DNA of 64,000 bases from Candidatus Pacearchaeota archaeon (lineage in GTDB: Archaea > Nanobdellota > Nanobdellia > Pacearchaeales > GW2011-AR1), in NCBI GenBank assembly GCA_027021195.1, contig JALUUW010000003.1, positions 4,843-68,842 on the forward strand. Reading direction: 5' to 3'. Positions within the stretch are counted from its first letter, which is position 1. Each line of letters opens with the position of its first letter. The translations under genes were made by a program, and so were the position numbers. This document shows positions 1 to 64,000 of this stretch, piece by piece. The notes beneath the pieces were generated by a model, which worked only from the letters and a program-made list of their open reading frames with translations, was not told where the DNA came from and did not search any database.

Positions 1-47
1 CTGAAACTATTGAACCTGGGAAGATAGAAATCGCTATCTTTAATGAT

Positions 48-587
48 TTGAAAGAGTTTACAAAAAAATATGAATTTGAAAATAATAAATCTCTTCCTTT
101 TTTTGTTGTAGGATTTGCTGGAAAGAACGGCAGAATTTTTATCTTGGATAAAAAACTTTTTCCAAAACAAGGACACAGAGAAGAAGAATTTGAAAGAGTC
201 GTTGTTCATGAATTATGCCATGTATTTATCAGGAGAATGCTACACCCCAAACATACTTTCATTTGGATAGAGGAAGGGCTATGTGAATTTTTGTCTTTTG
301 GAGATTATCCTTTAAAAATAAAAAAAATAGTGGATTTTAGAGAGATTGAAACTTCTGAAGGATGGAGAAAGCATAATGCCTATCAACAAGCAAAAGGTTT
401 TTTTAAATATTTATCTAAAAATTATGGGGATAAAAAAATAGTGGAATTTATTAAAAAAATTAAAGTTACTTCTGAGAGAAAGGCATTTAAAGAGGTGTTT
501 GGAAAAGAAATAAATGAAATCCAAGAAAAGTTCTTTAACACCTTGAAAAATGAAAAAACTCTATCATCCGGGAATTCCTTGCAATGA
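48..587 (+). CDS. Putative Zn-dependent peptidase-like protein (HExxH...E motif: VVVHELCHVF...EEG). It may begin upstream of the window.
   Basis: ORF-track translation contains HELCH with a downstream Glu (gluzincin-like pattern). It overlaps the start of the downstream rSAM gene by 38 nt, which is operon-like. Confidence 0.4.
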   Translation: MKEFTKKYEFENNKSLPFFVVGFAGKNGRIFILDKKLFPKQGHREEEFERVVVHELCHVFIRRMLHPKHTFIWIEEGLCEFLSFGDYPLKIKKIVDFREIETSEGWRKHNAYQQAKGFFKYLSKNYGDKKIVEFIKKIKVTSERKAFKEVFGKEINEIQEKFFNTLKNEKTLSSGNSLQ

Positions 588-1716
588 GAATATAGTTCAA
601 AAAGATTTAGAAAAGAGTCTTATTAATTTTAGAAATAAGCGTATAGAGATTGTTGAATGTAATGAAGGGTTTGGAGTTTTTGATAAAGACTGGTTTTGGG
701 CAACAAAAGAAGAGTTAGATTCTCTTAAGAAATGCCCAGATATCTCAATAAGGTATTTTTTAGATAATGAAAAGTTCAATCATGAAGGATGGTTTTTTTA
801 TAACCCAATAGAACTTGGTATAGAATTAACAAGAGAATGTAATCAGCTGTGTATTCATTGTTGGAATGAATCTTCTTCAAGGGATACTAAAATGCCTTTG
901 AAGAAGGCAAAAGAAATTATTCAGGAATTTAGAAAAGGAGGAGGACAGAAAATAAAGATATCTGGTGGAGAACCATTATCATATTCTTCTTTAGATGAAT
1001 TTTTATTTTTTTCAAAAGAAGTTGGGATAAAAAAAGTAGATATGACATCTAATGGAGTGTTAATGAATAGGGAAAAAGCAAAATTTTTATCTACTCATCT
1101 AACAAATATATGTATAAGTATTCATGGTTCTAAATCAGATATACATGACGATATAACTTACAATAAAGGAAGTTTTGTAAAATCTATTAAAGCAATAGAG
1201 CATCTTCAGGAAGAAGGGTTAAACCCCATAATTAATTATACTGTTATGCAGAAAAACAAAAAGGACATTGCAGACATGATTGAATTAGGGAAAATTCTTA
1301 ATGTTAACGGGATAAAATTCAGTTGTTTAAAAAAGATTGGAAGAGCGAGAAATTTAGAGGTAATTTCTAAAGAAGAGGTAAATACATTAAGAAATTTAAT
1401 ATATACTAAATCGAAAGAGCTTGGAATTGAGTTAGAGAAGAGTGAATTGTATCCTGCAGGATATGTTCAAGGCATTAGTCAATCAAAATTTTATGGATGT
1501 AATGGATTAAGAACCCAACTATATATCTCTTCAGAAGGCAACGTTTACCCATGTAGTTTAATAAATGAAAGTATTGGAAACATTTACCAAGATTCTTTAT
1601 TTAATTTATGGAGAAGTAAAAAAGCTCAGGAATTTAGAAGATTGGATAATTGTATTAAAAATGATTGCAAAATAATTAGGGATTGTGGGAGAAAGTGTAG
1701 GGCAAGTTTGAAGTAA
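550..1716 (+). CDS. Radical SAM enzyme with C-terminal SPASM-like Cys-rich domain and ~90-aa N-terminal extension
   Basis: CNQLCIHC (CX3CX2C) radical-SAM cluster motif. A GGEP-type SAM-binding segment is present (ISGGEPL). The C-terminus has multiple Cys (CNG...CSL...CIKNDCKIIRDCGRKC), typical of SPASM auxiliary-cluster domains. Confidence 0.8.
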   Translation: MKKLYHPGIPCNENIVQKDLEKSLINFRNKRIEIVECNEGFGVFDKDWFWATKEELDSLKKCPDISIRYFLDNEKFNHEGWFFYNPIELGIELTRECNQLCIHCWNESSSRDTKMPLKKAKEIIQEFRKGGGQKIKISGGEPLSYSSLDEFLFFSKEVGIKKVDMTSNGVLMNREKAKFLSTHLTNICISIHGSKSDIHDDITYNKGSFVKSIKAIEHLQEEGLNPIINYTVMQKNKKDIADMIELGKILNVNGIKFSCLKKIGRARNLEVISKEEVNTLRNLIYTKSKELGIELEKSELYPAGYVQGISQSKFYGCNGLRTQLYISSEGNVYPCSLINESIGNIYQDSLFNLWRSKKAQEFRRLDNCIKNDCKIIRDCGRKCRASLK

Positions 1717-1793
1717 CGAGGGAGAGTTAAATATAAAATATATTTTGACCATGGAAGAAAAATAGGGTATGGGAAGCTAAAAAAAGAGCAGAT

Positions 1794-2372
1794 ATGGAAG
1801 GTTATGAGAATATAAAATTTGTTAAAGCTGATATCAATTCCTTACCCTTTGACTCAGAAACGTTTGACGTTGTCATAGTAGGAAATGTCTTCTCTTTGAT
1901 AGAAAATAAAAAAATTGCATTAAAGGAATGCATGCGTGTTTCTAAAAAAAATGGATTTATTATTGTAATCCCTATGTATTACATAAAAGAACCTTCGAAG
2001 GAACTTATAAAGAGAGTTTCCAAAGCCCTTAAAGTCGACATTGCTCCTATGTATCGATCAGATTGGATAAATTTCTTCTCAATATCTGGATTAGAAATAT
2101 ATTGGTCAAAAGATTTCAAATTTGACCACATAGACAATAAAAAAATAATTTCCTTTTGTGAGGAGATTTTTAATAAAGAACATTTACGAAACTTGACTAA
2201 ATCGGCATATGAGAAACTATTTGAAGTTTATCAGAAATTTATGTTTCTATTTCGCGATAATTTATCTCATATGGGATATATCATACTTATTTTATCTAAA
2301 AGAAAGTTGTGGGAAGATCCAGAACTCTTTACATCCAGAGAAAATATCTCCCTTGGAAACTTTAGTCAATAG
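1794..2372 (+). pseudogene. Class I SAM-dependent methyltransferase fragment lacking the N-terminal SAM-binding motif I (likely truncated or remnant)
   Basis: The translation starts inside the MTase fold (NIKFVKADINSLPFDSETFDVVIVGNVF = post-motif II/III region). Upstream in frame there is a stop at 1746–1748, no ATG and no GxGxG motif. Only 78 nt separate it from the upstream gene. Confidence 0.4.
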
Positions 2373-2390
2373 AATAAAATATGGTAATTC

Positions 2391-3416
2391 TTATTTGATT
2401 CCTTTTTCTAAGAACTCAAAATTGTTTGTTTCTGAGTCAATTACAACTTTTGTACCAATAGGGATAGTTAGCTGAGGATCGGTATGACCTATATCCACTC
2501 CAAACAAAATGGGAAAATTATATTCTTTTGTTCTCTCCAGTAACTTCTTTTTTAGCATTTCTATATCTTCTTCATTATATCTAAAAGGTCTGCCAAAAAT
2601 TAGCCCTCTGATTTGTTTAAATACTCCTAAAATGTTTAACTGCTCCAGATACCAGTCAACATAAGGAAGGGGTTCCCCTTCATCAAATGTCTGACCTTCT
2701 GGCAATTCTAAAAATAGAATCTTATCTGTATGATCTGGCCAGTATTTTGTACCTGGCAAATGGACTATTGATGTGAGACATCCTCCTATAATTTTACCTT
2801 CTGCTTTTCCTCCTCGCAACCATTCAAAACCTTTATTTTCTTTCAATTTTCTTGGCCTTGTAAGATCCAACTTTTTACTCCAATCTAAGAATTCATCAGT
2901 CCAGCTTTCAGAAGGAGATACTTTTCCTATGGGTTCATCTGATGCTACTGCCTTATTAAAATAATCTAAAGTATATTTAAGAGGATGAGGGTATTCTCCA
3001 AATTGAGTTATAATACATGGTCCATAAAAAGTTATAAGATTGGATTGCGTATGGAGTGCATAGTGCAAGATAGAGATATCTGAATAACCACAGAATATCT
3101 TTGGATTTTGTTTTATTTTCTCAAAATCTAAATAATTTAGAGTATGGGTTGCTACTGTTCCTCCAATTAAAGATATAATTGCTTTTATATCTTTGTCAAG
3201 AAAAGCGTCCATTATGTCTTTAGCCCTTTCTTCTGCAGGAGCAGATTCCCATCCGTTAACTTTTCTTGCTGTAGGAAACTCTTTAATTTTATAACCCTCA
3301 GATTTTAGAAATTTAACCGCATTGTCAAGTCTATGGGGAAAGTTCAATCCAGACGATGGAGCGATTATTGCTATTGTATCTCCTTTTCCAAGTCGTGGAG
3401 GCTTAATTAGTTCCAT
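2391..3416 (-). CDS. LD-carboxypeptidase (peptidase S66, MccF-like)
   Basis: GDTIAIIAPSS N-terminal motif, GYSDIS Ser-nucleophile motif and a C-terminal His/Glu region. Length and architecture fit the S66 family. Confidence 0.7.
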   Translation of the reverse strand: MELIKPPRLGKGDTIAIIAPSSGLNFPHRLDNAVKFLKSEGYKIKEFPTARKVNGWESAPAEERAKDIMDAFLDKDIKAIISLIGGTVATHTLNYLDFEKIKQNPKIFCGYSDISILHYALHTQSNLITFYGPCIITQFGEYPHPLKYTLDYFNKAVASDEPIGKVSPSESWTDEFLDWSKKLDLTRPRKLKENKGFEWLRGGKAEGKIIGGCLTSIVHLPGTKYWPDHTDKILFLELPEGQTFDEGEPLPYVDWYLEQLNILGVFKQIRGLIFGRPFRYNEEDIEMLKKKLLERTKEYNFPILFGVDIGHTDPQLTIPIGTKVVIDSETNNFEFLEKGIK

Positions 3417-3623
3417 TAATTTTTAACAGAGGTAAAACTTTAAATATTTATTGGATTCCCTCTAACAACCCCTTCATTCAAAATAAAAGAAAAAGCCATT
3501 ACAGATATGACTATGATGCTAATTTGAATTAAGGACAAGCAAACCTTCGGCCCTTTTTTTGGGATGGGTTAATGAAAACAATGGCATTTATTCTTGTTTA
3601 TGGGTATTTACTAAGAATAATGG

Positions 3624-3839
3624 CTAAGGAAAACAGCCTAATTTTTCATGTGCTTTTATTAAAAAATCCCTGAAATCTTTTTTGCTTTCCCATACAGGAT
3701 TTAACTTGTTCCTGATTAAATCAAAATCTATCTTCTTTAATCTTCTAATCTCTGCTAATTCACTTATCATTCTTTCGTACTTTTCTTTTGATATTTTTGC
3801 CATTTCCATAATAGCTAAATGGGGCTGATATTTATACAA
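3624..3839 (-). CDS. Hypothetical small protein (71 aa), last gene of the minus-strand rSAM operon
   Basis: ORF-track ORF, tightly spaced (23 nt) after the upstream gene on the same strand. No recognisable motif. Confidence 0.3.
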   Translation of the reverse strand: MYKYQPHLAIMEMAKISKEKYERMISELAEIRRLKKIDFDLIRNKLNPVWESKKDFRDFLIKAHEKLGCFP

Positions 3840-3862
3840 TTTTCTAAATAAAACAGGGAATC

Positions 3863-4531
3863 TTATATCTTAATTCTTTTAACATATTCTATACATTCAT
3901 TAATTAGAGGAATTATATCTGGATTATGCTTCCACGTTTCCATTACTCTCTTTCTTAATTCTTTATGTTCAGCATAGCCTTTATCTTCAACAAACCATAG
4001 ATCTCTACACTCTAAATTTAAGATTGCAGTTAAAGACTCATTAACATACTCTATTTCTCTAAACCCTAGCTGATTTCTAATTAAAGGCAAATGTGTTTTT
4101 TCCATCTGTAAATGCATTAATTCATGTCCACATGTTCTTAAATTTTGCAACAGAGGTCTTCGAATTGAGACCATGAAAGAATCCTCCTCCACATTATAAG
4201 GACATCTTCCAGCAGTTGTAATATATGCATTAAATTCATTTGAATATATTTTGTGTTTGGTAATTTTTTCTAACCTTTCAAAAAACCTGTTATTTATTTT
4301 TCCCCAAGAGTTCTGCAATGTTTCTAAAAAGATGTCTAAATGGCCTGAAGAATATAATGGTTGAATATACTGTTCAATCTCTTCCCTACATTCTTCAAAT
4401 TTTCTATTTTTCCACCTCTGTAGGACTGACCCTCTTTCTAATTCATTCTCCCATGGATGCTCGTAGTTGCTAGTTTCCCATATATTCCAAAGGTCTTTTT
4501 CCTTATCAAACTTAAAAATTACTTTTGACAT
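3863..4531 (-). CDS. HExxH-motif protein, putative metallopeptidase (222 aa)
   Basis: RTCGHELMHLQ...REIEYVNE gives an HExxH plus downstream Glu. It has the same motif class as ORF 48..587. Confidence 0.4.
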   Translation of the reverse strand: MSKVIFKFDKEKDLWNIWETSNYEHPWENELERGSVLQRWKNRKFEECREEIEQYIQPLYSSGHLDIFLETLQNSWGKINNRFFERLEKITKHKIYSNEFNAYITTAGRCPYNVEEDSFMVSIRRPLLQNLRTCGHELMHLQMEKTHLPLIRNQLGFREIEYVNESLTAILNLECRDLWFVEDKGYAEHKELRKRVMETWKHNPDIIPLINECIEYVKRIKI

Positions 4532-4547
4532 ATTCTTTTTTTGAAGG

Positions 4548-5072
4548 TTAAGCTTTTTGTTTATTTTTTAATAGTAATAAAATAACATTATGTTTATGGG
4601 GGGGCAAATTATCATGCTCTTCAATGGGGGTCTCATACATTCCTTCCTTCATTATTTCCCAATCAGAATATAGGTTTTTTAATTGTTTTAATGAAGGATA
4701 AAACCTATTTTGTGCATTTCTTGCCATAGGGTCTTTATCTGAAAAACAGATGATAAAAGTATGTCCTTGCTCAGAGGTATGTGTTTGTATCTTTTTTAAA
4801 ATATTTTGTGCAGTTACCTTATCTAAAAAATGCAAAACTAACGAAGCAATTATTAAGTCATATTTCTCTTTGAATTCAAAATTTGTTATATCTTCATTAA
4901 AGAATTTAAAATTTTTCTGGGAGATTTCCATAGGTCTTTTATCTACTCCAAGAACTTTTACGCCTTGTTTGGCAAATCTGAGAGATTTATGCCCTTTCCC
5001 ACAACCCAGATCCAAAACATTTTGAGGCTGTAGTTCTTTAAGATATTCTTTGACTTTATCCCTTATTATCAT
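4548..5072 (-). CDS. Class I SAM-dependent methyltransferase
   Basis: Motif I VLDLGCGKG, motif II-like KVLGVD and motif III-like DLIIASLVLHF. Confidence 0.7.
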   Translation of the reverse strand: MIIRDKVKEYLKELQPQNVLDLGCGKGHKSLRFAKQGVKVLGVDKRPMEISQKNFKFFNEDITNFEFKEKYDLIIASLVLHFLDKVTAQNILKKIQTHTSEQGHTFIICFSDKDPMARNAQNRFYPSLKQLKNLYSDWEIMKEGMYETPIEEHDNLPPHKHNVILLLLKNKQKA

Positions 5073-5108
5073 TTATTAATTCTTTAAGTTTATTTTATTT
5101 AATTCTTT

Positions 5109-6170
5109 CTAATCTTGTGAGCTTCCCTGCACATATTCTTTAAAACACATAGGGTCTTTGGCCATATAATCTCCTGTTACTGCATAAGCAATTGCCCTAC
5201 ATCCTCTGCAGTGCACCACTTTATCACAAAGAGTATTCTCCCTCATTTTATTCAAATCTCTTAAATTTTGCATTACCTTGTTCTCTAAAATTAAATTACC
5301 TATTCCGTCACTTATGCGACCTATTTTAATAGGAAGTCTTCTACAAGGATAAACAGTTCCGTCCGATAATATTGAAAGCATTCTAAATCCTGCAGAACAC
5401 CCCCAAAGATATTTATTTTGCTCCTTTGCTGTTTTTATTACTTCGTTTTCTTTTTCCAATATTTGCCAAAGAACATCAGATTGAAGGACATTAATCTTAT
5501 CTCTATATTTTTCATTTAGTCTTTCAGTTTCTTTAACCATCTCGTAGATTTCTTTAGCATTAATAAATTCAGGATCTTTAATTCCTAAGTTTGAATCTGG
5601 ATTATAAGTTTTAAAACCCACTTTTTTAGCTCCTGCTAAAATTGCATTTTGGATAACATCCTCAAACTCTTTTTTATTAGACTGCATAAGAGTCATGGCT
5701 ACTGTAACATTTAAGCCTTCTTTTGAAGCATTTCTTATCCCTTCAATTGCCATATCATATGCAAAATCTTTTCTCCTAATTTTATTATGTGTGCGCTTAG
5801 ATCCATCAAGAGAAACTTGTATTGCTTCAACTTTTTGCTCCAAAAGTTCTCTAGCTTTTTTAGGAGTAATTAATGTGCCATTAGTTAACAAATTTGTTAT
5901 AACTTTTTTCTTACAAGCATATTCTAAAATTTCAAGATGATCTTCCCTCATTAAAGGATCTCCTCCCGAAATTGCGATTCTGGGTATCATCTCCCACCTT
6001 TTTGCTGTCTCTGCTAAATCATCTATCATTGATTTTACTTCATTTAAACTCATTAAATTATCATCTTGGATGTGGTCTACATTCCCTTCGTTGTTATGAT
6101 AACAATGGGAGCATTTAAGATTACAATCATTTGTGGAATCCCCTTGAATATATAAGTGTCTTTTAGCCAT
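5109..6170 (-). CDS. Radical SAM enzyme with C-terminal SPASM-like domain
   Basis: CNLKCSHC (CX3CX2C) near the N-terminus, ISGGDPL SAM-binding segment, and a C-terminal Cys-rich region (CSAG...CRRL...CDKVVHCRGC). Confidence 0.8.
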   Translation of the reverse strand: MAKRHLYIQGDSTNDCNLKCSHCYHNNEGNVDHIQDDNLMSLNEVKSMIDDLAETAKRWEMIPRIAISGGDPLMREDHLEILEYACKKKVITNLLTNGTLITPKKARELLEQKVEAIQVSLDGSKRTHNKIRRKDFAYDMAIEGIRNASKEGLNVTVAMTLMQSNKKEFEDVIQNAILAGAKKVGFKTYNPDSNLGIKDPEFINAKEIYEMVKETERLNEKYRDKINVLQSDVLWQILEKENEVIKTAKEQNKYLWGCSAGFRMLSILSDGTVYPCRRLPIKIGRISDGIGNLILENKVMQNLRDLNKMRENTLCDKVVHCRGCRAIAYAVTGDYMAKDPMCFKEYVQGSSQD

Positions 6171-6212
6171 TACAAATTAAGAGCAGTTTTTCTAAATCTA
6201 TTTGGAATTTTT

Positions 6213-6338
6213 TTATTCTAAAGAATAGACATCATCTGCGTAACATGCATCTGGACCACAAGCATCGCAAGGGTCACAGTGATAACGATCTTTCTCTTGA
6301 GACGCTTTATTAGTTATATAAGAACTAATATCTAACAT
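6213..6338 (-). CDS. Candidate RiPP precursor peptide, 41 aa, MLDISSYITNKASQEKDRYHCDPCDACGPDACYADDVYSLE (not in the supplied ORF track)
   Basis: I translated the minus strand by hand: ATG at 6338, TAA at 6213–6215. It carries 4 Cys in a 12-residue acidic core. It sits 42 nt upstream of, and on the same strand as, the rSAM/SPASM gene 5109..6170. Confidence 0.5.
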   Translation of the reverse strand: MLDISSYITNKASQEKDRYHCDPCDACGPDACYADDVYSLE

Positions 6339-6390
6339 ACCCTTAAGAAAAGCTTGTTCCTCAGCAGTTCTCTCCAGTTTATTTGTTTTT

Positions 6391-6400
6391 GCTATAAAAA
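6391..6400 (-). promoter_or_regulatory. TATA-like box (TTTTTATAGC on the minus strand) ~55 nt upstream of the small Cys-rich ORF
   Basis: AT-rich TTTATA element preceded by a purine-rich BRE-like stretch. Position relative to the ATG is compatible with a short 5' UTR. Confidence 0.25.
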
Positions 6401-6583
6401 GCCAACAACCTTAATATATTTAAATTTTATTGTAATGGATTTATTTTGTAGTGCCTAAGTAACTTAAAAAGTTATTTATTTGCAGATTTTTCAGAAGAAA
6501 CAACCTCAAACTCAGTTGAGCCTATATAATTTCCATCTACATTAAACACTGTTTTGCAAATCCCTAATTGTAATGATTTGTCA

Positions 6584-6615
6584 AAACAAAATCCTCTTCA
6601 TTTACATTTCTTGAA
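6584..6615. repeat. 32-nt exact copy of an internal coding segment of the giant gene 11026..14769 (second copy at 11601..11632)
   Basis: AAACAAAATCCTCTTCATTTACATTTCTTGAA is identical at both loci. At 11601–11632 it encodes NVNEEDFVYT on the minus strand. Confidence 0.8.
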
Positions 6616-6639
6616 AACAAATTGTTTCATTTAATCCAT

Positions 6640-6740
6640 ATACCCCGCAGCTCTGCTGCGGTTGGGAGCTTCACTTCAGAACGAGATGGGGCAGAAGTCA
6701 TGACTCCAGAATTAGCGGATGTGTCTTAACAGGAAGTCTT
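6640..6740. ncRNA. GC-rich structured patch, candidate small RNA (unclassified)
   Basis: Local GC is well above the window average. It contains the perfect hairpin GCAGC-TCT-GCTGC flanked by CCCC...GGGG. No ORF with a start codon spans it. Confidence 0.25.
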
Positions 6741-6801
6741 TCTCCTCTGGAAGAATACGTTCTTCTCTCAAAAACCCTTCCCTATCAGCTATTCTAAGGG
6801 T

Positions 6802-7386
6802 TCACTCAGATGTTCTGCTGATTTCATTCAGATATTCTGCTAATTGCCTCATATCATCAGGCTTCCCCTCTAATTCAGAATAATATTTATTGTCCATTTC
6901 AAAGTAAAACCTATTCACGAAATCAATAGTCTCTTTGTATTTGCTTATGCCTTTTTTCTCAACTAATTTATTAAAGCAGTCAATATATCTCATTAGGGCT
7001 TCAGTCAACTCCCTTGTTTCCTCGCTCTCCTTAAGCAGGGCTTTATCCATATTAGAATATGCTTTATCCAAAAATTCAATTACTTCTTTATAATTCTCAA
7101 CCCCTTTTTTTTCCACCAATTTGTAAAAAGCACACGCATATTCTGTTAAAGCCATAGTCAGGTCCCTGATTTCCGGGTCTTTGATTCTATGTATCTCTTT
7201 CTGGAATCTATCCATATCATCAAGTTCTTTTTCTATTGTCTCTTGGAAAGTTTGGTTTTTTATTTTTGACCGAAAAATGATTCCGTGTTCCACTAGACCT
7301 TTATGGAATCCTCTTAATCCTTTCAATATCTTTTCATTTAATTTAATTTTTTCTGCTTCTATCATTTTAATCTTACATAGTTCCAC
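6802..7386 (-). CDS. Hypothetical helical protein with an internal tandem repeat (~45-aa unit: LT.AL..Y...F.KLVEKKG...YKE.I.F...)
   Basis: Two clearly similar segments in the translation (LTMALTEYACAFYKLVEKKGVENYKEVIEF / LTEALMRYIDCFNKLVEKKGISKYKETIDF). Confidence 0.4.
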   Translation of the reverse strand: MELCKIKMIEAEKIKLNEKILKGLRGFHKGLVEHGIIFRSKIKNQTFQETIEKELDDMDRFQKEIHRIKDPEIRDLTMALTEYACAFYKLVEKKGVENYKEVIEFLDKAYSNMDKALLKESEETRELTEALMRYIDCFNKLVEKKGISKYKETIDFVNRFYFEMDNKYYSELEGKPDDMRQLAEYLNEISRTSE

Positions 7387-7438
7387 CTACCCTTATGCAT
7401 TAATAAAAAAGACAAAAAAAGAAATTATCTTTCAGGTC

Positions 7439-7564
7439 TTATTTCTTTTCAGATCCTTCAGTCATTTCTAAAACCTTCTCATTTGGCATAGAGGTTTCTA
7501 CAAGACCCAAATGGAAATTCTCAAGACCTTCCAACATTTCCCTGTTAAATCCACATAGGGGCAT
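7439..7564 (-). CDS. Small ORF (41 aa, MPLCGFNREMLEGLENFHLGLVETSMPNEKVLEMTEGSEKK) paralogous to residues ~18–40 of the adjacent protein 6802..7386
   Basis: Manual minus-strand translation. LEGLENFHLGLVE resembles LKGLRGFHKGLVE of the neighbouring gene. Confidence 0.25.
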   Translation of the reverse strand: MPLCGFNREMLEGLENFHLGLVETSMPNEKVLEMTEGSEKK

Positions 7565-7624
7565 TTTCTTTTCCTCCTAATTTAGTTAACTATAATATAT
7601 AATTACTTTATATAAACTATTCTA

Positions 7625-8668
7625 TTGGATAATTTTACAAAAAAGAAATATTTATATATTGGTACTTATTTTATGTATAAAATGATGAAATTGGATGTAT
7701 ATGACCGGAGAATTTTGGAGGTTTTAATAGAAAACTCCGAAGAGCAAATAAGCGCTATTGCCAAAAAGATAAGGCTCAGAAGAGAAAACGTTAACTATCG
7801 GATAAACCGCATGGTTAAATCAGGTCTGATAAAAGAATTTAACACAATCTTAAATGAAAGAGCGTTGGAGCTTTCCCACTATGTTGTTTTTGTAGAACTG
7901 ATTAAACTGGAAGAAAAAACAGAGCTGGAAATTATAGATTATCTCAGGAATAGCTCCTTTGTGAGCTGGATAGGAACTTCAGCAGGGAGATGGAGCCTGG
8001 TTTTTGATATAATAGCCTATGATAAAGGCTCAAATTTTGAAAAGATATTAACGGAGTTTCTCAAAAGATTTGGCGGAGATCATATTGAAAACTACGAGGT
8101 TTTGAGGCTGAATAAAAGAGATTATTTTGCATCAAAGTTAATTGGCAAAGAAAAATATTTCCATGAAAATGCTGAAAGCAAGGCCTCTCTTAAAAGATTG
8201 GACAATATAGATCTCAGAATACTTTCATTGCTAAACAAAAATTCAAGAAAAACTTTGGTAGAAATATCTTCTAAAATAGGCTTGACTCCAAATGGAGTTA
8301 ATAATAGGATTAAGGGCCTAATCAATAATGGCATTATAACAGGATATACGATTTCCATTAATTGGAAGAAATTAGGCTATGAGTGGTTCACAATACAAAT
8401 TAAGCTGCACAAGTATGGTGAAGAAGTATATGCCAAAATGGAATCTTTTTTCAGGAATCACAAGAAAGTGGTGTTTTACTACAGATATCTTGGAGGAAGC
8501 TGGGACTATGATATAGGGGTTTTGGTTCAGAATTCAGACGAATTAAGGGATTTTATCAATGAATTCAGGAGAAATCTTTCGGATGTTTCCAAAATCTCTG
8601 ATGTTTTTTTGACTCTTGAAGAAATAACAGGATATAAAATGCCTGAAGGGGTTTTTAATCCTTCTTAA
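7625..8668 (+). CDS. Lrp/AsnC-family transcriptional regulator with two tandem HTH_AsnC-like units
   Basis: LDVYDRRILEVLIENSEEQISAIAKKI and LDNIDLRILSLLNKNSRKTLVEISSKI are both Lrp-type HTH segments, each followed by a regulatory-domain-like region. Confidence 0.6.
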   Translation: MDNFTKKKYLYIGTYFMYKMMKLDVYDRRILEVLIENSEEQISAIAKKIRLRRENVNYRINRMVKSGLIKEFNTILNERALELSHYVVFVELIKLEEKTELEIIDYLRNSSFVSWIGTSAGRWSLVFDIIAYDKGSNFEKILTEFLKRFGGDHIENYEVLRLNKRDYFASKLIGKEKYFHENAESKASLKRLDNIDLRILSLLNKNSRKTLVEISSKIGLTPNGVNNRIKGLINNGIITGYTISINWKKLGYEWFTIQIKLHKYGEEVYAKMESFFRNHKKVVFYYRYLGGSWDYDIGVLVQNSDELRDFINEFRRNLSDVSKISDVFLTLEEITGYKMPEGVFNPS

Positions 8669-8689
8669 TTCGGCAACGAGATTATGCCC

Positions 8690-10177
8690 TCAGCTGTTAT
8701 ACCCCTCAACTCCGATAAAATTTGTTGAGCCTCCGCAGTCTCCAAGAGAGATACATGCATTATTCATCTCTTTCTTCCATGACTCTGAAAGGCACTCACA
8801 GTTTTTCACGCACTTTTCCTTTCCAGTCAGCCCTTTTTCAAATACTACTGTGCATTGAGTGTCTGCTATAGAGCATAAAGATTCAGCCTCAGTGTCCTCT
8901 TCCCAAAAATTAAATCCAGGGGCATTTTCAGGAACGCATCCTATTGAAGACCATTTGCAGTCTCTCCTGTCTTTATTCTCGCAGTCTTTTTTGGTTGTTT
9001 GAGAGGAGCAGTCCTGCCATTTATTTACTCTGCATGCAGCTGTCTTAAATCCGTCAATGTCGTCCTGGACACAGACTTCCTGCCTGAAATCCGCGCACGG
9101 CTCTATGCTTACCTCTCCGTTATAACACACCAGCCTGAAATGCCTGCTTCCAGGAAGGCTTTTGTCTGTCCCGCTTGCATCTGCGCACCATGTTTCCCCA
9201 TGCTTATATTTTTTTCCAAGATAATTGCAGCTTAAGTCTCTGCAGATGTTGTCTCCGTAAGTTGGCTTTACTCTGTCCTTTCCTCTTTCATAGGATTTGC
9301 AGGTGCTTCCCAAAAAATAATCGCAGTTGCCGCACCCGGATGATCCGGCATTTCCGTCTGCTGAACTAAATCCGCAGCTCTTTTCCTTTCCATAAGCCTT
9401 TGTCCAGTAGTTTTTGTCTTTTATTTTTGAGGCATCATAAATATTCGCAGGATTTCCGCAGCTGTCAACAAAGAAGACTTCATCTCTTCCTTCAATGCAC
9501 GTTGTTCTTTCTGAGGGTCCGCAGTTTGTTGCAAGCTCTTCTGCAGAGCATAAAAGCCCCTCGTAAAACTCTACATTGGAATCAGGAGAGCTCGCTTCCA
9601 TTTTTCGGCACTCTCTTTTTGTTATGAACTTGCATGTTCTTGCCATCTCTTCAGGATCCTCAAACACACATGCTCCTTTGACATCTGAAGTAGCAGAAGC
9701 AATGCATTCTATCTCGCTTCCTATGTTTGTCCTGAAGTCAGTTTCGAGCCCGTAAAGGGACGAAAGCCTTTTGCATCTCGTCTGCGTTACAAAAGCAGCC
9801 TGGTCTCCTATCAGGCAGCACCCAAGAGAGCATTGGGGGATTTCATCCATCTTCCCTTCGTTCCATACCCCTCCTGAATCCTCGCATACTTTTTGAGGAG
9901 TGTTTTCCATGCAGGTTCCCTCCTGGCTGTCTATGCAGGTTCCAAGCTTGCAATAAGAGGTCGCCTCGCAGGAAGTCGGGACTTTTCTGTATGAGCTGTC
10001 GCATTTATCCTGAGGAGCGTTCTGGCACCATGCATTGTTTACTGTTTTTTCGCAGCAGTATGAAACCTCTCCGACAGCTGAGACAATTGCAATATATGCT
10101 ATGACTGCCAAAAAAATCAGCGCAACTCCTGCTGCTAACCCTTTTTCAAAAACATTATTTGTCTTGTTTCTTCCCAT
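8690..10177 (-). CDS. Secreted Cys-rich protein (495 aa), N-terminal signal anchor. It is a paralog of the N-terminal half of the 1247-aa protein.
   Basis: N-terminal hydrophobic helix and ~50 Cys. It shares colinear blocks with 11026..14769 (e.g. CSLGCCLIGDQAAFVTQTRCKRLSS vs CQKGCCVLGDNAQFVTEKRCEKLSS, and C-terminal CISLGDCG). Confidence 0.6.
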   Translation of the reverse strand: MGRNKTNNVFEKGLAAGVALIFLAVIAYIAIVSAVGEVSYCCEKTVNNAWCQNAPQDKCDSSYRKVPTSCEATSYCKLGTCIDSQEGTCMENTPQKVCEDSGGVWNEGKMDEIPQCSLGCCLIGDQAAFVTQTRCKRLSSLYGLETDFRTNIGSEIECIASATSDVKGACVFEDPEEMARTCKFITKRECRKMEASSPDSNVEFYEGLLCSAEELATNCGPSERTTCIEGRDEVFFVDSCGNPANIYDASKIKDKNYWTKAYGKEKSCGFSSADGNAGSSGCGNCDYFLGSTCKSYERGKDRVKPTYGDNICRDLSCNYLGKKYKHGETWCADASGTDKSLPGSRHFRLVCYNGEVSIEPCADFRQEVCVQDDIDGFKTAACRVNKWQDCSSQTTKKDCENKDRRDCKWSSIGCVPENAPGFNFWEEDTEAESLCSIADTQCTVVFEKGLTGKEKCVKNCECLSESWKKEMNNACISLGDCGGSTNFIGVEGYNS

Positions 10178-10178
10178 T

Positions 10179-10967
10179 TTACACTAAAACTTCATCAACT
10201 CCGTATCCAGGAGGCCATGCAAGGCTTCTTGAAGCAAACTGGAATTTATTTCCGCTGTTGAGGTCTGTTAAAATATAGATTGTAGTGCCGTCGGATTGTT
10301 TTTTCTTCTCAACTTTCAAATCACGGTAATAGTTCATGTAGGTTGTTGTTTCAGCATCTCCGTATCTTGTTTCCCATGCAATTATGCTGTTTGCAATACT
10401 TAATAGTTCATAAAGATTATTGTTCAGGACTACTCTTAAATTGTCATAGCTTTCTGAAGATTCTTTTGTGAGAGTTAAGGAGTTGCTGAATGTAGCGACA
10501 ATTCTTTTTGGAAGCAGCTCAACATCAGGCTCTCCCTGCTTTAAGCTTACTTTATACCCTCTTTTCTCATAACTCTCTTTCATGGAATCAAAGCACTCTT
10601 TTGCCTTTCCTCTTATGTCTTTTTTTATCTCAGACTCAATGTGCTTTTTCAGCATTGGCTGCTGCACCACGCATGTTTTGTAGTACTCCTCAGTGTAGCA
10701 AAGATATTCTACTTTTTCATCATTATACAAAAAATAGTGTTCTGGCTTCAGGCTGCCACCCTGCATTGAAAGCCTTTCAACAGAATTTTTAATATCCTCT
10801 TCCATGCAGTTTTGAATAAATGCAGACGGATTCATGCTCTCGAGCCACAAATTAGACCCTATCTTTGGATAAAACAAGTAAGATAAAACACCTATAATCA
10901 CAATCATTATTGCAATTATGATGAAAATCGTCACTTGCCCCTTTCTTTTCCATGATATTTCCCGCAT
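10179..10967 (-). CDS. N-terminally TM-anchored protein (262 aa), paralog of 14771..15601
   Basis: Motifs shared with 14771..15601: QVTIFII (TM), SMQGG, YLCYT, PML, CFD. It lies 2 nt upstream of the Cys-rich gene. Confidence 0.5.
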   Translation of the reverse strand: MREISWKRKGQVTIFIIIAIMIVIIGVLSYLFYPKIGSNLWLESMNPSAFIQNCMEEDIKNSVERLSMQGGSLKPEHYFLYNDEKVEYLCYTEEYYKTCVVQQPMLKKHIESEIKKDIRGKAKECFDSMKESYEKRGYKVSLKQGEPDVELLPKRIVATFSNSLTLTKESSESYDNLRVVLNNNLYELLSIANSIIAWETRYGDAETTTYMNYYRDLKVEKKKQSDGTTIYILTDLNSGNKFQFASRSLAWPPGYGVDEVLV

Positions 10968-11025
10968 TTTTATTTAAAGGAAATCTGATTTATAAATGTT
11001 GATAGTTTTTAATGTTTTTAATAAA

Positions 11026-14000
11026 TTAAATTGATTCCGGCCTTAATATAATTGCACAGCCAGGATTTGTATTTCCTCCAAGATCTTCGCATTTGATGTA
11101 ATGCCTCTTTCCAGACTCCCACTCGCTGGTATGGGTTCTTGAAAATACATCTGTCATAGGCTTTGCATCCTCTCCTCGAATGTCAAATCCGCATCCATTA
11201 AAACTGTAATAGCATTTTGCATCTTCGTCTGTTATTACCTTTAACTCTCCCTCGCTGTAAGCCCTTACTATTTTTGGAGCTTCAGTGTCAAGCTCTAAAG
11301 TGAATACTGCATTTCCATAAGCAGTATTTCCTGCATCGTCTTCGCACTTTACATAAATATTGTAGTCTCCTTTCATCATAGTGTTGAAGTTCTGCTTATG
11401 CCTCCTGGAGAAGCTCTCAAAAAACAGAGTCATGTCATCATATCCTGAGAAACTGTAATAACAGGAAGACTTTCCATTCCTCGCCCCTCCGGAAGTCTCA
11501 ACTTCAAGGTCTACTGAGATTGGCTCGAACCATCTCTTGATTTTTCCCTGAGGGGTTATTGAGGTTATGTTAAGATTTGTCTCTGAAACATAGAGTGTAT
11601 AAACAAAATCCTCTTCATTTACATTTCTTGAAGTGTTCTCTGGAGGAAGCCATGGCTGGTCTTTGCACCTGATGTAAAAATTGTTTTCTCCTTCTGCAAG
11701 CCCTTTAAGAGTGGTGCTGCACTGCCATCCCAACAGCTCCCTCTCTGTTATTCCTGTTTTGCAATCCATTGAATTGCTCATTTCCTCATAGCTTTTTCCG
11801 CTTTCAGTGCTGTACCTGCATTCAGCAGGCTCACTTAGGTAAATCTGAAGAGGCGTTTCTGTAACATTATATTTCAGGAAACTTTCATCCTCTGGAACTG
11901 CAACTGTTCTTGAATGGTCTACAGCAGTTGTGTCTGGCCCTGAGTTAATGCAGAAATTCACCGTATACTCGTCAATATTGTAGTTTCCATGATAGTCCTT
12001 GCACTTAACATACATATTCATGTTTCCAAACATCTCTCTTATGTCTCCTGCAACATCATAGACGCTTAAGCTGTCCAGGCTTGGCATTGAAAATGAAAAA
12101 GTGTGGTTGAGAGTGAATGCATTTTGCTCAACAGGGTATCCTCTCATTTCGTCATATTCTGTTTTCTGGAAATCAAACTTGCACTGCGCAAATTCATCTG
12201 TTTTTAGGCTGAAGCTGACAGGAGTGAATTCAGGGATGCAGTTTCCGTTTTCCCTTCTTATCTCAACTCTTTTTGCATCTTCGTTATTGAACTTGTAGCC
12301 CTCGTCAATATCTCCTGCAGAAATTACAGGAGGATTGCTTTCATAAGGGATGCTCTCGCAGACAGGGTTTTCTGTTTCTTCATTAAGGATTCTGCATGCC
12401 TGCCCAAGGCTCTCGCATCTGTATCTTGTGCAAGGCATTCCTTTTTCAGCAAGCTCGTTGCATCTTTTGCAATTCTCTCCTCCTGCAGGAGCCTGCCATG
12501 GCATGCATGTAAACTCAACAACCCTTTCTTTTGTCTTTCCCCATCCAACAACTATGACATATACCATTATTATTACTGCTGCTGCCAGTGCGTATGTTCC
12601 AAAATTCAATCCCCATTTGAGCCATCCGACCTTCATTAGGCCAAGTATTCCTCCTGCAACCCCTCCTGCTACTGTCAGGACTGTTGCTGCATTTCCAGAC
12701 CTTCCCAAAGACTGGGCAATAAATGCTCCTGCAACTGTTCCTATTGCAAACCCTGCTGCTGCCCATGCGAATGCTCCTATGGATGTATATGTGGTAGAAA
12801 CAACTGCTTCAGATCCTGCAAAAATTGTCTTTGTTCCCAATAATGATGTTGTTGTTTCATAAGCTCCATAAGTGTAGGTGGTAGTTCCTATTCCCAAATG
12901 GCTAATGGCCATAATCAAGGTTCCAGCTCCTCCTGAAACTTCTCCAAGCTGCTTTATTACAGCCTGTATTTTATCCTCTTTAGGCTTTTTGCCAGAATTA
13001 CCGCTTATTGAAGAGATGTAATCATCAATTTCCTGGGGCTTTACATACTGGCCTTCTACAGGATCTGCATAATCCTTATATCTTTCCCATGAAACACTTG
13101 GAGACCGCGTTACTTTAATGTTATCGCTTCCCTCTCCAATATAATTGATATAGCTTCCGCAATCTCCGAGGCTGATGCAAAGGTCATTCATCTGCTCTGC
13201 AAAAACTCCTTTCTCGCAATTGCAGTTCTCAATGCACTCCCACTTTCCTCTTGAGTTTTTTTGGTATATGACAGTGCATTTTTGATTTGCCATTGCGCAT
13301 ATGCTGTCTGCAATAGAGCTTTCCCTTTGCCTGAACCCTCTTGGATATCTTCCAACGCAGACATCAAAGCTGAACCCGTCATCAATATTAATGTTTTTAA
13401 TCATGCAGTGCTTGTTTTTATTGCATTTTTCAGCCATGTTTCCCTGTGAATTGTAATCAAGGCACTTTGTAGCTTCGTTCACAACGCATGAGGCTACTGA
13501 AAAGCTTTTTCCGTTTTCCTCTATTTCTGATTCTGTGCAAAGCCCCCCTCTATAGTCACTGCATCCCTCTGTCTTTACTTCTCCATCAATACATATTTTT
13601 CTCCAGTGCCTGCTTCCTGCAGGATCTTTCCCTTCTCCTATATAAGAGTCATAAGCACACCAGCTCTCCCCGTTCTTTCTCTCTTTTCCGCCTGTCTCAG
13701 GAGATGCAGGGCAGTTTTTGTTTTTGCATATATAATCTCCGTCTTTTGCTTTTTTTCCTCCTGCCTCGTCTGAAGGCGCGCACATGCTTCCAAGGAAATA
13801 ATTGCAGTTTCCGCACTCTTCTGACTGAATATTGTCTGAATCAGGGTTGCAGCTTTCCTGTTTGCTTAACACCTTTCCGTTATTCCACGAAAAATCCCTG
13901 TCTGAGGAATAGATGTTTTCCCTGTTTCCGCAGGAATCAATCCAGTAAATCTCGTCTTTTCCCTCAATGCAGCTTATGCTTGCCTGCCTTTCACATTCAA

Positions 14001-14769
14001 CCCCCATTTCTTTAAATTCCGGATTTGAACATAGATGGTCTTTGTAAAAGTCTCCCTGAATGCTGAGGCATCTTGATTCTGTTGTAAATTCGCATCTGCC
14101 TCCTTCAAGGATGCATGCCCCTTCAAACTGGCTTGCAGAAAGAGCAAGGCATTCAAATTCTGTTTCAAGGTCTCTAAAGTCTTTTTTAAACCCGTAAAAA
14201 GATGAAAGTTTTTCACACCTTTTTTCTGTAACAAACTGCGCATTATCTCCCAAAACACAGCATCCTTTCTGGCATTCGCTTACTAAACATGATTCTTCAT
14301 TTTTCCATATTCCTCCTCCAGACTCGCATTTTTTTCTGGTGGATTTTGTTGTGCATAGCCCCTCATCTTCGTCAATGCAGCATCCTATCTTGCAGTCAGC
14401 AACTTCATCGCATTTTGTCGGAAGAGGATTGTCGCAGCTTTCAGTATCAAAAAACCCGACATCCTGGCATATTGCTCCGCTTTTTGTAACAGGGCAGCAT
14501 TTCCATGACTCTTCTTCTGCAGAAACAATTCCTATCTGTTTTATTGATAAAAATCCCACTAAGAGGCTTGCTCCTGCAGCAATGAGATTCCCAAGACTGT
14601 CTTTTCCTTTATCTCTTTTTATTATAATGGAGCTGCTGTCAGGCTGGCTGCTCATTCCTATAACATAGCTGGTTGCAGGACTCATATTAACCAGAAGGAA
14701 AATCTGGAACATAACAACAGCTAGCAAGCTTAGTTCTGTTTTTCTTTCCCTGATTTTTATTGACTTCAT
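11026..14769 (-). CDS. Giant secreted/membrane Cys-rich protein (1247 aa). It has a signal peptide, an N-terminal Cys-rich region, a central Gly/Ala/Thr-rich multi-TM segment and a C-terminal region with four repeated beta-rich domains.
   Basis: Signal-like N-terminus. Hydrophobic stretch ~aa 610–745. C-terminal repeats YVKCKDYHGN / YIRCKDQPW / YVKCEDDAGN / YIKCEDLGGN. Confidence 0.6.
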   Translation of the reverse strand: MKSIKIRERKTELSLLAVVMFQIFLLVNMSPATSYVIGMSSQPDSSSIIIKRDKGKDSLGNLIAAGASLLVGFLSIKQIGIVSAEEESWKCCPVTKSGAICQDVGFFDTESCDNPLPTKCDEVADCKIGCCIDEDEGLCTTKSTRKKCESGGGIWKNEESCLVSECQKGCCVLGDNAQFVTEKRCEKLSSFYGFKKDFRDLETEFECLALSASQFEGACILEGGRCEFTTESRCLSIQGDFYKDHLCSNPEFKEMGVECERQASISCIEGKDEIYWIDSCGNRENIYSSDRDFSWNNGKVLSKQESCNPDSDNIQSEECGNCNYFLGSMCAPSDEAGGKKAKDGDYICKNKNCPASPETGGKERKNGESWCAYDSYIGEGKDPAGSRHWRKICIDGEVKTEGCSDYRGGLCTESEIEENGKSFSVASCVVNEATKCLDYNSQGNMAEKCNKNKHCMIKNINIDDGFSFDVCVGRYPRGFRQRESSIADSICAMANQKCTVIYQKNSRGKWECIENCNCEKGVFAEQMNDLCISLGDCGSYINYIGEGSDNIKVTRSPSVSWERYKDYADPVEGQYVKPQEIDDYISSISGNSGKKPKEDKIQAVIKQLGEVSGGAGTLIMAISHLGIGTTTYTYGAYETTTSLLGTKTIFAGSEAVVSTTYTSIGAFAWAAAGFAIGTVAGAFIAQSLGRSGNAATVLTVAGGVAGGILGLMKVGWLKWGLNFGTYALAAAVIIMVYVIVVGWGKTKERVVEFTCMPWQAPAGGENCKRCNELAEKGMPCTRYRCESLGQACRILNEETENPVCESIPYESNPPVISAGDIDEGYKFNNEDAKRVEIRRENGNCIPEFTPVSFSLKTDEFAQCKFDFQKTEYDEMRGYPVEQNAFTLNHTFSFSMPSLDSLSVYDVAGDIREMFGNMNMYVKCKDYHGNYNIDEYTVNFCINSGPDTTAVDHSRTVAVPEDESFLKYNVTETPLQIYLSEPAECRYSTESGKSYEEMSNSMDCKTGITERELLGWQCSTTLKGLAEGENNFYIRCKDQPWLPPENTSRNVNEEDFVYTLYVSETNLNITSITPQGKIKRWFEPISVDLEVETSGGARNGKSSCYYSFSGYDDMTLFFESFSRRHKQNFNTMMKGDYNIYVKCEDDAGNTAYGNAVFTLELDTEAPKIVRAYSEGELKVITDEDAKCYYSFNGCGFDIRGEDAKPMTDVFSRTHTSEWESGKRHYIKCEDLGGNTNPGCAIILRPESI
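11601..11632. repeat. Second copy of the 32-nt exact repeat (inside the CDS 11026..14769)
   Basis: Identical to 6584..6615. Confidence 0.8.
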
Positions 14770-14770
14770 T

Positions 14771-15601
14771 TTAAAGCCCAGGAGGTATTATGCAGCTTCT
14801 CACTGCAAACCTGAATTTTTCTTTGCTGTTTTCATGCCTGACAGTATAGATTGTTTCTAAATCGCTTGTCTTGAATCTGTCTATATTGAATTGGGGATTA
14901 ATAATCATAAAGCCAAGATAGTCAAAATTGCAGAACCTTGCCTCTTGACTCAAAATCTCCTGCACAACAGCTGCAATATCATAAAATCTGCTTGGAATAT
15001 TCGCTTCAAGGTTTTCTTTTTTTGAGCTCTCCTCTGTTCTTGTAAGAGTAATCTCGCTGTCTGTTTTAATAATCACTCTCTTTGAGATTAAGTCAACTTC
15101 AAATCCCCTGTAATCCATGCTGACTTCATAATTCTGTTTTTCAAGATTGTTTTTTAATTCATCAAAACATACTTCCATGTCCTCTGCAATATAATTTTTT
15201 ATTTCTTTTTTTAGATGGCTCATCAGCATTGGCTCGTGATTTATGCAGGGAACATAATAATTTTGAGTATAGCATAAATAAGAGATATTTACAGGGTCTT
15301 CACCTTCAAACCTGAAGGTTTTGTAGAGCTCTGGTTCAATATATCCTCCCTGCATGGAGATTGTGCCAATAGCTTCCTTGACCTTGCCTTCAATACACGA
15401 GCTTAAAAAAGCTTCAGGATTTTTTTCAGGGCTCTTTCCTGTTTTTATAGGAGCTTCTCCCCTAAAGAATAAAAACGATGAAATTGCAACAACAACAATC
15501 ATGCCTGCAATTATGAAAATAGTAACCTGCGAGCGTTTTGCCTTTGGAAAAGCCCTTTTATTAAACAGCAGGCCTAAGGCACGAGTTCCTCTTTTTTTCA
15601 T
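14771..15601 (-). CDS. N-terminally TM-anchored protein (276 aa), paralog of 10179..10967. First gene of the four-gene minus-strand operon.
   Basis: Shared motifs with 10179..10967. It ends 1 nt before the start of the giant gene. Confidence 0.5.
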   Translation of the reverse strand: MKKRGTRALGLLFNKRAFPKAKRSQVTIFIIAGMIVVVAISSFLFFRGEAPIKTGKSPEKNPEAFLSSCIEGKVKEAIGTISMQGGYIEPELYKTFRFEGEDPVNISYLCYTQNYYVPCINHEPMLMSHLKKEIKNYIAEDMEVCFDELKNNLEKQNYEVSMDYRGFEVDLISKRVIIKTDSEITLTRTEESSKKENLEANIPSRFYDIAAVVQEILSQEARFCNFDYLGFMIINPQFNIDRFKTSDLETIYTVRHENSKEKFRFAVRSCIIPPGL

Positions 15602-15706
15602 ATTTACTTAAATATTTTGCTGCTTATAAATCTTGTTGGATATGCTGTCTTTGTCTTCTGTCCAGACTCTCCCCTGTTATTTTCCGGATATTGATTTCCC
15701 TTCAAG

Positions 15707-16447
15707 CTAATCCTCTGTCTCAACTCTTGGAGCAAGAATAAAATTAAGTTCAAGATGCTCTGTTTTAATATCCATTCTCAGAGGATGGTCATTTGCGAAT
15801 TTCAGTGTGGTTTTCTCAGAAAGCTTTGACCCTTTCATAAACTTCTGAAGATATTCCAGACTGTATTTTGCCTTGCAGTTTTCTGCTTCTATTTTTGCCT
15901 CGTCTCCTGAAAATTCAGACTTTGCTGAGTTTATTCCTTTAGCTTCTATTATAAACTTTCCATCTTCAATTATGAATGAGCATGCGTCAGCCACAACAGC
16001 GCAGTCTTCAATAGAAGCAATCAAATCTCCTGAATCCATGTCAACTCTTGAGCTGAATTCTAAGTTAGGCATTTCTTTATCCTCGCTTTCAACATCAATA
16101 AGGCCTAAGGTGAAGCCCCTCTTAATCTTGTCCTGAATCTCTATGCTCAATAAGTTCTCCTTTTTTTCCAGAACTAAAGAGCTTCCGGAACCGCATCTTT
16201 TCAGAATTTTTTTCAGGCTGTCTAAATTAATGCCCAAAACCTCTTTTCCAGTTTCAAACTGGGAAAAAGCACTTTTTGGAAGCCTGAAACTAACCATTGC
16301 AACATTTGCAGGATCCATTGCCGTAATGCTCATCCCGAATTCACCTATCTTAATTCTTACCTCTGTAACCAACTCGGAAATTATATCAACAGCTTTTGAT
16401 AATAATGCAGGGTCTTCAAGTTTTACTAGCATTTTAGCTTCTATCAA
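15707..16447 (-). CDS. pcn: DNA polymerase sliding clamp PCNA
   Basis: 246 aa. The N-terminal MIEAKMLV...ALLSKAVDIISELV...VRIKIGEFGMSITAMDPANVAMV is typical of archaeal PCNA. Two-domain length. Confidence 0.85.
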   Translation of the reverse strand: MIEAKMLVKLEDPALLSKAVDIISELVTEVRIKIGEFGMSITAMDPANVAMVSFRLPKSAFSQFETGKEVLGINLDSLKKILKRCGSGSSLVLEKKENLLSIEIQDKIKRGFTLGLIDVESEDKEMPNLEFSSRVDMDSGDLIASIEDCAVVADACSFIIEDGKFIIEAKGINSAKSEFSGDEAKIEAENCKAKYSLEYLQKFMKGSKLSEKTTLKFANDHPLRMDIKTEHLELNFILAPRVETED

Positions 16448-16588
16448 AGTACGGCTTGTTTTTTAAGTATTATTGTAATTAAGGATAAGGTATTTATTTA
16501 AACTTTGCCCACTCTTTCATAAGATGTTAAGTGAGCTCAGATTATTTTTTACAGAAGGAAGATTATTGAGCTAATTAAGAGATATAAA

Positions 16589-18202
16589 ATGCAGGAAAAT
16601 CTCAAAAATTCATCAGGGGAGCAAAGCTTCAAAGAGCAGAGGATAAGGAAGATAACTCATTTGTATTACTCAAGGCCGGACATACAGAAAGCAATTTTTG
16701 AATTCTCCAAAAACAGGGAAATTTCACCAAGATATTTTGAAGGCTTCGGCAAAAGGCCTGACAGCTTCCAGTATAAAGGAGATATATTTGAGCTTGTAAA
16801 AAAAGGAGCGACATCCTTTCATTGCTCAGAGGAATTGTGGCAGGACCCTCTTAAAATAACCACTGGAATGACAGAATCCCAGTCAAATGAGCTAAGAATC
16901 GGCTGGGACTTATTAATTGATATTGACTGCAAGTGGTTTGATTATTCCAAGCTGGCGGCAAAAGCAATAATTGGAGTTTTGAAAGATAATGGAATTAAAA
17001 ATCTGGGATTGAAGTTCTCAGGAAGCAAAGGATGGCACATCTTAATTCCCTGGAAATCTTTTCCAAAAGAAATAAATGGGGTCAGTTCATCAAATCTTTT
17101 TCCAGAGCTTCCAAGAAAAATTATAAATTATATAAGATTCCAGTCAGAAAAAAAACTAAAGGAGATGCTTCCTGAAGATTTTGAGGAGCAGTTTAAAGGA
17201 GTGAATATTAAGAGAGGGATAAAATGCAACAGGTGCAGTGAAATTGCCAGCCAGTATGTTTATGCTGTTTTTTCCTGCAGAAAGTGCGGAAGAAAAGAAT
17301 ACAAAAAATTCCATTCAAAAGGCCAGATGAAAAAATACAGCTGTCCTGAATGCGGGGCTGAATTTAAAATAGAGAGCCAACTTACCTATCATGAGTGCCA
17401 TCAGTGCAGGATAAATTCAAAATATAACCCAGATGATTTCTCGCAAACAATACAGGAGGATTTGTTTGATTTAATGGGGCTGGATATTATTCTGGTTTCT
17501 CCAAGGCACTTGTTCAGGATGCCTTATTCCCTCCACGAGAAAACAGCACTTGCAAGTGTAGTAATTGATGAGCAGGATATTGACGGTTTTCAGTTAAAAG
17601 ATGCCAGCCCTATGAAAATCTCTTCAGAAAAAATAAAAAATTTTTCCCCTGTCTCAGCAGAAGAAGCTGAAGCTGAAGCTCTTGTGAGAGAGGCTCTTGA
17701 CTGGACAAAAGACCTTCAGATTGCAAGAGGGGAAACAGAAGAAAAAATAACGGGAAAATATGCAGAGTACAAGCCGGTTAAGCTTGACAATCTTTCAGAG
17801 CAGAATTTTCCGCCATGCATAAAAAATATTCTAAAAGGAATTTCAGACGGAAAAAAGAGGGCTTTGTTTGCTTTAATAAATCTTTTCAGAAGCGTAGGAA
17901 TGGACAAGGAAAAAATGGAGAATGAAATTTATGAGTGGAACAAAAAAAACAATCCGCCGTTAAAAGAAGGGTATATTAAATCCCAGCTTTCATGGGCTTA
18001 CAGAAAAAAGCCAATAATGCCCCCTAACTGCAAGGAATTTTATCAGGGAATTGCAGCATGCCAGCCAGATGATTTGTGCCTCAACAAAGGAATAAAGAAT
18101 CCAGTTAATTATGTTGTAAGAAGAAGCATTTCAAAAAGAAAAGGGCATAGAAAGTCCAGGACAAATGGAAACAGTAAGGATAATTTTAAAAAGAAGAATT
18201 GA
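16589..18202 (+). CDS. priS: DNA primase catalytic subunit PriS fused to a PriL-CTD-like Fe-S domain, with an inserted Zn-ribbon
   Basis: AEP motifs LLIDIDCK and FSGSKGWHIL. A CxxC...CxxC insert (CNRCSE...CRKCG, CPECG...CHQC). The C-terminal segment has four Cys (FPPC...PPNC...AAC...DLC) resembling the PriL Fe-S domain. Confidence 0.65.
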   Translation: MQENLKNSSGEQSFKEQRIRKITHLYYSRPDIQKAIFEFSKNREISPRYFEGFGKRPDSFQYKGDIFELVKKGATSFHCSEELWQDPLKITTGMTESQSNELRIGWDLLIDIDCKWFDYSKLAAKAIIGVLKDNGIKNLGLKFSGSKGWHILIPWKSFPKEINGVSSSNLFPELPRKIINYIRFQSEKKLKEMLPEDFEEQFKGVNIKRGIKCNRCSEIASQYVYAVFSCRKCGRKEYKKFHSKGQMKKYSCPECGAEFKIESQLTYHECHQCRINSKYNPDDFSQTIQEDLFDLMGLDIILVSPRHLFRMPYSLHEKTALASVVIDEQDIDGFQLKDASPMKISSEKIKNFSPVSAEEAEAEALVREALDWTKDLQIARGETEEKITGKYAEYKPVKLDNLSEQNFPPCIKNILKGISDGKKRALFALINLFRSVGMDKEKMENEIYEWNKKNNPPLKEGYIKSQLSWAYRKKPIMPPNCKEFYQGIAACQPDDLCLNKGIKNPVNYVVRRSISKRKGHRKSRTNGNSKDNFKKKN

Positions 18203-20064
18203 CTCTATCAGACATGGGAAAAAGAGTTCAAGCGTCATGTCTTTTAGTGATATCTCTGCTTTTTGTAATTCTATCAGCATCTTTTATGGCTGCAGAAGGC
18301 AACTCAACAAGTTCTGATGCGGACAAAATCAATAAAGCATATGGGTGTCTTGAAGATAAAGTAAAGGGAAAATGCCCCTCTCTTTCTCTGGAAGAGAGAA
18401 TTTTCTCTCTATTAGCTATAGGAGAGTGTAAAGAAGAGCTTCTTTCTAATTCAAAAGACGAGGAGTGCTGGCCAAAATCTGATTGCAAGGTTAAGCCTAC
18501 AGCTCAGGCTATTCTGGCCCTTAACGGAGCAAACAAAGATACAAGCAGGGCAGAAGAGTGGCTTTTATCTCAGAATTCCACTCCTTCTGAAATTGACTGG
18601 TTTCTGCAGATTGAAAGCGCAGAAGCCACAACATGTAATGTGGATTACTCAGGAAATTCTTATCAAGTATCTATTGACGCTGAAAAAAAACTGAGCTCTA
18701 ATGCAGGAAGTTGCCTCAGTCTTTATGGAGGGGATTACTGGTTTAGAATCTCTCCTTCATGCTATGATAACGAATTCGCAATTTCATGCGACAAGCCTTT
18801 TCTTACAACGCTTTTGTTTAAGAAAAAAACCTCTTCAACAATTCATGTCTCTCAAAAAACAAACTCTGCTGCATCAGAAGGGACAACAATAGAGAAGGTT
18901 GGCTCTCTTTGCTTTTCAAAAGGAGGCTCCTGTGATTATGAGGGGAGCTTATGGGCTGCTTTGGCACTAAACTCACTGGGTAAAGATGTTTCATCATTTA
19001 TGCCTTACCTTATAACAATGGCTGATGAGAATGGCAAGTATCTTCCGGAGTCTTTTTCCTATATTCTGACAGGATATGAGGATTTTCGCAATGAATTGCT
19101 CTTAAAACAAAAAAGCAACAAGTACTGGATGGAATCAGGGGACAAGTTTTATGATACTGCTCTTGCATTGTATCCGTTGCAGTATGAAACTCCTGAAGAA
19201 AAGACAAATGCAGTAAACTGGCTTTTGGAATCCCAGGACAATGAAGGGTGCTGGGAAGGCAACATAAGAAATACTGCTTTTATTCTTTATTCTGTCTGGC
19301 CAAAAGACTTTGCTGTTGATGAGGAGGATGAAAGAGTTGATTGCGAGAGTGCAGGATATTATTGCATGTCTGAGATAAACTGTGAAGGAGAGGTTCTTCC
19401 GGACTATTCCTGCTCAGGAGTTTTTAAGTGCTGCGACACCCCTATCCCTCTGGAAACCTGTGAAGAAATGGGCGGACAGGTCTGCAACTCAAATCAGGCA
19501 TGCGTTGAAGGAAGAGTTGAAGACTCTCCAGACCTTGATTTTGGAGAGGCTTGCTGCCTGGGTGGCTTTTGCGAAGACTCTGCCCCCGTTGAAGAAGAAG
19601 TGTCAGAATGCGAGTCATACGGAGGGGTGTGCAGAACAAACGGGTGTTTTGATGATGAAGAGGAATCTTCCTATTCCTGTGACTTCACTACTGACTCCTG
19701 CTGCACTGTAAAAATTTCTCCTAAAAAAAGCTATTGGTATGTCTGGGTGCTGTTGTTTTTAATAGGGCTTGTAGCTATTGGCATAGTTTTCAGGGATAAA
19801 TTGAGGCCTTATTGGTTTAGGCTGAAGTCAAAGTTTAAAGGCAAAGGCTCTGGAACTGGAAGCCCTGCTCCAAGAAGGCCAGGGTTCCCTCCTCCGTCTT
19901 CAAGAATTCCTTTAAGAAGGAGAATTATGCCAAGAAGAATAATTCCTCCGCAGCAGACTCCTCAAAATATTCCAAGACAATTTCGCCCTTCTGTTCAAAA
20001 GAAACAAAAATCAAGCAAGGAGCTTGATGAAGTTCTTAAAAAGCTCAGGGAAATGGGAAATTGA
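18199..20064 (+). CDS. Secreted Cys-rich surface protein (621 aa) with a C-terminal TM anchor and a Pro/Arg-rich cytoplasmic tail
   Basis: N-terminal signal-like helix. Three C-terminal copies of a C-x6-8-C-x5-C...CC module. TM YWYVWVLLFLIGLVAIGIVF followed by PRRPGFPPPSSRIPLRRRIMPRRIIPPQQ. Confidence 0.55.
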   Translation: MTLSDMGKRVQASCLLVISLLFVILSASFMAAEGNSTSSDADKINKAYGCLEDKVKGKCPSLSLEERIFSLLAIGECKEELLSNSKDEECWPKSDCKVKPTAQAILALNGANKDTSRAEEWLLSQNSTPSEIDWFLQIESAEATTCNVDYSGNSYQVSIDAEKKLSSNAGSCLSLYGGDYWFRISPSCYDNEFAISCDKPFLTTLLFKKKTSSTIHVSQKTNSAASEGTTIEKVGSLCFSKGGSCDYEGSLWAALALNSLGKDVSSFMPYLITMADENGKYLPESFSYILTGYEDFRNELLLKQKSNKYWMESGDKFYDTALALYPLQYETPEEKTNAVNWLLESQDNEGCWEGNIRNTAFILYSVWPKDFAVDEEDERVDCESAGYYCMSEINCEGEVLPDYSCSGVFKCCDTPIPLETCEEMGGQVCNSNQACVEGRVEDSPDLDFGEACCLGGFCEDSAPVEEEVSECESYGGVCRTNGCFDDEEESSYSCDFTTDSCCTVKISPKKSYWYVWVLLFLIGLVAIGIVFRDKLRPYWFRLKSKFKGKGSGTGSPAPRRPGFPPPSSRIPLRRRIMPRRIIPPQQTPQNIPRQFRPSVQKKQKSSKELDEVLKKLREMGN

Positions 20065-20443
20065 TGGGGTATATAACAAGATAAGGATGATTGCGGGCTT
20101 TATGATAAAGCAAAAATTTTCCAGATAATGCAAATACTCTGCAATTATATTTAGAAACAATGAAAAGATTTGGCGAGGAGATGATGTTTTTCGCAACATA
20201 GGTATTGGAACTGTTTGCTCTTCTTGTGGAAATCATTATGAATTTGATTTTTACCATGATAAGAAGATGTTAGAAAGACTTGCTGAAGGTCCGGAACAAG
20301 AATTGCGTTGAATGTTTTGTTCAGGATGGCTCTATCCGCTTAGCTATGAGGAAGGGTATCTGCCTATATCACTGACAGAATTATGCATTCGTGTTCTTTC
20401 TAAATAAAAAAACTTTATTAACCATATATTTCTTTACATACTT

Positions 20444-21775
20444 ATGAAAAAAAGCATAATTATTCTTGCAGTTTTATTACTGGCAATTCAATTTGCCTCA
20501 GCAGTTGAGTTTGACATGAAATCAGAATTCAGTCAGGGAGAAACAATTATTGCCAGAGTTTCTGGAAATTTCATAGACCCTGTTCTCAGGGAAAACATAC
20601 ATTTTTACAGGGGCAATGTGCCGACTTCAATAATCTATGATGTTGCAAGAATAAGCGGAGAGTTTTACATTTATGCTATTCTCTCTGGAAAAAAAGAGGG
20701 AAATTATTCAATAGTGATAGAGAATGCAAAATACATGAAAGGCTCTCAGGTAGTTGAAGATGCAATAACAAAAAACTTCTCAATAACCAACAGTACAGCA
20801 GATTTTTCAGTAGATCCCGGGTTTATTATAACAAAAGGGAAATTTTTTGTGCAGGTTCAGAATCTGAAGGATTATAAAATAAATGTCAATGCAAAAATAC
20901 TTGCAGATTCAGGAAACAATGGCGGAGGGCTTTTTGATTCTTTGTTTGGAAACAATGGTGAAACAAATGTTTATGAGAAATCAGTTGCTCTGAAATCTGG
21001 CGAGATTAAAAAGATTGATTTTGAATTGGCAAATCTAACTGGCTCAGAACTGACAACTCTTGAAGTAAGCAGTGAAAATCTAAAATACAGCATCCCTCTT
21101 TATATTATAACGAATATGACTGGCGAGGAAGGGGAAAAAGAAAAGGGGATTAAACTTAAATTTGATCCTTCTGAATTAAATGTATCAATCCCTACTTCTT
21201 CAAACACTACAAGAATCATCTATCTGCGAAATTCCGGAGAAGTGGCAATAGAGAATATTTCTTTATCAGTGTCTGATTCCCTGAAGGATTATCTTTCTCT
21301 TTCAGCATATGATATTAATGGGCTTGAGGGGAACTCAAGTGTAAAAATAGAGGTTTATCTTTCTTCAGGAGATATAGAAAGAACTTTTGAAGGGCAGATA
21401 ACTGCAAAAGCTCCTTCAGCAGCTGAAGGAAATGACGTCTATGCTTATGCTGCTGTTTTTTTGAATTTTGTAAAAGGGTTTAAGCCTTTGGACAATGAAA
21501 CAGGAGAGATAAACTATGGAAAAGAAAATACCTGTTCGGAAATGAATGGTGAAATCTGCGCTGAAAATATGGAGTGTTACGGAGACCTAAAATATGCTTT
21601 AGATGGTGTTTGTTGTTTGGGAAGCTGCAGGGAGCTTAAGGAGAGCCCTACAGGAAAAATAATCGGATGGTTAATAATAGTTCTTGTTGCAGTCTTCCTT
21701 ATATGGTTTTTCCGGTTTAAATACAAGGAGGCAAAAAAAGAAGTAAATCTTTTGAAAATTGCCAAGAGAAAGTGA
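20444..21775 (+). CDS. Secreted protein (443 aa) with a signal peptide, one Cys-rich module and a C-terminal TM anchor
   Basis: Signal peptide MKKSIIILAVLLLAIQFASA. CSEMNGEICAENMECYGD...GVCCLGSC module similar to those in 18199..20064. C-terminal TM IIGWLIIVLVAVFLIWFF. Confidence 0.55.
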   Translation: MKKSIIILAVLLLAIQFASAVEFDMKSEFSQGETIIARVSGNFIDPVLRENIHFYRGNVPTSIIYDVARISGEFYIYAILSGKKEGNYSIVIENAKYMKGSQVVEDAITKNFSITNSTADFSVDPGFIITKGKFFVQVQNLKDYKINVNAKILADSGNNGGGLFDSLFGNNGETNVYEKSVALKSGEIKKIDFELANLTGSELTTLEVSSENLKYSIPLYIITNMTGEEGEKEKGIKLKFDPSELNVSIPTSSNTTRIIYLRNSGEVAIENISLSVSDSLKDYLSLSAYDINGLEGNSSVKIEVYLSSGDIERTFEGQITAKAPSAAEGNDVYAYAAVFLNFVKGFKPLDNETGEINYGKENTCSEMNGEICAENMECYGDLKYALDGVCCLGSCRELKESPTGKIIGWLIIVLVAVFLIWFFRFKYKEAKKEVNLLKIAKRK

Positions 21776-21778
21776 TTT

Positions 21779-22315
21779 TTACCTCCCTCCTTTTTTCCTT
21801 ACACCTTTCTTCTTTTTGGATTTTTTCTTTGTATTTTCAGCTTTCTTTTCTGAGGCTGTTTTTTTATCTCCAATAACTTCCCTCAGTTTTTTCTCAAGAA
21901 TGTTTCTTTCTACCTGCATTACTCTTGCAATTTCATCATATCCGTGGAGCCTTCTTGTAAGTTCATTAAGAATATCATTCCACCCGTTGTTTGTAAGCGC
22001 AATTAGCTCAGGGGATACAATTTCAATGTGGGCTGGCATATACTTGAAAAGAATTATTGCAAGGTTTAGTATGTCTTCAACCTCAATCTCAACTTCTGCA
22101 AAATTAGTATAAAATTCTTTTTGATCTTTCATTAATTTTGGCTCGTTTATCTTTTTGCTCACAACACTGACCCCTTTTTCACCATCAATCTGGCTTATAA
22201 TGTTGTTCAGCGTCTCAGTAAGATGTTCCGGAGGCCTTCCAATAACTTCGATTATAATTGCTGCTGTAATTCCTTTTGTTTCATACTTTTCTCTTTCTTC
22301 TTTACTCAAACCCAT
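21779..22315 (-). CDS. Hypothetical protein (178 aa) with a Lys-rich C-terminal tail
   Basis: ORF-track ORF. No motif recognised. Confidence 0.35.
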   Translation of the reverse strand: MGLSKEEREKYETKGITAAIIIEVIGRPPEHLTETLNNIISQIDGEKGVSVVSKKINEPKLMKDQKEFYTNFAEVEIEVEDILNLAIILFKYMPAHIEIVSPELIALTNNGWNDILNELTRRLHGYDEIARVMQVERNILEKKLREVIGDKKTASEKKAENTKKKSKKKKGVRKKGGR

Positions 22316-23048
22316 TTTTTCTAAATTCCTTGTCTTTCATTTTCAATGCAAACAAGACTGCAAGCAAAATACAGAAGGCTATAAGGCCGTAAATTCCATA
22401 TCTGCCTTTTCTCAAACCTTCGTTGGAATCTCTGGTTTTTATACTTTTGGTATTAAGTTTTATCACTTCTGGAGAGTCGGAAGAGATTTTTTCCAGAGAG
22501 TCTTTTTTTGTCTCGCTGGTTTTTGTTTCTTCACGAATTTCAGGCAAGGGGCTTCTTTTTTTATTCTCATCCTCATTCTTTTGAGTGCCTCTTTTTTCCC
22601 TGCCTTCTTCTTTTGCTGTTCCGGCATCTTTTTCACATTCATTTTCTCTTCCTTTTGTTTCCTCTGAAAACCCCCATTCTTCATTGCAGAACCGCCATGT
22701 TAATGCGCTATTTTCAGAATCTTCAAGTAAATCAGTTTCATCAATAATGCTGTTTCCTTTGTATAAAAAGACTTTCTCATCAGAGTTGTCAAGCCATTGC
22801 TTGCTGAAGCCATAAACATAGTATCCTGAAAAAACACTGCCTGAATTAAACAATATCTCATCTCCGTCATTATTCAAAAGCCTGTACCCGCCGAGGTCAA
22901 CTTCTTCTTCACTGTAAAGCTCAATCCATTCATTGCCTGCATCTTTTCCAGGAGGATTTAACTCAACCTCTGTTATTCTGATAGCTGAGGCAAGAGAGGT
23001 AATTATTAATGCAATAATTATCGCAAAGAAGAGTTTTCTTCCAGCCAT
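22302..23048 (-). CDS. Lamin-tail-domain (LTD)-like secreted protein with a C-terminal TM anchor
   Basis: Signal peptide, then IRITEVELNPPGKDAGNEWIELYS (LTD-type NPPG motif). C-terminal hydrophobic helix. Confidence 0.55.
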   Translation of the reverse strand: MAGRKLFFAIIIALIITSLASAIRITEVELNPPGKDAGNEWIELYSEEEVDLGGYRLLNNDGDEILFNSGSVFSGYYVYGFSKQWLDNSDEKVFLYKGNSIIDETDLLEDSENSALTWRFCNEEWGFSEETKGRENECEKDAGTAKEEGREKRGTQKNEDENKKRSPLPEIREETKTSETKKDSLEKISSDSPEVIKLNTKSIKTRDSNEGLRKGRYGIYGLIAFCILLAVLFALKMKDKEFRKNGFE

Positions 23049-23098
23049 TAAAATAAGAGCTAAAAGATTGTTTTAAATTTTATTGCATTCAGCCACAC

Positions 23099-23497
23099 TT
23101 AACAGAAAAACTGCGCAAACTTCTTTCCTTTTTTTCTCGCATCCTCAAGGCTAATGACAAAATTTTTCCCAGAGTCTCTCAGGCTTTTAGGATGGATAAA
23201 CAGCCATCCCTCTCTGTTGAATCTTAAGGCTATTACTGGCTTTAGCTTGAAAATTTCAGAGAATACTATGAAGTTGCTTATCTGTTCCTTGGATATATAC
23301 TTGACAGGCTTTTTGCTTGATTTCACCTCTATACAGTATTTTTTCCCTTTTTTTCCTGCAATTAAATCGCAGTCAGCATTCTCCATTGCTCCTGATCCTG
23401 CAACTCTGACAGCCCTGTAATTATTATCAATAAACATCTGAAACAGTTCGCGTTCAGCCTTGCTTCCCTTGGATTTGTTTTTTGGCATTTTTATCAC
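23099..23497 (-). CDS. hjc: Holliday junction resolvase Hjc
   Basis: KGSKAERELFQMF...RVAGSGAMENADCDLIAGKKGKKYCIEVKSS matches the Hjc catalytic core (ERE...SG...D...E.K). Confidence 0.7.
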   Translation of the reverse strand: MIKMPKNKSKGSKAERELFQMFIDNNYRAVRVAGSGAMENADCDLIAGKKGKKYCIEVKSSKKPVKYISKEQISNFIVFSEIFKLKPVIALRFNREGWLFIHPKSLRDSGKNFVISLEDARKKGKKFAQFFC

Positions 23498-23567
23498 CTC
23501 ACATAAAATTAATAAGAAAAAAAGTTTTTAAAATTTCTCTAAACAAAAGCCAATAAGCCTTGTTTTA

Positions 23568-23753
23568 TCATAAATCCCTTGCCTGCAATGTTCTGCGGCC
23601 ATTTGCCTTTGCCCTTTTTATTGCCTCTACCAAAATCTCCTCAACTTTTCTTTCCAAAGCTGTTTCAACTTCATCAGCAACACTTGAAACCGCATTTTCC
23701 TTGTCAAGCTCTTTTACAGCTTTTCTTATATTGCTTTTTACAATTAATGCCAT
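23568..23753 (-). CDS. Small histone-fold-like DNA-binding protein (61 aa)
   Basis: C-terminal AIKRAKANGRRTLQARDL resembles the histone-fold helix-3 region (HAGRKTV.AEDI). Confidence 0.4.
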   Translation of the reverse strand: MALIVKSNIRKAVKELDKENAVSSVADEVETALERKVEEILVEAIKRAKANGRRTLQARDL

Positions 23754-23874
23754 TTTTTCAGTTTCTTTTTTTAGTGCAACACAATTTATTTGATTTAATC
23801 AAAGTTTCTATTTCAACAATGCTTAGCTTTTTATAATTTTCTTTATCAAAAGACTTCTTTTTTTAATTCACTTT

Positions 23875-25359
23875 TTACTTCTTTTCTCTTCCTTCTTCAG
23901 GCTTCATCAAAGGAAATATGACGCACTCTCTTATAGGCCTTCCCATTAAAAATGAAAACAATCTTTCTGATACTCCAAATCCGCATGTTGGAGGCATCCC
24001 GTATTTCAGGGCTTCAACAAAGTCTATGTCATGTTCATGAGCTTCTTCATATCCTTTATTCTTCATCTCCATTTGTTTTTTGAATCTTTGCTCCTGGTCA
24101 AAAGGATCGTTCAATTCACTGTATCCGTTTCCCATTTCTGTTCCTGCAAGAATAACCTGAAACTGCTCTACCTTTTTTGAGTCTTCTGCTTTTCTTTTTG
24201 CCAGAGGAGAGACCTCAACAGGCTGGTTAATCAAAAACCCCGGCCCTGAGATTTTCTTTCTGCAGTACTTCCATAGGCTGTCAACAAGGCTCCATTTCTC
24301 CCCGTCTTTTGTATGTTCTACGCCAAGCTCTTTTAGCTTTTTTTCAATATCTCTTTTGGTTGCAGAATAAATATCAATTCCTGTATATTTTTTTATTGTC
24401 TTTTCATAATCATAGATTTCCCATTTTTTTCCCAAGTCAACTTTATGCCCATGAGCCTCGAACTTTAAACTTCCGAGAGTTTCCTTTGCAACCTTTTGGT
24501 ACATTTCCTGAACAAGCTTCATTCCGTCTTCATAATTTGCATATGCCCAGTAGAATTCCATTTGAGTGTAGTCCTGAAGATGCTCTGCATCCATTCCTTC
24601 ATTTCTGAACTGCCTTCCTATTTCAAATGTTTTTTCATACCCTGCGACCATCAGCCTTTTTTGCCACAACTCCCCCATAGAAATTCTAAGATAGACATCC
24701 ATATTAAGAGCATTATGATGTGTTTTAAAAGGTGTTGCTGCAGCGCCTCCCGCGCTTATTTCTAAAACAGGAGTTTCCACCTCCAGAAACCCTTTTTCTA
24801 AAAGAAAATCTCTTATGGTTTTCCAGAACCTTGCCTTTTTTATAAAGAGCTCTTTTACTTCAGGATTCATAAGAATGTCAAGATATCTCTTTCTCAGCCT
24901 TTCCTCTTCATCCCTGAGGCCGTGCCATTTCTCAGGAAGCGGAAGGACAGACTTGCTCAGGAGTTCCAGTTTTTTAACTATGATAGAAAGCTCCCCTCTT
25001 TTTGTTCTCATAATGATTCCTTCCACTCCTACAAAATCTCCTGCATCAATATATCTCTTAAACAGTTCAAATGTATCCTTTGGAGTTTCCTTATCCTGCA
25101 GAACAATCTGTATCCTCCCGGATGAATCCTGCAGAGAGGCAAAAGAGATTTTCCCCAAATCACGTTTAACCATAATCCTTCCTGCTGTTTTTACCCTGTC
25201 CTTTGTCTTTGAATCATTCTTCAGTTTTTTATGCTTCTCCTGCAATTCTGCAAAACACTGTTTTTTCTCAAACCTGTTTGGGTAAGGATTAATTCCTTTC
25301 TTTTTGAGCTCAGAAAGCTTTCTTATTCTTTCACTTATTATTTGCTCTTCACGTCCCAT
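23875..25359 (-). CDS. lysS: Lysyl-tRNA synthetase, class II
   Basis: N-terminal OB anticodon-binding region, class II motifs 1–3 (e.g. FLEVETPVL, GGAAATPF, GFGVSERL). 494 aa. Confidence 0.9.
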   Translation of the reverse strand: MGREEQIISERIRKLSELKKKGINPYPNRFEKKQCFAELQEKHKKLKNDSKTKDRVKTAGRIMVKRDLGKISFASLQDSSGRIQIVLQDKETPKDTFELFKRYIDAGDFVGVEGIIMRTKRGELSIIVKKLELLSKSVLPLPEKWHGLRDEEERLRKRYLDILMNPEVKELFIKKARFWKTIRDFLLEKGFLEVETPVLEISAGGAAATPFKTHHNALNMDVYLRISMGELWQKRLMVAGYEKTFEIGRQFRNEGMDAEHLQDYTQMEFYWAYANYEDGMKLVQEMYQKVAKETLGSLKFEAHGHKVDLGKKWEIYDYEKTIKKYTGIDIYSATKRDIEKKLKELGVEHTKDGEKWSLVDSLWKYCRKKISGPGFLINQPVEVSPLAKRKAEDSKKVEQFQVILAGTEMGNGYSELNDPFDQEQRFKKQMEMKNKGYEEAHEHDIDFVEALKYGMPPTCGFGVSERLFSFLMGRPIRECVIFPLMKPEEGREKK

Positions 25360-25381
25360 GTCCTCTAAAAATAAATCTTGT

Positions 25382-25921
25382 TTAAATATGTTTTTGAAGC
25401 TCTTTTAAAGCAACCTTCAGCCAATAAGAATAATTGCCGGGGTTTTCTTTAATGTCTTTTTTTAATTCTTTCATAGAAATCCATTTGTAATCTTTAACTT
25501 CAATAGGATTCGGAGATATCTTCTGGCTTTCATTGATTTTTCCTATAAAAACACAGTCATATTCATGCTCAATCAGCCCGTTGTCAAACTCTGTTTTATA
25601 AGTAAAACAGAATAATCTTTTAAGTTTGCAGCTAAATCCCATCTCTTCAATAAGTCTTCTATTGGCTGCATCATAATCGCTTTCACCAGGCCTTGGATGG
25701 CTGCAGCAGGTGTTTGACCAAAGCCCGCCTGAATGGTATTTTGCTTTTGCCCTTTTCTGCAGCAGCAGCTCATCCTTTGAATTAAAAACAAAAATTGAAA
25801 AAGCCCTGTGAAGCTTCCCTTCCTTATGAGCCTTTATTTTTTCCTCTTCCCCGATTTTCCTGTTGTTTTCATCAACAAGTATTACTTTTTCTTTAGCTTG
25901 ATTTTTCATTGTTTTTTCCAT
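25382..25921 (-). CDS. idi: Isopentenyl-diphosphate delta-isomerase type 1 (Nudix fold)
   Basis: LHRAFSIFVFNSKDELLLQKRAKAK..GLWSNTCCSHP and a downstream E..E Nudix-like segment. Confidence 0.6.
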   Translation of the reverse strand: MEKTMKNQAKEKVILVDENNRKIGEEEKIKAHKEGKLHRAFSIFVFNSKDELLLQKRAKAKYHSGGLWSNTCCSHPRPGESDYDAANRRLIEEMGFSCKLKRLFCFTYKTEFDNGLIEHEYDCVFIGKINESQKISPNPIEVKDYKWISMKELKKDIKENPGNYSYWLKVALKELQKHI

Positions 25922-25968
25922 TATCCATCAATGATAATTCTTTTGTTTCGCAGCTATTAAAAATTGTT

Positions 25969-26394
25969 TCATTTTTTCCAGTACCTTTTAAATCCGTGGC
26001 TGTCCAGCTCTTTGTTTAAAAGCTCATCAGCCATCTGCTGGAATTTGTCCCATCTGCTTACATGCTTGTAGGCTATTTCTTTAAAGTTCTCCTGAAGCTT
26101 CTGGACTTTTAGAAATAATGGAAGCAATTTTGGGTCTCTGACTCTGTACTCTCCTAAAAGCTGCTTGACTATTAATTCTGAATCCAAAAAACACATTACC
26201 TTTTCCCTAGTATGCTTTGAAGCGAGCTGCAATGCTTTAATTAATGCCTCATATTCAGCCATATTGTTTGTGACTCTTCTTCCTATAAACTGGCTGTATC
26301 TGGTAAGTATCTCTTCATCTCTTCTTACTATAACTCCTATTGCACCAGGCCCTGGATTGCCTCTTGCCCCTCCGTCTGAATTTGTGTATATCAT
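25969..26394 (-). CDS. rnhA: Ribonuclease HI-like protein
   Basis: DGGARGNPGPGAIG (DEDD first Asp region), TNNMAEYEALIKAL. Confidence 0.6.
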   Translation of the reverse strand: MIYTNSDGGARGNPGPGAIGVIVRRDEEILTRYSQFIGRRVTNNMAEYEALIKALQLASKHTREKVMCFLDSELIVKQLLGEYRVRDPKLLPLFLKVQKLQENFKEIAYKHVSRWDKFQQMADELLNKELDSHGFKRYWKK

Positions 26395-26427
26395 TTTATT
26401 TTTGCCATATATTTGGTTTTATCTGAT

Positions 26428-26703
26428 TCATATATGCAAAACCTTAAAGGCCTTAAATCCCTGAAATCTCTCAGGCTTAATCTGAACATTTTTTATCTGC
26501 GCATGGCGAGGGCCTTTTTTGCACAACTCAATCATCTTATTTACATCATTAACATCTCCTTCAAGAAAAACTTCAACTCTTCCGTCTTCTAAATTTCTTG
26601 TAAATCCTTTAACATTGTATCTTTCAGCATTTTCCTTTACAAATGCCCTAAAGAAGACTCCCTGAACAGTCCCGCTGATGTATAATCTTACAGACTTTTT
26701 CAT
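26428..26703 (-). CDS. acyP: Acylphosphatase
   Basis: VQGVFFR signature, GFTRNLEDGRVEV, 91 aa. Confidence 0.8.
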   Translation of the reverse strand: MKKSVRLYISGTVQGVFFRAFVKENAERYNVKGFTRNLEDGRVEVFLEGDVNDVNKMIELCKKGPRHAQIKNVQIKPERFQGFKAFKVLHI

Positions 26704-26788
26704 AATAAAGGATATTGGCTTTGGTTTATTAATTTTGTTAAAATTATATGAAAGCAGAAATAATTATAAACTGGCTCTGGCAGGTTTT

Positions 26789-27433
26789 TTTATGGATCTG
26801 TTTGAGCAAATAAAAGAAGAAGTAAGATACTTTTTTGAAGAGTCTAAAGGAAGCCATGATTGGGAGCATGTTGAAAGAGTCTATAATCTTGCACTTCATA
26901 TAGGGCAAAAAGAAAATGCGGATTTGGAGATTTTGAAGCTTGCTGTAATCTTGCACGATATTGGAAGAGCTGAGCAGGATAATTCTAAGGGAAAAATATG
27001 TCATGCAGAAATTGGGGCGGCACTTGCCAGACAGCTGTTGGAAAAATATGGATTGGAAAAAGAGAAGATTGACAAGATAGTTCACTGCATTGAAACTCAC
27101 AGATTCAGGAACAGCAAGGAGCCTAAGTCAAAAGAGGCCAAGATACTCTTTGATGCAGATAAATTAGATTCAATAGGGGCTGTTGGAGTAGGAAGGGCAT
27201 TTTTATTTGCAGGAGAGCATGGAAACAAGCTCCATAATTCTAAAGGAATAGATGTTGAAAAGACAGATGCTTATACGAGAGAAGATACTGCTTACAGGGA
27301 ATTTATAGTTAAGCTTAGGAAAATTAAAGACAAGATGCTTACACAAGAAGGAAAAAGAATTGCTGAAGAGAGGCACAAATTTATGGAGGAATTTTTTGAG
27401 AGGCTGAATAAGGAGGTTGAAGGGGAATTGTGA
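26789..27433 (+). CDS. HD-domain phosphohydrolase
   Basis: HDWEHVERV...AVILHDIGR (H...HD motif). I moved the start to the internal Met (MDLFEQIK) because the track ORF would overlap the convergent acylphosphatase gene. Confidence 0.65.
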   Translation, partial: FMDLFEQIKEEVRYFFEESKGSHDWEHVERVYNLALHIGQKENADLEILKLAVILHDIGRAEQDNSKGKICHAEIGAALARQLLEKYGLEKEKIDKIVHCIETHRFRNSKEPKSKEAKILFDADKLDSIGAVGVGRAFLFAGEHGNKLHNSKGIDVEKTDAYTREDTAYREFIVKLRKIKDKMLTQEGKRIAEERHKFMEEFFERLNKEVEGEL

Positions 27434-27446
27434 TTTTTTGTTTTAA

Positions 27447-28043
27447 CTAAATTCCTCTCCTGTCCAGCTCGTTGTTCACAATGGCAACTGTCTGGCTGGC
27501 AAAATACATCTTAGGGCCAATGGAGATTTTCTTTGCAATTTTTTTCAGCCTTTTAAGCTCTTTGATAGGAAGCCCTTCGTGGTCCCCTAAAACAAAAACA
27601 CTTTCTTCAGGAATTTTTGCCTTTCTTATGTCTTCTCCCTTTCTGTCAAGAATGAATATTTCATTTCCATCCTCATAGAGCCCCTCAACAACTTTCAGAA
27701 AGCTCTTTTTCTCTATAAAGCATCCGGAAAGAGCTTCTGTTTTTTTGCCTTCCCTGTACTTGTAAAGGATTTTTTTAATTAAATTCCCTATGTCTTTCTT
27801 GCTTATGTCAAGCTCAGGAGTTACCTGCATTTCAATGTGTTTTGGAGCATCAGGAGGGCCGTAAAATACCAAGTGCATCTTAACATCCTTTCTGAATCCA
27901 TGGGAAAGAAAAAAAGCAGAGATGATTGTGTGTATTGCAATGTCCATTCTACCTGCTTTCATCAGGTTTCCTTTTCCTTTTTCTCCTGAAAGGGCCTTTC
28001 CAGATGTCGCTGCTTTGCTTGAAAAATATATGAAGTGCCTCAT
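27447..28043 (-). CDS. trmY: SPOUT-class methyltransferase, TrmY-like (tRNA pseudouridine54 N1-methyltransferase family)
   Basis: GRMDIAIHTIISAFFLSH and VFVLGDHEGLP motifs, ~200 aa. Adjacent to cbf5. Confidence 0.5.
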   Translation of the reverse strand: MRHFIYFSSKAATSGKALSGEKGKGNLMKAGRMDIAIHTIISAFFLSHGFRKDVKMHLVFYGPPDAPKHIEMQVTPELDISKKDIGNLIKKILYKYREGKKTEALSGCFIEKKSFLKVVEGLYEDGNEIFILDRKGEDIRKAKIPEESVFVLGDHEGLPIKELKRLKKIAKKISIGPKMYFASQTVAIVNNELDRRGI

Positions 28044-28054
28044 GAAAAAATTAA

Positions 28055-28996
28055 TCAGGCATTCTTTTTAAAATTATACAGTGGCTGCAGAACAAATTCC
28101 GGCTTTGCAAAAATTTCATCTCTGTTTTTATCATAAGTGTTGATTACTTTATACATTCCGATAAACCTTTCTCCTGAAAAAACACATATAATTCTTCCTT
28201 TTTCAATCTCTTCCCCTTCATCCATCAAATCTTTAGTAAAAATTGGCTTTCCTGTTAAAAGCCTTTTAATCTCTTTTTCTTTGACCCGCACAACTGGATA
28301 AACTTCAGACACTATTTCAGCAGGGACTATAATGTCTTTCAATGGCTTTTCACTGCCTTTCCTGTATTCTTCAACAGCTTTTTCAAAATCATACAAATTT
28401 ACAGATGGATACTTGCAATTCTTGTTTCTGTATTCTGAGAAAATTCCTGCCCTTATCCTCCTTAATTCAAGCATGTGTGCTCCTATTCCAAGCTCTTTCC
28501 CCAAATCATCAATCAATTTCCTTATGTAAGTTCCTCCCTCGCACTCAACATGAAACAAAATATCTTTTCCATCTTCGCTTTTTTCAAGCAGCTCAAATTT
28601 TTTTATCTCTCTTTCTCTGAATTGCCTTTTAACTCTTGATTTCACAGGAGGCATCTGCATAATCCTGCCAATGAATTTTTCCCTTATTGTCTCTTTAATT
28701 TTTTCCATAGGAGTATCCTCATGAATTCTCATTATCCCAACATACTCTTTATCCTCTCCCAAAAAAAATCCAGTCAGCTTGCATGCTCTGTTTAATGCAA
28801 TGGGCAAAACTCCTGTAACTTTTGGGTCAAGTGTTCCAAAATGGCTTGTTTTCCTGATTCCAAAATCCTTCAAGGCTTTCCTGACAAAATCAGAAATATT
28901 GAATGATGTAGGTCCTGAAGGCTTGTCAATGTTTATAATCCCGAATTCCAAAAGCTCTTGAATGCTTTTCTTCACTTTTAGTTTTTCAATATCCAT
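28055..28996 (-). CDS. cbf5: H/ACA RNP pseudouridine synthase Cbf5 (TruB family with PUA domain)
   Basis: IINIDKPSGPTSF, GTLDPKVTGVLPIAL (catalytic Asp), C-terminal PUA-like segment. Confidence 0.8.
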   Translation of the reverse strand: MDIEKLKVKKSIQELLEFGIINIDKPSGPTSFNISDFVRKALKDFGIRKTSHFGTLDPKVTGVLPIALNRACKLTGFFLGEDKEYVGIMRIHEDTPMEKIKETIREKFIGRIMQMPPVKSRVKRQFREREIKKFELLEKSEDGKDILFHVECEGGTYIRKLIDDLGKELGIGAHMLELRRIRAGIFSEYRNKNCKYPSVNLYDFEKAVEEYRKGSEKPLKDIIVPAEIVSEVYPVVRVKEKEIKRLLTGKPIFTKDLMDEGEEIEKGRIICVFSGERFIGMYKVINTYDKNRDEIFAKPEFVLQPLYNFKKNA

Positions 28997-29145
28997 AATA
29001 TCTCCTGTTAAATGCCTTTAAAAAGCATTAATTTACTACTGAAATATCTTTGCAACCTTTCTTTAAGAAATCTTCTGATTTTTATAATATTTCTGCAAGA
29101 GCCTGTTATGAAAATCTTTATAAAGTTTGTAATTCTTAATAAAAA

Positions 29146-29724
29146 ATGCTTGATAGGGATATTTCCCAAGGCCAAGGTGTTTTTGAGGTCAGAGGGGATT
29201 ACAGCATAAAATTCCCAATGGGGAAAGAGGAGAGGGAGATTATATCAGGAGATTATGCAGTATATTTCTATAATCAGATTTTAAATGCAGAAACTCCTTC
29301 TGAATGTTCTTTTTTTAGAATAGTGTTTGACGGGCTTAGATTTGAGGAACAACAAAGCCTGATACGCATTCATGAATGGTGTATGGGTGAAAAAGCAAAT
29401 CACTATATAGGGTATGGAAATGCTGCTCTTGATTTGTATGAAAGAATGGGAGTTGATGTAGGGAACTACATTGAGATAATAAAAAGGCTTGAGGATAAAA
29501 AATATGGTCATTGCAATGAGTGCGGATACCTGTTTGATGAAGAGTTTAAAAAAGAGAACAGGATAGGCTTTATTACGAAAAATCCGGGCAGAATATTTAA
29601 GCCATTTAACATATCTTCCAGCTATTGCGACGACTGCCTTGAAGAGGTTAGAGATAAAAATAAGAGGCTGAAGATAGCTGAAAGATTAAGCCATGATTTT
29701 AGGATTTTTACCACCCTTTTATGA
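29146..29724 (+). CDS. Hypothetical Zn-ribbon protein
   Basis: HCNECG...CDDC pair of CxxC. Confidence 0.3.
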   Translation: MLDRDISQGQGVFEVRGDYSIKFPMGKEEREIISGDYAVYFYNQILNAETPSECSFFRIVFDGLRFEEQQSLIRIHEWCMGEKANHYIGYGNAALDLYERMGVDVGNYIEIIKRLEDKKYGHCNECGYLFDEEFKKENRIGFITKNPGRIFKPFNISSSYCDDCLEEVRDKNKRLKIAERLSHDFRIFTTLL

Positions 29725-29745
29725 TTTCGGATTATAATTTAAGTT

Positions 29746-30390
29746 CTACTTCTTTAAGGCCTTTCTAAATTCATGCTTTGGCTTTTTTGCCTTCTCTTGA
29801 ACCTGATGTTTTGCTTTTTTATGAGCTTCTTTTTCAAGTTGCTTTCCTTCTTCAACAACTGAGGCCTTTTTTTCTTCCTCCTCTTTTTTTTCTTCTTTTG
29901 CCTCTTCCTTGATTCTTTTTTCTTCAGCCTCTTTTGCAGCTGCTTTTTTCTTTTCAGCAACTTCTGATGCAAGCTTCTCTCTTTTTTCTTCCCTTAATCT
30001 CTTAAACTTTAATTTTTCAGGAAGCTCAGCAAGCTCTGCAACAACTGTATCGCTTCCTGATTCTTTAACTGCTTTAACTCTTACTTTTACAGGAGGCTTT
30101 CTTATTCCTCTGCTCCAGACAAATTCATTCAGGTATTTGTCAATCTTGACTTTTCCCAAATCCCCGTCTCTTATTTTCATATGCCTTACTAAGAACTCTT
30201 TGATTGTTTTTACTGCTTTGTTTGCTTTTTTATATCTTGGAACAGCTTCAAGCTTTTTCCGAAGAGGAATAACATATTCTCTTTCAATGCCTTTTGGATT
30301 CTCTTTTTTTGATTTATTATCTCCAGAGGCTCCTTGCTTTTGAGGGCTTTCTTTTCCTTTGGTTTCTCTTGTTTCAGTTTTTTCTGTCAT
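29746..30390 (-). CDS. rpl31e: Ribosomal protein L31e with N- and C-terminal Lys/Glu-rich extensions
   Basis: EREYVIPLRKKL...RYKKANKAVKTIKEFLVRHMK...VKIDKYLNEFVWSRGIRKPPVKVRV matches the L31e core. Flanked by low-complexity K/E-rich tails. Confidence 0.65.
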   Translation of the reverse strand: MTEKTETRETKGKESPQKQGASGDNKSKKENPKGIEREYVIPLRKKLEAVPRYKKANKAVKTIKEFLVRHMKIRDGDLGKVKIDKYLNEFVWSRGIRKPPVKVRVKAVKESGSDTVVAELAELPEKLKFKRLREEKREKLASEVAEKKKAAAKEAEEKRIKEEAKEEKKEEEEKKASVVEEGKQLEKEAHKKAKHQVQEKAKKPKHEFRKALKK

Positions 30391-30400
30391 ATTATGGAAT

Positions 30401-30604
30401 TTAGCCGAAATGAGATTTTCTCTGTTTTCTTGGCTTGATATGCAATTTAGTTCTTCTCCATGAGCGCCTGTGTTTTGTTATGGCTGAAGGATGAATTCTT
30501 TTTCCCATTCCAAACTTTTTCAGGACAACCCACACAGGAGCCCACTTAGTCTGCCTTCCTTTTTTTGCAAGCTGCGCTTTTTTTTGCGGATTTTTTATTG
30601 GCAT
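30401..30604 (-). CDS. rpl39e: Ribosomal protein L39e
   Basis: KKAQLAKKGRQTKWAPVWVVLKK...RRSWRRTKL, 67 aa. Confidence 0.75.
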   Translation of the reverse strand: MPIKNPQKKAQLAKKGRQTKWAPVWVVLKKFGMGKRIHPSAITKHRRSWRRTKLHIKPRKQRKSHFG

Positions 30605-30609
30605 TTTCC

Positions 30610-30861
30610 TTATCTACTCTCCTTTGCTTTAAATTTTCTCAGAATATTGTTCTTTTTTCCACACAAGATTTCTGCAGGGACAAATTCTTTTCCAGATTTT
30701 AGCAAAGCGTATACTCTTGTTTCTCCACCCCTTTGAGATATTAAAAAATCTCTCCTGTCTTCTTTGCAAGTGAATTTTTCTAACTTTCCTTCTTTAATCT
30801 CCCAAGGATAAGCTATTCGGTAAATTGTTCCTGAATACTTTCTTCCTGAATAATCCATCAT
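30610..30861 (-). CDS. Conserved small hypothetical protein between rps19e and rpl39e
   Basis: ORF-track ORF in the conserved S19e–L39e–L31e gene string. No motif assigned. Confidence 0.3.
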   Translation of the reverse strand: MMDYSGRKYSGTIYRIAYPWEIKEGKLEKFTCKEDRRDFLISQRGGETRVYALLKSGKEFVPAEILCGKKNNILRKFKAKESR

Positions 30862-31280
30862 TTTATTCCCTCCAAAAACTCTTTTCCTTTTTGAGTAAGC
30901 TTCCTTCCGGGCTTTCTTCCCTTTACTCCTTTGACAGCCTTTACAATCTCTGTAAAACCTGCCTTGTCTGATTGCTGAAGAATCGTCCTGATTATCTTTC
31001 CTCCGGCCTTTCTGAATTCTTCTGGCTTAAACCCTCTGTTTTTTTTGCTTCCATACTTTGTCCTGAGTCTGTTGACTCCTACACTGTTTTTTTTGTAAAT
31101 CTGCCTTAAAATGCTTGCAGCCCTCTTGTACCAAAAGTCAGGGTCATCTATTGGTCTTTCCTTTGCTGGCCCTGACTTGACAAATTCAGCCCACTCCGGC
31201 TGCTTAAATTCATCAACTTTCTTCAGCGCTTCAGCTAATTTTTTGTTGTATTCACTGGCATCAATGTCATAAACTCCCAT
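30858..31280 (-). CDS. rps19e: Ribosomal protein S19e
   Basis: PEWAEFVKSGPAKERPIDDPDFWYKRAASILRQIY...SGKIIRTILQQ. Confidence 0.8.
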   Translation of the reverse strand: MGVYDIDASEYNKKLAEALKKVDEFKQPEWAEFVKSGPAKERPIDDPDFWYKRAASILRQIYKKNSVGVNRLRTKYGSKKNRGFKPEEFRKAGGKIIRTILQQSDKAGFTEIVKAVKGVKGRKPGRKLTQKGKEFLEGIK

Positions 31281-31478
31281 TTTATGTTTTCTTTGTCTGA
31301 AATTTAGCCACGCTTTGCAGCGTTAGATAAGTCTCCTTTTTTGGAGACCACTCAGCTAAAAATTATCAACAAAGTTAGTTTATAAATCTATCTGAAACAC
31401 CTGATTGGATGATGAAGTTTTTAAAAAGCCAACTCCTTAATTAATATCATGACTGGATAAAAAAAGACCATATAAAAA

Positions 31479-32957
31479 ATGCCACAAAATAAAACCAGAA
31501 GCTTCAAAACAAAAACAAAGAATTTTCAAATAAGCACTGCTATAGACTATCCTTCTGGAAAGTTTCATCTTGGCCACGCCTATGAAAAAATATGCACTGA
31601 CACTTTTGCAAGATGGAAGAGGCTAAAGGGGTATAATGTGCATTTTAGCACCGGAACTGATTGTCATGGATTAAAGATAGAGAGGATAGCAAAAAAACAT
31701 GGCAAAACACCTCTTGAATTTGTTAATGAAATATCAGGGGGATTTAAGGATCTGTCAAAATCACTCAATGTCTCTTATGATGATTTTATTATGACGACTG
31801 AAGAAAGGCACAAGAAGGTTGTAGCAAAGATACTAAATGGCCTGAAAAATAAAGGAGAAATTTACAAAGGGTATTACGAAGGGCTTTATTGTGTTGAATG
31901 TGAAACATATTATACTGAAAAAGATGCAGAAAATATGTGCTGCCCAATACATAAAAATGCTCTGGAAAAGATAAAAGAAGAAAGTTATTTCTTTAAATTA
32001 AGCAAATATCAGAACAGGCTCATTAAGGCAATTAAAGACAGAAATCTGGTTTGGCCTGAAAAGAAGAAAAAAGAGATTTTGAACAGGCTAAAAGAGCCTC
32101 TAAAAGATTTGAGCATTAGCAGAGAAAATGTATCCTGGGGAATTCCCCTCCCTTTTGATAAAAATAAAACCGCTTTTGTCTGGGTTGAAGCTCTGATGAA
32201 TTATCTGACAACTGTTGATTATCCTAATAAGATGTTCAGGGATTTTTGGCCGGCAACCCATTTTATCGGCCCTGACATTGTGTGGCATCATACAGTAATA
32301 TGGTATTCGCTGCTAATGGCTTTAGAGTTAGAGCTGCCAAGAGTGGTTGTTCACGGATTTATAAATCTTAAAGGAGAAAAACTAAGCAAGGCAAGAGGCA
32401 TTACAATTGACCCTCTGGAACTATCAGAAAAGTTTTCTTCAGACAGCCTAAGGTATTTTTTAATGAGAAATATCCCCTTTGGCCAGGATGGAGATTTTTC
32501 AGAAAAAGCATTAATTGACAGGCATAACAACGAGCTGGCAGACAAGCTTGGCAACCTTGTTTCAAGAGTTTCAGGCTTAATTGAGAAAACAGGAATTGAG
32601 AAGACTCAAAACACTATTGCAGGAAAATTAAACATTGAAAAAATTGAAAAGCTGTTTGAGAGTTATGAGTTTGACAAGGTGCTGAATGAAATTTTTGCCT
32701 TTATTGACATATGCAACGAGTATATTCAGGAAAAAAAGCCGTGGGAGACAAAAGATGTTAAAGTTTTATATGAGGTTGCTGACAGCATTAAAGCAGTAGC
32801 AATTCTTCTTTGGCCTTTTATTCCTTCATCATGCGAGAGAATTGCAGAGCAGTTCGGGTTTGAAGTGGGAGAAAGGACTTTTGATAAAATTAAAGAGCCT
32901 TTAAAAATAAGCAAGATTAAAAAAAGAGAGATACTTTTTAAGAAAAGTAGCATTTAG
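31479..32957 (+). CDS. metG: Methionyl-tRNA synthetase catalytic core. It ends at an in-frame TAG.
   Basis: HIGH-type motif (SGKFHLGHAYE), Zn knuckle (CVECETYY...CCPIH), KMSKS-type motif (KLSKARG). Confidence 0.9.
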   Translation: MPQNKTRSFKTKTKNFQISTAIDYPSGKFHLGHAYEKICTDTFARWKRLKGYNVHFSTGTDCHGLKIERIAKKHGKTPLEFVNEISGGFKDLSKSLNVSYDDFIMTTEERHKKVVAKILNGLKNKGEIYKGYYEGLYCVECETYYTEKDAENMCCPIHKNALEKIKEESYFFKLSKYQNRLIKAIKDRNLVWPEKKKKEILNRLKEPLKDLSISRENVSWGIPLPFDKNKTAFVWVEALMNYLTTVDYPNKMFRDFWPATHFIGPDIVWHHTVIWYSLLMALELELPRVVVHGFINLKGEKLSKARGITIDPLELSEKFSSDSLRYFLMRNIPFGQDGDFSEKALIDRHNNELADKLGNLVSRVSGLIEKTGIEKTQNTIAGKLNIEKIEKLFESYEFDKVLNEIFAFIDICNEYIQEKKPWETKDVKVLYEVADSIKAVAILLWPFIPSSCERIAEQFGFEVGERTFDKIKEPLKISKIKKREILFKKSSI

Positions 32958-32960
32958 AAA

Positions 32961-33308
32961 ATGGAGGGAATATTAAGCTTCAGCGACTGGCAAAAGCTTG
33001 ACTTAAGAGTAGGGCAGATTGTTGAAGTTGAAGATATCCAAGGGGCTGACAGGCTTTACAAGCTTACAATTGATTTGGGAGAGGAATTGGGAAAAAGAAT
33101 TGTCTGCGCAGGATTAAAAGAGCATTATTCTAAAGAAGAGCTAAAAGATAAAAAAGTAATTCTCTTTGTCAACCTGGCTCCAAGAAAACTAAAAGGAATT
33201 GAAAGCAGAGGGATGATTCTTGCTGCTGTTTCTGAATCAGGAGGCAGAAAAAAAGTATGTTTGCTTCAGCCAGACAAAGACATTGAAGCTGGGAGCAAAG
33301 TAAGTTAA
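32961..33308 (+). CDS. Trbp111/EMAP-like tRNA-binding domain (MetRS C-terminal domain), separate ORF in the same frame as metG
   Basis: LDLRVGQIVEVEDIQGADRLYKLTIDLGEE...RIVCAGLKEHY...KVILFVNLAPRKLKGIESRGMIL is an OB-fold tRNA-binding domain. Its ATG lies 4 nt after the metG TAG. Confidence 0.75.
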   Translation: MEGILSFSDWQKLDLRVGQIVEVEDIQGADRLYKLTIDLGEELGKRIVCAGLKEHYSKEELKDKKVILFVNLAPRKLKGIESRGMILAAVSESGGRKKVCLLQPDKDIEAGSKVS

Positions 33309-33358
33309 ACATATATTTCGTAATCTATATATTGAAAAGTATATATTATTGTTTCTAT

Positions 33359-34135
33359 TTAAGCCTTTAAGCCTAATTTTTTAAGAACTCTTTCAATCAT
33401 CCTCTCTCTGTCTTTGTTTGAATCATATTCCACTTCAAGAATTCTTGCAGCAATTTCTTTATATGCGCGGGAAGGCTTGCTCTTTGGATGAGTATGAACA
33501 ATTGCATCTTTCATGTTCAAAGATTCCTGCACAGTTATGTCCTCTGGAATCATTCCAAGGATTGGGGCCTCAAGCATCTCCTTAACAACTTCAGGATGCA
33601 TTTCTGTATGGTTTTTCCTTACTCTCGTGACAATAACCCCAAGGACAGGTTTTTTCATTTGTTCTGCAAGTTTTATTGTCTTTAGAGCGTCAGTTATTGC
33701 AGGCATCTCCGGGTTTGTTACAACTATCAGCTCATCTGCAATCTCTATTGAAGGCAGAACTTCGCTTCCAAGGCCTGCAGCGCTGTCAACAATTATGTAT
33801 TCAGAAATTTTCAGGAAGTCTTTTCTGAATCCCTTTATTTTCTCTGGCTTTGTCCTTCTTAATTCTTTTATTGACAGGGAGGAAGGAAGCACTTTCATCC
33901 CTGACTCATGCTCGTAAATTGCTTCAAATACGTCTGCTTTTCCAGAGAGAACCTGGTTTAAAGTTATAGGGACTTCAGGAGACCCAAGATGAATTCCTAC
34001 ATTCGGAGTTGTAAGATTTCCGTCAATTATAAGAACATCCTTTCCAAAATGATTCATTGCTGCCCCAAGATTTATTGCAGTAGTTGTCTTTCCAACCCCT
34101 CCTTTTCCAGATGTAATAACAATTATCTTTCTCAT
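33359..34135 (-). CDS. minD: MinD/ParA-family ATPase
   Basis: Deviant Walker A SGKGGVGKTT, 258 aa. Confidence 0.8.
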   Translation of the reverse strand: MRKIIVITSGKGGVGKTTTAINLGAAMNHFGKDVLIIDGNLTTPNVGIHLGSPEVPITLNQVLSGKADVFEAIYEHESGMKVLPSSLSIKELRRTKPEKIKGFRKDFLKISEYIIVDSAAGLGSEVLPSIEIADELIVVTNPEMPAITDALKTIKLAEQMKKPVLGVIVTRVRKNHTEMHPEVVKEMLEAPILGMIPEDITVQESLNMKDAIVHTHPKSKPSRAYKEIAARILEVEYDSNKDRERMIERVLKKLGLKA

Positions 34136-34189
34136 TTTTAATTATCTCTGAAATATCTGTTTGAATCGCAGATAAAGAAGCTTAACTTC

Positions 34190-34630
34190 TTATCGTAAAA
34201 GAAATTGTTTTGTAGTGCTTATAAACTTTTCCAACATGTCGGCATATTCCTTTAAACGCTCAAGATTGATATTAATCTCCTTCCCCCTGTAAAAAACCTT
34301 TAGTGTGACATTTTTTCTGAATTCACCGATTCTTTCCTTCCTTAAGTCCTCAACTTTTCTGAACATCTCATAAGCATCCATTACTGCCAGGAAGTTCTTG
34401 TCATTTCTAAACAGTTTTCTGACCTCTTCTATTTTTTTTAAAGGATTTGACGGCACTGAAGATATCTTTTTCTTTTTTTTGGCATGCTTTAGTATTTCAT
34501 CTATGCTTCTCTCAATCATTCTCCTCCATCTCAGGAGAAGATTCATTATCACATCGCAGGTTTTTGTATATTTCAGGCTTACATACAATAGATGGTCTGC
34601 GCTTATTTTTTCCTGAATAATCTCTTCCAT
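34190..34630 (-). CDS. Hypothetical protein
   Basis: ORF-track ORF only. Confidence 0.3.
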   Translation of the reverse strand: MEEIIQEKISADHLLYVSLKYTKTCDVIMNLLLRWRRMIERSIDEILKHAKKKKKISSVPSNPLKKIEEVRKLFRNDKNFLAVMDAYEMFRKVEDLRKERIGEFRKNVTLKVFYRGKEININLERLKEYADMLEKFISTTKQFLLR

Positions 34631-34735
34631 TATCGAACTCCTATAAAATCACCAATTAGAAGTATCTTTTACATATACACAAGGCTTTTTATATTTTTCT
34701 CAAAAATGAAATTTTCTTAATCTTGCCCTTAAATG

Positions 34736-35074
34736 CTATTTGCTTAGGTTCAAGATAGCTTCAGCGAGGTCATTTGTCTTTTCAAGAGCCTCTCTCGCTT
34801 CTTCATCAGTGCATCCTGTTTTTTCCATTACTGTTTTCACGTCTTCTTCTGAAATTCCTGGTTCAGCAGTTTCTTCTCTAACCTCTCCTGCAATTTGGAA
34901 TGTCTCCTGTCCCTGTATCTCTATTTTTGTCACAGAAGGATTTTCAATTATTATCTTTCCACTGCCTGAAGAATCAGCTTTTTCAATTACAACTCTTGAA
35001 GCCGGAATCTCCTCCTGAGACATTCCCATTTGCTTCATCAATGCCTGCATCTTTTTAGGGTTTAGGTTGAACAT
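34736..35074 (-). CDS. nac: Nascent polypeptide-associated complex protein (NAC alpha homolog with C-terminal UBA)
   Basis: MFNLNPKKMQALMKQMGM...VIEKADS...IIIENPSV... NAC domain. The C-terminal DVKTVMEKTGCTDEEAREALEKTNDLAEAI is UBA-like. Confidence 0.7.
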   Translation of the reverse strand: MFNLNPKKMQALMKQMGMSQEEIPASRVVIEKADSSGSGKIIIENPSVTKIEIQGQETFQIAGEVREETAEPGISEEDVKTVMEKTGCTDEEAREALEKTNDLAEAILNLSK

Positions 35075-35178
35075 TTTATGTATCCTCTAAAATGTATCAT
35101 GTTGTTATTATTTATACTTTTCTATATCTAATATTAAGAATATAAAAGGATGGAAGAGTTATTTGCTCAGGAATTATT

Positions 35179-35340
35179 TCAGTAAATCAATCCTAAAAAA
35201 ATTCTGAAAGCAACAATAAGTCCTATGAATACAATTACATGAATTGGCTTTAAATTGAATCTGCTTGCATACTCCTCATTGAATCTCATCAATCCCCCAA
35301 ATCCTCCTGGAAGATTTACTGAGTTTCCTGCTTGTGCCAT
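35179..35340 (-). CDS. secG: Preprotein translocase subunit Sec61beta/SecG (53 aa; not in the supplied ORF track)
   Basis: Manual translation: MAQAGNSVNLPGGFGGLMRFNEEYASRFNLKPIHVIVFIGLIVAFRIFLGLIY. GLMRFxEE plus a single C-terminal TM is the archaeal Sec-beta signature. Confidence 0.6.
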   Translation of the reverse strand: MAQAGNSVNLPGGFGGLMRFNEEYASRFNLKPIHVIVFIGLIVAFRIFLGLIY

Positions 35341-35391
35341 GCTTTTCTGAATAAGGGATACTTTTTAAAAGTTTCCTGACTGCCCTTACCT

Positions 35392-37776
35392 ATGCCAAAA
35401 AACAAAATTGACATTAAGAAAACAGAAGATAAATGGAAGTCTTTTTGGGAGAAAGAAGGAATTTATAAGTTTGAAGGAAAGAAAAGAAAAAAAATCTACA
35501 GCATAGACACTCCTCCGCCTTATGTTTCAGGGGACATGCACATCGGCCATGCTTTCTCATATTCCCAGCAGGATTTTATTGCAAGATTCAGAAGAATGCT
35601 TCACATGAAGGATGGAGAGGTTTTTTACCCTTTTGGAACAGACGACAATGGATTGCCTACTGAAAGGTTTGTAGAAAAAAAGAATAGAATAAAAAGCAAA
35701 AGCATTTCAAGGGCCGAATTTATTGAGTTGTGCTTAAAAACACTGAAAGAGATAACTCCTGATTTTATTCAAGACTGGAAAGACCTGGGAATATCATGCG
35801 ATTACAGTCTTTACTACTCAACTATTGACAAACACTCGCAGAAAATATCGCAGAAGTCATTTATTGAGCTGTTTAAGCAGGGAGATATATACAGAAAGGA
35901 GTTTCCGACTTTATGGTGTACTGAATGCCAGACTACAATTGCTCAGGCAGAGCTTGAAGACATGGAAAAAGACAGCCTGTTTTCAACACTCAAATTTAAA
36001 GCAGATGGAAAAGACCTGCTGATTGCAACAACAAGGCCTGAGATGCTGAGAGCGTGTGTTGCTGTTTTTGTGAACCCAAAAGATACGAGATACAAAAGCC
36101 TTATAGGAAAAAAGGCAAAAGTTCCTTTATTTAATCATGAAGTTCCTATAATTGAGGATGAGTCAGCAGACATTGAAAAAGGGACAGGAGTCTTAATGAT
36201 TTGCTCCTACGGAGACAAGTTTGATGTTGAGGCAATTAACAGGCATGGCCTTAATCCAAAGATAATTCTGGGTAAAAACGGAACCATGAGCATTGAAGGT
36301 CATGAAAAGTATAATAGCTTAAGAGTAAAAGAGGCAAGAAAAAAAATTCTTGAAGATTTAAGAGAAAATGGCCTGATTGAAGAGCAGAAGCAAATCTCGC
36401 ATGTCGTGAATGTTCATGACAAGTGCGGAACTGAGATAGAGTTTGTTCCGACAGAGCAGTGGTTTATTAAAATTCTGGACAAAAAGAAAGAGCTTGTAAA
36501 GCAGGGAAAAAAGATTAACTGGCATCCTGAATTTATGTTTAAGAGGTATGAAAACTGGGTTAATGGCCTGGAGTGGGACTGGAGCATTTCAAGAGAGAGG
36601 CATTTCGGAGTTCCTATTCCTGTCTGGATTTGCAGGAAATGCAATGAAATTATTCTTCCTGAAGAAAAAGAGCTTCCAGTTGACCCTCTGCAAGAAAGAA
36701 AAAAATGCTCAAAATGCAATGAGCTTGCAGAAGGGGAAGAAAGGGTTTTAGACACCTGGGCAACCTCGTCATTAACTCCGCAGATTGCTTCCTCTCTGCC
36801 GGCTGTTAAAAAAACTGCAGAAGTAAAAATGCCTTTTTCATTAAGGCCCCAGGCTCATGACATAATAAGGACATGGGCATTTTATACTATTGTTAAATCA
36901 TATTTGCATGAAAAAGAGATTCCGTGGAAGGACATTATAATTTCAGGGTTTGTGACACACAAAGGAGAAAAAATGTCAAAAAGCAAAGGAACAGGAATCA
37001 GGCCAAGGCAACTCATGGAAACATACGGGACAGATGCATTAAGGTTCTGGGCTGCTGGCTCAAAACTCGGAGAGGACATGGACTATCATGAAAAGGATTT
37101 AATAACAGGAAAAAAATTCATAACAAAACTGGTTAATGCATCAAGGTTTGTTTTTATGAATCTTGAAGACTATTCCTCTGGAAAGAGGAAGCCGAAAAAA
37201 CTTGAAAAGCTTGATGAGTTATTCCTGAATAGGCTGAACGCTCTTATAAAGAGCTCTACAGAAAATTTTAAGAGATATGAATATTCAAAAGCAAAATCAG
37301 AAACAGAGCAGTTTTTCTGGCATGTTTTTTGCGATAATTATCTGGAGATAGTTAAAAAAAGAATCTACAATGAGAAAGGAGACAAAAAAATCTCAGCGCA
37401 ATACACTCTTTACACTTCCCTTCTTACAATCCTGAAGCTAATTGCACCTATAATGCCGTTTATCACAGAGGAAATTTACCAGACTTACTTTAAAAAATCA
37501 GAAAAAGAAAAAAGCATTCATATTTCTAAGTGGCCTGAGGAGATTAAAATACCAAAGCTAAGCAAGAAAGAAGAGGGAATTTTTGATATAATGATTGAAA
37601 TCATTGCCAAAGTAAGGCATGAAAAATCCATTGCAAAAAAATCCATGAACTCTGAGATAGTTTTAACCTTAGAGAGAGATTTTTTAGAGAAGTTAGAAGA
37701 AGTCATTGATGACTTAAAGGCTGTTGCAAACGCGAAAGAAATCAGGGAAGGAAAATTCAGTGTTGAGTTTGTTTAA
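35392..37776 (+). CDS. valS: Class I aminoacyl-tRNA synthetase, most consistent with valyl-tRNA synthetase
   Basis: PPPYVSGDMHIGHA (HIGH), TTRPEML...AVFVNPKD, KMSKSKG. 794 aa. Confidence 0.7.
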   Translation: MPKNKIDIKKTEDKWKSFWEKEGIYKFEGKKRKKIYSIDTPPPYVSGDMHIGHAFSYSQQDFIARFRRMLHMKDGEVFYPFGTDDNGLPTERFVEKKNRIKSKSISRAEFIELCLKTLKEITPDFIQDWKDLGISCDYSLYYSTIDKHSQKISQKSFIELFKQGDIYRKEFPTLWCTECQTTIAQAELEDMEKDSLFSTLKFKADGKDLLIATTRPEMLRACVAVFVNPKDTRYKSLIGKKAKVPLFNHEVPIIEDESADIEKGTGVLMICSYGDKFDVEAINRHGLNPKIILGKNGTMSIEGHEKYNSLRVKEARKKILEDLRENGLIEEQKQISHVVNVHDKCGTEIEFVPTEQWFIKILDKKKELVKQGKKINWHPEFMFKRYENWVNGLEWDWSISRERHFGVPIPVWICRKCNEIILPEEKELPVDPLQERKKCSKCNELAEGEERVLDTWATSSLTPQIASSLPAVKKTAEVKMPFSLRPQAHDIIRTWAFYTIVKSYLHEKEIPWKDIIISGFVTHKGEKMSKSKGTGIRPRQLMETYGTDALRFWAAGSKLGEDMDYHEKDLITGKKFITKLVNASRFVFMNLEDYSSGKRKPKKLEKLDELFLNRLNALIKSSTENFKRYEYSKAKSETEQFFWHVFCDNYLEIVKKRIYNEKGDKKISAQYTLYTSLLTILKLIAPIMPFITEEIYQTYFKKSEKEKSIHISKWPEEIKIPKLSKKEEGIFDIMIEIIAKVRHEKSIAKKSMNSEIVLTLERDFLEKLEEVIDDLKAVANAKEIREGKFSVEFV

Positions 37777-37841
37777 TCAATCCAATACGGCTTTGAACCT
37801 GTCATACTCAGTTTTATAAACATCTTTTTTCTTTTTAAAAT

Positions 37842-38930
37842 ATGACACAATTAACTAAAGCAGAACTTGAAGAAATTTTGGAAGAATTAGGAAAACACCG
37901 AGGAAGGGCAACAGAGCTTATCACAGTTTACATACCTTCAGGCCAGAATATTTATACTGTTTCAGACCAGCTTGAAGCAGAAAAATCAACTGCAAAAAAC
38001 ATAAAATCCACTTCAACACGAAAAAATGTAATTAATGCTTTGGAAAAGATAACAAGATACCTCAAAACCATGAAAAAGACTCCTGAGAACGGCCTTGCTG
38101 TTTTTTGCGGCAATGTAAGCAAGGTTGAAGGGCAGGAGGATCTGAAATTATGGGGTATTGAGCCTCCAATGCCCTTGAAAGTAAGAATGTACAGATGCGA
38201 CAAGGAATTTGTTCTTGAGCCTTTAAGAGAGCAGCTTGAAGTCTCAGAGGTTTTTGGCCTGCTTGTTATGGACAGAAAAGAGGCAACTATAGGCATGCTT
38301 GAAGGAAAAAGAATAGAGGTTTTGCAGCACATGACTTCAGGAATTCCAAGCAAAGTAAGGGCAGGAGGCCAGTCAAGCCAGAGGTTCCACAGAATTACTG
38401 AAGGATTAACAAAAGAATTTTACAAGAGAATTGCTGATGAGATGAAAAAGGTTTTTTTCGATATGCCGAAACTTAAGGGAATTCTTGTAGGAGGCCCTAT
38501 TCCTACAAAAGACGAGTTTCTTGACAATAAATATCTGGCCACAAAGCTTCAGGAAAAAGTGATAGGAAGAGTGGATATTGGAGATGCTGATGAATCAGGG
38601 CTAAAAGAGATTGTTGCAAAATCTCATGATATTTTGGAGAATCAGGAGATAATTCATGAAAAAAAGGTTCTTGAAAAGTTTTTTGAGACTCTTGGAGAAA
38701 AGCCTGATTTTGCTCTTTATAAAGAAGAAGATGTCAGAAAGGCTCTTGAATACGGAGCTGTAGATGTATTAATATTGTCAAAAGACCTTGATAAAAAACT
38801 CTCAAAAGAGCTGAAAAAAATGGCAGAGAGTATTTCATCAGAGGTTGAGGTTGTCTCCACAGAAACAGAAGAAGGAAAGCAGTTCAATAATCTCTCTGGA
38901 ATAGGGGCTTTGCTGAGGTTTAAGGTTTAA
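37842..38930 (+). CDS. prf1: Peptide chain release factor aRF1
   Basis: NIKS motif (KNIKSTSTR) and GGQ motif (RAGGQSSQRF). Confidence 0.85.
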   Translation: MTQLTKAELEEILEELGKHRGRATELITVYIPSGQNIYTVSDQLEAEKSTAKNIKSTSTRKNVINALEKITRYLKTMKKTPENGLAVFCGNVSKVEGQEDLKLWGIEPPMPLKVRMYRCDKEFVLEPLREQLEVSEVFGLLVMDRKEATIGMLEGKRIEVLQHMTSGIPSKVRAGGQSSQRFHRITEGLTKEFYKRIADEMKKVFFDMPKLKGILVGGPIPTKDEFLDNKYLATKLQEKVIGRVDIGDADESGLKEIVAKSHDILENQEIIHEKKVLEKFFETLGEKPDFALYKEEDVRKALEYGAVDVLILSKDLDKKLSKELKKMAESISSEVEVVSTETEEGKQFNNLSGIGALLRFKV

Positions 38931-39051
38931 CAGTTTTTCAGGGTATTTTTGGGATGATTGCAAGAATATCTGGATTTGCTCCTGACTAAATTAACTGATT
39001 ATAACTAATTTTAAACACAATCTTTAAAATCCCATCCCATTTATTATAAAA

Positions 39052-39603
39052 ATGGAAATAAGCAGCAAGACAGCAGAGGAAATTGATGAGGCAAAAGAAA
39101 AAGAGGATCTGAAAAAGCTTGAAGCAGTCTTTTTTGTTTCAGGAAGATTTCTGAATATGCAGGAGCTGATATCCTTGACAGACTTAAATCCAATAATAAT
39201 CAGGGAGCTGATAGAAAAGCTTCAGGAAAAGTATGACAATGGAGATTCTGCAATTGAAATTGTTGAAAAAAATAATCTTTGGAAGATGGATGTAAGAAAA
39301 GAATACTCTTACATAATTAACAGATTAGCTACAGGCTCCTCAGAGTTTTCAAAAGCAGAGCAGGAAACTCTTGCAATTATTGCCTATAAACAGCCAGTTA
39401 AGCAATCAGTAATAATTAAAATAAGAGGAAATAAGGCTTATGACCACATAAAAAAATTTGTTGAGCTTGGGCTTTTAAAAAAGAAAAAATCAGGGCATAC
39501 TCATGAGCTGAGCTTAAGCGATGAATTTTATGATTACTTTAATCTGGAGGACAGGAAAAGCTTTGCGGAGAATCTCTCCGGCAATGAATCTTCAAGAGAA
39601 TAA
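39052..39603 (+). CDS. scpB: Segregation and condensation protein B (ScpB)-like
   Basis: LEAVFFVSG..L...EL and ETLAIIAYKQPVKQSVIIKIRG...HIKKFVELGLL...DEFYDYFNL match the ScpB tandem wHTH pattern. Confidence 0.65.
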   Translation: MEISSKTAEEIDEAKEKEDLKKLEAVFFVSGRFLNMQELISLTDLNPIIIRELIEKLQEKYDNGDSAIEIVEKNNLWKMDVRKEYSYIINRLATGSSEFSKAEQETLAIIAYKQPVKQSVIIKIRGNKAYDHIKKFVELGLLKKKKSGHTHELSLSDEFYDYFNLEDRKSFAENLSGNESSRE

Positions 39604-39604
39604 A

Positions 39605-40834
39605 ATGGAATCTCTGACTGTTATTTATCTTGCTTATACCTTTATTGCGCTTTATTTTTTAGTCTTATTTATCTTGATTTATATTCCAAACAGAAAGAAT
39701 CTCTTTTTTTATCCAAATCCGGACAGGAATTATTCTTTAAGCATTGTTGTTCCGTGCTACAATGAAGAAGAGAACATAGAGGGGACTATCCGGGCTTTGC
39801 TGGATTCAGATTATAAAGGCCTTAAAAAAGTAATTGTTGTGGATGACTGCAGCACTGACCGCTCTTATGACATAATAAAAAAGCTGTCAAAAAAATATCC
39901 TAAAGTTCTTGCCCTGAAAACTCCAAAAAATACAGGCAAGGCAAGCGGAGCAAAGAATTACGGAGCAAAGTTTGTGACTACTGAGCTGATAGGATTTACA
40001 GATGCGGACTCATACCCAAAAAAGGATGCAATAACAAAGATGGTTGGTTTTTTTAATGATAAAAATGTAGGGGCAGTTACTGCAAGGGTTCTTGTAAAAA
40101 AAAGGGATAATTTTATAGAGAGGCTGCAGTCAATAGAGTATAAGATAATCTCTTTCTCAAGAAAGCTTTTGGGATTTATAGGGGCAATATATGTAACTCC
40201 TGGCCCTCTGGCCATCTACAGAAGAAGCGCCTTTAATGAAATTAACGGGTTTGATGAAAAAAACATGACAGAGGATATAGAGATAACATGGCATCTTATC
40301 TCAAAAAAATACAGGGTGGAGATGAGCCTCTTATCAAGAGTTTACACAGTTGCTCCTGATAATTTTAAGGCATGGTTTAGGCAGAGAGTAAGATGGAATA
40401 TTGGAGGGATACAGACAATAAATAAGTATAAGAAAACATTTTTTAAGGTTGGAATGCTTGGAAGCTTCATTCTGCCTTTTTTTGTCTTCTCATGGATGCT
40501 TGGAATTTTTGGAATTTTAATCTTGTTTTACAGGATTGTTAGGAGGGCTGTTGTCCAGTATCTTTCAACAACTTACTCTGTGAAGGCCCAGACAGCAATT
40601 TTTACATTCAGGGAACTGAACCTTACTCCAAGCATTCTTGTTTTTTTTGGAATAGCAATGTTTATCCTAAGTTTCTCTTTTACATTGCTTGCCCTTCTCC
40701 ACTCAAGAGAAAAAGAATTTAAAAAGCATAAATTGCTTGATATTCTGGCTTATATGTTTGTATATTTGCTAAGTTATCCAGTAATCCTGATAACATCAAT
40801 ATATAAATTTTTTAAAGGGAAACACTCTTGGTAA
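39605..40834 (+). CDS. Family 2 glycosyltransferase, membrane-bound
   Basis: SIVVPCYNEE, VVDDCSTD, DADSYP (DxD), QRVRWNIG (QxxRW), multiple TM helices. Start placed at MESLTV. Confidence 0.7.
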   Translation: MESLTVIYLAYTFIALYFLVLFILIYIPNRKNLFFYPNPDRNYSLSIVVPCYNEEENIEGTIRALLDSDYKGLKKVIVVDDCSTDRSYDIIKKLSKKYPKVLALKTPKNTGKASGAKNYGAKFVTTELIGFTDADSYPKKDAITKMVGFFNDKNVGAVTARVLVKKRDNFIERLQSIEYKIISFSRKLLGFIGAIYVTPGPLAIYRRSAFNEINGFDEKNMTEDIEITWHLISKKYRVEMSLLSRVYTVAPDNFKAWFRQRVRWNIGGIQTINKYKKTFFKVGMLGSFILPFFVFSWMLGIFGILILFYRIVRRAVVQYLSTTYSVKAQTAIFTFRELNLTPSILVFFGIAMFILSFSFTLLALLHSREKEFKKHKLLDILAYMFVYLLSYPVILITSIYKFFKGKHSW

Positions 40835-41493
40835 AAATGGCTGGAAATCCAAAGAACGTTTTTTTGCAGGCTTTTTTTTTAACTGCAGTTATATTTGTTT
40901 TTGGGCTTCTTCTCGGAGTTGCTTTTGAGGCATCTAGGATCGATAAGGTAAATGAGTATTACGCAAGATCAGAAATATCCTTAATAGATGCAGTTGCTCT
41001 GAACAGCCTGACTGACCTCTTTGATTCCAGCTGCGAATATCTAGTGGACGCAAATATTGATTTTGCAAACAGGATTTATGAGGAAGCCAAGCTTCTTGAC
41101 AGATATGAGGATGCTGGGAAAATTGATGACAATATTAAATTGGCTCATAAGAGGTATGACCTCTTGAGGACTTTTTTATGGATAAATGTGATAAAAACAA
41201 GGGAGAAGTGCAGCGAAGAGTTCTCTTCAGTCGTATATCTTTATGAATACGAGTCAAAAGATCTCGCAAAAAGAGCGACTCAGAATGTATGGTCAAAAGT
41301 CTTGTTTGACTTAAAGAAGGAAATGGGGAATGACATAATCCTTCTATCAATAGCTGCGAACAATAATATTGATTCTCTTGATTCTCTGAAAAGGAAATTT
41401 GGAATATCAAGGCTTCCGGCTGTTATTATAAATGAGAAATATGTAATACAGGAGCTTTCTTCTGTTGAAAGCTTGAAGAGATATCTTGTTTGA
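40828..41493 (+). CDS. Hypothetical membrane-anchored protein
   Basis: N-terminal TM helix. No motif. Confidence 0.3.
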   Translation: MVKMAGNPKNVFLQAFFLTAVIFVFGLLLGVAFEASRIDKVNEYYARSEISLIDAVALNSLTDLFDSSCEYLVDANIDFANRIYEEAKLLDRYEDAGKIDDNIKLAHKRYDLLRTFLWINVIKTREKCSEEFSSVVYLYEYESKDLAKRATQNVWSKVLFDLKKEMGNDIILLSIAANNNIDSLDSLKRKFGISRLPAVIINEKYVIQELSSVESLKRYLV

Positions 41494-42365
41494 TTTTGTA
41501 TAGAAATATTAAAAAACAGGGTCAGCTCCATTGGTTTATGGAAGAGTGCTTTAGCTGCGGAGTTTCTGAAAAAAAGACGCTTTTGTCTGACGCAATTTCA
41601 GAGAAGGGAATAGTAAAGATATGCAGGAAATGCTCCTTTAAAGAAGAGGTCCTGATTATTAAAAAACCTTCTTTTGACTTTGAAGAGCCTGAAAAAAGAG
41701 GGAGTGTTTATGAAAGGGTTTCAAAAATTGCAGGAATTGACCCTGAAAAAACAAAAGAGCCTGAAAAGAACCCTGAACTTGAAAAACAAGAAGATTCTCT
41801 TAAAAAAATTGTTGAAAAGAACTTTAGTATGAGTGTTGGTGGGCAAAGCAGTTTTACAAAGAAAGGGGAGGGCTTGATTGATAATTTTCACTGGGTTATT
41901 ATGAGGGGAAGAAGGGCAAAACACTTGACTAAAAAACAGCTTGCAGAAGCAATTGCAGAGCCGGAACTGGCTGTAAATCTTGCAGAAAAAGGGATTCTTC
42001 CTGAAAACAGCTCGAAAATCATTGCCAAGCTGGAGAATTATCTTGGGATAAGAATCAGAAAAAAAGGAATTAACGGGAATCAAGGAATGTTTGATGCTTC
42101 AAAGGCAGGAGATGATTTATTGCAGAAAAAAGAGATAACTGAAATCGATTTTGACCCCCTTATTTCCCGAAATTTAACAATAGCAGACTTGAGGGAGATG
42201 AAAAAGAAAAAAGAGGAAGAGATGCTTGGAAAGGACAATGGTAACTTTCAGAAAAAAGAATCTGAAACAACTGACAGCATAAACAAGAGCCATGAAAAAA
42301 GAGAATTGTCTCAGAATGAGATTAATGACCTGATTTTTGGGAAAAAGAAAACACAAGCTTTATAA
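41490..42365 (+). CDS. Zn-ribbon plus Xre-type HTH protein (MBF1-like architecture)
   Basis: CFSCG...CRKCS ribbon, followed by an HTH-like segment HLTKKQLAEAIAEPELAVNLAEKG. Confidence 0.35.
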   Translation: MILYRNIKKQGQLHWFMEECFSCGVSEKKTLLSDAISEKGIVKICRKCSFKEEVLIIKKPSFDFEEPEKRGSVYERVSKIAGIDPEKTKEPEKNPELEKQEDSLKKIVEKNFSMSVGGQSSFTKKGEGLIDNFHWVIMRGRRAKHLTKKQLAEAIAEPELAVNLAEKGILPENSSKIIAKLENYLGIRIRKKGINGNQGMFDASKAGDDLLQKKEITEIDFDPLISRNLTIADLREMKKKKEEEMLGKDNGNFQKKESETTDSINKSHEKRELSQNEINDLIFGKKKTQAL

Positions 42366-42387
42366 ATAAACTTTTATCCATTTTAAT

Positions 42388-42651
42388 ATGGATATCAATA
42401 TTCTTAAAAGCTCAAAAGATGAAATTGAAGTCGAGGTTGAAAGCCTGACAATTGCTGAAATTTTAAGGGTTTACCTTAATAAGGATTCTTCAGTCTCATT
42501 TGCTGCATGGAAAAGGGAGCACCCCACTAAGAAGCCGGTCCTTGCAGTTAAAACAAAAGGAAAAACACCCAAAAAAGCAATAAGTGATGCAGTTGCCGCA
42601 ATAACCAGGGACTTGGAGAAAATCGAGGGTGATTTTAAAAAACTAAAATAA
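42388..42651 (+). CDS. rpoL: DNA-directed RNA polymerase subunit L (Rpo11)
   Basis: 87 aa. EIEVEVES.TIAEIL...L..D..V.FAAWKREHPTKKPVLAVKTKG fits the Rpo11 pattern. Confidence 0.65.
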   Translation: MDINILKSSKDEIEVEVESLTIAEILRVYLNKDSSVSFAAWKREHPTKKPVLAVKTKGKTPKKAISDAVAAITRDLEKIEGDFKKLK

Positions 42652-42705
42652 TTCTTAAAAAGCTTATTCAGGCATTTTTACAGCAATTTATATAAATTGC
42701 CTTAA

Positions 42706-43449
42706 ATGTTCTTTAGCATGGCTAATAACAGAATATCTGCAGGAAGCTTTGACCTGAACAAGTGGCTCCATGGAGGTTATGAAAAAGATATAATTACAAT
42801 GATTGCAGGGCCTCCCGGATGCGGTAAAACAAACATGGCTGTTCTTGCTGCCTGCAGCCAGGCGAAAAAAGGAAACAAAGTTATTTTTATTGATACAGAA
42901 GGAGGGTTTTCAACAGAGAGGGTGAAGCAGATTGTTGGAGAGGGCTATGAAAGCATTCTGGGAAATATTCTTCTCCTCGAACCTTCAAATTTTGAGGAGC
43001 AGAAAAAGTGTTTTGTAAATCTTCTGAAAAGGCTCAAAAAAAACCATATAGGGCTTATAATTGTTGATGGCATGGCAATGCTTTACAGGCTTGAGCTTGG
43101 AGATGCGGCTAAGTCAAAAGACGGCTCCAAAATAAAAGGAGTGAATAAAGAGGTGGCAAAGCAGATGCAGATTCTCGCTGAAATCTCAAGAAAACAGAAG
43201 ATTCCAGTCATAATAACAAATCAGGTTTACAAAGAATTTCTTTCAGAAGATGATTTAAAAAAAGGGGTTAAGCCAGAGGCAAATATTGTCGGAGGGGATT
43301 TGTTTAAGTATTGGAGCAAGTGTATAATTGAGCTGAAAAATGAAAGGGGAAGGAGAAAGGCAATTCTTCATAAGCATAGAAGCCTTCCGAGGAAAGAGAT
43401 TGGGTTTGAAATAAAAGACAGGGGAATTTTTAAAAGAGGCTGGCTGTAA
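42706..43449 (+). CDS. radB: DNA repair and recombination protein RadB
   Basis: Walker A GPPGCGKTN, IDTEGGFS, short RecA core without the N-terminal HhH domain. Confidence 0.7.
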   Translation: MFFSMANNRISAGSFDLNKWLHGGYEKDIITMIAGPPGCGKTNMAVLAACSQAKKGNKVIFIDTEGGFSTERVKQIVGEGYESILGNILLLEPSNFEEQKKCFVNLLKRLKKNHIGLIIVDGMAMLYRLELGDAAKSKDGSKIKGVNKEVAKQMQILAEISRKQKIPVIITNQVYKEFLSEDDLKKGVKPEANIVGGDLFKYWSKCIIELKNERGRRKAILHKHRSLPRKEIGFEIKDRGIFKRGWL

Positions 43450-43549
43450 TTGCTCCGGATTATTGAATTCTGCAGCAAATAAATATTTAAAAACATAAAT
43501 GACTGAAGTCTTATTCAGTAAATATATGTGATTTTATTGAATAGCTGGC

Positions 43550-44200
43550 ATGGAAAGCAGATTATTGTCTCTTGAAGAAATAAGCAGAGATTATCCTTTT
43601 GTTATTCTGGATACAAGCGCCTTGCTTTATCCAATAGGAAGGAAAAGAATTCAGACGCTCAAAGACAAAATACACCTTTCCAGAGTTGAGAGAGATTCTG
43701 CGGTTTTCTTTAAAAAAAGCCTTCCGCAGTTAAATATTTATGTCACTGACCTTATTTTAAAAGAGTATTTCAGCGAGAAGAGGCGGCCCTGCAAAGGTAT
43801 GCCTTATTTTACAACAAGAAAAAAAGAAGTAATGAAGTTAAGGAGCATGAGGATGGATGCGCACAGAAAAAAGAGAAAATTAGCAGAAGCATTTGGCATA
43901 AACAACAGGGTTATCTCTGAGAGCTGTCTGAGTGAAGAGGAAAGGTCCAATTATGAAATTTTGCTGGAAGAGCATTCTTATTTCGAAGAAAAATACGGGC
44001 TCAGCTATCCTGATTTGGATTTTCTTGTTTTGGGATCAGCAATTTCGCAAAGCAGAGAGAGCGTATCTTTGATATCCAATGACAGCGGGATTATTAATGC
44101 ATGGAATGAGATGTTAAAAAAATATAAAAGCAGTCCGGAAAGGCTCGGCTTTTTCAGGAGAGAAAAGCTTAATGGATTTAGAAAGCTGAGAGTTACTTGA
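43550..44200 (+). CDS. Hypothetical protein (possible PIN-like N-terminus)
   Basis: FVILDTSALLYPIG near the N-terminus. Confidence 0.3.
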   Translation: MESRLLSLEEISRDYPFVILDTSALLYPIGRKRIQTLKDKIHLSRVERDSAVFFKKSLPQLNIYVTDLILKEYFSEKRRPCKGMPYFTTRKKEVMKLRSMRMDAHRKKRKLAEAFGINNRVISESCLSEEERSNYEILLEEHSYFEEKYGLSYPDLDFLVLGSAISQSRESVSLISNDSGIINAWNEMLKKYKSSPERLGFFRREKLNGFRKLRVT

Positions 44201-44317
44201 TAAAGAATAAAAATCCCTTTCTGCTATAGTTCTCTTTAGAAGCCATGCAGGGAATTCTGCAGGACAATTAAGTTCTTGCAACTATAAAAATATAAACTTC
44301 CATGCATCTGTCTTTTT

Positions 44318-45541
44318 ATGGATGGATTGGTTAAGGAAAAAATAAGGTTTGAGGCAATAAAAAAAATAGCTGAGACTGGTTTTAAATATCGGAGTTTGAA
44401 GAAGATATCAAATCTTGACACTAATTCTCCTCCAAGCGTTTTCATAGGCTCCAGGCTGAGATATCCTCTTGTGAATGTTGGGATTTTAAGCCCTCTTGAA
44501 AGAGATGAAAATTCCTGGATTTATGATGATGCAAAGTATTGGGCAGAAAATGATTTTAAAATCAATGATGTTCTTAAGTTTAGAAACAGCCTTGTAAATT
44601 CAAGATTCCAGTCAAAAGTCCATGGAAGCTCCAGCTTAAATAAGAGATTAGTCCTGATTGCACAGGAGATTGCCCTTGCTTCAAAGCCTGTTGATGTGGA
44701 AATTGAGCTGAGAAGAAGGCTGAATATTGACAGGAGAAGAGATAGAGTGACAATGCCTCAGGGATTCAAAGCCCCTTTAAAAAAAGCAAAAATAACCAGT
44801 AATGTAAAAATTCACAGAAAGGTTGACAAAGTAATAAATGATGAGATAAAGGCTTCTGAAGGAGTGAGATATCTTCATAAAAGCGGTTTCAGCGAGTATG
44901 CTTTGAGCAAGATTTTAAGTGTGGGTGTTCTCGGGCTGAAAAAAGATAAGAAGCTTGTTCCCACAAGATGGTCAATTACAGCCACTGACGATATTATTGG
45001 AAAAAGCCTTCTAAAAAAGATAAGGGATTATAAATGGATTGAGAATTATGAATTGTTTTTTGGAGAGTTTATGGGAAACCAATACATGATAATGCTTTTT
45101 CCGAATGTCTGGAGTTATGAGCTTTTTGAGCTTTACCTGCCTGGAAGCTCATGGAACCCCTCTCATGAAATAAAAGCCTCTACAGATTACGAGTCATACG
45201 CTGGAAGAAAAAGCTATGCTTTAGACACTGCCGGAGGGTATTATGCTGCAAGGCTTCCTGTTTTGGAGTATCTTGAGAAAATAAAAAGGCAGGCAAGCGC
45301 ATTAGTAATCAGAATTGAAACTCCAAGCTACTGGGCTGCTTTAGGGGTATGGGTGTGCAGAGAGGCATGCAGAAAGACTCTCAGATATAGGAAACTGGAG
45401 TTTGATAGTTTTGAAGAGGCAGTTAATAGCCTTCAAAACATCGGAAAAGCAAGATTCAATTTTGCCCCTTCAGGAATATTGAAGAAAAGCAGGCTGATAG
45501 AAGCTATAAAAACTCAAAAGAGCCTGAGAGAGTGGTTTTAA
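44318..45541 (+). CDS. Hypothetical protein (407 aa)
   Basis: ORF-track ORF. Confidence 0.3.
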   Translation: MDGLVKEKIRFEAIKKIAETGFKYRSLKKISNLDTNSPPSVFIGSRLRYPLVNVGILSPLERDENSWIYDDAKYWAENDFKINDVLKFRNSLVNSRFQSKVHGSSSLNKRLVLIAQEIALASKPVDVEIELRRRLNIDRRRDRVTMPQGFKAPLKKAKITSNVKIHRKVDKVINDEIKASEGVRYLHKSGFSEYALSKILSVGVLGLKKDKKLVPTRWSITATDDIIGKSLLKKIRDYKWIENYELFFGEFMGNQYMIMLFPNVWSYELFELYLPGSSWNPSHEIKASTDYESYAGRKSYALDTAGGYYAARLPVLEYLEKIKRQASALVIRIETPSYWAALGVWVCREACRKTLRYRKLEFDSFEEAVNSLQNIGKARFNFAPSGILKKSRLIEAIKTQKSLREWF

Positions 45542-45648
45542 TCCTCTGGGCTTAAAATGGCTCTGAGAAGATTATTTGGAGGAATGGAGGCTGGTTAGTT
45601 CTTCTTAAGAATATAAATCTTTATAAGAAATGTTAAAAAATAATCTCT

Positions 45649-46227
45649 ATGGAACAGAATAGAGCTATTAACAAAATCAAGTATGCAATTAAAAACAGGC
45701 TTCCGTCTTCTTTTGAATGCTACTCCCATGCCTGTAGCAACTATGCTATGTCAGAGATGATCGATCTTTCAGAGAAATCAATTTCTATGGTTATAAACTC
45801 CTATGACCCTGGACGCTATAATGATCCTTGCCTTATATACTCTTTTTTGAAATTTATAGATAAAACAGAAGGAAATGGAAGAATAAAGATAATCTTTGGA
45901 GAGGGGATTGGGAATATTGAAGAAAAAGGCCTTGTAGTAAGGATGAGAGCGCACTACAGAAGAAAAAACAAGGAAGATTCTCTGGAAGCCTACTCTCTTA
46001 GAGATAATGAGAAAGTAAGGTTTAGCAGATTTGCCCCCTCTCTTCTTTTCACAGCAGACTTAATGTCTCTTTGCGAGACTACAAAAAGAAATCTTTCTTC
46101 TGGAGAGGTGTTCTCTGTTTGGGCAAGCTTTAAGGGGTATGAGCCTGTTTTTTATATTGAGGGCCATCCTATCAGAGTGAGCAGTTTGATTAATCTTTAT
46201 TTAAATAATTCAGACAGGATTATCTAG
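45649..46227 (+). CDS. Hypothetical protein (192 aa)
   Basis: ORF-track ORF. Confidence 0.3.
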   Translation: MEQNRAINKIKYAIKNRLPSSFECYSHACSNYAMSEMIDLSEKSISMVINSYDPGRYNDPCLIYSFLKFIDKTEGNGRIKIIFGEGIGNIEEKGLVVRMRAHYRRKNKEDSLEAYSLRDNEKVRFSRFAPSLLFTADLMSLCETTKRNLSSGEVFSVWASFKGYEPVFYIEGHPIRVSSLINLYLNNSDRII

Positions 46228-46244
46228 TAGGATTTAAATTCAGT

Positions 46245-48653
46245 TTATTCTCCTTTCTCCTCTTTCTTCTTTCTGTATTCCTCCAGCCTTTCTTTGTTTG
46301 TCTCACATTCTGGATTAAAGCAGAAAGTCCATGGCCTTTTTCCTTTTCTTAGAGATATCAGCATTGGAAAATTGCATTTTTCGCAATTTTTTAAGGGAGT
46401 TGTTTTTTTTATTGTTCCGTTTGGTGGGAGAGAGTATGTTTTCGTGCATTCCGGATAGCTGTCACAGGCAATAAAATTTCTTTTAGTCTTTTTTGAGTAT
46501 GTTATTGCAAGGTTCCCCTTTCCGCATTCCGGACATGCGCAGAGAGTATTTTCTGCTTTTTGCTGCTCTCTTAATTTGATGTTTGCCTGCAAAAGTTCTT
46601 TTCCTATTTCTTTCTCATTTTTTTCAAACTGCTTTGCTATTTTTGTTATGGCCTCTTTTGCCTCGCTGATTATTCTCTTTTCATGCTCCATAAACCCCTC
46701 TTTTTCTTCCTGAATCTTATCCATTTCTTTTTCAAAGTGCCTTGTCAGCTCTTCATCTATTATTATTGGAGAGTATTTTTCCAGAGTTTCAATTAAAGAG
46801 ATTCCAAGCGGTGTTGCCTCTATGCTTTTCTCTTTTATGTAATTTCTTTCATAAAGAGTCTCCAGGATTGAGCTTCTTGTTGCTTTGGTTCCGAGATTTC
46901 TTTTTTCCAGTTCAGAAACAATTGATGCCGGAGAATACCTTTTAGGAGGCTGCGTTTCTTTTTCCTCTATCCTTGAGTCTGTTATTTTCACCTCCCCTTT
47001 CATGTCAGGAATTTCATTTTCTTTCATTTTAACAGGATAGATTTCCATCCATGCTTTTTTTCTGACTGATAATCCTTTTGCTGAAAATTTTAATTCATCA
47101 ACACTTGCTGTAATCTTCTTGTTGTCTATTATTGCATCTTCGCAGAAAAGAGAGAGAAATCTTTTTACAATCAGGTTGTAAATTTTTTCTTCGTCTCCTG
47201 AGAGTATTATGGAGTCATTTTGTCCTGTTGGGTATATTGAAGGGTGCGCAGGGTCTGTTTTCTTTCCTTCTACTGGCTTTTCCCTTTTTATGAGGTGTTC
47301 TGCATTATATTTTTTGGCAAGCCTTTTAAGAATCTCTCTGTATCCTATGGAATCAGGAAGCTTCTGGCTTGAAGTTCTTGGATAGGATATGAGGCCTGAA
47401 AGATAGAGGGATTGGGCTGCCCTCAGAGTGTTTGAAGGAGTAATTCCGTGAAGCTTGTATGCTTCTGTCTGAAGGGTTGTTAAATTGAAAGGCGGTGAAG
47501 GAGGGATTATCTGTTCTGTTTTTTTTGTTTCTGCAGTTGCGGTTTTTCCAATGAGATTCTCAAATTTTTTAAGTTCCTTTTTCTCAAAAATATCTTTGTT
47601 ATGCTTCAGCTCCAGGCTGTTTTTTCCGTCATTTGCTTCAATAAAAACCTGCCAGTATGGCGTTGGCTTGAATGACTGGATTTCTCTTTCTTTTTGGACT
47701 ATCAGGTTCAATGCAGGGCCCTGCACGCGCCCTATAGACATAATCCTGAATTTTCCTGTTGTTTTAATTGCATTCATCAGTGCTCTTGAAAGATTTATAC
47801 CGTAAAACCAGTCCAGATAATGCCTTGTCTCTCCTGCAATTGCCTGCCCCCAGTTCACGCTTGAGGATTTTTCCTCGTATGCTTTGTTCAGCTCTTTTTC
47901 TGTCAGTGTGGAGAATTTCATTCTTTTTGCATCCTTCTGGTTGCAGATAAATCTTACAACATTCAGCCCAATGAGCTCCCCTTCAATGTCGTAATCTGTT
48001 GCAACTGTAATGCTTCCGGCATTTTTTGCAAGTTTCAGAAGAGTGTCATGATATCTCTTTGTAAAATCATTCTTTCTAGCCATATAATTTGGGATCCAGC
48101 TTATATCAAAAACAGGAACTTCTGATCCAGGAGTGTTCTGTTTAAGAGTGAATAAATGGCCTACAGCGCATGCCACTATTATTTTTTTGCCGTCTCTCTC
48201 AACCTCATAGTATGGGACACTTCCGGAGTTTTTTTTAGTTGATTTTCCAAGTGCAGAGGATATTTTCAGGGCAGCCTGTGGCTTTTCAGTAATAATAAGC
48301 TCATATCCGTTTTTCTTTAATTCTGTTTTCGGGGGAGAGTACTTCTCCATGCTTTTTGCTTTTTTCTTTCTTGCCTGTTTCTTTTTTTTCCCGACTTTTA
48401 TTACTTTTTCAAGAGACTTTCTGTCAGGCTTGAGATACTCTTTTTCAACCGCTCCCTTCAATATCTCCTCTTTTGGAAGAGGGTCTTTTATCGGTATTTC
48501 AACAGACTTTTTTGCAAGGTCGTGCTCACTAAGAACTATTTTCTTTTCTGCTTTCTCAATTTTCTCAGTAGCATATTCAACATCACTCTTATCTACTGGG
48601 AAATAACTTTCAGCTACTTTCTCTTCATGTGTTTTTCTTGGTTTTCTTGGCAT
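46245..48653 (-). CDS. topA: DNA topoisomerase type IA, with C-terminal Zn-ribbons and a Lys-rich N-terminal extension
   Basis: Toprim (LIITEKPQAALKISSALG, VATDYDIEGELIG), topo-IA core, C-terminal CACPECG...CDSYPEC and CEKC...C. Confidence 0.8.
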   Translation of the reverse strand: MPRKPRKTHEEKVAESYFPVDKSDVEYATEKIEKAEKKIVLSEHDLAKKSVEIPIKDPLPKEEILKGAVEKEYLKPDRKSLEKVIKVGKKKKQARKKKAKSMEKYSPPKTELKKNGYELIITEKPQAALKISSALGKSTKKNSGSVPYYEVERDGKKIIVACAVGHLFTLKQNTPGSEVPVFDISWIPNYMARKNDFTKRYHDTLLKLAKNAGSITVATDYDIEGELIGLNVVRFICNQKDAKRMKFSTLTEKELNKAYEEKSSSVNWGQAIAGETRHYLDWFYGINLSRALMNAIKTTGKFRIMSIGRVQGPALNLIVQKEREIQSFKPTPYWQVFIEANDGKNSLELKHNKDIFEKKELKKFENLIGKTATAETKKTEQIIPPSPPFNLTTLQTEAYKLHGITPSNTLRAAQSLYLSGLISYPRTSSQKLPDSIGYREILKRLAKKYNAEHLIKREKPVEGKKTDPAHPSIYPTGQNDSIILSGDEEKIYNLIVKRFLSLFCEDAIIDNKKITASVDELKFSAKGLSVRKKAWMEIYPVKMKENEIPDMKGEVKITDSRIEEKETQPPKRYSPASIVSELEKRNLGTKATRSSILETLYERNYIKEKSIEATPLGISLIETLEKYSPIIIDEELTRHFEKEMDKIQEEKEGFMEHEKRIISEAKEAITKIAKQFEKNEKEIGKELLQANIKLREQQKAENTLCACPECGKGNLAITYSKKTKRNFIACDSYPECTKTYSLPPNGTIKKTTPLKNCEKCNFPMLISLRKGKRPWTFCFNPECETNKERLEEYRKKKEEKGE

Positions 48654-48703
48654 TTTCTATAAATCATATAAACATAGTGTAGAAAAAGGGTTTTTATAGG
48701 TTT

Positions 48704-49543
48704 TTAAAAAATCTTATTCATCTCCTGAAGCCTTTTTCCCGAGCCTATTGAGCTGTTGAACATTTTCCAGAATATTCTCGTCATCCACTCTGTCCATTCC
48801 CTGTTTTTGATTGTATAGAACACAAAGAGCCTTTTATTCAGCTCTTTTTCTTTTCCTGTCGGCTCTTTCATTTCCTTCATGTTAAAGAGCTTATTGTCTA
48901 TTATTGTGGCTCTTAATGGCTGTTCTCTGTGCCTTATTTCCACTAATTCTTTTCCATGCTTGAAATTTAAAGACAGCATTTTTTCTATGTTCTTCTTGCC
49001 TGCTAAATCAACCCTGCAGACGACCTTAATGCTTATTCCATTTTTCACAAGCCTGTCAAGAATATCAAAGATGTCTGTTTTTCTGTCTTTGTAATTTATA
49101 AGCGAAAGGTTTCCTGAAAAAAACAGGATTTGCTTTTTTGCGCTTAACAGGATGTCTTTAAACTCCTTTAGCCTTCCTGATTTCATCTCGCTTTCCCCCT
49201 TTTTCATCCATGCCTCCTTGTCTTTGTCCGCGACATGCTGAAAAATGTCAAATGCAGAAAAGTCCCCCTTGTTTTTGCCCTGCATTATCTGCTCCTCCAG
49301 CTTCTCCTGAAAAACAGAGTGGTTCGCCTTTTCTACTGAAGCCCAGTAAACGATTTTCAGTGCTCCGCGAGTCCCTTCCCTGAAGGTTCTTGTTGCCAGT
49401 GTTCCGAATTCTTTTTCAATTTCCTGAACATACCTGTCAGCAGTTCTCCAGTTTTTTCCCAGGTGCTTGGCTATCTCCTGTATGCTTCTTGGCTTTGAAT
49501 AGGCAAAATCCTCTATTTTTTTTATTGTTTTAGTGTCAAGCAT
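48704..49543 (-). CDS. Hypothetical protein with an N-terminal HTH-like segment
   Basis: SIQEIAKHLGKNWRTADRYVQEIE. Confidence 0.3.
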   Translation of the reverse strand: MLDTKTIKKIEDFAYSKPRSIQEIAKHLGKNWRTADRYVQEIEKEFGTLATRTFREGTRGALKIVYWASVEKANHSVFQEKLEEQIMQGKNKGDFSAFDIFQHVADKDKEAWMKKGESEMKSGRLKEFKDILLSAKKQILFFSGNLSLINYKDRKTDIFDILDRLVKNGISIKVVCRVDLAGKKNIEKMLSLNFKHGKELVEIRHREQPLRATIIDNKLFNMKEMKEPTGKEKELNKRLFVFYTIKNREWTEWMTRIFWKMFNSSIGSGKRLQEMNKIF

Positions 49544-49648
49544 AGTGTTTCAACCATTTTGTGATATTTAAGCATTTCTACAATATACAACACTTTTGAC
49601 AAAATATGTACAGTAAAATGTATCTAATCTGCAAGTCTTTGTTAGAAT

Positions 49649-50224
49649 ATGAGAAAATACGTCTTGACAGGAGGGCCGTGCTCTGGAAAAACAACACTTA
49701 TTAATGAACTTAGAAAAAACGGCTTTTCTGTTTTAGATGAAACTGCAAGAGAGGTGTTAAGCTCTGCCCTAATCTCTGATAAGGTTATTAATAATAAAGA
49801 GAATTATGAAAAACTGGAGATTGAGATATTTCAAAGGCAGCTGAAAAAGGAAAGCAGCCTTTGCAAAAAAACCTTGCTTTATTTTCTTGACAGAGGAACT
49901 ATTGACTGCCTTGCTTATTCAGAGGTGTTTCTTGGATATGTTCCTGAAGAAATTGCAATCCACACTCATTCCGGAAGGTATGACAAAGTCTTTGCTTTAG
50001 AAAGATTGCCTTTTGTTAATGACGGAGTAAGAGTTGAGGGCACAGAAGAGGAAGCTAAAAAAATTCACGATTTTCTGATTAAGACCTATCTTGATTACGG
50101 ATATGAGCTGATACATGTTCCTGTTATGTCAGTAGAAGAAAGGATGGAATTTATTCTAAGATGCATTAAATCATGCTGTCTCAATAGATATCCTTCCCAA
50201 CAAGGATGTTTATCTGGAGATTGA
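49649..50224 (+). CDS. P-loop NTPase (AAA_28/NadR-kinase-like)
   Basis: Walker A GGPCSGKTT at residue 8. Confidence 0.55.
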   Translation: MRKYVLTGGPCSGKTTLINELRKNGFSVLDETAREVLSSALISDKVINNKENYEKLEIEIFQRQLKKESSLCKKTLLYFLDRGTIDCLAYSEVFLGYVPEEIAIHTHSGRYDKVFALERLPFVNDGVRVEGTEEEAKKIHDFLIKTYLDYGYELIHVPVMSVEERMEFILRCIKSCCLNRYPSQQGCLSGD

Positions 50225-50316
50225 AGGAGACAAAAAATCAATCTTAAAGTGCCTGAGGGATTTTGGGCTGAAGCTTGAGGATATTGAAAAAAGGCCCTAT
50301 CAGGAGATAATCAAAA

Positions 50317-51624
50317 ATGCATAAAAACATAATAAGAATAAAAAAGGAAAAGAGCAATTACCTGATTTTCAGCTCTGAAGGAATGCTCCTCTCCCTGACT
50401 CGGGAGGAATTTGAGGCTTTTGAAAAACACGGAAAAAAGAAAAAAATCAATCCTGAATATAAGGAAATACTTTCAAGGCTTGCATCTTATGGCATTCTGG
50501 AATTTGAGGATTTTAAGCCAGATGATGAAAGAAAGACTTATGACCTGTCTCTTTTAAGGCACAACTCTTCTGAGCCTCTTTATCCTGCTCCTGTTCTTGC
50601 TCATTTGTCTGTAACCAATAAATGCAATATGTCCTGCGAGTATTGCTCTGTCAGGGAACTGCACTGCTCTAATGCTGAAAAAGAACTGACAACAGAGCAA
50701 TGGAAAAAAATAATTTCCGGGCTTGCAGAATGGGGTGTTTTTCAGATAGGGTTCACAGGAGGAGAGCCGACACTGAGAAAGGATTTGCCTGAGCTTGCAA
50801 ACCATGTTCATGAAAAAGGATGCGTATTTAACCTGACAACAAACGGCTGGCTTTTAGATGAAAAGCTTGTTAGCAAGCTTGCAGAATCAGGAATGAAGCA
50901 GTGCCAGGTTTCCTTAGACTCCCACATTAAAGAGACTCATGAAAAGCTGAGGGGAAAAGGCTCTTATGAGAGAGCCATAAAATCCATAAGGCTGTTAAAG
51001 GACAAGGGAGTTGCTGTTGGAATAGACTGCGTTGTTTCTAGAAATAATATCGGCTCAATTCCTGAATTTATAAAGTGGATTGAAAAAGAAGGGATTCCTT
51101 ATCTGACTTTAATAAAGCTGAAAAAAGGGGATTTAAGCAGAGAGTATTATAATTACCTAATGCCTGATTACCATGCATATTCTAGATTGATAAAAGATAT
51201 ATGCTGCAGGGAAAAAAACAAAAACCCCAATATAACTCTTGACTGCGGAAGCGTTTCAAACCTTCAGGCAGTTGCTGATAAAAATAAATTTCATAATCTT
51301 CCTGTTGCAGGATGCCCTTTAGGCCATCATTTAATATGCATCTCTCCTTCTGGAAATATTTTCAGCTGCGCTGCCCTTCTTGATAAAAGGCTTTGTCTTG
51401 GAAATGCCTTAAAAGATGATATTAAGGAAGTCTGGGAAAACAATTCTCTTTTAAGGGAATTTAGATTAATAAAACAAAAAATCTCAGGAAAGTGCAGGAA
51501 TTGCGAAAGGCTTGACATATGCAGGGGAGGGTGCAGGGGAATTTCTTATTCAATAAACAATGGGTTGTTTGGCTCTGACTCAACATGTAAATTTCAGGAG
51601 GTGAAAAATGGAAATACGGGTTGA
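50317..51624 (+). CDS. Radical SAM enzyme with C-terminal SPASM-like domain and ~95-aa N-terminal extension
   Basis: CNMSCEYC (CX3CX2C), FTGGEPTL, C-terminal CPLGHHLICISPSG..FSCAALL...CRNCERLDICRGGCRG. Confidence 0.8.
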   Translation: MHKNIIRIKKEKSNYLIFSSEGMLLSLTREEFEAFEKHGKKKKINPEYKEILSRLASYGILEFEDFKPDDERKTYDLSLLRHNSSEPLYPAPVLAHLSVTNKCNMSCEYCSVRELHCSNAEKELTTEQWKKIISGLAEWGVFQIGFTGGEPTLRKDLPELANHVHEKGCVFNLTTNGWLLDEKLVSKLAESGMKQCQVSLDSHIKETHEKLRGKGSYERAIKSIRLLKDKGVAVGIDCVVSRNNIGSIPEFIKWIEKEGIPYLTLIKLKKGDLSREYYNYLMPDYHAYSRLIKDICCREKNKNPNITLDCGSVSNLQAVADKNKFHNLPVAGCPLGHHLICISPSGNIFSCAALLDKRLCLGNALKDDIKEVWENNSLLREFRLIKQKISGKCRNCERLDICRGGCRGISYSINNGLFGSDSTCKFQEVKNGNTG

Positions 51625-51719
51625 CAAGCTTCAGGGCGGGCATTATGCTTTTTTAAGCGAGCTGCCTCATCTTGCAGAAAAGAGCAAACAGCTTTCTGAA
51701 AAGCTTGCTTTTGAAAAAA

Positions 51720-51842
51720 ATGAAAAGAAGCTTATTTGAGGTGGCATGGGAAATAACAGATGGGTGCAATCTTGAGTGCATCCACTGTTACAACCCCCAA
51801 AAAAAGAAGATATTTTTTAGGCCAGTTAAAGACCTTTGTTGA
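51720..51842 (+). pseudogene. Radical SAM N-terminal remnant (40-aa ORF MKRSLFEVAWEITDGCNLECIHCYNPQKKKIFFRPVKDLC)
   Basis: Manual translation. It contains a canonical CNLECIHC rSAM motif but stops after 40 codons. It abuts the end of the convergent gene 51855..52475. Confidence 0.4.
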
Positions 51843-51854
51843 ATAACCCATAAA

Positions 51855-52475
51855 TCAAATGTCAAAAATCTTCTCTTTTCTTGAGACATTAATGATTTTT
51901 GTTTTTCCCATTTTTTCCTCAATCCCTTCAGCCTCATGAATGTGCGCGCTGATTAAGATGTCTGGCTTGAATTCTTTTACTGCCTTTTTTATTGCCTTGC
52001 TTCCTTTAAATCCTGAGAATTCCGCCTTGCTTCCATTGTGATGCATATGGGTTACCATAATTTTTTTATTGACTTTTTTAAGGGCATTGTTTCCTTTTTT
52101 CAGAGCATCAAAAATCTCTTTTTCTGTTGTATTAAACTCCAGTGCCCCTCCTGCCCCGAAAATACCCACTTTGTCTTTTACAAAAGAGTATCCATGAATG
52201 TTCTTGGTGTTTGGATACATTTCTGCAAGAAAATCCACTGTAGCAATAGATTCGTGGTTTCCATGAAGCAATAAAACCGGTTTTTCTGCTTTTGTGAAAG
52301 GGCCTACAATGTTTTTTACTGAGCTTTCTGCCAGAGTCAGGTCTCCTGCAAGTATTACTAAGTCAACATTTTCTTTTTTTGCCTTTTCAGCCAGCTTTTT
52401 CACTAGCCCAGTGTCTCCATGAATGTCTCCAACTGCAAGTATTCTTGTTTTTTTTCTGTTTCCTGGATGTTTCAT
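51855..52475 (-). CDS. Calcineurin-like metallophosphoesterase
   Basis: GDIHGD, GDLT, GNHE motifs. Confidence 0.75.
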   Translation of the reverse strand: MKHPGNRKKTRILAVGDIHGDTGLVKKLAEKAKKENVDLVILAGDLTLAESSVKNIVGPFTKAEKPVLLLHGNHESIATVDFLAEMYPNTKNIHGYSFVKDKVGIFGAGGALEFNTTEKEIFDALKKGNNALKKVNKKIMVTHMHHNGSKAEFSGFKGSKAIKKAVKEFKPDILISAHIHEAEGIEEKMGKTKIINVSRKEKIFDI

Positions 52476-52643
52476 GATATTAAATTAAAATTTTGATTAA
52501 TAAAGATTATTAATTTATTTTTTGGCTATTTTATAGAAGGTATTATTTTTTAAATGTTTTGGCAGATATATCCTTCCCAAAAGATTTAAAAGGACTATAC
52601 TGTCTGGATATATACATTAAACTATACATATCCGAGTATCAAA

Positions 52644-52910
52644 ATGAAAGACAATTTTGATATCTTTTTCAGGAGAAAGCCAGCTCTGATGCTGGTATCT
52701 CTTAAAAAGAATACAAGGATGAGGTATGGTAGTGTTTTGGCTAAGGAAGTTGACTGCACCTACAGCCATGCAGTGAAGATTTTGCAGACACTTGAAGACC
52801 TTAAGTTAGTTGTTTTTGAAAAAAAGGGGCGGATAAAAATTATACAGCTAACGAAGAAGGGAAGAGAAGTTGCAGATGCAATTGAAAACATTCAAAAGCT
52901 GATTAAATGA
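52644..52910 (+). CDS. Small winged-helix DNA-binding protein
   Basis: 88 aa, an HTH-like segment followed by a beta-hairpin wing-like KKGRIKIIQLTKKGRE. Confidence 0.35.
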   Translation: MKDNFDIFFRRKPALMLVSLKKNTRMRYGSVLAKEVDCTYSHAVKILQTLEDLKLVVFEKKGRIKIIQLTKKGREVADAIENIQKLIK

Positions 52911-53052
52911 AAGCTTTTGGCTACCACGCCCCTGAAAGAGCCTTATGGGCAGAAGACAATAGCAGGCAGTATTTAGTTTAGGATTAGCCTGGATGCTTTA
53001 AGATATTTTTTATCCTATGCAATGCTTTTCTGTGTTTGGGATTTTATAAGCA

Positions 53053-53127
53053 TGGCCCTGGAGGGATTTGAACCCCCGACACCCAGATTAAGAGTCTGGT
53101 GCTCTAACCAGGCTGAGCTACAGAGCC
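53053..53127 (-). tRNA. tRNA-Lys (anticodon CTT), CCA not encoded
   Basis: The minus-strand sequence GGCTCTGTAGCTCAGCCTGGTTAGAGCACCAGACTCTTAATCTGGGTGTCGGGGGTTCAAATCCCTCCAGGGCCA folds as a cloverleaf with a 7-bp acceptor stem, a D-arm, the anticodon loop CUCUUAA and a T-loop TTCAAAT. Confidence 0.85.
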
Positions 53128-53169
53128 ATAATTCAATATCAGAGAAGAAGTTTAAAAATCTTTACTAGC

Positions 53170-53475
53170 TTACCTGTATTCTCTCCATGTATGCTCGCAT
53201 TTTACGCATTTGAAGAATTTTGTTTCCGCCTCGTCTCCTGAACGCGTCTGAACTGTCCAGAAGTATGCCTTTCCATTACCGCATTTTTTGCATATTTCAT
53301 CAATAATTGGAAAAACCTCTGTTCCTTTTTTAAGGACAGCCACGCCTTTTTTTTCCTCTATCTTTTCAGATGTCTTTATTTTTACTTTCTCTTTTGCAGA
53401 ATAACTGCATCTTGGACATCCGTCTTTCTTTCTTTTTTGCACAAGAACAGCACCGCATTTTGGACAAAATTCCAT
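53170..53475 (-). CDS. tfs: Transcription factor S (TFS) / RNAP subunit M
   Basis: N-terminal CPKCG...CPRC and C-terminal CKKCG...QTRSGDE...FFKCVKCEHTWRE ribbon with an acidic hairpin. Confidence 0.8.
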   Translation of the reverse strand: MEFCPKCGAVLVQKRKKDGCPRCSYSAKEKVKIKTSEKIEEKKGVAVLKKGTEVFPIIDEICKKCGNGKAYFWTVQTRSGDEAETKFFKCVKCEHTWREYR

Positions 53476-53550
53476 TTTGACTTCTGATTAATAACCAAAT
53501 TCTTTTAAAAATCTTTCTTTCCTGGTTTTTCACAGGCAAATGGTAAAACA

Positions 53551-54189
53551 TCAATTTTCTTTGCAGAATCCCCTCTCGCTCGGAGGCTTTCCAATCTCAA
53601 AGAACACCAGCTTCCCCCATCCTATATAAGGAGCAATCCTGAATGCAGCCTTTCCGACGAGCTGCTCTTCTTTTATGCTTTTTTCAAAAGTTAGCTGCCC
53701 TCTGTTGTTGTCTCCCATTGTTGAGAAAATTTTTTCCCCTTTTTCATTTCTGATGCTGATTATTCGATGTATAACAGGATTTCTCTGTCCTGCACTGAAT
53801 ATGACTACATCTCCGATTTTCAGCCTGTCAGGATCTGCTTTTGTTATAAACAAGATATCTCCTTTGTTAAATCCGTTTTTAAATATAAACTCCTCAAACT
53901 CCTCTTTTTCAATATTAAATTTGGAATACTTTGCTTCATGCCTCTCCCACCATTCATCATAATTGGAGAGGAGATTTCCCTGATGATACATGCTGCATGA
54001 TTCAACAATTGCCAGAGGAAGCGCAGTTCCTGTTGCCAGGCTCAGAAGAGGAAAAAAGATGAACTTTATGAATATAAAAAGAAATGCAATTGAAAAAATC
54101 CACCCTTTAAAGCTGTCATCTTTCCACAGCAGAAACCAGAATTTTTTCCACAATTTAAAAGCACTCTTTTTTACGGCATTTTGGCCCAT
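53551..54189 (-). CDS. Signal peptidase I (archaeal Sec11/S26B type)
   Basis: N-terminal TM, catalytic-Ser region (VESCSMYH), GDVVIF....VIHRII...GDNN motif block. Confidence 0.6.
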   Translation of the reverse strand: MGQNAVKKSAFKLWKKFWFLLWKDDSFKGWIFSIAFLFIFIKFIFFPLLSLATGTALPLAIVESCSMYHQGNLLSNYDEWWERHEAKYSKFNIEKEEFEEFIFKNGFNKGDILFITKADPDRLKIGDVVIFSAGQRNPVIHRIISIRNEKGEKIFSTMGDNNRGQLTFEKSIKEEQLVGKAAFRIAPYIGWGKLVFFEIGKPPSERGFCKEN

Positions 54190-54451
54190 GTAAACAAGTA
54201 ATTGCAGAGAGTTTATAAGTGTTTCATGTTTTTACGCATTATGCCAATTTATTTTTTCATGAATTTAATCATTTTTTATTTTTTTATCTGCTCTGGCTTT
54301 TGCCTCTCCGGACAGGGCAGAAAAACCGCAAAGTTTAAATAGTATACATGTATGTGTATATACATAAAGGTATATACTTTTTGTATAACCTTCTTTCACC
54401 CCTCTTTAAGACCGTGTCATTCCGGCACGGTTCATTTTAAAAGTCAAAAAA

Positions 54452-54829
54452 ATGAAAATGGCAGACATATTTGAGAACACAATACTTTGCAAAAAATGTG
54501 ATGCAGAAATGGAGAAAGTAAAACTAATGAAAAACGGATTTCTAATGCGGGCAGTGGCTTGTCCGGAATGCAATGAAAAGATTATGCATCCGGTTGATGA
54601 GCAAGAGTACCATAGGTTTATAAATTTGAAAAATAAAGAGTTTAGAGTTAAGATGAGGCTTGTTGGAAACAGTTATGCAGTATCAATTCCTAAAGAAATT
54701 GTTTCATTCATGGAAGAGCAGAAAAAAATTATGGATGATATGGTGAGGTTATGCTTTGAAGATGTTGGAAGGCTGTCTCTCAGTTTCGGAGATTTTGAAG
54801 AATTAAAAATTAACAGGAGAAAAAAATGA
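54452..54829 (+). CDS. Hypothetical Zn-ribbon protein
   Basis: CKKCD...CPECN. Confidence 0.3.
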   Translation: MKMADIFENTILCKKCDAEMEKVKLMKNGFLMRAVACPECNEKIMHPVDEQEYHRFINLKNKEFRVKMRLVGNSYAVSIPKEIVSFMEEQKKIMDDMVRLCFEDVGRLSLSFGDFEELKINRRKK

Positions 54830-55107
54830 AAAACATCTGGCTTGTTGTAGATAATACCGGAAAGAAACTGGCTTACTCGCCTATTAGGCTGGCTCCTAAA
54901 TTGAGGATTGCCAGTAATCCTGAAACTAATCAGGAGTATGATGATGCAAAAGATGGTGAAGTTGGAGAATTTGAGAGATGTGTTTCATGCTGGAATCCTA
55001 CAGATATTAAAAAAAACACTCCTATAGATAAAAGGCCTTTTTATGTTGAAGGGGTGGGGCAATTAGACAGAGAATGCTTTATGGAGGTTTATGGAATTAG
55101 AAAATGA
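54826..55107 (+). CDS. Hypothetical small protein
   Basis: ORF-track ORF, translationally coupled to its neighbours (4-nt overlaps). Confidence 0.3.
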   Translation: MKNIWLVVDNTGKKLAYSPIRLAPKLRIASNPETNQEYDDAKDGEVGEFERCVSCWNPTDIKKNTPIDKRPFYVEGVGQLDRECFMEVYGIRK

Positions 55108-57398
55108 CAAAAGAAAAGCAAATTCAGCTGAAAGTGGTTGAGGCGCTGCAGGATGATGCCTACAAAGGGATAGCAAGGATAGACAGCGAGGTAATGAGAG
55201 AGCTTGACATAAGGAGAGGGGATGTTATTAAGATAAAAGGAAATAAAGAAACAGTTGCAATTGCCGACAGGGCATACCCTGCAGACATGGGAGAGAATAT
55301 TATAAGGATAGACGGGATTATGAGGAGAAATGCAAAGACAGGAATCGGAGATATTGTAACAATATCAAAGGCAGAAGTAAGAGAGGCAAAAAAGATAATG
55401 ATTGCACCTGCACAAAAAGGGATTCTGGTTCAGGGAGATTCTGAAAGTTTGAGAGGGGGCCTTTTAGGCAGGGCTGTAATGAAAGGAGACATTGTTGTTT
55501 TGGGAGGAGTCCAGAGAAGAAGAGATCTTCTCTCAGATGATTTTGGCGAGATTAATGACATGATTGGAGACATGCTTGGAAATATGGGATTTGGAAATCT
55601 TGGAGGAGGTGTTACGCAAATAAGGTTCCTTGTTGTCAACACAACCCCAAATCAGCCAGTTATTGTTACTGAAAATACTGAAGTGGCTCTTAGCCCTAAA
55701 GCAGTAGAGGTAAGCGACGAGAAAATCCCTGAGATTACTTATGAAGATATTGGAGGATTGAGTGAGGAGATAAAGAAAATAAGGGAAATGGTTGAGATTC
55801 CCTTGAAGCACCCTGAGATTTTCAATAAATTGGGGGTAGAGCCTCCTAAAGGAGTGCTGCTTCACGGGCCTCCAGGAACAGGAAAAACCCTTTTGGCAAA
55901 GGCAGTTGCCAATGAATCAGATGCAAATTTTATTCTTCTTAACGGGCCTGAGATTATGAGTAAGTTTTACGGAGAAAGCGAAAAGAAAATAAGAGATATT
56001 TTTGAGGAAGCAGAAAAAACAGCTCCGACAATCATTTTTATTGATGAGATTGATGCCATTGCTCCAAAAAGAGAAGAGGTTATGGGAGAGGTGGAGAGAA
56101 GAGTTGTAAGCCAGATTTTAACAATGATGGACGGACTTAAGTCAAGAGGAAAGGTGATAGTCATTGGCGCTACTAACAGGATTAATGCAATTGACCCTGC
56201 TTTGAGGCGCCCAGGTCGTTTTGACAGGGAAGTTGAGATTAATGTTCCGAGCAAAAAAGGAAGAAATTCTATCCTAAAGATTCATACAAGAGGGATGCCG
56301 TTGGCAAAAAATGTTAATCTTGGGGAAATAGCTTCTCTGACTCATGGTTTTGTTGGTGCTGATTTGGAGTCTTTAAGCAAGGAAGCTGCTATGAATGTTT
56401 TAAGAAAACATCTCCACAAAATAAAGCTTGATGATGAAGAGATTCCTCCGGAGATTCTGGAAAAAATGATTGTCAGGCAGGAAGATTTCATGGAGGCATT
56501 AAAAGTTGTGAGGCCTTCAGCCATGAGAGAGGTGTTGGTTGAAACTCCTAATGTAGGCTGGGATGCTGTCGGAGGCCTGGATAAAATCAAACAGGAGTTA
56601 AAGGAGGCTGTTGAATGGCCTTTAAAATATCCTGGAAGCTTTAAGAGAATGGGTATCAGGCCTTCAAGAGGGATTTTGCTTTACGGTCCTCCAGGAACAG
56701 GAAAAACTCTTTTGGCAAAGGCCGTTGCCAAAGAATCAGAGGCAAATTTCATTCAGGTTAAAGGGCCTTCACTATTGAGCATGTGGGTCGGAAAAAGCGA
56801 AGAGGGAGTTAGAAAGATATTTGAAAGGGCAAGGCAGGTAGCTCCTTGCGTTGTGTTTTTTGACGAGATTGATGCTCTTGCAGGAAAAAGAGGCCAGGAA
56901 ACAGGAACAAAGGTTACTGAAAGGGTTTTAAACCAGCTTCTTGCTGAAATGGATGGGTTGGAAGATCTGAATGATGTTCTTGTTATTGCTGCAACAAACA
57001 GGCCTGATATGCTTGACCCTGCGCTTTTAAGGCCAGGAAGATTTGACAAAATCCTTCTTGTAAATGCTCCTGAAGAAGAAGGAAGGTATAAAATACTCCA
57101 GATACACACAAAAAATATGCCTCTGGCAAAAGGGGTTAAGATAAGAGATCTTGCAAAGACAACTGTGGGATATACAGGGGCTGATCTTGAGGCTCTGACA
57201 AGGGAGGCTGCATTGCTTTCATTAAGAGAATCTATTGACTCAAAGGAAGTCAAGAAAAAGCATTTTGACGAGGCATTGAAGAAAGTGAGACCCAGTGTAA
57301 GCAAGCCGACAATTGAAGTTTACAAGAAGATTGAAGATAATCTCCTTAAATCCGCAAAGTCTGCAGTTGCTTCTGTTGGAAGCAGCTATCTCGGATAA
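55104..57398 (+). CDS. cdc48: CDC48/VCP-type AAA+ ATPase (two AAA domains)
   Basis: N-domain plus two Walker A GPPGTGKT boxes and two arginine-finger/SRH regions. Confidence 0.85.
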
Positions 57399-57424
57399 TT
57401 AAATTAAGATGTTGAGAGATAAAA

Positions 57425-57808
57425 ATGAGCTTTTTCGATGAGGATCCGTTTGAGACAATTGTAAGGGAGTTTTTCGGCCATAGCCCTTCAAGAGAGAGGT
57501 ATAAGGAAGAGATTATTCATGGCGAAGAGGAAGACAGAGTTATTGACTTCGTAGAGCATAAAAATAAGACTTATCTTATTTTTGAACTTCCTGGATTTGA
57601 TGAAAAGGATATTTTTGTAAGTGTTAAGGACAGGAAATTGGAGATAAAAGTGAAAAAGAGAAATAAAGAAGGAATTCAGGCTTACCTGGTTCCGAGGCTG
57701 AGTCAGGAGGAGATTATCAGGAAACCTCTTCCAAAGTTTGTTGATCCAAAGACGTTTTCATATACTGTAAAAAATGGAGTTTTGGAGGTTGCTTTTAATA
57801 AAAAATGA
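57425..57808 (+). CDS. Hsp20/alpha-crystallin-family small heat-shock protein
   Basis: 127 aa, ACD-like YLIFELPGFDEKDIFVSVKDRKLEIKVKK. Confidence 0.7.
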   Translation: MSFFDEDPFETIVREFFGHSPSRERYKEEIIHGEEEDRVIDFVEHKNKTYLIFELPGFDEKDIFVSVKDRKLEIKVKKRNKEGIQAYLVPRLSQEEIIRKPLPKFVDPKTFSYTVKNGVLEVAFNKK

Positions 57809-59988
57809 CCAGAGAAAAAGAACCAAAAAAAATTGAACTTGAAGTTGCAGAGTCACTGCAGGAGGACATTGATAAAGGAATTGCAAGAATACCTTCTGAT
57901 TTTATGGATTCTTTAGGCATCTCTTCAGGAGATATTGTGGAGGTCAGGGGAAAAAGCGCCGCTGTTATCAAGGCAATGCGTTCCTTAAATGACAGTAGCC
58001 AGGATATAATAAGGCTTGATGGGTCTACAAGGTCAAATATCGGCGCTTCTATCGGGGATAAGATATCCTTGAGCCCAGTAAAGATTAGCGAGGCTAAATC
58101 CCTGACACTCTCTCCTCTTCAGGAAGTGAGGTTTAGCGACAATCCGACAGAATATTTCCATACAAAACTGCTCCATAAGCCTCTGAGTGCCGGGCAGAAG
58201 ACAATTATTGATGTTTTTGGAACAAGGCTTGAATATATGGTGTCAAAAACAAGTCCAAAAGGATATGTTATTGTTACCCCTGCAACAAAGATTATTGTTT
58301 CTGATGTTCCTTATTCAGGAGAGTTTAAGGCTACAGGAGTTTCATACGAGGATATTGGAGGATTGAAAAGCGAAGTTGAGCTTATCAGAGAGATGGTTGA
58401 ACTTCCAATGAAGCACCCAGAGGTTTTTCAGAAGCTTGGAGTGGGAGCTCCAAAAGGAGTGTTGCTTACAGGCCCTCCTGGAACAGGGAAAACCCTCTTG
58501 GCAAAGGCGGTTGCCAATGAAACAGACTCTATGTTTTATTCCATTGCAGGCCCTGAGATAATGTCGAAATTTTATGGGGAATCGGAGAAGCACATCCGAG
58601 ACATTTTTGAAAAAGCAGAGAAAACAGCTCCTTCAATCATTTTTATTGACGAGATTGACAGCATAGCTCCAAAAAGAAGCGAAGGGACAGATCAGACTGA
58701 AAAGAGAATTGTTGCACAGCTTCTTACATTAATGGACGGCCTTAAGTCAAGAGGGCAGGTTGTTGTCATGGCTGCTACAAACAGGCCCGATGATATTGAT
58801 CCTGCTTTGAGGCGCCCAGGCCGTTTTGACAGGGAACTAAGAATAAATCCTCCTGATGAAAAAGGAAGAAAGGAGATTCTTCAGATACACACAAGAGGAA
58901 TGCCTCTTGACAAGGATGTGGATTTTAATGAGCTTTCAAATAAGACTATTGGATATACTGGAGCGGACATAGAGGTTTTATGCAAGGAGGCTGCACTGAA
59001 ATCAATAAAGCCGTATTTCTCAGAGCTGAAGAATATTCAGGAGAAGGTTCCAACACAAATTCTGGACAAGATTAAAGTATCCAGAGAGCATTTTATTGAA
59101 GCTATAAAACACGTAGAGCCGTCAGCCATGAGAGAGGTTTTAATTAACAAGCCGAATGTCAGATGGGAAGATGTCGGAGGAATGGATAAAATAAAAGAAA
59201 AGCTAAGAGAGCTTGTAGAGCTTCCATTGATAAGGCCTGACTTGTATGCTAAAGCAGGAATAAAGCCTTCCAAAGGAGTGTTGCTTACAGGCCCTCCTGG
59301 AACAGGGAAAACCCTTCTGGCAAAGGCAGTTGCGACAGAAGCAAATGCAAATTTCATTTCAGTTAAGGGGCCAGAGCTTGTAAGCAAGTGGGTTGGTGAA
59401 AGTGAGAAGCATATTCGTGAGATATTCAAAAAAGCCCGCCAGGTTTCTCCGTCAATAATTTTTTTTGATGAGTTTGACAGCATCTCAAAATTAAGGGGAA
59501 GCTCAATGAGTGATTCAACAGAGAGAATTGTTAACCAGCTTTTAACAGAAATGGATGGGATAGAGGAGCTTGAGAATGTAATTGTTATTGCTGCAACAAA
59601 CAGGAAAGACCTGATAGACCCTGCGCTTTTAAGGCCCGGAAGGATTGATTCAATAATAGAGCTGGAAATCCCTGATAAAAAAACAAGAGAGGCGATTTTT
59701 AAAGTTCATACAAAAAATATGCCTTTGGAAAAATCATTGAAGCTTGACGAGTATGTGGAAAAAACAGAATCATGGACTGGAGCAGAAATTGAAGCTCTCT
59801 GCAGAAATGCAGGTGTGAATGCAATCAAAAGAATGTATAAAGAGAGAAAAAAATCTTCAGGAGAGCTGATAATCAGAAAAGAGGATTTTGACAAGTCCCT
59901 GAAAGAGACATCAGAGCAGATTAATAAGCCAATTAAGTCTGAGAAAAAAGAGCTAAAGAGCAAAGGAAAGAAAGAGTCAAAAAAATAA
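57805..59988 (+). CDS. cdc48: CDC48/VCP-type AAA+ ATPase, second paralog
   Basis: Same architecture as 55104..57398, two GPPGTGKT boxes. Confidence 0.85.
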   Translation: MTREKEPKKIELEVAESLQEDIDKGIARIPSDFMDSLGISSGDIVEVRGKSAAVIKAMRSLNDSSQDIIRLDGSTRSNIGASIGDKISLSPVKISEAKSLTLSPLQEVRFSDNPTEYFHTKLLHKPLSAGQKTIIDVFGTRLEYMVSKTSPKGYVIVTPATKIIVSDVPYSGEFKATGVSYEDIGGLKSEVELIREMVELPMKHPEVFQKLGVGAPKGVLLTGPPGTGKTLLAKAVANETDSMFYSIAGPEIMSKFYGESEKHIRDIFEKAEKTAPSIIFIDEIDSIAPKRSEGTDQTEKRIVAQLLTLMDGLKSRGQVVVMAATNRPDDIDPALRRPGRFDRELRINPPDEKGRKEILQIHTRGMPLDKDVDFNELSNKTIGYTGADIEVLCKEAALKSIKPYFSELKNIQEKVPTQILDKIKVSREHFIEAIKHVEPSAMREVLINKPNVRWEDVGGMDKIKEKLRELVELPLIRPDLYAKAGIKPSKGVLLTGPPGTGKTLLAKAVATEANANFISVKGPELVSKWVGESEKHIREIFKKARQVSPSIIFFDEFDSISKLRGSSMSDSTERIVNQLLTEMDGIEELENVIVIAATNRKDLIDPALLRPGRIDSIIELEIPDKKTREAIFKVHTKNMPLEKSLKLDEYVEKTESWTGAEIEALCRNAGVNAIKRMYKERKKSSGELIIRKEDFDKSLKETSEQINKPIKSEKKELKSKGKKESKK

Positions 59989-60083
59989 TTCTGCAAAGAG
60001 AATAAATGGCAAAGCCTGACTTGCTGCGTGGCAAGGGTTTCTGATAATGGGTTAGTTATCAGTGCTTACTCTGCAGGATGATT

Positions 60084-60980
60084 TTATCCCCTTGTCACAA
60101 TGATTTTTCCTTCTTCATCTATTAAAATAGTGTCTTCTGCCTGGCTGACCTTTCCTCCTGAACTCTCTACAAGCTGTGGAAAGTGGTGAAGATTTCCGTT
60201 TTGCTCCAGCTGCCTTAATGCAATCAGAGCCCCTGTTCCTGCTTTTTTTACAATCCATCTTGAGCAAAAAGGCATTGTCCTGTATTCTTCTTCAATTAGC
60301 TTCAGGACCTTTCTTGCAATAGGGCTTCTTATGTTTTTATTATTAATCAGAATGTAAATTCCTGAAGGATTTCCGTCATGCACTTTTCCGCTTCCAGGAG
60401 TTGCAAATGGCTCTATTGCATAAACGCCTTTTTGCAGAAGAATGTTTTTTTTATTGTCAATATTCGGGATTGTGAGCCCGGCATGAATTCTGTGCTGTTT
60501 TATTTCATGTCCTGATAAGTTCATTATTGGAGAAAATCCCAGAGATTCTATTGTTTCCTGAATTTTTTTTCCTATCTCTCTCACACTGATGCCTTCTTTG
60601 GCTGTTTTAACTGCGCTCTCAAGAGCTTTTTCAGAGGCCTCTATGAGCTTTTTGTTTTCCTCGCTTTCCTTTCCTCTTTCAAGGTCAAGGGAAAAAGCAG
60701 TATCAGTTATCCATCCGCCTATGTGGACTCCTATATCCACTTTCAATAATCCTCTTGCAAGAGTTTTTTCATCATGCGAAGGAGTGTAGTGCGCAGCAAT
60801 CTCATTAATGCTTAAACTTACTGGAAAAGCAGGCTCTCCTCCCAGCTCTCTTATTTTTTCTTCAATCTTCTCAGCTATTTCCAGAAGAGGAACACCTCTT
60901 TTAATAATTGTTTTTGCATACTCTTTGGCTTGGCAGGCAATTTTTCCAGCTTTGATGATTTTATCCTTATCCATGTCCAA
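60084..60980 (-). CDS. map: Methionine aminopeptidase type 2
   Basis: VDIGVHIGGWITDTAFS, HYTP, pita-bread core with an inserted helical subdomain. Confidence 0.8.
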   Translation of the reverse strand: MDMDKDKIIKAGKIACQAKEYAKTIIKRGVPLLEIAEKIEEKIRELGGEPAFPVSLSINEIAAHYTPSHDEKTLARGLLKVDIGVHIGGWITDTAFSLDLERGKESEENKKLIEASEKALESAVKTAKEGISVREIGKKIQETIESLGFSPIMNLSGHEIKQHRIHAGLTIPNIDNKKNILLQKGVYAIEPFATPGSGKVHDGNPSGIYILINNKNIRSPIARKVLKLIEEEYRTMPFCSRWIVKKAGTGALIALRQLEQNGNLHHFPQLVESSGGKVSQAEDTILIDEEGKIIVTRG

Positions 60981-61030
60981 AATTAGCCTGTTTATTTTAT
61001 AAATTAGCGTATAACAATAATTAAATATGT

Positions 61031-61321
61031 TTGTATTATTGGTATTTCATGGGTGAAAGCGAGAAACCCGCATATTATAGGTGGCTGAAAGAGCCTTATA
61101 AGGATTTTAAGGATTCAACAAGTAACTGGGAAGAATACTCTTATCACAGAGAGTTGTTATTCAGATGCATTAAGAATATTGTTCCAGAAGGAGAGCCTTT
61201 GAGAGAGCTTTATGATAAAGCCAAATCCAGTCTAAGGGAGAGATATGACCCAAAAAACCCTCATGTCAGGAGGTTTTTGAAAGACCTTGAGAGAGGGATA
61301 TTTGGAGAGGAAGAGGATTAA
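61031..61321 (+). CDS. Hypothetical protein
   Basis: ORF-track ORF. Confidence 0.3.
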   Translation: MYYWYFMGESEKPAYYRWLKEPYKDFKDSTSNWEEYSYHRELLFRCIKNIVPEGEPLRELYDKAKSSLRERYDPKNPHVRRFLKDLERGIFGEEED

Positions 61322-61340
61322 TTAAGATTTTTTATCCTGC

Positions 61341-61841
61341 TCAGTTTTTATCTTTTATTCTCCTGTTTTTTGGAATGAAGTTCGTTATTTTTTTCTCAGA
61401 GGCTTTTCCGCATCCAAGAAAATCGCCATTATATTTCATAACTAAAAAACCTTTTTTCCCTGTTTCAATCTGAAGCTCTTCTCCTCTCATCCATTTTTCC
61501 ATTTGTTCATGGCTTAATTCAAAAATATTTTTTGTTATCTGCTCTTTCAGGATTTGCGTTCCCTCAATGCTCAGCCTTACTTTGCTCTCTTCTTCTGCGC
61601 TTAAAACAAGCTTTGCAAAATAGACTCCAACCCTCTCAATCGAAATTGTTTTTTCAAGGCTTTTTATTTCACTCTCAGAAAAAGAGCCGGAAAAAAAGAA
61701 GAGCCTTTCTTTCCCTCTCTGAACAACTATCCCCGGAATATCTTTTACACCGAATTGCTGTTTTAGTTTTTTTAATATCTCTTGTTTTTCATCCCTGCTT
61801 AGGATTCTTAGTTTAGTGTATCCCTTTTTTTTCTGTTTCAT
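61341..61841 (-). CDS. Hypothetical protein (possible PUA-like RNA-binding protein)
   Basis: Overlaps the NSUN gene by 4 nt. C-terminal GFLVMKYNGDFLGCG. Confidence 0.3.
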   Translation of the reverse strand: MKQKKKGYTKLRILSRDEKQEILKKLKQQFGVKDIPGIVVQRGKERLFFFSGSFSESEIKSLEKTISIERVGVYFAKLVLSAEEESKVRLSIEGTQILKEQITKNIFELSHEQMEKWMRGEELQIETGKKGFLVMKYNGDFLGCGKASEKKITNFIPKNRRIKDKN

Positions 61842-62854
61842 TTTATTTTTTTTATCTTCACAAGGAAAAACCCTTCTGTGTCATTGTCATGAGGGTAAAT
61901 CCTGCACGAGTATTTAACTTCTTCAGCATACTCTTTTTCCTGCCACTTTCTTATTCCTTCGCGGGGCTTTATTGGCAGTGATATCTTCTCTATTTTTATT
62001 CTGCCTTTAAATTCATCTGAGTTCAGAATAAAGTCAACAACTTCTTCATTTTCTTCAGGAGAGTGCGTGCATGTTGAGTAAATCAGTTCTCCGCCTGTTT
62101 TTAAGATTTCTATTGCTGAAAAAACCAGCTGTTTTTGTATTCTTGAAAGGCTTTTTACTGTTTTTATATTCCACATAAGGCATGTCTTTGGATTGCTTCT
62201 TAATGTCCCCTCTCCAGAGCATGGAGCATCCACCAGAATCCTGTCAAATTTTAATTCAGGATTGTATTTTTTTATTTTTCTGCAAAAAGCAATCCCGTCT
62301 TTTCTGGTGATGATTGTATTTGTAACTCCGCATCTCTCAAGATTTGACGCCAGTATCTTTAATCTGGACATAGAAACCTCATTTGCAATTATTGTTCCTG
62401 TATTTTTCATTTTTGCAGCCATTTGCGTTGTTTTGCTTCCAGGAGCAGAACACAGATCAAGTATTGTTTCATTTTCCTTGGGATTCAAAGCAATAACCGG
62501 AAGCATGCTTGCAAGTTCCTGAATATAGTAATATCCGAGCAGATGCTCTAAAGCTCTCCCCAACTCTCCTGGAAGGAGGCCTCCCCTGTCCTCTGTGGAA
62601 TTTGCATCCTCCTCTCTATTAACAATCATCACTTCAGGATGGCTTTTCCATGGCTGAGTGATTTTCCAGCCTTTTTTTTCAAGCCTTTTTTTTAATCTTT
62701 CCGGAGAGATTTTTAAAGTATTGCATCTTATAGACTTTAGTTCAGGCTTTTTCAAAATCTCAAGATATTTCATGAAATCTTCCTTCTCCTCAAAAAGCAA
62801 CTTCATTCTTTCAACAAAAAGCGGCTTGAGCTCCATGGGCTTTCTTTGTTTCAT
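61838..62854 (-). CDS. NOL1/NOP2/Sun-family RNA cytosine-C5 methyltransferase
   Basis: DLCSAPGSKT (SAM motif I), DAPCSGEG (motif IV, catalytic Cys), TCTHSPEENE (motif VI Cys). Confidence 0.8.
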   Translation of the reverse strand: MKQRKPMELKPLFVERMKLLFEEKEDFMKYLEILKKPELKSIRCNTLKISPERLKKRLEKKGWKITQPWKSHPEVMIVNREEDANSTEDRGGLLPGELGRALEHLLGYYYIQELASMLPVIALNPKENETILDLCSAPGSKTTQMAAKMKNTGTIIANEVSMSRLKILASNLERCGVTNTIITRKDGIAFCRKIKKYNPELKFDRILVDAPCSGEGTLRSNPKTCLMWNIKTVKSLSRIQKQLVFSAIEILKTGGELIYSTCTHSPEENEEVVDFILNSDEFKGRIKIEKISLPIKPREGIRKWQEKEYAEEVKYSCRIYPHDNDTEGFFLVKIKKIK

Positions 62855-63132
62855 AAATAACTAATCAAAGAATTGCTTTTAATATTTTCCTTAGTTTATG
62901 CTCTGCCCGCAGTCCTTCAGACAATTTGCTGGAACTTTGTTACATCTAAATTTTTCTGATATTCGTTGAGAATTTTATAAAAGAGAAAGTTAATATACCT
63001 ATAAGAAGATTGAGCTCTTTCTCTCAAATGCAATCTGTTAAACAGGCACACGAGGGAAAGGAAGAAATACAAACGAAGAAGGGTAAAATAAGGCTTCTAA
63101 CCGCAGCAAAGTTGCATGGCATATGGATTAAA

Positions 63133-63471
63133 TCAATACCTAAATCTTCTTTCATAATCTTTATGGCTCATCCATTCAAGGATAATTGACAGTATTGTAA
63201 TTTCCCCATTAGCCACAGAATAAATCAATCGCCAACCTTTTGGCAAATCATATTTCCAGATATTATCAATTCCATATTTCTCAATGTAAGCTTTTGGAAT
63301 TAATCTTTTTTGTATCCTTATTCCACAAAAGGCGTTTTCCTCTAAATCTTCAAAAGCTCTACAAATCCATTTGTATAATTTTTGATCTTCTGTTTTTGAT
63401 TCTTTTAAAGCCTCAAAACTCTTCTGAATCTTCTCGTCAGCAAATTTGATTTCAGATTTCATTTTCTCCAA
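63133..63471 (-). CDS. RelE/ParE-like toxin-domain protein
   Basis: The C-terminal WKYDLPKGWRLIYSVANGEITILSIILEW...HKDYERRF resembles RelE/ParE. 13-nt overlap with the upstream small gene. Confidence 0.4.
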   Translation of the reverse strand: MEKMKSEIKFADEKIQKSFEALKESKTEDQKLYKWICRAFEDLEENAFCGIRIQKRLIPKAYIEKYGIDNIWKYDLPKGWRLIYSVANGEITILSIILEWMSHKDYERRFRY

Positions 63472-63743
63472 CTTAGATGAGGCTTAGACAGGTATTTTTT
63501 TACAAGTTCCGGATTCCAAATCCAGACAACCCATCCTTCTTTGTCTTGTGCTATTTTTCCAGACTCCAACAAATAGTCAAAAATTACACAGAAAGTTTGG
63601 TAAATCATTTTTTTAGGCAGTGCTTCCCAAAGAGATTTTTTCTTGTATTCCCCGGAATTTTCTCTAATAAACTCCTCTACCATCAGAATAGTATCTAATT
63701 GTGGATAGTGCAAAATATTTCTTTTTGATATTTCTTGTGGCAT
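63459..63743 (-). CDS. Small protein upstream of the RelE-like gene (possible antitoxin-position partner). Start placed at the internal Met.
   Basis: 94 aa from MPQEISKRN. The longer 154-aa track ORF runs into the flanking region. Confidence 0.3.
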   Translation of the reverse strand: MPQEISKRNILHYPQLDTILMVEEFIRENSGEYKKKSLWEALPKKMIYQTFCVIFDYLLESGKIAQDKEGWVVWIWNPELVKKYLSKPHLSWRK

Positions 63744-64000
63744 GGTTATACATACTTGTATAACTATTAAAATCTTTCGGTTTTCAAAAAATCCTTCTTT
63801 CTCCAAAAAAGAAACAAAAAACCCTTTCTCAGATATACTGGAACGTTTCACGTGCCAGCTTGCTCTCTTTTTTAGAATTTCATCCTTGCAACATGGCTGT
63901 TTATGCTCTGCCTGCAGGCTCAAAAGTCCCCAAGAGTCATCTGCCTTTTTCCTTCAATAATCTCTTTTATGTCCAGACCAAAAACCTGAAAAATGTTTTC

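Follow-up and report, generated by a model that had tools for sequence, protein, structure and literature searches.

A probable four-gene DPANN cassette with a Cys-rich peptide and two radical SAM/SPASM enzymes beside a backbone MccF-like S66 peptidase gene

The first 1716 nucleotides of the window (the whole 64,000-nucleotide stretch of Candidatus Pacearchaeota DNA analysed here) are, with a probability of about three in four, the downstream half of a four-gene DPANN operon in the order radical SAM (rSAM)/SPASM-A, precursor, HExxH gluzincin and rSAM/SPASM-B; the S66 peptidase gene and the methyltransferase (MTase) relic which follow are separate backbone genes. This left cassette, which has not been described before, is a small system of tiny DPANN archaea and probably cross-links a short Cys-rich peptide. 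The features of the locus are collected in Table 1. The open reading frames of the initial annotation, 48..587 (plus strand, with HELCH), 550..1716 (plus, with CNQLCIHC), 1794..2372 (plus) and 2391..3416 (minus), do exist and their Pfam assignments hold, but the first is an incomplete gene and the third a relic.

Table 1. Features of the locus in window coordinates
Feature	Position	Strand	Size and remarks
rSAM/SPASM-A, left cassette			435 aa
Precursor, left cassette			59 aa
HExxH protein, left cassette gene 3	1..587	+	3' 195 codons of a 226-aa gene
rSAM/SPASM-B, fourth and last gene of left cassette	550..1716	+	388 aa
Cassette/backbone junction	1717..1793		MTase homology begins abruptly at nt 1773
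MTase relic, UbiE/ArsM-like class I	1773..2372	+	residual ORF 1794..2372, 192 aa
MccF-like S66 serine peptidase, backbone gene	2391..3416	-	341 aa, intact
Spacer upstream of S66	3417..3623	-	207 nt
Right-hand cassette	3624..6338	-	conserved cassette, not paralogous to left
Small ORF, right side	3624..3839	-	71 aa
Right HExxH protein	3863..4531	-	222 aa
Right TehB-like MTase	4548..5072	-	found in this locus only among right-type loci
Right rSAM/SPASM	5109..6170	-	353 aa
Right precursor	6213..6338	-	41 aa, core D-x-Y-H-C-D-P-C-D-x-C-G-P-D
Double-HTH Lrp/AsnC-type regulator	7625..8668	+	divergent from right cassette

The same arrangement is found in two other assemblies, L001 (ENA) and L002 (Logan), which show 1 mismatch over 11.7 kb and 2 over 6.6 kb, and since three assemblies share the junctions these are not assembly artefacts. 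Both sequences place the two further genes of the left module, rSAM-A and the precursor, outside the window and within 1.6 kb directly upstream of it. It had been anticipated that a Cys-rich precursor might sit upstream of the window, and extension of the contig did reveal the 59-aa Cys-rich frame there. The HExxH gene starts 93 nt upstream of the window (2963..3643 in L001). The reading of 48..587 as a whole gene was rejected because the frame is open up to the window edge, as far as window base 3, and the true start lies upstream.

The left cassette was found in about a dozen distinct loci, by name from Woesearchaeota, Pacearchaeota, Nanoarchaeia or Nanoarchaeota, with identities of 50-59% for rSAM-A, 50-56% for the HExxH protein and 38-61% for rSAM-B, and with a precursor of 58-67 aa. 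Across these loci the rSAM-A and precursor genes share a start/stop overlap (ATGA), the HExxH and rSAM-B genes overlap by 35-38 nt, and rSAM-B always comes after the HExxH gene. The cassette is not always complete, as one locus (L013) has the HExxH gene and a short rSAM-B with neither rSAM-A nor precursor nearby. It contains no transporter or immunity gene. Flanking direct repeats, an integrase and a tRNA were all looked for and none marks the cassette borders, so that an insertion here looks the same as a deletion or a rearrangement.

The precursor consists of a variable leader of about 44 residues and a nearly invariant end, the last 15 residues reading Y-S-C-D-A-x-C-D-N-C-H-C-A-T-Y/F. Mean pairwise identity is 30% in the leader versus 84% in these 15 residues, and C47, D48, A49, C51, N53, C54, H55, C56 and A57 are invariant in the alignment. 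Variants exist beside the main alignment.

Both left rSAM enzymes carry conserved Cys residues beyond the CX3CX2C motif, nine in rSAM-A and six plus two in rSAM-B. In rSAM-B, which matches the Pfam models Radical_SAM (4.9e-22) and SPASM (6e-11), the motif CNQLCIHC supplies C97, C101 and C104, six of the additional Cys lie in the SPASM region, and the other two (C11 and C37) are invariant in an N-terminal extension of about 85 aa. The rSAM-B family is small, with 20 matches at E<=1e-10. Neither the C-terminal extension of rSAM-A nor the N-terminal extension of rSAM-B gave any match in Pfam or in a PDB profile search, so that a RiPP recognition element is not confirmed.

None of the three rSAM enzymes of the locus reaches the cut-off of a curated NCBIfam family: PapB scores 54-95 bits versus 340, AlbA 92 versus 850, PqqE 66-81 versus 381 and MftC 78-85 versus 265. 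The top matches are NirJ2 for rSAM-A and AhbD for rSAM-B (120 bits versus 500). These matches, to enzymes of the haem and tetrapyrrole type, could be taken to mean that the rSAM enzymes act on a non-peptide substrate, and that the Cys-rich frames, whose CxxC-rich core could bind metal, are Fe-S or metal-binding accessory proteins. We give this interpretation very little credence: the NirJ2 and AhbD matches reach 100-120 bits versus cut-offs of 500, tetrapyrrole genes are absent nearby, and the variable leader, invariant core, translational coupling and dedicated peptidase are all characteristic of RiPP precursors.

The third gene of the cassette encodes a protein with the gluzincin-type signature H101-E102-x-x-H105 followed eighteen residues on by E123 in W-I-E-E-G; HExxH, RR and WxEEGxC are invariant in the family alignment. 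Pfam gives BSP at 29.5 bits versus a gathering score of 23.8, and Peptidase_MA_2 is below threshold. The AlphaFold model (pLDDT 91.6) has as best PDB folds the catalytic domains of M9 collagenases and M1 aminopeptidases (prob 1.0, TMq 0.5-0.66), at Foldseek E-values that are weak, at best 0.0098. The predicted fold is thus that of a gluzincin-like peptidase.

It should be considered that the HExxH proteins of the locus could be alpha-ketoglutarate/Fe(II)-dependent oxygenases of the ChlB and PflC type, instead of leader peptidases, and would then carry out beta-hydroxylation of Asp or His in the core. Such enzymes (the HExxH domain of ChlB, BpmH, PflC/PosC; IPR026337), for a long time annotated wrongly as metallopeptidases, are small zincin-like HExxH proteins that hydroxylate Asp and His and in many cases are fused to an rSAM maturase or encoded next to one (PMC12636437). 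Both cores at this locus are Asp-rich, the left one has an invariant His, and the ChlB domain (8s5f) is among the fold matches of the left protein. However, 8s5f comes at just rank 41 (TMq 0.32, prob 0.44), far behind the M9 and M1 peptidases. Besides flagellinolysin no NCBIfam model matches either HExxH protein (E<=0.1 or 0.01), a result to be read on the assumption that NCBIfam covers the oxygenase family, for which PMC12636437 cites the InterPro entry. Furthermore, the invariant Glu found 18 (left) or 25 (right) residues past the second His has the spacing of the third zinc ligand of gluzincins, and an O2-dependent enzyme would be odd in archaea which are likely anaerobic. An oxygenase is therefore unlikely, although less so than the other alternatives weighed here.

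For the left cassette we propose that each of the two SPASM-type enzymes would put cross-links on the precursor core and that the leader would then be cut off by the HExxH metallopeptidase; the chemistry, the succession of the steps and the site of cleavage all belong to this proposal. The cross-links would most plausibly be Cys-derived thioethers of the sacti- or ranthipeptide kind. Their type is a guess, and from the alternation of Cys and Asp in the core an attractive one is the PapB type, as PapB makes Cys-Asp thioethers (PMC10739248, PMC9413430). The general layout is also that of ranthipeptides and sactipeptides (PapA/PapB of freyrasin, SCIFF, subtilosin AlbA), in which a Cys-rich precursor with a C-terminal core lies beside a SPASM-type rSAM and a clustered protease. 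The left cassette differs from these systems in scoring below the PapB and AlbA cut-offs, in having no recognised RRE, transporter or immunity gene, in placing two different SPASM enzymes around precursor and peptidase, in being confined to DPANN archaea and in combining an invariant core with a variable leader.

Downstream of rSAM-B the cassette gives way to the backbone. Homology to the full-length S66-linked MTase starts 57 nt past the rSAM-B stop codon, with an in-frame stop at 1746-1748, and 1794..2372 covers only positions 44-95 of the 95-position Pfam model Methyltransf_11. Ten full-length relatives of 273-282 aa possess SAM motif I (E-I-G-T-S-T-G-F), and all ten align to the relic only from their residue 83-86 on; about 83 N-terminal codons including this motif are missing, and no match to them was found anywhere in the window or in L001. 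The fragment, which had been counted as a member of the left module, is by these alignments a 5'-truncated backbone gene: the left cassette, or a rearrangement carrying it, probably severed the MTase at about nt 1773, leaving the 3' two-thirds. The remaining frame is intact (192 codons with an ATG start) and its identity to the relatives lies the usual 8-13 points under that of S66, so the relic is either recently truncated or still used.

The full-length MTase is convergent to S66 in at least 10 related loci that lack rSAM genes, and aaRS-like paralogues lie next to it there (synteny in L021-L034). The S66 protein has 20 relatives with 51-79% identity in a conserved neighbourhood, and no rSAM or HExxH gene was found in any S66 locus with several kb of flank. 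Conversely, S66 is present in none of the dozen or so left-cassette loci and in none of four right-cassette loci. Gene-order comparison thus makes S66 and the MTase an older conserved neighbourhood, which the left cassette appears to have cut into.

The S66 enzyme had been called MccF-like as opposed to LdcA-type, which is confirmed. It has both S66 domains (Pfam Peptidase_S66 N 1.3e-35, C 4.5e-29) and the triad motifs S112 (G-Y-S-D), E237 (L-E-L-P-E) and H311 (G-H-T-D). A phmmer search of PDB ranks B. anthracis MccF-like paralogues first (2e-62, 1e-54), then E. coli MccF (8e-45) and B. anthracis MccF (1e-44), far ahead of LdcA-type chains (5e-28, 1e-12, 2e-5), and the NCBIfam LdcA model gives 96.7 bits versus a cut-off of 378. 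MccF is the self-immunity serine peptidase for microcin C (MEROPS S66), and its known substrates are aminoacyl-nucleotides. A microcin C-type cluster was looked for and no heptapeptide gene was found, nor an MccB/ThiF-type adenylyltransferase (Pfam, larger ORFs between 1 and 10177). The present gene also differs from MccF in its archaeal host and in its conserved partners, the MTase and the aaRS-like paralogues.

On the other side of S66 lies the right-hand cassette, in a position where relatives have a gap of only about 770 bp. Its core trio of precursor, rSAM and HExxH protein recurs in four loci (L041, L044, L045, L046) lacking the MTase and S66, and in L046 an Lrp/AsnC-type counterpart with 27% identity to the regulator here is also divergent beside the cassette. 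The best curated match of the right rSAM is the archaeal ACGX-repeat system of methanogens (TIGR04340). The right precursor has D-A-C-G-P-D-A-C; however, it has no ACGX repeat array, and the rSAM scores 171.8 bits versus a cut-off of 400 (the left-cassette rSAMs about 62).

It had been suggested that the left genes are a mirrored duplicate of the right operon and that the S66 enzyme gives immunity or takes part in processing. Both modules do pair a Cys/Asp-rich precursor with an rSAM/SPASM enzyme and an HExxH protein, and the MccF-like S66 gene lies 207 nt downstream of the right module and co-directional with it. The proteins themselves are at variance with duplication. The two rSAMs are only 27% identical, a level that each also shows with rSAM-A (24-27%); the HExxH pair has no BLASTP match (E 0.32) and an hhalign probability of 4%; the MTase pair has none either (E 0.47), the subfamilies being UbiE/ArsM-like versus TehB-like, and the left MTase comes from the S66-linked backbone. 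The initial annotation took pairwise identity above background as the mark of paralogy, and since the values are no higher than background the duplication of the module is refuted. Nor is the order mirrored: on the map it is HExxH-rSAM-MT / S66 / HExxH-MT-rSAM, and transcription runs HExxH, rSAM, MT in the left module and precursor, rSAM, MT, HExxH in the right one. As S66 shares its strand with the right module, it is the left one alone that is convergent to it. As to immunity or processing, comparison lends no support: S66 and the cassettes do not occur together in other loci, S66 carries its own promoter-like box, and the known MccF substrates are unlike cross-linked peptides. Pairwise comparisons and synteny together largely refute the whole scheme, whose chance of being right is very small.

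A weaker form is that S66 was recruited here as the last gene of the right operon, not ancestrally, for instance to trim a C-terminal residue of the right peptide. S66 is downstream on the same strand with no strong terminator found between, and the right precursor has additional residues beyond its conserved core. Yet the spacer contains an A/T box, aataaatatttaaag, at about 3438-3452, roughly 25-35 nt ahead of the S66 ATG and at archaeal promoter distance, and a T-rich run following the 71-aa ORF; this position of a putative TATA box suggests that S66 is its own archaeal transcription unit, possibly leaderless. The other right-type cassettes all lack S66, and in L030 and L038 homologues of window 8690..14769 abut S66 with no cassette between. 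Recruitment is thus quite improbable. The GC content of the region is 29-33% versus 37%, and the apparent symmetry is therefore that of two accessory cassettes, unrelated to each other, which flank the backbone S66 gene within a single variable region of low GC.

The left peptide also has parallels among the precursors of PQQ (PqqA/PqqE/PqqD/PqqF) and mycofactocin (MftA/MftB/MftC/MftE), which are likewise short with a conserved C-terminal end and an aromatic last residue. The left cassette shares with them an rSAM/SPASM maturase, a dedicated peptidase, the lack of an exporter and a core more conserved than the leader; it differs in having no equivalents of PqqB/C or MftD/F and in the chemistry of a four-Cys core. 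An unchanging core behind a leader that drifts is typical of peptides with a cofactor-like or signalling role, such as PqqA, MftA and SCIFF, rather than of arms-race bacteriocins, and the peptide of these DPANN archaea may belong with the former.

Two undescribed DPANN radical SAM/SPASM peptide cassettes flank an unrelated but conserved S66-methyltransferase neighbourhood in this region (see the table) and truncate it in one case. The initial annotation, which saw one duplicated maturation system here, was a real observation put together wrongly. Its gene and domain calls were reproduced by the ORF list and by Pfam and NCBIfam.

Table. Features of the two cassettes and of the genes between them (window positions).
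Feature	Position	Strand	Evidence
HExxH protein, left cassette (HELCH; BSP/Peptidase_MA_2 match)	48..587	+	ORF list, Pfam
Radical SAM + SPASM protein, left cassette (rSAM-B)	550..1716	+	PF04055 4.9e-22; PF13186 6e-11, above gathering score
Class I methyltransferase fragment	1794..2372	+	matches model positions 44-95 of 95 (C-terminal half) only
S66 peptidase, both domains	2391..3416	-	PF02016 1.3e-35; PF17676 4.5e-29
71-aa ORF, right module	3624..3839	-	
HExxH protein without Pfam match, right module	3863..4531	-	
TehB-like methyltransferase, right module	4548..5072	-	
rSAM/SPASM protein, right module	5109..6170	-	
Cys-rich ORF (precursor), 41 aa, right module	6213..6338	-	

The reading frame of the left HExxH gene runs open as far as the window's first bases. 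Exact look-up of the rSAM-B protein identified two more assemblies covering this DNA: L001, which differs by 1 mismatch in 11.7 kb, and L002, with 2 mismatches in 6.6 kb. L001 reaches 3,056 bp upstream of the window. There the HExxH gene is complete and codes for 226 aa. Before it comes a 59-aa ORF at L001 2775..2954, MIKDIESVASEGALDTKNIGVLRIRNYCLTDRDYKKPDASDLAEYSCDAVCDNCHCATF, and farther upstream another rSAM/SPASM gene, the third of the locus, which codes for 435 aa (rSAM-A) and the stop codon of which overlaps the start of the peptide gene. A Cys-rich precursor just upstream of the window had been predicted, and the 59-aa ORF, conserved in relatives, bears this out. Farther into this upstream DNA, a stretch of 44 nt is directly repeated at L001 265..308 and 1389..1432 with 73% identity. 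An NYN-domain gene follows one copy and rSAM-A the other. The repeat holds a TATA-like T-T-(T/A)-A-A-A-T box followed by CTTTCGTTTGT, and it is probably an archaeal promoter element common to both genes.

About 25 proteins are closely related to the complete HExxH protein of 226 aa, with identities of 48-59%. An exhaustive profile search gave 12 representatives at E<=1e-30; when the threshold is relaxed to E<=1e-10 the number rises to 203. The neighbourhoods of the relatives keep the order of four genes, rSAM-A (431-436 aa), peptide (58-67 aa), HExxH (212-226 aa) and rSAM-B (376-389 aa), with identical start/stop overlaps, in genomes named Candidatus Woesearchaeota, Pacearchaeota, Nanoarchaeia/Nanoarchaeota and Diapherotrites, the Diapherotrites locus being the reduced one. 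The left cassette is a conserved operon with translational coupling; it codes for two SPASM radical SAM enzymes, for a precursor whose C-terminal core is invariant and for an HExxH protein of gluzincin fold. One relative's locus, L013, holds only the HExxH gene and a short rSAM-B gene.

In about a dozen loci the precursor ORF, of 58-67 aa, separates the rSAM-A gene from the HExxH gene. In the alignment the mean pairwise identity is 30% in the leader and 84% in the C-terminal 15-mer, which is nearly invariant and reads Y-[SA]-C-D-A-x-C-[DK]-[NS]-C-H-C-A-[TG]-[YF]-stop. While the leader drifts, this Cys4/His/Asp2 core is kept across the Woese-, Pace- and Nanoarchaeota-named genomes. A variable leader followed by a near-invariant C-terminus is the architecture of a RiPP precursor, as judged from the alignment, and the peptide is accordingly a putative one. 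A degenerate copy of the left cassette is present at L003 7500..7973 (the same as L018 7521..7994). Here rSAM-A has an internal deletion, after which its initial ~96 codons run in frame into the peptide; the resulting ORF of 157 aa keeps the ending ...YSCDAACDNCHCATY. At L011 6206..6259 there is a weaker second match to the precursor core (67% over 18 residues), some 270 nt upstream of the annotated precursor, which may be a second or decayed copy.

rSAM-B carries the radical SAM motif CX3CX2C as C97-N-Q-L-C101-I-H-C104, with the Cys residues kept in all of eight orthologues, and its SPASM region has six conserved Cys (C317, C335, C368, C373, C379 and C383). The canonical SPASM domain has seven, and one ligand may therefore differ from the canonical set. 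rSAM-A has the CX3CX2C motif and nine further conserved Cys. Both enzymes have an extra domain of ~85 aa, C-terminal in rSAM-A and N-terminal in rSAM-B (window 550..810). The latter is conserved in orthologues as M-K-K-L-H-H-P-G-T-P-C ... V-x-C-x-x-G-W-G with two invariant Cys, C11 and C37; it is shorter in L013, and it may be an extra metal site or a peptide-binding domain. A PqqD-like RRE was looked for in the two isolated extensions, which had no Pfam match at E<=10, and a profile of the rSAM-A extension had no match in the PDB. None of the curated NCBIfam models came near its cut-off with rSAM-A or rSAM-B: the best were NirJ2/AhbD with 113-120 bits against 500, and the PapB, AlbA, MftC and PqqE models scored far below these. 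For PapB (NF047865, cut-off 340) the right rSAM reached 94.8 and rSAM-A 54; the AlbA model (NF012164, cut-off 850) gave 92.5, and the ACGX family model (TIGR04340, cut-off 400) gave 171.8 with the right rSAM.

The HExxH residues H101, E102 and H105 of the left protein and E123, a Glu 18 residues past the second His, are invariant in 24 sequences, and the family also keeps R-R and W-I-E-E-G-x-C around its H-E-x-x-H. PF04450 (BSP) matches with 29.5 bits against a gathering score of 23.8. The AlphaFold model (pLDDT 91.6) has the catalytic domains of M9 collagenase and M1 aminopeptidase as top Foldseek matches, with probability 1.0 and TMq 0.5-0.66, the E-value being at best only 0.0098. The invariant downstream Glu, in the role of third zinc ligand, and the M9/M1-like predicted fold lead us to read the protein as a minimal gluzincin of clan MA(E), likely a leader peptidase. 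The less supported alternative is an alpha-ketoglutarate-dependent HExxH oxygenase (IPR026337), a class which hydroxylates Asp and His in RiPPs (PMC12636437); against this reading, the ChlB HExxH structure 8s5f came only at rank 41 in Foldseek (TMq 0.32, probability 0.44), and flagellinolysin was the sole NCBIfam match at E<=0.1 or 0.01, on the assumption that NCBIfam covers the oxygenase family. Profiles of both the left and the right HExxH family had no matches among PDB sequences.

With a peptidase in this place, the HExxH enzyme would remove the leader of the precursor, and the two radical SAM enzymes would install cross-links on its four invariant Cys. These would most likely be thioethers, and the Cys-Asp type, as made by PapB (PMC10739248, PMC9413430), is a reasonable guess. 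We infer that the product is cofactor-like or signalling and not an antibiotic of an arms race, because the core is invariant and ends in an aromatic residue, and because the left cassette has no exporter or immunity gene.

The initial annotation held the left and right modules to be duplicated mirror images of each other, and the pairwise alignments speak against this. The left and right rSAM proteins are 27% identical by BLASTP, which equals what either shows with rSAM-A (24-27%). The two HExxH proteins show no similarity by BLASTP and a profile-profile probability of 4% by hhalign, though the models of both are gluzincin-like, and the two methyltransferases have no BLASTP match and belong to unrelated subfamilies. 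Paralogy of the modules is rejected on these comparisons, and the gene order is neither mirrored nor matching in the order of transcription. What the modules share is a resemblance of kind, each having a Cys/Asp-rich peptide, one or more SPASM enzymes and a small metallopeptidase. Adjacent pairs of such cassettes are present in further DPANN loci (L003/L018, L009 and L043), which suggests that they collect in variable DPANN regions. Directly upstream of the degenerate left-type copy, L003 4652..7358 is another RiPP-like cassette, with an 81-aa peptide containing ...CEKPCVCVCVCRHG..., a 367-aa protein with a HEGAH motif, a 375-aa rSAM/SPASM protein and an 89-aa ORF which looks PqqD-like by eye. 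L009 12208..13511 and L043 2516..4553 hold a module of a 48-58 aa peptide, an rSAM and a GNAT protein near left-type or right-type HExxH genes.

The methyltransferase fragment had been counted as a member of the left module. A homologue convergent to S66 is found in 14 of 20 S66 loci, directly beside S66 in three of them (L021, L022 and L024) and 1-4 kb off in the others, and none of the S66 loci with usable flanks has an rSAM; the fragment belongs with the S66-linked backbone. After reconstruction of the frames in ten loci the relatives have 273-282 aa and a normal motif I (…K-I-L-E-I-G-T-S-T-G-F…). All ten full-length relatives align to the window only from their residue 83-86 onwards, starting at nt 1773, and the first ~83 residues, including motif I (E-I-G-T-S-T-G-F), have left no trace across the window or L001. 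The breakpoint is 57 nt past the rSAM-B stop codon, with an in-frame stop at 1746-1748. By this abrupt start of homology and the missing residues, 1794..2372 is what is left of a backbone gene, its 3' two-thirds, and not a cassette gene. It lacks motif I and the complete Rossmann fold of a functional class I SAM-dependent methyltransferase. A stand-alone short methyltransferase was considered and rejected.

The S66 gene is intact and has G-Y-S112-D, L-E237-L and G-H311-T-D, with the catalytic Ser, Glu and His assigned by motif and not by structural alignment. Against the PDB it ranks MccF and MccF-like chains at 2e-62 to 1e-44 and LdcA-type chains at 5e-28 to 2e-5, which is a ranking and not a phylogeny, and with the LdcA model NF008424 it scores 96.7 bits against a cut-off of 378; the MccF-like assignment made earlier therefore stands. 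Archaea have no murein, so a role in murein recycling is implausible, and a housekeeping LdcA was considered and rejected. The proposal that S66 is the immunity gene of the modules found no support. A metagenome scan with the protein gave relatives in 20 loci at 51-79% identity, and those with usable flanks contain no homologue of the three rSAMs, of either HExxH protein or of either precursor. No ThiF/MccB-like gene is present among the ORFs scanned from window 1 to 10177, and thus there is no linkage to a microcin C-type (MccA/MccB) cluster. S66 probably has its own promoter, as the spacer upstream of it is 207 nt long and contains an A/T box that precedes the ATG by about 25-35 nt. A scan for bacterial sigma-70 promoters and intrinsic terminators, models unsuited to archaea, gave counts at or below the shuffled expectation.

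In the relatives the scanned neighbours of S66 are the methyltransferase, aaRS-like paralogues, an EamA transporter and an S51 peptidase. The block is found on related low-GC archaeal contigs (L021-L034; for example L022 6959..12140, L024 6130..10271 and L030 6980..12398), with a methyltransferase of 274 aa, a ProRS-like paralogue (375-387 aa; 219 bits, cut-off 558) and an AsnRS/AsnA-like catalytic core of 378 aa without an anticodon-binding domain (147, cut-off 414); a HisZ-like protein, a second methyltransferase, the EamA transporter and the S51 peptidase are present sometimes. The aaRS-like and accessory genes (ProRS-like, AsnRS/AsnA-like, HisZ-like, second methyltransferase, EamA, S51) are absent from the window and L001. 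MccF hydrolyses aminoacyl-adenylate mimics, and by analogy the company of aaRS paralogues, which look tRNA-independent, and methyltransferases is suggestive of an aminoacyl-nucleotide link, while the same genes could simply be housekeeping aaRS genes. The most far-reaching proposal, to which we give about one chance in seven, is that the left product is a DPANN-specific peptide-derived cofactor, redox carrier or metal chelator and not an antibiotic, and that, separately, S66 forms an archaeal aminoacyl-nucleotide pathway, with its own hydrolase, together with the ProRS-like and AsnRS-core-like paralogues and methyltransferases.

The right module looks like an addition to this neighbourhood. 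In the relatives' loci L030 and L038, S66 has the homologues of window 8690..10177, 10179..10967 and 11026..14769 as direct neighbours, at a distance of only ~770 bp. The equivalent gap in the window measures 5.3 kb (3417..8689) and is filled by the right module, an ORF of 194 aa and a regulator of the double-HTH Lrp/AsnC type. The core of the module (precursor, rSAM at 61% identity and HExxH at 56-62%) recurs in four loci, L041, L044, L045 and L046, where neither a methyltransferase nor S66 is beside it. Its precursor core is conserved as D-x-Y-[HN]-C-D-P-C-D-x-C-G-x-D, and H136, E137, H140 and E165 are invariant in its HExxH family, which numbers at least 175 relatives and the more distant members of which are not always linked to an rSAM. 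In two independent loci, window 7625..8668 (+) and L046 2250..3242, a double-HTH Lrp/AsnC-type regulator is divergent from the cassette; the two are 27% identical (E 2e-30) and may control it. No homology was found between the 71-aa ORF and the small ORF filling the same gap in L030, or between orf194 and the 194-aa ORF adjoining right-type cassettes. Window 8690..14769 (-) holds three co-directional genes for proteins of 495, 1247 and 262 aa, and their GC content, 37-45%, equals or exceeds that of the remaining window. Cys is very frequent in the 495-aa protein, which has an N-terminal hydrophobic segment and no real Pfam match, and in relatives is partly like the 1247-aa protein (33% identity over ~490 residues).

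The first 8 kb, which hold both cassettes, S66, the methyltransferase relic and the Lrp gene, have a GC content of 29-33% versus 37% in the 49 kb of 15000..64000. This is consistent with window 1..8000 being a variable or acquired region. Direct or inverted repeats and att-like sites flanking the cassettes gave only short matches at chance level, the 44-nt repeat of L001 excepted. There is no tRNA near the cassettes (the sole one is at 53052), and Rfam gave no match at E<=0.1 in window 1..9000.

Neither cassette is captured by any family-level model of Pfam or NCBIfam and no description of either was found in the searchable literature, that on DPANN and Woesearchaeota rSAM RiPPs included for the left one. 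For annotation the lesson is that a "biosynthetic cluster" called by adjacency only would be wrong here, as it would take in the relic of a backbone methyltransferase along with an MccF-like peptidase which has conserved partners elsewhere. Genes retained by DPANN archaea are informative, because the genomes are tiny and the organisms host-dependent. The two cassettes would enlarge the set of RiPP families and the chemistry known from SPASM enzymes; a peptide cofactor or a host-interaction factor of DPANN symbionts may also be among their products.

Follow-up and report, generated by a model that had tools for sequence, protein, structure and literature searches.

Within the window, the 64,000-nucleotide stretch of DNA from a Candidatus Pacearchaeota archaeon that we analysed, five tightly spaced minus-strand ORFs encode a Cys-rich small peptide, a radical SAM protein, a methyltransferase, an HExxH protein and a 71-aa protein. 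All five ORFs of the original prediction were found where it had placed them, and the intergenic gaps, which it had put at 16-42 nt, measured 42, 36, 16 and 23 nt. The features of the locus are as follows.

6213..6395, minus strand: precursor peptide gene, from ATA (6395-6393) to the stop codon (6215-6213), about 60 aa: IAKTNKLERTAEEQAFLKGMLDISSYITNKASQEKDRYHCDPCDACGPDACYADDVYSLE
6213-6338, minus strand: 41-aa ORF, the ATG-limited part of the precursor, containing ...YHCDPCDACGPDACY...
5109..6170, minus strand: predicted radical SAM/SPASM peptide maturase, 353 aa, with CNLKCSHC at residues 16-23 and Pfam matches
4548..5072, minus strand: TehB-like class I SAM-dependent methyltransferase, 174 aa, with VLDLGCGKG and a match to Pfam TehB
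3863..4531, minus strand: stand-alone gluzincin-fold HExxH metalloprotein, 222 aa, with HELMH; putative leader peptidase
3624..3839, minus strand: small ORF, 71 aa, probably outside the cassette, with no family match
6417..6424, minus strand: TTTAAATA, a possible archaeal TATA box read from the sequence, situated some 25 nt before the ATA codon

The TATA box is a tentative assignment, as similar matches are common in DNA of 31% GC. Scans for tRNAs and Rfam families returned a single tRNA-Lys, distant from the cassette region. The left edge of the window carries a second, convergent cassette, and up to three radical SAM/SPASM enzymes are found inside 10 kb of the contig.

The small Cys-rich ORF of 41 aa proposed originally is present and conserved, but it is a truncated call: the precursor is about 60 aa long, its leader lying in frame further upstream. 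Only one canonical start codon is available, the ATG at 6338-6336, from which the 41-aa ORF is read; upstream of it and in the same frame comes the leader motif TAEEQAFLKGM, with the (L/R)TxxExxFL motif at about 6377-6345, and the Cys-rich core YHCDPCDACGPDACY... follows at 6284-6216. The closest relative (L098) has an ATG start exactly where the window genome reads ATA (6395-6393), a reading confirmed in two independent assemblies, and this comparison indicates that the ATA is a changed ancestral ATG start. Even so, the leader reading frame ahead of the ATG has stayed open, and its protein sequence is conserved (ERTAEEQAFLKGM vs ELTVNEQAFLGSM).

Precursor homologues lie directly upstream of the radical SAM gene in related loci and share the leader motif L-T/S-x-x-E-x-x-F/Y/L-L, followed by a short C-terminal core, CxxCxxC(x2-4)C, that is rich in Asp, Asn, Ser and Gly. 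In an alignment of 18 precursors (A3), the leader Glu and the core CxxCxxC are invariant. At least six core classes can be distinguished among the precursors, with strong conservation of the core inside each class; the class-A core contains one 'ACGP'. Codon differences in the core (35 synonymous vs 9 non-synonymous) point to purifying selection.

This arrangement is conserved well beyond the window. Every intact close locus carries a Cys-rich small ORF adjoining the radical SAM gene, the ORF is kept beside that gene in about 30 other loci, and the methyltransferase adjoins it in 35 of the 37 related loci; the synteny check set out with the original prediction came out in its favour. The conserved core consists of the Cys-rich precursor, a radical SAM/SPASM enzyme lacking a RiPP recognition element (RRE) and a TehB-like methyltransferase. 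The predicted five-gene operon accordingly shrinks to these three universal genes, the HExxH gene being linked to class A. The 71-aa ORF drops out of the operon altogether: it has no homologue in the 37 related loci, is called at 59-61 aa by gene callers and is confined to assemblies of this one organism. Three other neighbours were also rejected as cassette members, namely a 194-aa upstream protein (no homologue in most related loci), a double Lrp/AsnC regulator (found in two related loci only) and an S66 peptidase (one related locus only). The cassette contains no transporter or immunity gene, and no dedicated protease family is present at it.

Relatives of the radical SAM enzyme at 41-77% identity were confined to genomes of Pacearchaeota, Woesearchaeota and Nanoarchaeota, with the exception by name of one bin labelled Methanosarcinales (L030). 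The cassette is therefore found only in DPANN archaea, that bin's label apart. Identity then falls sharply to 30-35%, in bacteria (Nitrospirota, Deltaproteobacteria) without such peptides; these relatives were set aside because a peptide scan of them gave only high-GC frame noise. In a tree of the radical SAM enzymes, peptide classes A to D each correspond to a monophyletic group, and enzyme and peptide thus co-diversify.

Both the radical SAM model (PF04055, E = 1.5e-24) and the SPASM model (PF13186, 29.3 bits vs a gathering score of 21.5) matched the enzyme at 5109..6170, as had been predicted. The cluster motif CX3CX2C is formed by C16, C20 and C23, and the C-terminus contains six invariant Cys (C258, C276, C315, C321, C324 and C342), in which CX12GX4C corresponds to C258-X12-G271-X4-C276 and the middle block reads CX5CX2C. 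Canonical SPASM domains carry seven Cys, arranged as CX9-15GX4C ... CX2CX5CX3C ... C; the C-terminus of the window enzyme is thus a SPASM domain with an atypical Cys count (six vs the canonical seven). A PqqD-like RRE, fused or separate, is present in most characterised ranthipeptide and sactipeptide members. In the window enzyme, Pfam gave no PqqD/RRE match at E<=0.1 and the radical SAM core begins at residue 11, and no RRE gene was found in the cassette or in the related loci examined.

The enzyme and the peptides fall below the threshold of every curated family compared (ACGX, SCIFF, PapB, AhbD/NirJ, anSME and PqqE). The best NCBIfam scores of the enzyme were to rSAM_ACGX (171.8 bits, cutoff 400) and NirJ2 (170.2 bits, cutoff 500), with 153 bits to AhbD, and models of other chemistries scored similarly low (ScmE 109, WgkB 106.5, SbtM 105.6 and PapB 94.8 bits, the last vs a cutoff of 340). 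Its nearest PDB sequences were CteB (6e-14) and SkfB (4e-12); anSME appeared only as a PDB match to the N-terminal part (1e-8). Foldseek placed its AF2 model (pLDDT 91) nearest to SkfB, followed by SuiB, PqqE, TigE, anSME and ChlB, at TM scores of about 0.6-0.75. In line with the original prediction, the constant genomic partner of the enzyme is a peptide and not a cofactor pathway. Identity as anSME, PqqE (80.6 bits vs 381) or MftC (85.3 bits vs 265) was rejected on these scores and on the lack of sulfatase, PqqA-D or MftA/B partner genes. A heme-type AhbD/NirJ identity was likewise rejected, because its scores (153-170 bits) lie below cutoffs of 500-650 and all of the roughly 40 loci are free of tetrapyrrole genes. 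The double Lrp/AsnC protein nearby scored 29.5 bits to AhbB (cutoff 125) and higher to regulators.

The 174-aa methyltransferase matched Pfam TehB (PF03848, E = 7e-20, 71.7 bits vs 20.4). As it reached only 86.3 bits to NCBIfam TehB, for which the equivalog cutoffs are 218-303 bits, it is TehB-like rather than TehB. Among solved structures, it is closest to TehB 3m70 and 2xva; enzymes of the TehB type methylate tellurite and selenite.

Among known systems, ranthipeptides (SCIFF with CteB/ScfB, freyrasin with PapB, and QhpD) also pair a short Cys-rich precursor with a radical SAM/SPASM enzyme, CteB being the best PDB sequence match of the window enzyme, and the DPANN cores resemble theirs in interleaving Cys with Asp, Asn, Ser and Thr. 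SCIFF further shares a highly conserved core and a cluster without a transporter. Unlike these systems, the DPANN cassette is archaeal, lacks an RRE and includes an apparently obligatory TehB-like methyltransferase, and its thioether is a prediction. Membership of SCIFF was rejected, since no precursor matched the SCIFF model TIGR03973 even at E<=10 (a control SCIFF sequence scored 89 bits) and the ScfB-related model gave the enzyme 75 bits vs a cutoff of 855. The ACGX system (enzyme TIGR04340, peptide TIGR04341) is similar in that its enzyme aligns end to end with ours (residues 11-345 to profile positions 8-340) and also lacks an N-terminal extension, and in the single 'ACGP' of class A. However, the DPANN cores are built on CxxCxxC and not on ACGX repeats, and ACGX membership was rejected on the sub-cutoff score of the enzyme and the failure of all 12 DPANN precursors scanned to match TIGR04341. 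Literature searches on ACGX returned unrelated uses only; to our knowledge, the system is defined bioinformatically and we know of no published chemistry for it.

Sactipeptide maturases (SkfB, AlbA, StsB) are likewise radical SAM enzymes with SPASM or twitch domains, and SkfB is both the top Foldseek neighbour and the second PDB match. Sactipeptide precursors keep the Cys donors apart from the acceptors, which occupy the other, hairpin-forming half; the DPANN cores, in contrast, are short with Cys throughout, no RRE is present and the scores are far below cutoff. AhbD and NirJ resemble the window enzyme in length and in having no N-terminal extension, but its scores are only about one third of their cutoffs, and its constant partners are a peptide and a methyltransferase.

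The enzyme shows the general features of radical SAM/SPASM RiPP maturases, with a CX3CX2C motif, a SPASM domain and an adjacent conserved precursor made up of leader and core. Given the SPASM match, the conserved ORF and the peptide-maturase relatives, the central proposal of a RiPP-type operon of Cys-rich precursor, radical SAM/SPASM enzyme and methyltransferase holds, and we put the probability that the locus is a peptide-modification cassette at roughly 0.85. We infer the following order of steps. The ribosomally made precursor of about 60 aa, with its conserved leader and Cys-rich C-terminal core, would be recognised through the leader by the RRE-less radical SAM/SPASM enzyme, which would act on the core, most likely by forming intramolecular Cys thioether crosslinks as in CteB, PapB, QhpD or SkfB. 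The TehB-like methyltransferase would then add one or more methyl groups, for which the candidate target is a Cys thiol, by analogy with chalcogen methylation by TehB and TPMT, or alternatively a carboxylate. In class-A cassettes, including that of the window, the downstream gluzincin-fold HExxH protein may remove the leader. Taken as a whole, this scheme seems to us somewhat better than an even bet. Counting against it are the missing RRE in or beside the enzyme, unlike most characterised sactipeptide and ranthipeptide maturases; the near tie of ACGX with the heme models NirJ2 and AhbD, all far below cutoff; the six SPASM Cys; the lack of a transporter, an immunity gene and a dedicated protease family; the frequency of the HExxH family apart from the cassette; and the ATA start of the precursor.

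The Cys sulfur is joined to C-alpha in sactipeptides and to C-beta or C-gamma in ranthipeptides, and by analogy with these a thioether is our leading candidate, at rather less than even odds. The cassette could instead install a thio-oxazole (SbtM-like), formylglycine (anSME-like), an epimerised residue or a C-C crosslink, the methyltransferase acting on the group so formed. Such chemistry is suggested by the C-x-P of class-A cores, which would suit anSME-like formylglycine formation, by the similar sub-threshold scores for many chemistries, by the similar TM scores of anSME, SuiB (Lys-Trp), TigE (cyclopropyl) and PqqE (C-C), and by the fact that Cys alone is invariant in the core, with no acceptor residue conserved across classes. 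It is made unlikely, if still a serious competitor, by the best PDB matches, which are to the thioether-forming CteB and SkfB, by the residues interleaved with Cys, which are the usual ranthipeptide acceptors, and by the restriction of C-x-P to class A.

The 222-aa HExxH protein, in which H136, E137, H140 and E165 are invariant, combines HExxH, a third-ligand Glu on the following helix and a zincin fold, as expected of a gluzincin of clan MA(E). It had no sequence-level match in Pfam, NCBIfam or PDB families, and a family profile search of PDB sequences returned nothing, so that the fold search alone was informative; compared with M1- and thermolysin-type gluzincins and with the ChlH and PflC oxygenases, it corresponds to the catalytic domain alone. 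Its placement in the operon was right for the window but holds only for class A: the gene follows most class-A cassettes and is absent from three class-A loci, and the family is widespread in DPANN, in other genomes without the cassette. We thus treat it as an accessory gene of class-A cassettes with a putative role as leader peptidase. That it is instead a neighbouring housekeeping DPANN peptidase, or an alpha-ketoglutarate/Fe(II) HExxH oxygenase that hydroxylates the Asp-rich cores in the manner of the IPR026337-type beta-hydroxylases ChlH, BpmH or PflC, we consider unlikely to much the same degree as non-thioether chemistry.

It is less likely again that the window copy of the cassette is decaying or silent. 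With the ancestral precursor start now ATA in both assemblies, the leader may go untranslated and this copy may be impaired; the 192-aa methyltransferase of the second cassette lacks a SAM-binding N-terminus, aligning only to positions 44-95 of the Methyltransf_11 profile; and the GC content of positions 1-8000 (29-33%, vs 35-43% in the rest) could mark a degenerating acquired island of 8 kb. Set against this are the intact and conserved radical SAM, methyltransferase and HExxH ORFs, the open and conserved leader frame, the natural occurrence of a short-leader precursor (L011) and the ability of AUA to serve as a weak start codon. Finally, it is very improbable that the peptide is a metal- or Fe-S-binding partner (ferredoxin-like or metallothionein) beside an AhbD/NirJ-type enzyme with a non-peptide substrate and a methyltransferase acting on a small molecule or metalloid, as TehB-type enzymes can; CxxCxxC(x4)C does resemble a ferredoxin cluster motif, the NirJ2 and AhbD models score nearly as high as ACGX and JGI labels some homologues 'AdoMet-dependent heme synthase', but the peptides have the two-part RiPP layout of conserved leader and class-variable C-terminal core, they co-diversify with the enzyme, tetrapyrrole genes are lacking, all heme-family scores are below 35% of their cutoffs, and the bacterial relatives carry no peptide.

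For the peptide-modification cassette, secretion and an antimicrobial or signalling role, as originally suggested, are drawn from analogy only. Since the cassette lacks both transporter and immunity genes and conservation of the core within each class is strong, a SCIFF-like physiological, metal-binding or signalling role is no less likely than an antimicrobial one. A bolder reading, which we regard as rather unlikely, is that the product is a conserved, methylated, Cys-derived, non-antimicrobial peptide of new chemistry (for example with S-methylated or capped thiols) that might work as a factor with metal or redox activity, or signal in the cells' dependence on a host.

DPANN archaea, whose genomes are very small, are thought to be host-dependent, and we know of no characterised natural product from one. 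Literature searches on DPANN with RiPP or radical SAM, ranthipeptides with Woesearchaeota, and TehB with RiPP found no description of this cassette family. The original view that such pathways are essentially undescribed in small-genome archaea needs softening, because an antiSMASH survey already counts radical SAM-type RiPP clusters across DPANN (PMC12144867), but it stands insofar as neither such a product nor such a family has been characterised.

Despite its small genomes, this lineage keeps a conserved trio of peptide, radical SAM enzyme and methyltransferase. The family is a compact target: heterologous expression would involve three or four genes, nature supplies no fewer than six variants of the core, and the leader motif is defined. 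It is suited to testing how an RRE-less SPASM enzyme acts on CxxCxxC cores, which part a methyltransferase of the TehB type plays in a peptide pathway, and whether the peptides contribute to metal handling or to the interaction of symbiont and host. Should the chemistry prove to be an ordinary thioether, the family would be a useful but incremental addition to the ranthipeptides; a non-antimicrobial peptide of new chemistry would represent a new class of RiPP and, for DPANN archaea, the first functional natural product.

All five minus-strand ORFs of the original prediction, a single RiPP operon, were found in place with gaps of 42, 36, 16 and 23 nt, and the motifs quoted for them (CDPCDACGPDAC, CNLKCSHC, VLDLGCGKG and HELMH) were each located in the studied ORFs:

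6213–6395, minus strand, precursor peptide
5109–6170, minus strand, 353-aa radical SAM/SPASM enzyme (rSAM)
4548–5072, minus strand, 174-aa TehB-like methyltransferase (MTase)
3863–4531, minus strand, 222-aa gluzincin-fold HExxH metalloprotein (HELMH protein)
3624–3839, minus strand, 71-aa ORF

As predicted, the 353-aa protein is a radical SAM enzyme with a SPASM domain, matching Radical_SAM (E = 1.5e-24) and also SPASM, where its 29.3 bits exceed the gathering score of 21.5. The 174-aa protein is indeed a class I methyltransferase, for which TehB was the nearest Pfam family (E = 7e-20) and the TehB-type enzymes 3m70 and 2xva the nearest solved structures. The 41-aa, 222-aa and 71-aa products found no family match in Pfam or NCBIfam searches. 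The proposed membership of the 71-aa ORF did not hold, as it had no homolog at any related locus, and we excluded it from the system. What stands of the five-gene operon is the peptide, the rSAM and the MTase, with the HELMH protein as an accessory rather than a core member. The RiPP-cassette reading is therefore supported in its core, while the cassette should be listed with fewer genes and its precursor re-annotated.

The 41-aa call gives only the minimal ORF, since the leader motif ERTAEEQAFLKGM lies in frame 5′ of its ATG within 24 stop-free codons. In the closest relative, locus L098 (rSAM 77% identical), the precursor has 62 aa (MGKVNQLELTVNEQAFLGSM...HCDPCDACGPDACYSDDVYFLN), and its ATG aligns with an ATA at window positions 6395–6393 (minus strand). 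This ATA is read in two independent assemblies of the window organism, and the conserved leader frame behind it stays open. Judging from L098, ATG would be the ancestral precursor start, replaced by ATA in the window organism. The window gene may therefore use AUA as a near-cognate start, encode a leader-shortened 41-aa peptide, or be an impaired copy; a short leader occurs naturally in the precursor of locus L011.

Alignment of 18 precursors from related loci revealed an invariant Glu within the leader motif L-T/S-x-x-E-x-x-F/Y/L-L and an invariant CxxCxxC triad. The cores fall into at least six classes:

Class A, Y-x-CDPCD[AG]CG...C, the class of the window
Class B, GYTCV[ST]GCxxC[VI]SC[DG]GND
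Class C, ...C[DN]SCNSCGSGDCNSCC..DD
Class D, CNTC[KR]QCPGCGCMCNND
Classes E and F, longer cores

Among class-A genes, 35 of the codon differences within the 10-codon core were synonymous and 9 were non-synonymous, the latter mostly at one position. When the rSAM proteins were placed in a neighbour-joining tree, each of the classes A, B, C and D came out monophyletic. Together these results show that the precursor is a translated gene under selection. The monophyly of classes A–D further indicates that enzyme and peptide diversified together, the pattern that would be expected of an enzyme–substrate pair. The public protein collection contains only 34 called precursors, each labelled "hypothetical" and none with a Pfam domain. 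No curated model for Cys-rich RiPP precursors matched these peptides; the library includes target_ACGX, SCIFF and AC3_0185, and a SCIFF sequence, used as a control, scored 89 bits.

The rSAM family comprises 2698 matches at E ≤ 1e-10, more than 120 of them at ≥50% identity, and its named members are from Pacearchaeota, Nanoarchaeota and Woesearchaeota. In a scan of one genome per GTDB species, relatives at 41–70% identity were confined to DPANN MAGs (~30 species) and one bin labelled Methanosarcinales, below which identity fell abruptly to 30–35% (Nitrospirota, Deltaproteobacteria); no peptide comparable to the precursor was found at the loci examined in these two groups. When we checked whether the small Cys-rich ORF is conserved, it was present beside the rSAM at every intact close locus, usually 6–59 nt upstream and sometimes overlapping, and the TehB-like MTase adjoined the rSAM in 35 of 37 archaeal loci. 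The Methanosarcinales bin, probably misbinned DPANN, carries its cassette at 4651–6587 of locus L030, where the precursor, which has a long core (CTDCYSCNDYGCNSPDTGCTDCTSCSSDGGCASC), is encoded downstream rather than upstream of the rSAM and is followed by a distantly related HExxH protein, with no MTase before the contig end.

The HELMH protein belongs to a family of 175 matches, all in DPANN and all annotated as "hypothetical", with invariant residues H136, E137, H140 and E165 and an AlphaFold model of high confidence (pLDDT 95.7). Its gene directly follows the rSAM and MTase genes in 10 class-A loci whose flanks otherwise share nothing. This recurrence points to a functional link, for which removal of the leader is the simplest role, and we lean slightly towards a dedicated leader peptidase. 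Other observations speak against a dedicated role: homologs at 38–46% identity occur without a cassette beside RtcB, cysteine desulfurase/NifU or ribosomal genes, the cassette of locus L009 shares its neighbourhood with such cassette-less homologs, and the gene is missing from three class-A loci. We consider the alternatives, a housekeeping neighbour or an oxygenase, less likely, even jointly. Separately, at L090/L091 (5001–8351) a 46%-identical HELMH homolog immediately follows RtcB/archease, and 1.1 kb away lies a 442-aa rSAM/SPASM that is closest to StsB/GeoRSP, shows a faintly PqqD-like N-terminus and has its own 60-aa ORF upstream.

The rSAM carries its CX3CX2C motif at residues 16–23 with no N-terminal extension, and therefore has no fused RiPP recognition element (RRE); nor was an RRE gene found near the rSAM in the loci inspected. 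Six Cys are invariant in its C-terminal domain, which includes CX12GX4C; canonical SPASM has seven. No curated NCBIfam model reached its cutoff with this enzyme. The best was the model for the rSAM of the hypothetical "ACGX system" (171.8 bits, cutoff 400), followed by NirJ2 (170.2 bits, cutoff 500) and AhbD (153.5 bits, cutoff 500), and many peptide-maturase models scored 75–110 bits. By sequence, the nearest solved structure was CteB (6e-14), a SCIFF/ranthipeptide thioether synthase, and the sactipeptide enzyme SkfB also matched (4e-12); fold neighbours of the rSAM model (pLDDT 91) were SkfB, BlsE, SuiB, PqqE, TigE, anSME and ChlB (TM ~0.6–0.75). A heme-enzyme reading was rejected, as ~40 loci held no tetrapyrrole genes and the invariant partners are the peptide and the methyltransferase.

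In overall architecture the cassette is the same as known Cys-rich peptide plus radical SAM/SPASM systems. The family differs from these in falling below all curated thresholds, lacking an RRE, having a leader motif and a core framework of its own, and being restricted to DPANN, and its obligatory TehB-like methyltransferase also sets it apart. In our literature search no publication connected TehB-type enzymes with RiPPs, a weak negative. An antiSMASH survey counted rSAM-type RiPP clusters across DPANN, with none characterised there (PMC12144867).

A second, convergent RiPP-like cassette lies at the left window edge (48–2372, plus strand). It and the other neighbours of the studied cluster are:

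L096 (a longer contig overlapping the window) 1471–2954, left of the window and preceding the second-cassette set, 435-aa rSAM/SPASM and 59-aa Cys peptide ending ...AEYSCDAVCDNCHCATF
48–587, plus strand, BSP/peptidase-MA-like HExxH protein of 226 aa, incomplete at the window edge
550–1716, plus strand, rSAM/SPASM of the second cassette, 388 aa, with a ~90-aa N-terminal extension
1794–2372, plus strand, Methyltransf_11 protein, 192 aa, matching profile positions 44–95 only and without the N-terminal SAM-binding motif I
2391–3416, minus strand, S66 LD-carboxypeptidase/MccF-type serine peptidase, 207 nt downstream of the studied cluster
7625–8668, plus strand, 347-aa protein with two Lrp/AsnC-type HTH modules, divergent from the cluster
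8690–10177, minus strand, 495-aa protein, very rich in Cys, with a hydrophobic segment at the N-terminus

Window position 1 corresponds to L096 position 3057, and three rSAM/SPASM genes lie within ~10 kb of the contig. The 192-aa methyltransferase, 78 nt from the upstream 388-aa rSAM, may be truncated or inactive. GC content is 29–33% across window positions 1–8000, which hold both cassettes, versus 35–43% across most of the remainder, with the rise to ~41% beginning at the 495-aa protein gene; this low-GC block of ~8 kb could be an acquired island or could reflect the composition of the genes it contains. The S66 family, here represented in an archaeon, includes MccF, the microcin C immunity peptidase; a homolog sits next to the rSAM in L030 (3041–4078), whereas the remaining 35 loci lack the gene. 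In L005/L026, a gene similar to that of the 347-aa protein is found at a distance of 3 kb from the cassette; the 347-aa protein has weak sub-threshold matches to siroheme decarboxylase AhbA/B, which have the same fold. The composition of the 495-aa protein suggests that it is extracellular and disulfide-rich.

Class-B cassettes, with the core GYTCVSGCxxCVSCDGND, were found in L005 (7581–9660), L007 (7584–9222), L017–L024, L026 and L029; one Woesearchaeota MAG (CAZZGW01) holds two separate ones on different contigs (L018 and L024). They encode an APH-fold kinase with weak matches to thiamine kinase and LxmK, often beside a DUF3419 (BtaA-like) protein, to which L005 adds a nucleotidyltransferase-like protein and a GNAT.

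We propose that the leader is bound directly by the RRE-less rSAM/SPASM. This enzyme would then modify the Cys-rich core, and short intramolecular thioether rings are the likeliest outcome, given its nearest characterised relatives and the resemblance of the Cys/Asp/Asn/Ser/Thr-rich cores to PapB, QhpD and CteB substrates. The TehB-like MTase would add methyl groups, for which a thiol is an attractive target by analogy with chalcogen methylation by TehB and TPMT; alternatively, they may go to a carboxylate. Leader trimming would fall to the gluzincin in class A; class-B cassettes have the kinase instead, with or without the DUF3419 protein, so tailoring differs by class. No transporter or immunity gene was found in the cassette, and within each class the cores hardly vary. 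These features suggest that the product may have its effect within the producing cell or on it, as has reportedly been proposed for SCIFF, and not as a diversifying toxin.

Follow-up and report, generated by a model that had tools for sequence, protein, structure and literature searches.

The window analyzed here is a 64,000-nt stretch of a Candidatus Pacearchaeota contig, and on its minus strand a small Cys-rich open reading frame lies directly in front of a radical SAM (rSAM)/SPASM gene. The small ORF (6213-6338, minus strand) runs from an ATG at 6338 to a TAA at 6213-6215, and its translation, MLDISSYITNKASQEKDRYHCDPCDACGPDACYADDVYSLE, is identical to the one given in the first-pass annotation, with four cysteines at residues 21, 24, 27 and 32. 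A gap of 42 nt separates it from the rSAM/SPASM ORF downstream (5109-6170, minus strand), which encodes a 353-aa protein, the presumed maturase, with the Pfam domains Radical_SAM (1.5e-24), Fer4_12 and SPASM (1.1e-6). Further downstream follow a 174-aa TehB-like class I SAM-dependent methyltransferase (4548-5072, minus strand; Pfam TehB, 7.2e-20), presumed to be a tailoring enzyme, and a 222-aa HExxH protein (3863-4531, minus strand), putatively zincin-like. The reported adjacency of the Cys-rich ORF to the rSAM/SPASM gene was confirmed, as the two are co-oriented and the same neighbour recurs throughout the family described below. The ORF had also been called unannotated, and in line with this the peptide has no gene call in either of two other assemblies of the locus. 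The DNA is AT-rich, and in its first 14 kb as many as 105 ORFs reach 30 aa or more; with short ORFs this abundant, the reality of the 41-aa ORF had to be tested against relatives.

A scan of a genome collection with the rSAM protein gave 16 loci from MAGs of Pacearchaeota, Woesearchaeota and Nanoarchaeota (52-70% identity). In every one of these 16 the rSAM gene is directly followed by the methyltransferase gene, which frequently overlaps it, and a short Cys-rich ORF lies directly 5' of the rSAM gene in each of the 13 loci that retain the upstream DNA. The peptides are of three subtypes: A, with KY(G/H)CDPCDACGP... (the window, L001-L004 and L016), B, with RQEGYTCVSGCxxCVSCGGND, and C, with CYDCDSCNSCGSGDCNSCC. 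The homology check against related genomes that had been proposed with the 41-aa peptide as query had a divided outcome, since the single-sequence search found no relative and a profile built from the syntenic ORFs found the family. This profile gave 104 protein clusters (90% identity) at E<=1, with lengths of 46-103 aa, all without a Pfam domain and either unnamed or "hypothetical"; the organisms named among them are only Pacearchaeota, Nanoarchaeota or "archaeon". When 1.84 billion representatives were searched exhaustively with HMMER, only 34 matched, and the 24 of these that were previously unseen all have the same design of leader and core. Scans of the window peptide against Pfam and NCBIfam at E<=10 gave no match, and neither collection has a model for the family.

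In an alignment of 100 sequences the columns E13, L17, C40, C43 and C46 are invariant. The family signature consists of a leader, (T)xxExx(F/Y)Lx(S/G)M, a linker that is variable in length and of low complexity, and a CxxCxxCG core. The leader-plus-core layout that was first proposed from the single peptide is thereby borne out, as the family shows bipartite conservation of a leader and a Cys core beside an rSAM/SPASM gene. The flanks of the core and the C-terminal tails differ strongly between the three subclades, the number of cysteines ranges from 4 to 7 and the Cys spacing is not the same from one subclade to another.

Comparison with the relatives also moved the 5' boundary of the gene. 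The conserved coding frame reaches 57 nt further 5' than ATG 6338, to 6395; the full homologous precursor frame (6213-6395, minus strand) has 60 codons plus the stop and reads (I/M)AKTNKLERTAEEQAFLKGMLDISSYITNKASQEKDRYHCDPCDACGPDACYADDVYSLE. It is open from a stop at 6411-6413, and between this stop and ATG 6338 there is no ATG, GTG or TTG in frame. The 60-residue frame is 62% identical to a 62-aa family member (P0070) across 98% of its length. A profile made from database peptides only matched the stop-to-stop frame 6216-6410 on the minus strand with E=2.5e-16, and every other match of that profile in the six-frame window was no better than E=0.6. A gene model starting at ATG 6338, as first proposed, could not be upheld: this ATG, the first canonical start in the frame, is the conserved Met20 inside the leader motif ExxFLxS-M, and the invariant E13 and L17 as well as the ancestral start lie further 5', at 6345-6395. 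The conserved motif TAEEQAFLKGM (residues 10-20) occupies 6336-6368 on the minus strand, with E13 at 6357-6359 and L17 at 6345-6347, and its window version, LERTAEEQAFLKGM, is in frame and 5' of ATG 6338. The Cys core, CDPCDACGPDAC (residues 40-51), is at 6243-6278 on the minus strand, and its CxxCxxCG is conserved family-wide. In the core, codons 41-59 differ from those of the closest relative, P0070 (locus L017), by nine synonymous changes and one nonsynonymous change, indicating purifying selection. The 41-aa ORF thus covers the last two-thirds of a precursor frame of 60 conserved codons and is a remnant of the full gene, which is a genuine member of a conserved precursor peptide family.

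At the ancestral start position (6393-6395, minus strand) the window reads ATA in place of ATG, according to both DNA and codon alignments. In the DNA alignment with five subclade-A loci the start column is ATG in all but the window, and the codon alignment with L017 has ATA against ATG. Two further assemblies of the locus, ENA ERZ27262676 and Logan SRR8439019, were retrieved via the HExxH protein, as a look-up of exact matches to the rSAM protein had no entry; across 6-7.7 kb they show 1-2 mismatches to the window, and their peptide sequence is identical, including the ATA. As all three assemblies of the same population agree on this codon, an assembly artefact is unlikely.

Upstream of the start position lies an archaeal TATA box, TTTAAATA (6417-6424, minus strand), preceded by an A-rich BRE-like stretch and placed at -29 to -22 from the start codon. 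The octamer YTTAWAWA occurs at exactly this distance in 15 of 15 loci (the window and 14 others). With such conservation we take the peptide gene to be transcribed from the box at 6417-6424, which probably also drives the whole cassette. The TATA/BRE element that the first-pass annotation had placed at 6391-6400 is actually the start context, TTTTT-ATA-GC. A scan for sigma-70 promoters and intrinsic terminators gave nothing better than shuffled sequences, with models that are not applicable to an archaeon. Archaeal TATA boxes have their centre ~26-27 nt before the point where transcription begins, and with this usual spacing a box at -29 to -22 suggests that the mRNAs of the peptide genes are leaderless. 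TATA-like octamers 29-30 nt 5' of the ATG were also seen at several other genes of the window (e.g. 10179-10967, 27447-28043, 29146-29724, 37842-38930, 48704-49543 and 53551-54189), which suggests that many genes of this genome have leaderless transcripts.

One copy (6584-6615) of an exact 32-nt direct repeat is located 5' of the peptide promoter, in an intergenic region of 405 nt. The other copy (11601-11632) is inside a 1247-aa ORF (11026-14769, minus strand), where it encodes NVNEEDFV, and a weaker match of 35 nt (86%) is present at 63099-63133. In AT-rich intergenic DNA ~140 nt downstream of the ORF 6802-7386 (minus strand) there is a GC-rich hairpin, CCGCAGC-AGA-GCTGCGG (6645-6661, minus strand), which may act as a small RNA or in the manner of a terminator. 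Neither the peptide locus nor the hairpin had an Rfam or tRNA match nearby; the sole match of these scans was a tRNA-Lys at 53052-53128.

Leaderless initiation depends on a 5'-terminal AUG, as known from work in haloarchaea (Haloferax) and bacteria. If the mRNA is leaderless, the ATA allele should thus strongly cut synthesis of the full precursor, and the alternative product from AUG 6338 is devoid of both invariant leader residues, E13 and L17. In the window genome, either the full-length precursor would be poorly made or a 41-aa product would be made from Met20. The cassette has probably lost function in this genome in part, or has recently been inactivated at the level of the peptide, with its enzymes intact.

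Disruption of the leader is not confined to the window, as it was found in four of the seven subclade-A genomes examined. Besides the ATA of the window, L002 (1790-2039) and L016 (3751-4000) each miss a single G between leader and core, the G4 run affected not being the same in the two, and L003 (1276-1509) has an in-frame TAG in the same leader-core region with an ATG two codons later. The first-pass annotation had held that frameshifts or stops in relatives that keep the rSAM gene would speak against the peptide. Such lesions do exist in these three relatives; on the other hand an intact version of the L002/L016 type is found in P0055, and with more than 100 intact members the family is preserved. 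The lesions in L002, L016 and L003 could represent real decay, strain variation or recoding. In two further loci, L013 (3000-4576) and L015 (3000-4357), the rSAM gene is reduced to its C-terminal 114-192 residues beside an intact methyltransferase gene, and L013 also keeps the HExxH gene; these are eroded cassettes. Leader lesions and truncated rSAM genes together indicate a cassette that is widespread and repeatedly eroded, with the erosion in subclade A located in the leader. P0103 (46 aa, beginning at the same Met) was considered as a second N-terminally truncated member and rejected, as a contig end cuts it.

The closest solved relatives of the rSAM enzyme are CteB (5wgg, E=6.4e-14) and SkfB (6efn, E=4.2e-12), which are thioether-forming peptide maturases. 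The rSAM cluster motif CX3CX2C reads CNLKCSHC and aligns, together with the SPASM cysteines, to CteB. Residues 13-330 of the enzyme align to CteB 104-422 and the rSAM domain begins at residue ~11; with an alignment that starts at CteB residue 104, there is no counterpart of the N-terminal RRE of CteB. No RRE is fused to the enzyme and no PqqD-like match was obtained among the cassette proteins. An RRE is common in the rSAM/SPASM class of RiPP systems, not universal. All of the best NCBIfam scores are below their cutoffs, with the ACGX-system rSAM model (TIGR04340) at 171.8 bits (cutoff 400), NirJ2 at 170.2 and AhbD at 153.5. A scan of viral contigs gave no relatives of the rSAM gene. At the beginning of the window there is a second possible peptide-modification locus (48-2372, plus strand), which runs off the window start. 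It encodes an HExxH protein (HELCH) with weak flagellinolysin and BSP-peptidase matches, a 388-aa rSAM/SPASM protein with an N-terminal extension of ~85 residues and below-cutoff matches to AhbD, AlbA and StsB, and an ArsM/UbiE-like methyltransferase, apparently without the N-terminal SAM-binding part; no precursor peptide for this locus was found within the window.

The HExxH gene is next in the cassette in L002, L003, L013, L016 and L017-L019, and is a frequent addition in the subclade of the window. Its product has ~175 homologue clusters, all "hypothetical" and all from DPANN where the organism is named, and it has no sequence match in Pfam, NCBIfam or the PDB. Residues H136, E137, H140 and E165 are invariant; a gluzincin-type zinc metallopeptidase would have HExxH, a Glu ligand further downstream and a zincin fold. 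The AF2 model is of high confidence (pLDDT 95.5) and its Foldseek scores are not significant; from the motif and the model we read the protein as a putative zincin-like enzyme. A role as leader peptidase is the most economical candidate and an Asp-modifying HExxH oxygenase the alternative. In subtype-B loci (L008:5584-7192, also L005 and L010) a DUF3419 protein and an APH/EcKL-like kinase are encoded co-directionally after the methyltransferase, and these extra genes suggest that the Ser/Thr-rich core of subtype B is tailored differently. The conserved part of the cassette includes neither a transporter nor an immunity gene. An S66 LD-carboxypeptidase (2391-3416, minus strand) was evaluated as an MccF-like immunity gene; none of the related loci was found to carry it, and as it is not conserved beside the cassette it was left out. 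This MccF-like family member, a bacterial-type enzyme for peptidoglycan peptides and unexpected in a DPANN archaeon, adjoins the cassette in the window genome only.

We compared the cassette with known systems. When models of known RiPP precursors were run against 100 family peptides none was significant, the best being a single freyrasin-like match at E=0.022. The SCIFF/ranthipeptide system (TIGR03973, with a CteB-type maturase) is alike in having a short precursor with an N-terminal leader and a C-terminal Cys-rich core beside an rSAM/SPASM gene, and CteB is the closest solved homologue, with its rSAM and SPASM cysteines aligned. However, no family peptide matches the SCIFF model, and CteB has an N-terminal RRE of ~100 residues in a maturase of ~450 aa, whereas the enzyme here has 353 aa and no RRE. 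The ExxFLxSM leader, the CxxCxxCG core and the obligatory TehB-like methyltransferase further set the family apart from SCIFF, which is clostridial while the present family is archaeal (DPANN). The ACGX-repeat system (peptide TIGR04341, rSAM/SPASM TIGR04340), itself uncharacterised, has the top NCBIfam model for the enzyme, matched end-to-end (11-345 vs 8-340), RRE-less and of ~350 aa, and the cores of the present family have one (A/S/G/N)-C-G-x unit, ACGP in the window. Against membership, the enzyme scores 171.8 bits where the cutoff is 400, no better than for NirJ2, and neither the window peptide nor the 100 family members match TIGR04341 at E<=10, with that model present in the library (cutoff 28 bits). 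Each peptide here has a single xCGx unit, unlike the tandem ACGX repeats.

Freyrasin, in which PapB forms Cys-X3-Asp thioethers, resembles the window peptide by a Cys/Asp-rich core with CX3D at C40...D44 and C51...D55, and it is the freyrasin-like model that gave the match noted above for one family member (E=0.022, not significant). The PapB model, however, gives the enzyme 94.8 bits only (cutoff 340), and subclades B and C do not conserve CX3D. Like ours, mycofactocin and PQQ cassettes have no transporter and bring together an rSAM/SPASM enzyme and a small peptide with a methyltransferase and a peptidase-like protein. MftC and PqqE depend on a PqqD-type RRE partner, and the residues that they modify are a C-terminal Val-Tyr or a Glu/Tyr pair, whereas the present family has a Cys core and no RRE, and the enzyme scores far under the cutoffs of their models (85.3 vs 265 and 80.6 vs 381). 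Of the features that generally mark rSAM/SPASM RiPP systems, we found an adjacent co-oriented precursor, a bipartite precursor and an enzyme with CX3CX2C and SPASM cysteines; an RRE is absent. By these comparisons the family belongs to none of the ACGX, SCIFF and freyrasin families, and would work like a SCIFF/ranthipeptide or sactipeptide system. It is an undescribed family of precursor peptides, restricted to DPANN, in which the maturase has no RRE and a TehB-like methyltransferase is always present.

Our preferred reading, to which we give a probability of roughly 0.7, is that the peptide is an rSAM-modified RiPP precursor and the first gene of the cassette, that it is probably thioether-crosslinked and then methylated, and that its expression is probably impaired in this genome. 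The scheme builds on the observed gene content, conservation and homologies, and every chemical step in it is proposed from these. The order of the cassette is precursor, rSAM/SPASM enzyme, TehB-like methyltransferase and, in the subclade of the window, the putatively zincin-like HExxH protein. Transcription would start from the TATA box at 6417-6424 and, by the promoter spacing, give a leaderless mRNA whose 5' end is the start codon at 6395. The leader of ~39 residues, with the motif E13, F16, L17 and M20, would dock the peptide on the maturase. The rSAM/SPASM enzyme, in which the SPASM cysteines by homology bind auxiliary clusters, would then act on the invariant CxxCxxCG block. By homology to CteB and SkfB, the likeliest reaction would be the formation of Cys-to-carbon thioether crosslinks of the ranthipeptide/sactipeptide type, with nearby Asp residues as possible acceptors, given the PapB-like CX3D spacings C40-x3-D44 and C51-x3-D55. 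As a guess, the methyltransferase may add methyl groups to sulfur or carboxylate, and in subclade A the HExxH protein may remove the leader, possibly at a conserved K/R-Y-x|C junction.

Several observations count against a RiPP. The lack of an RRE or PqqD-like protein would leave leader recognition without an explanation, the rSAM enzyme scores as well with the tetrapyrrole enzymes NirJ2 and AhbD as with any peptide maturase model, the family peptides have no significant match to a known RiPP precursor model, and there is the missing transporter or immunity gene. Also, leader lesions in four of seven genomes could mean that the N-terminal leader is dispensable or that the peptide is often lost. 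The last point bears on the suggestion that the gene is a fresh pseudogene in the window genome, where a leaderless mRNA deprived of its ATG would not be translated and the 41-aa ORF would be unmade or no substrate. We judge this somewhat less probable than even odds, and it concerns the present state of the gene and is compatible with the RiPP-precursor reading. It agrees with the ATA at the conserved start in three assemblies, the promoter spacing that implies a leaderless mRNA and a 41-aa product without the invariant E13 and L17. In addition, no SD-like sequence is found at a suitable distance 5' of ATG 6338, and related cassettes decay too (leaders of L002, L003 and L016, rSAM truncation in L013 and L015). 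On the other hand the ATA is the sole lesion, with the other 59 codons, the promoter and the three enzyme genes intact, and initiation at AUA or at the internal AUG is possible.

The peptide could alternatively be the scaffold of a cofactor or metallophore, as for PQQ, mycofactocin and methanobactin, with CxxCxxCG giving rise to a small redox or metal-binding moiety that is used by the archaea themselves and not a secreted RiPP. We find this improbable: the variable flanks and tails and the 4 to 7 cysteines are what is usual for natural products that diversify, in contrast to a cofactor in universal use, the cassette has a patchy distribution with decay in some genomes, and no dependent oxidoreductase is linked to it. 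Even so, a cassette that joins an rSAM/SPASM enzyme to a peptide, a methyltransferase and a peptidase-like protein, without transporter or immunity genes, resembles cofactor cassettes, the maturase models of PqqE and mycofactocin also match the enzyme (below cutoff) and three cysteines are strictly invariant. The cassette is also widespread in organisms for which an atlas (10.64898/2026.04.17.719132) reports very few BGCs. A role of the peptide as a metal- or Fe-S-binding partner of the rSAM enzyme, such as a mini-ferredoxin or chaperone that provides CxxCxxC...C ligands and is not a substrate, seems very improbable to us, since the variable low-complexity linker and variable tails fit a leader/core peptide better than a folded domain and the Cys spacing varies between subclades. 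The ferredoxin motif is CxxCxxCxxxCP, which the C-x2-C-x2-C-x4-C of the peptide resembles, and the missing RRE would also suit a partner protein. One family member has a weak match to a [2Fe-2S] ferredoxin (E=0.022), which is not significant because 100 x 18950 comparisons were made. That the frame is open by chance in AT-rich intergenic DNA, as the 105 ORFs in 14 kb and the lack of a single-sequence homologue or Pfam/NCBIfam match might suggest, has next to no probability; it is refuted by the family HMM (E=2.5e-16), the synteny in 13 of 13 loci and the mostly synonymous changes in the core.

Going beyond the precursor reading itself, the cassette might make a structurally new, DPANN-specific peptide by an RRE-less rSAM/SPASM enzyme with undescribed chemistry on CxxCxxCG, followed by S- or O-methylation by the TehB-type enzyme. 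As the cassette is retained across many genome-reduced Pacearchaeota and Woesearchaeota, it could serve in host interaction or metal acquisition. We consider this extended proposal unlikely on the whole.

DPANN archaea have tiny genomes. They are reported to encode very few BGCs (10.64898/2026.04.17.719132). In the relevant passages of two archaeal genome-mining surveys, rSAM-type RiPP clusters in DPANN/Nanoarchaeota are mentioned generically only, and no characterised DPANN RiPP product is described there (PMC12144867, PMC12016038). Our literature search found no paper with the core motif "CDPCDACG" and none linking "ACGX" to radical SAM. What is new here is a precursor family of more than 100 sequence clusters, for which signatures of leader and core, the layout of the promoter and a minimal cassette of three genes are now defined. 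Such genes escape annotation because they are short and, in the window genome, because the canonical start is missing; a naive reading from ATG to stop gives a truncated and probably non-functional gene model. With the cassette defined, its heterologous reconstitution becomes directly feasible.
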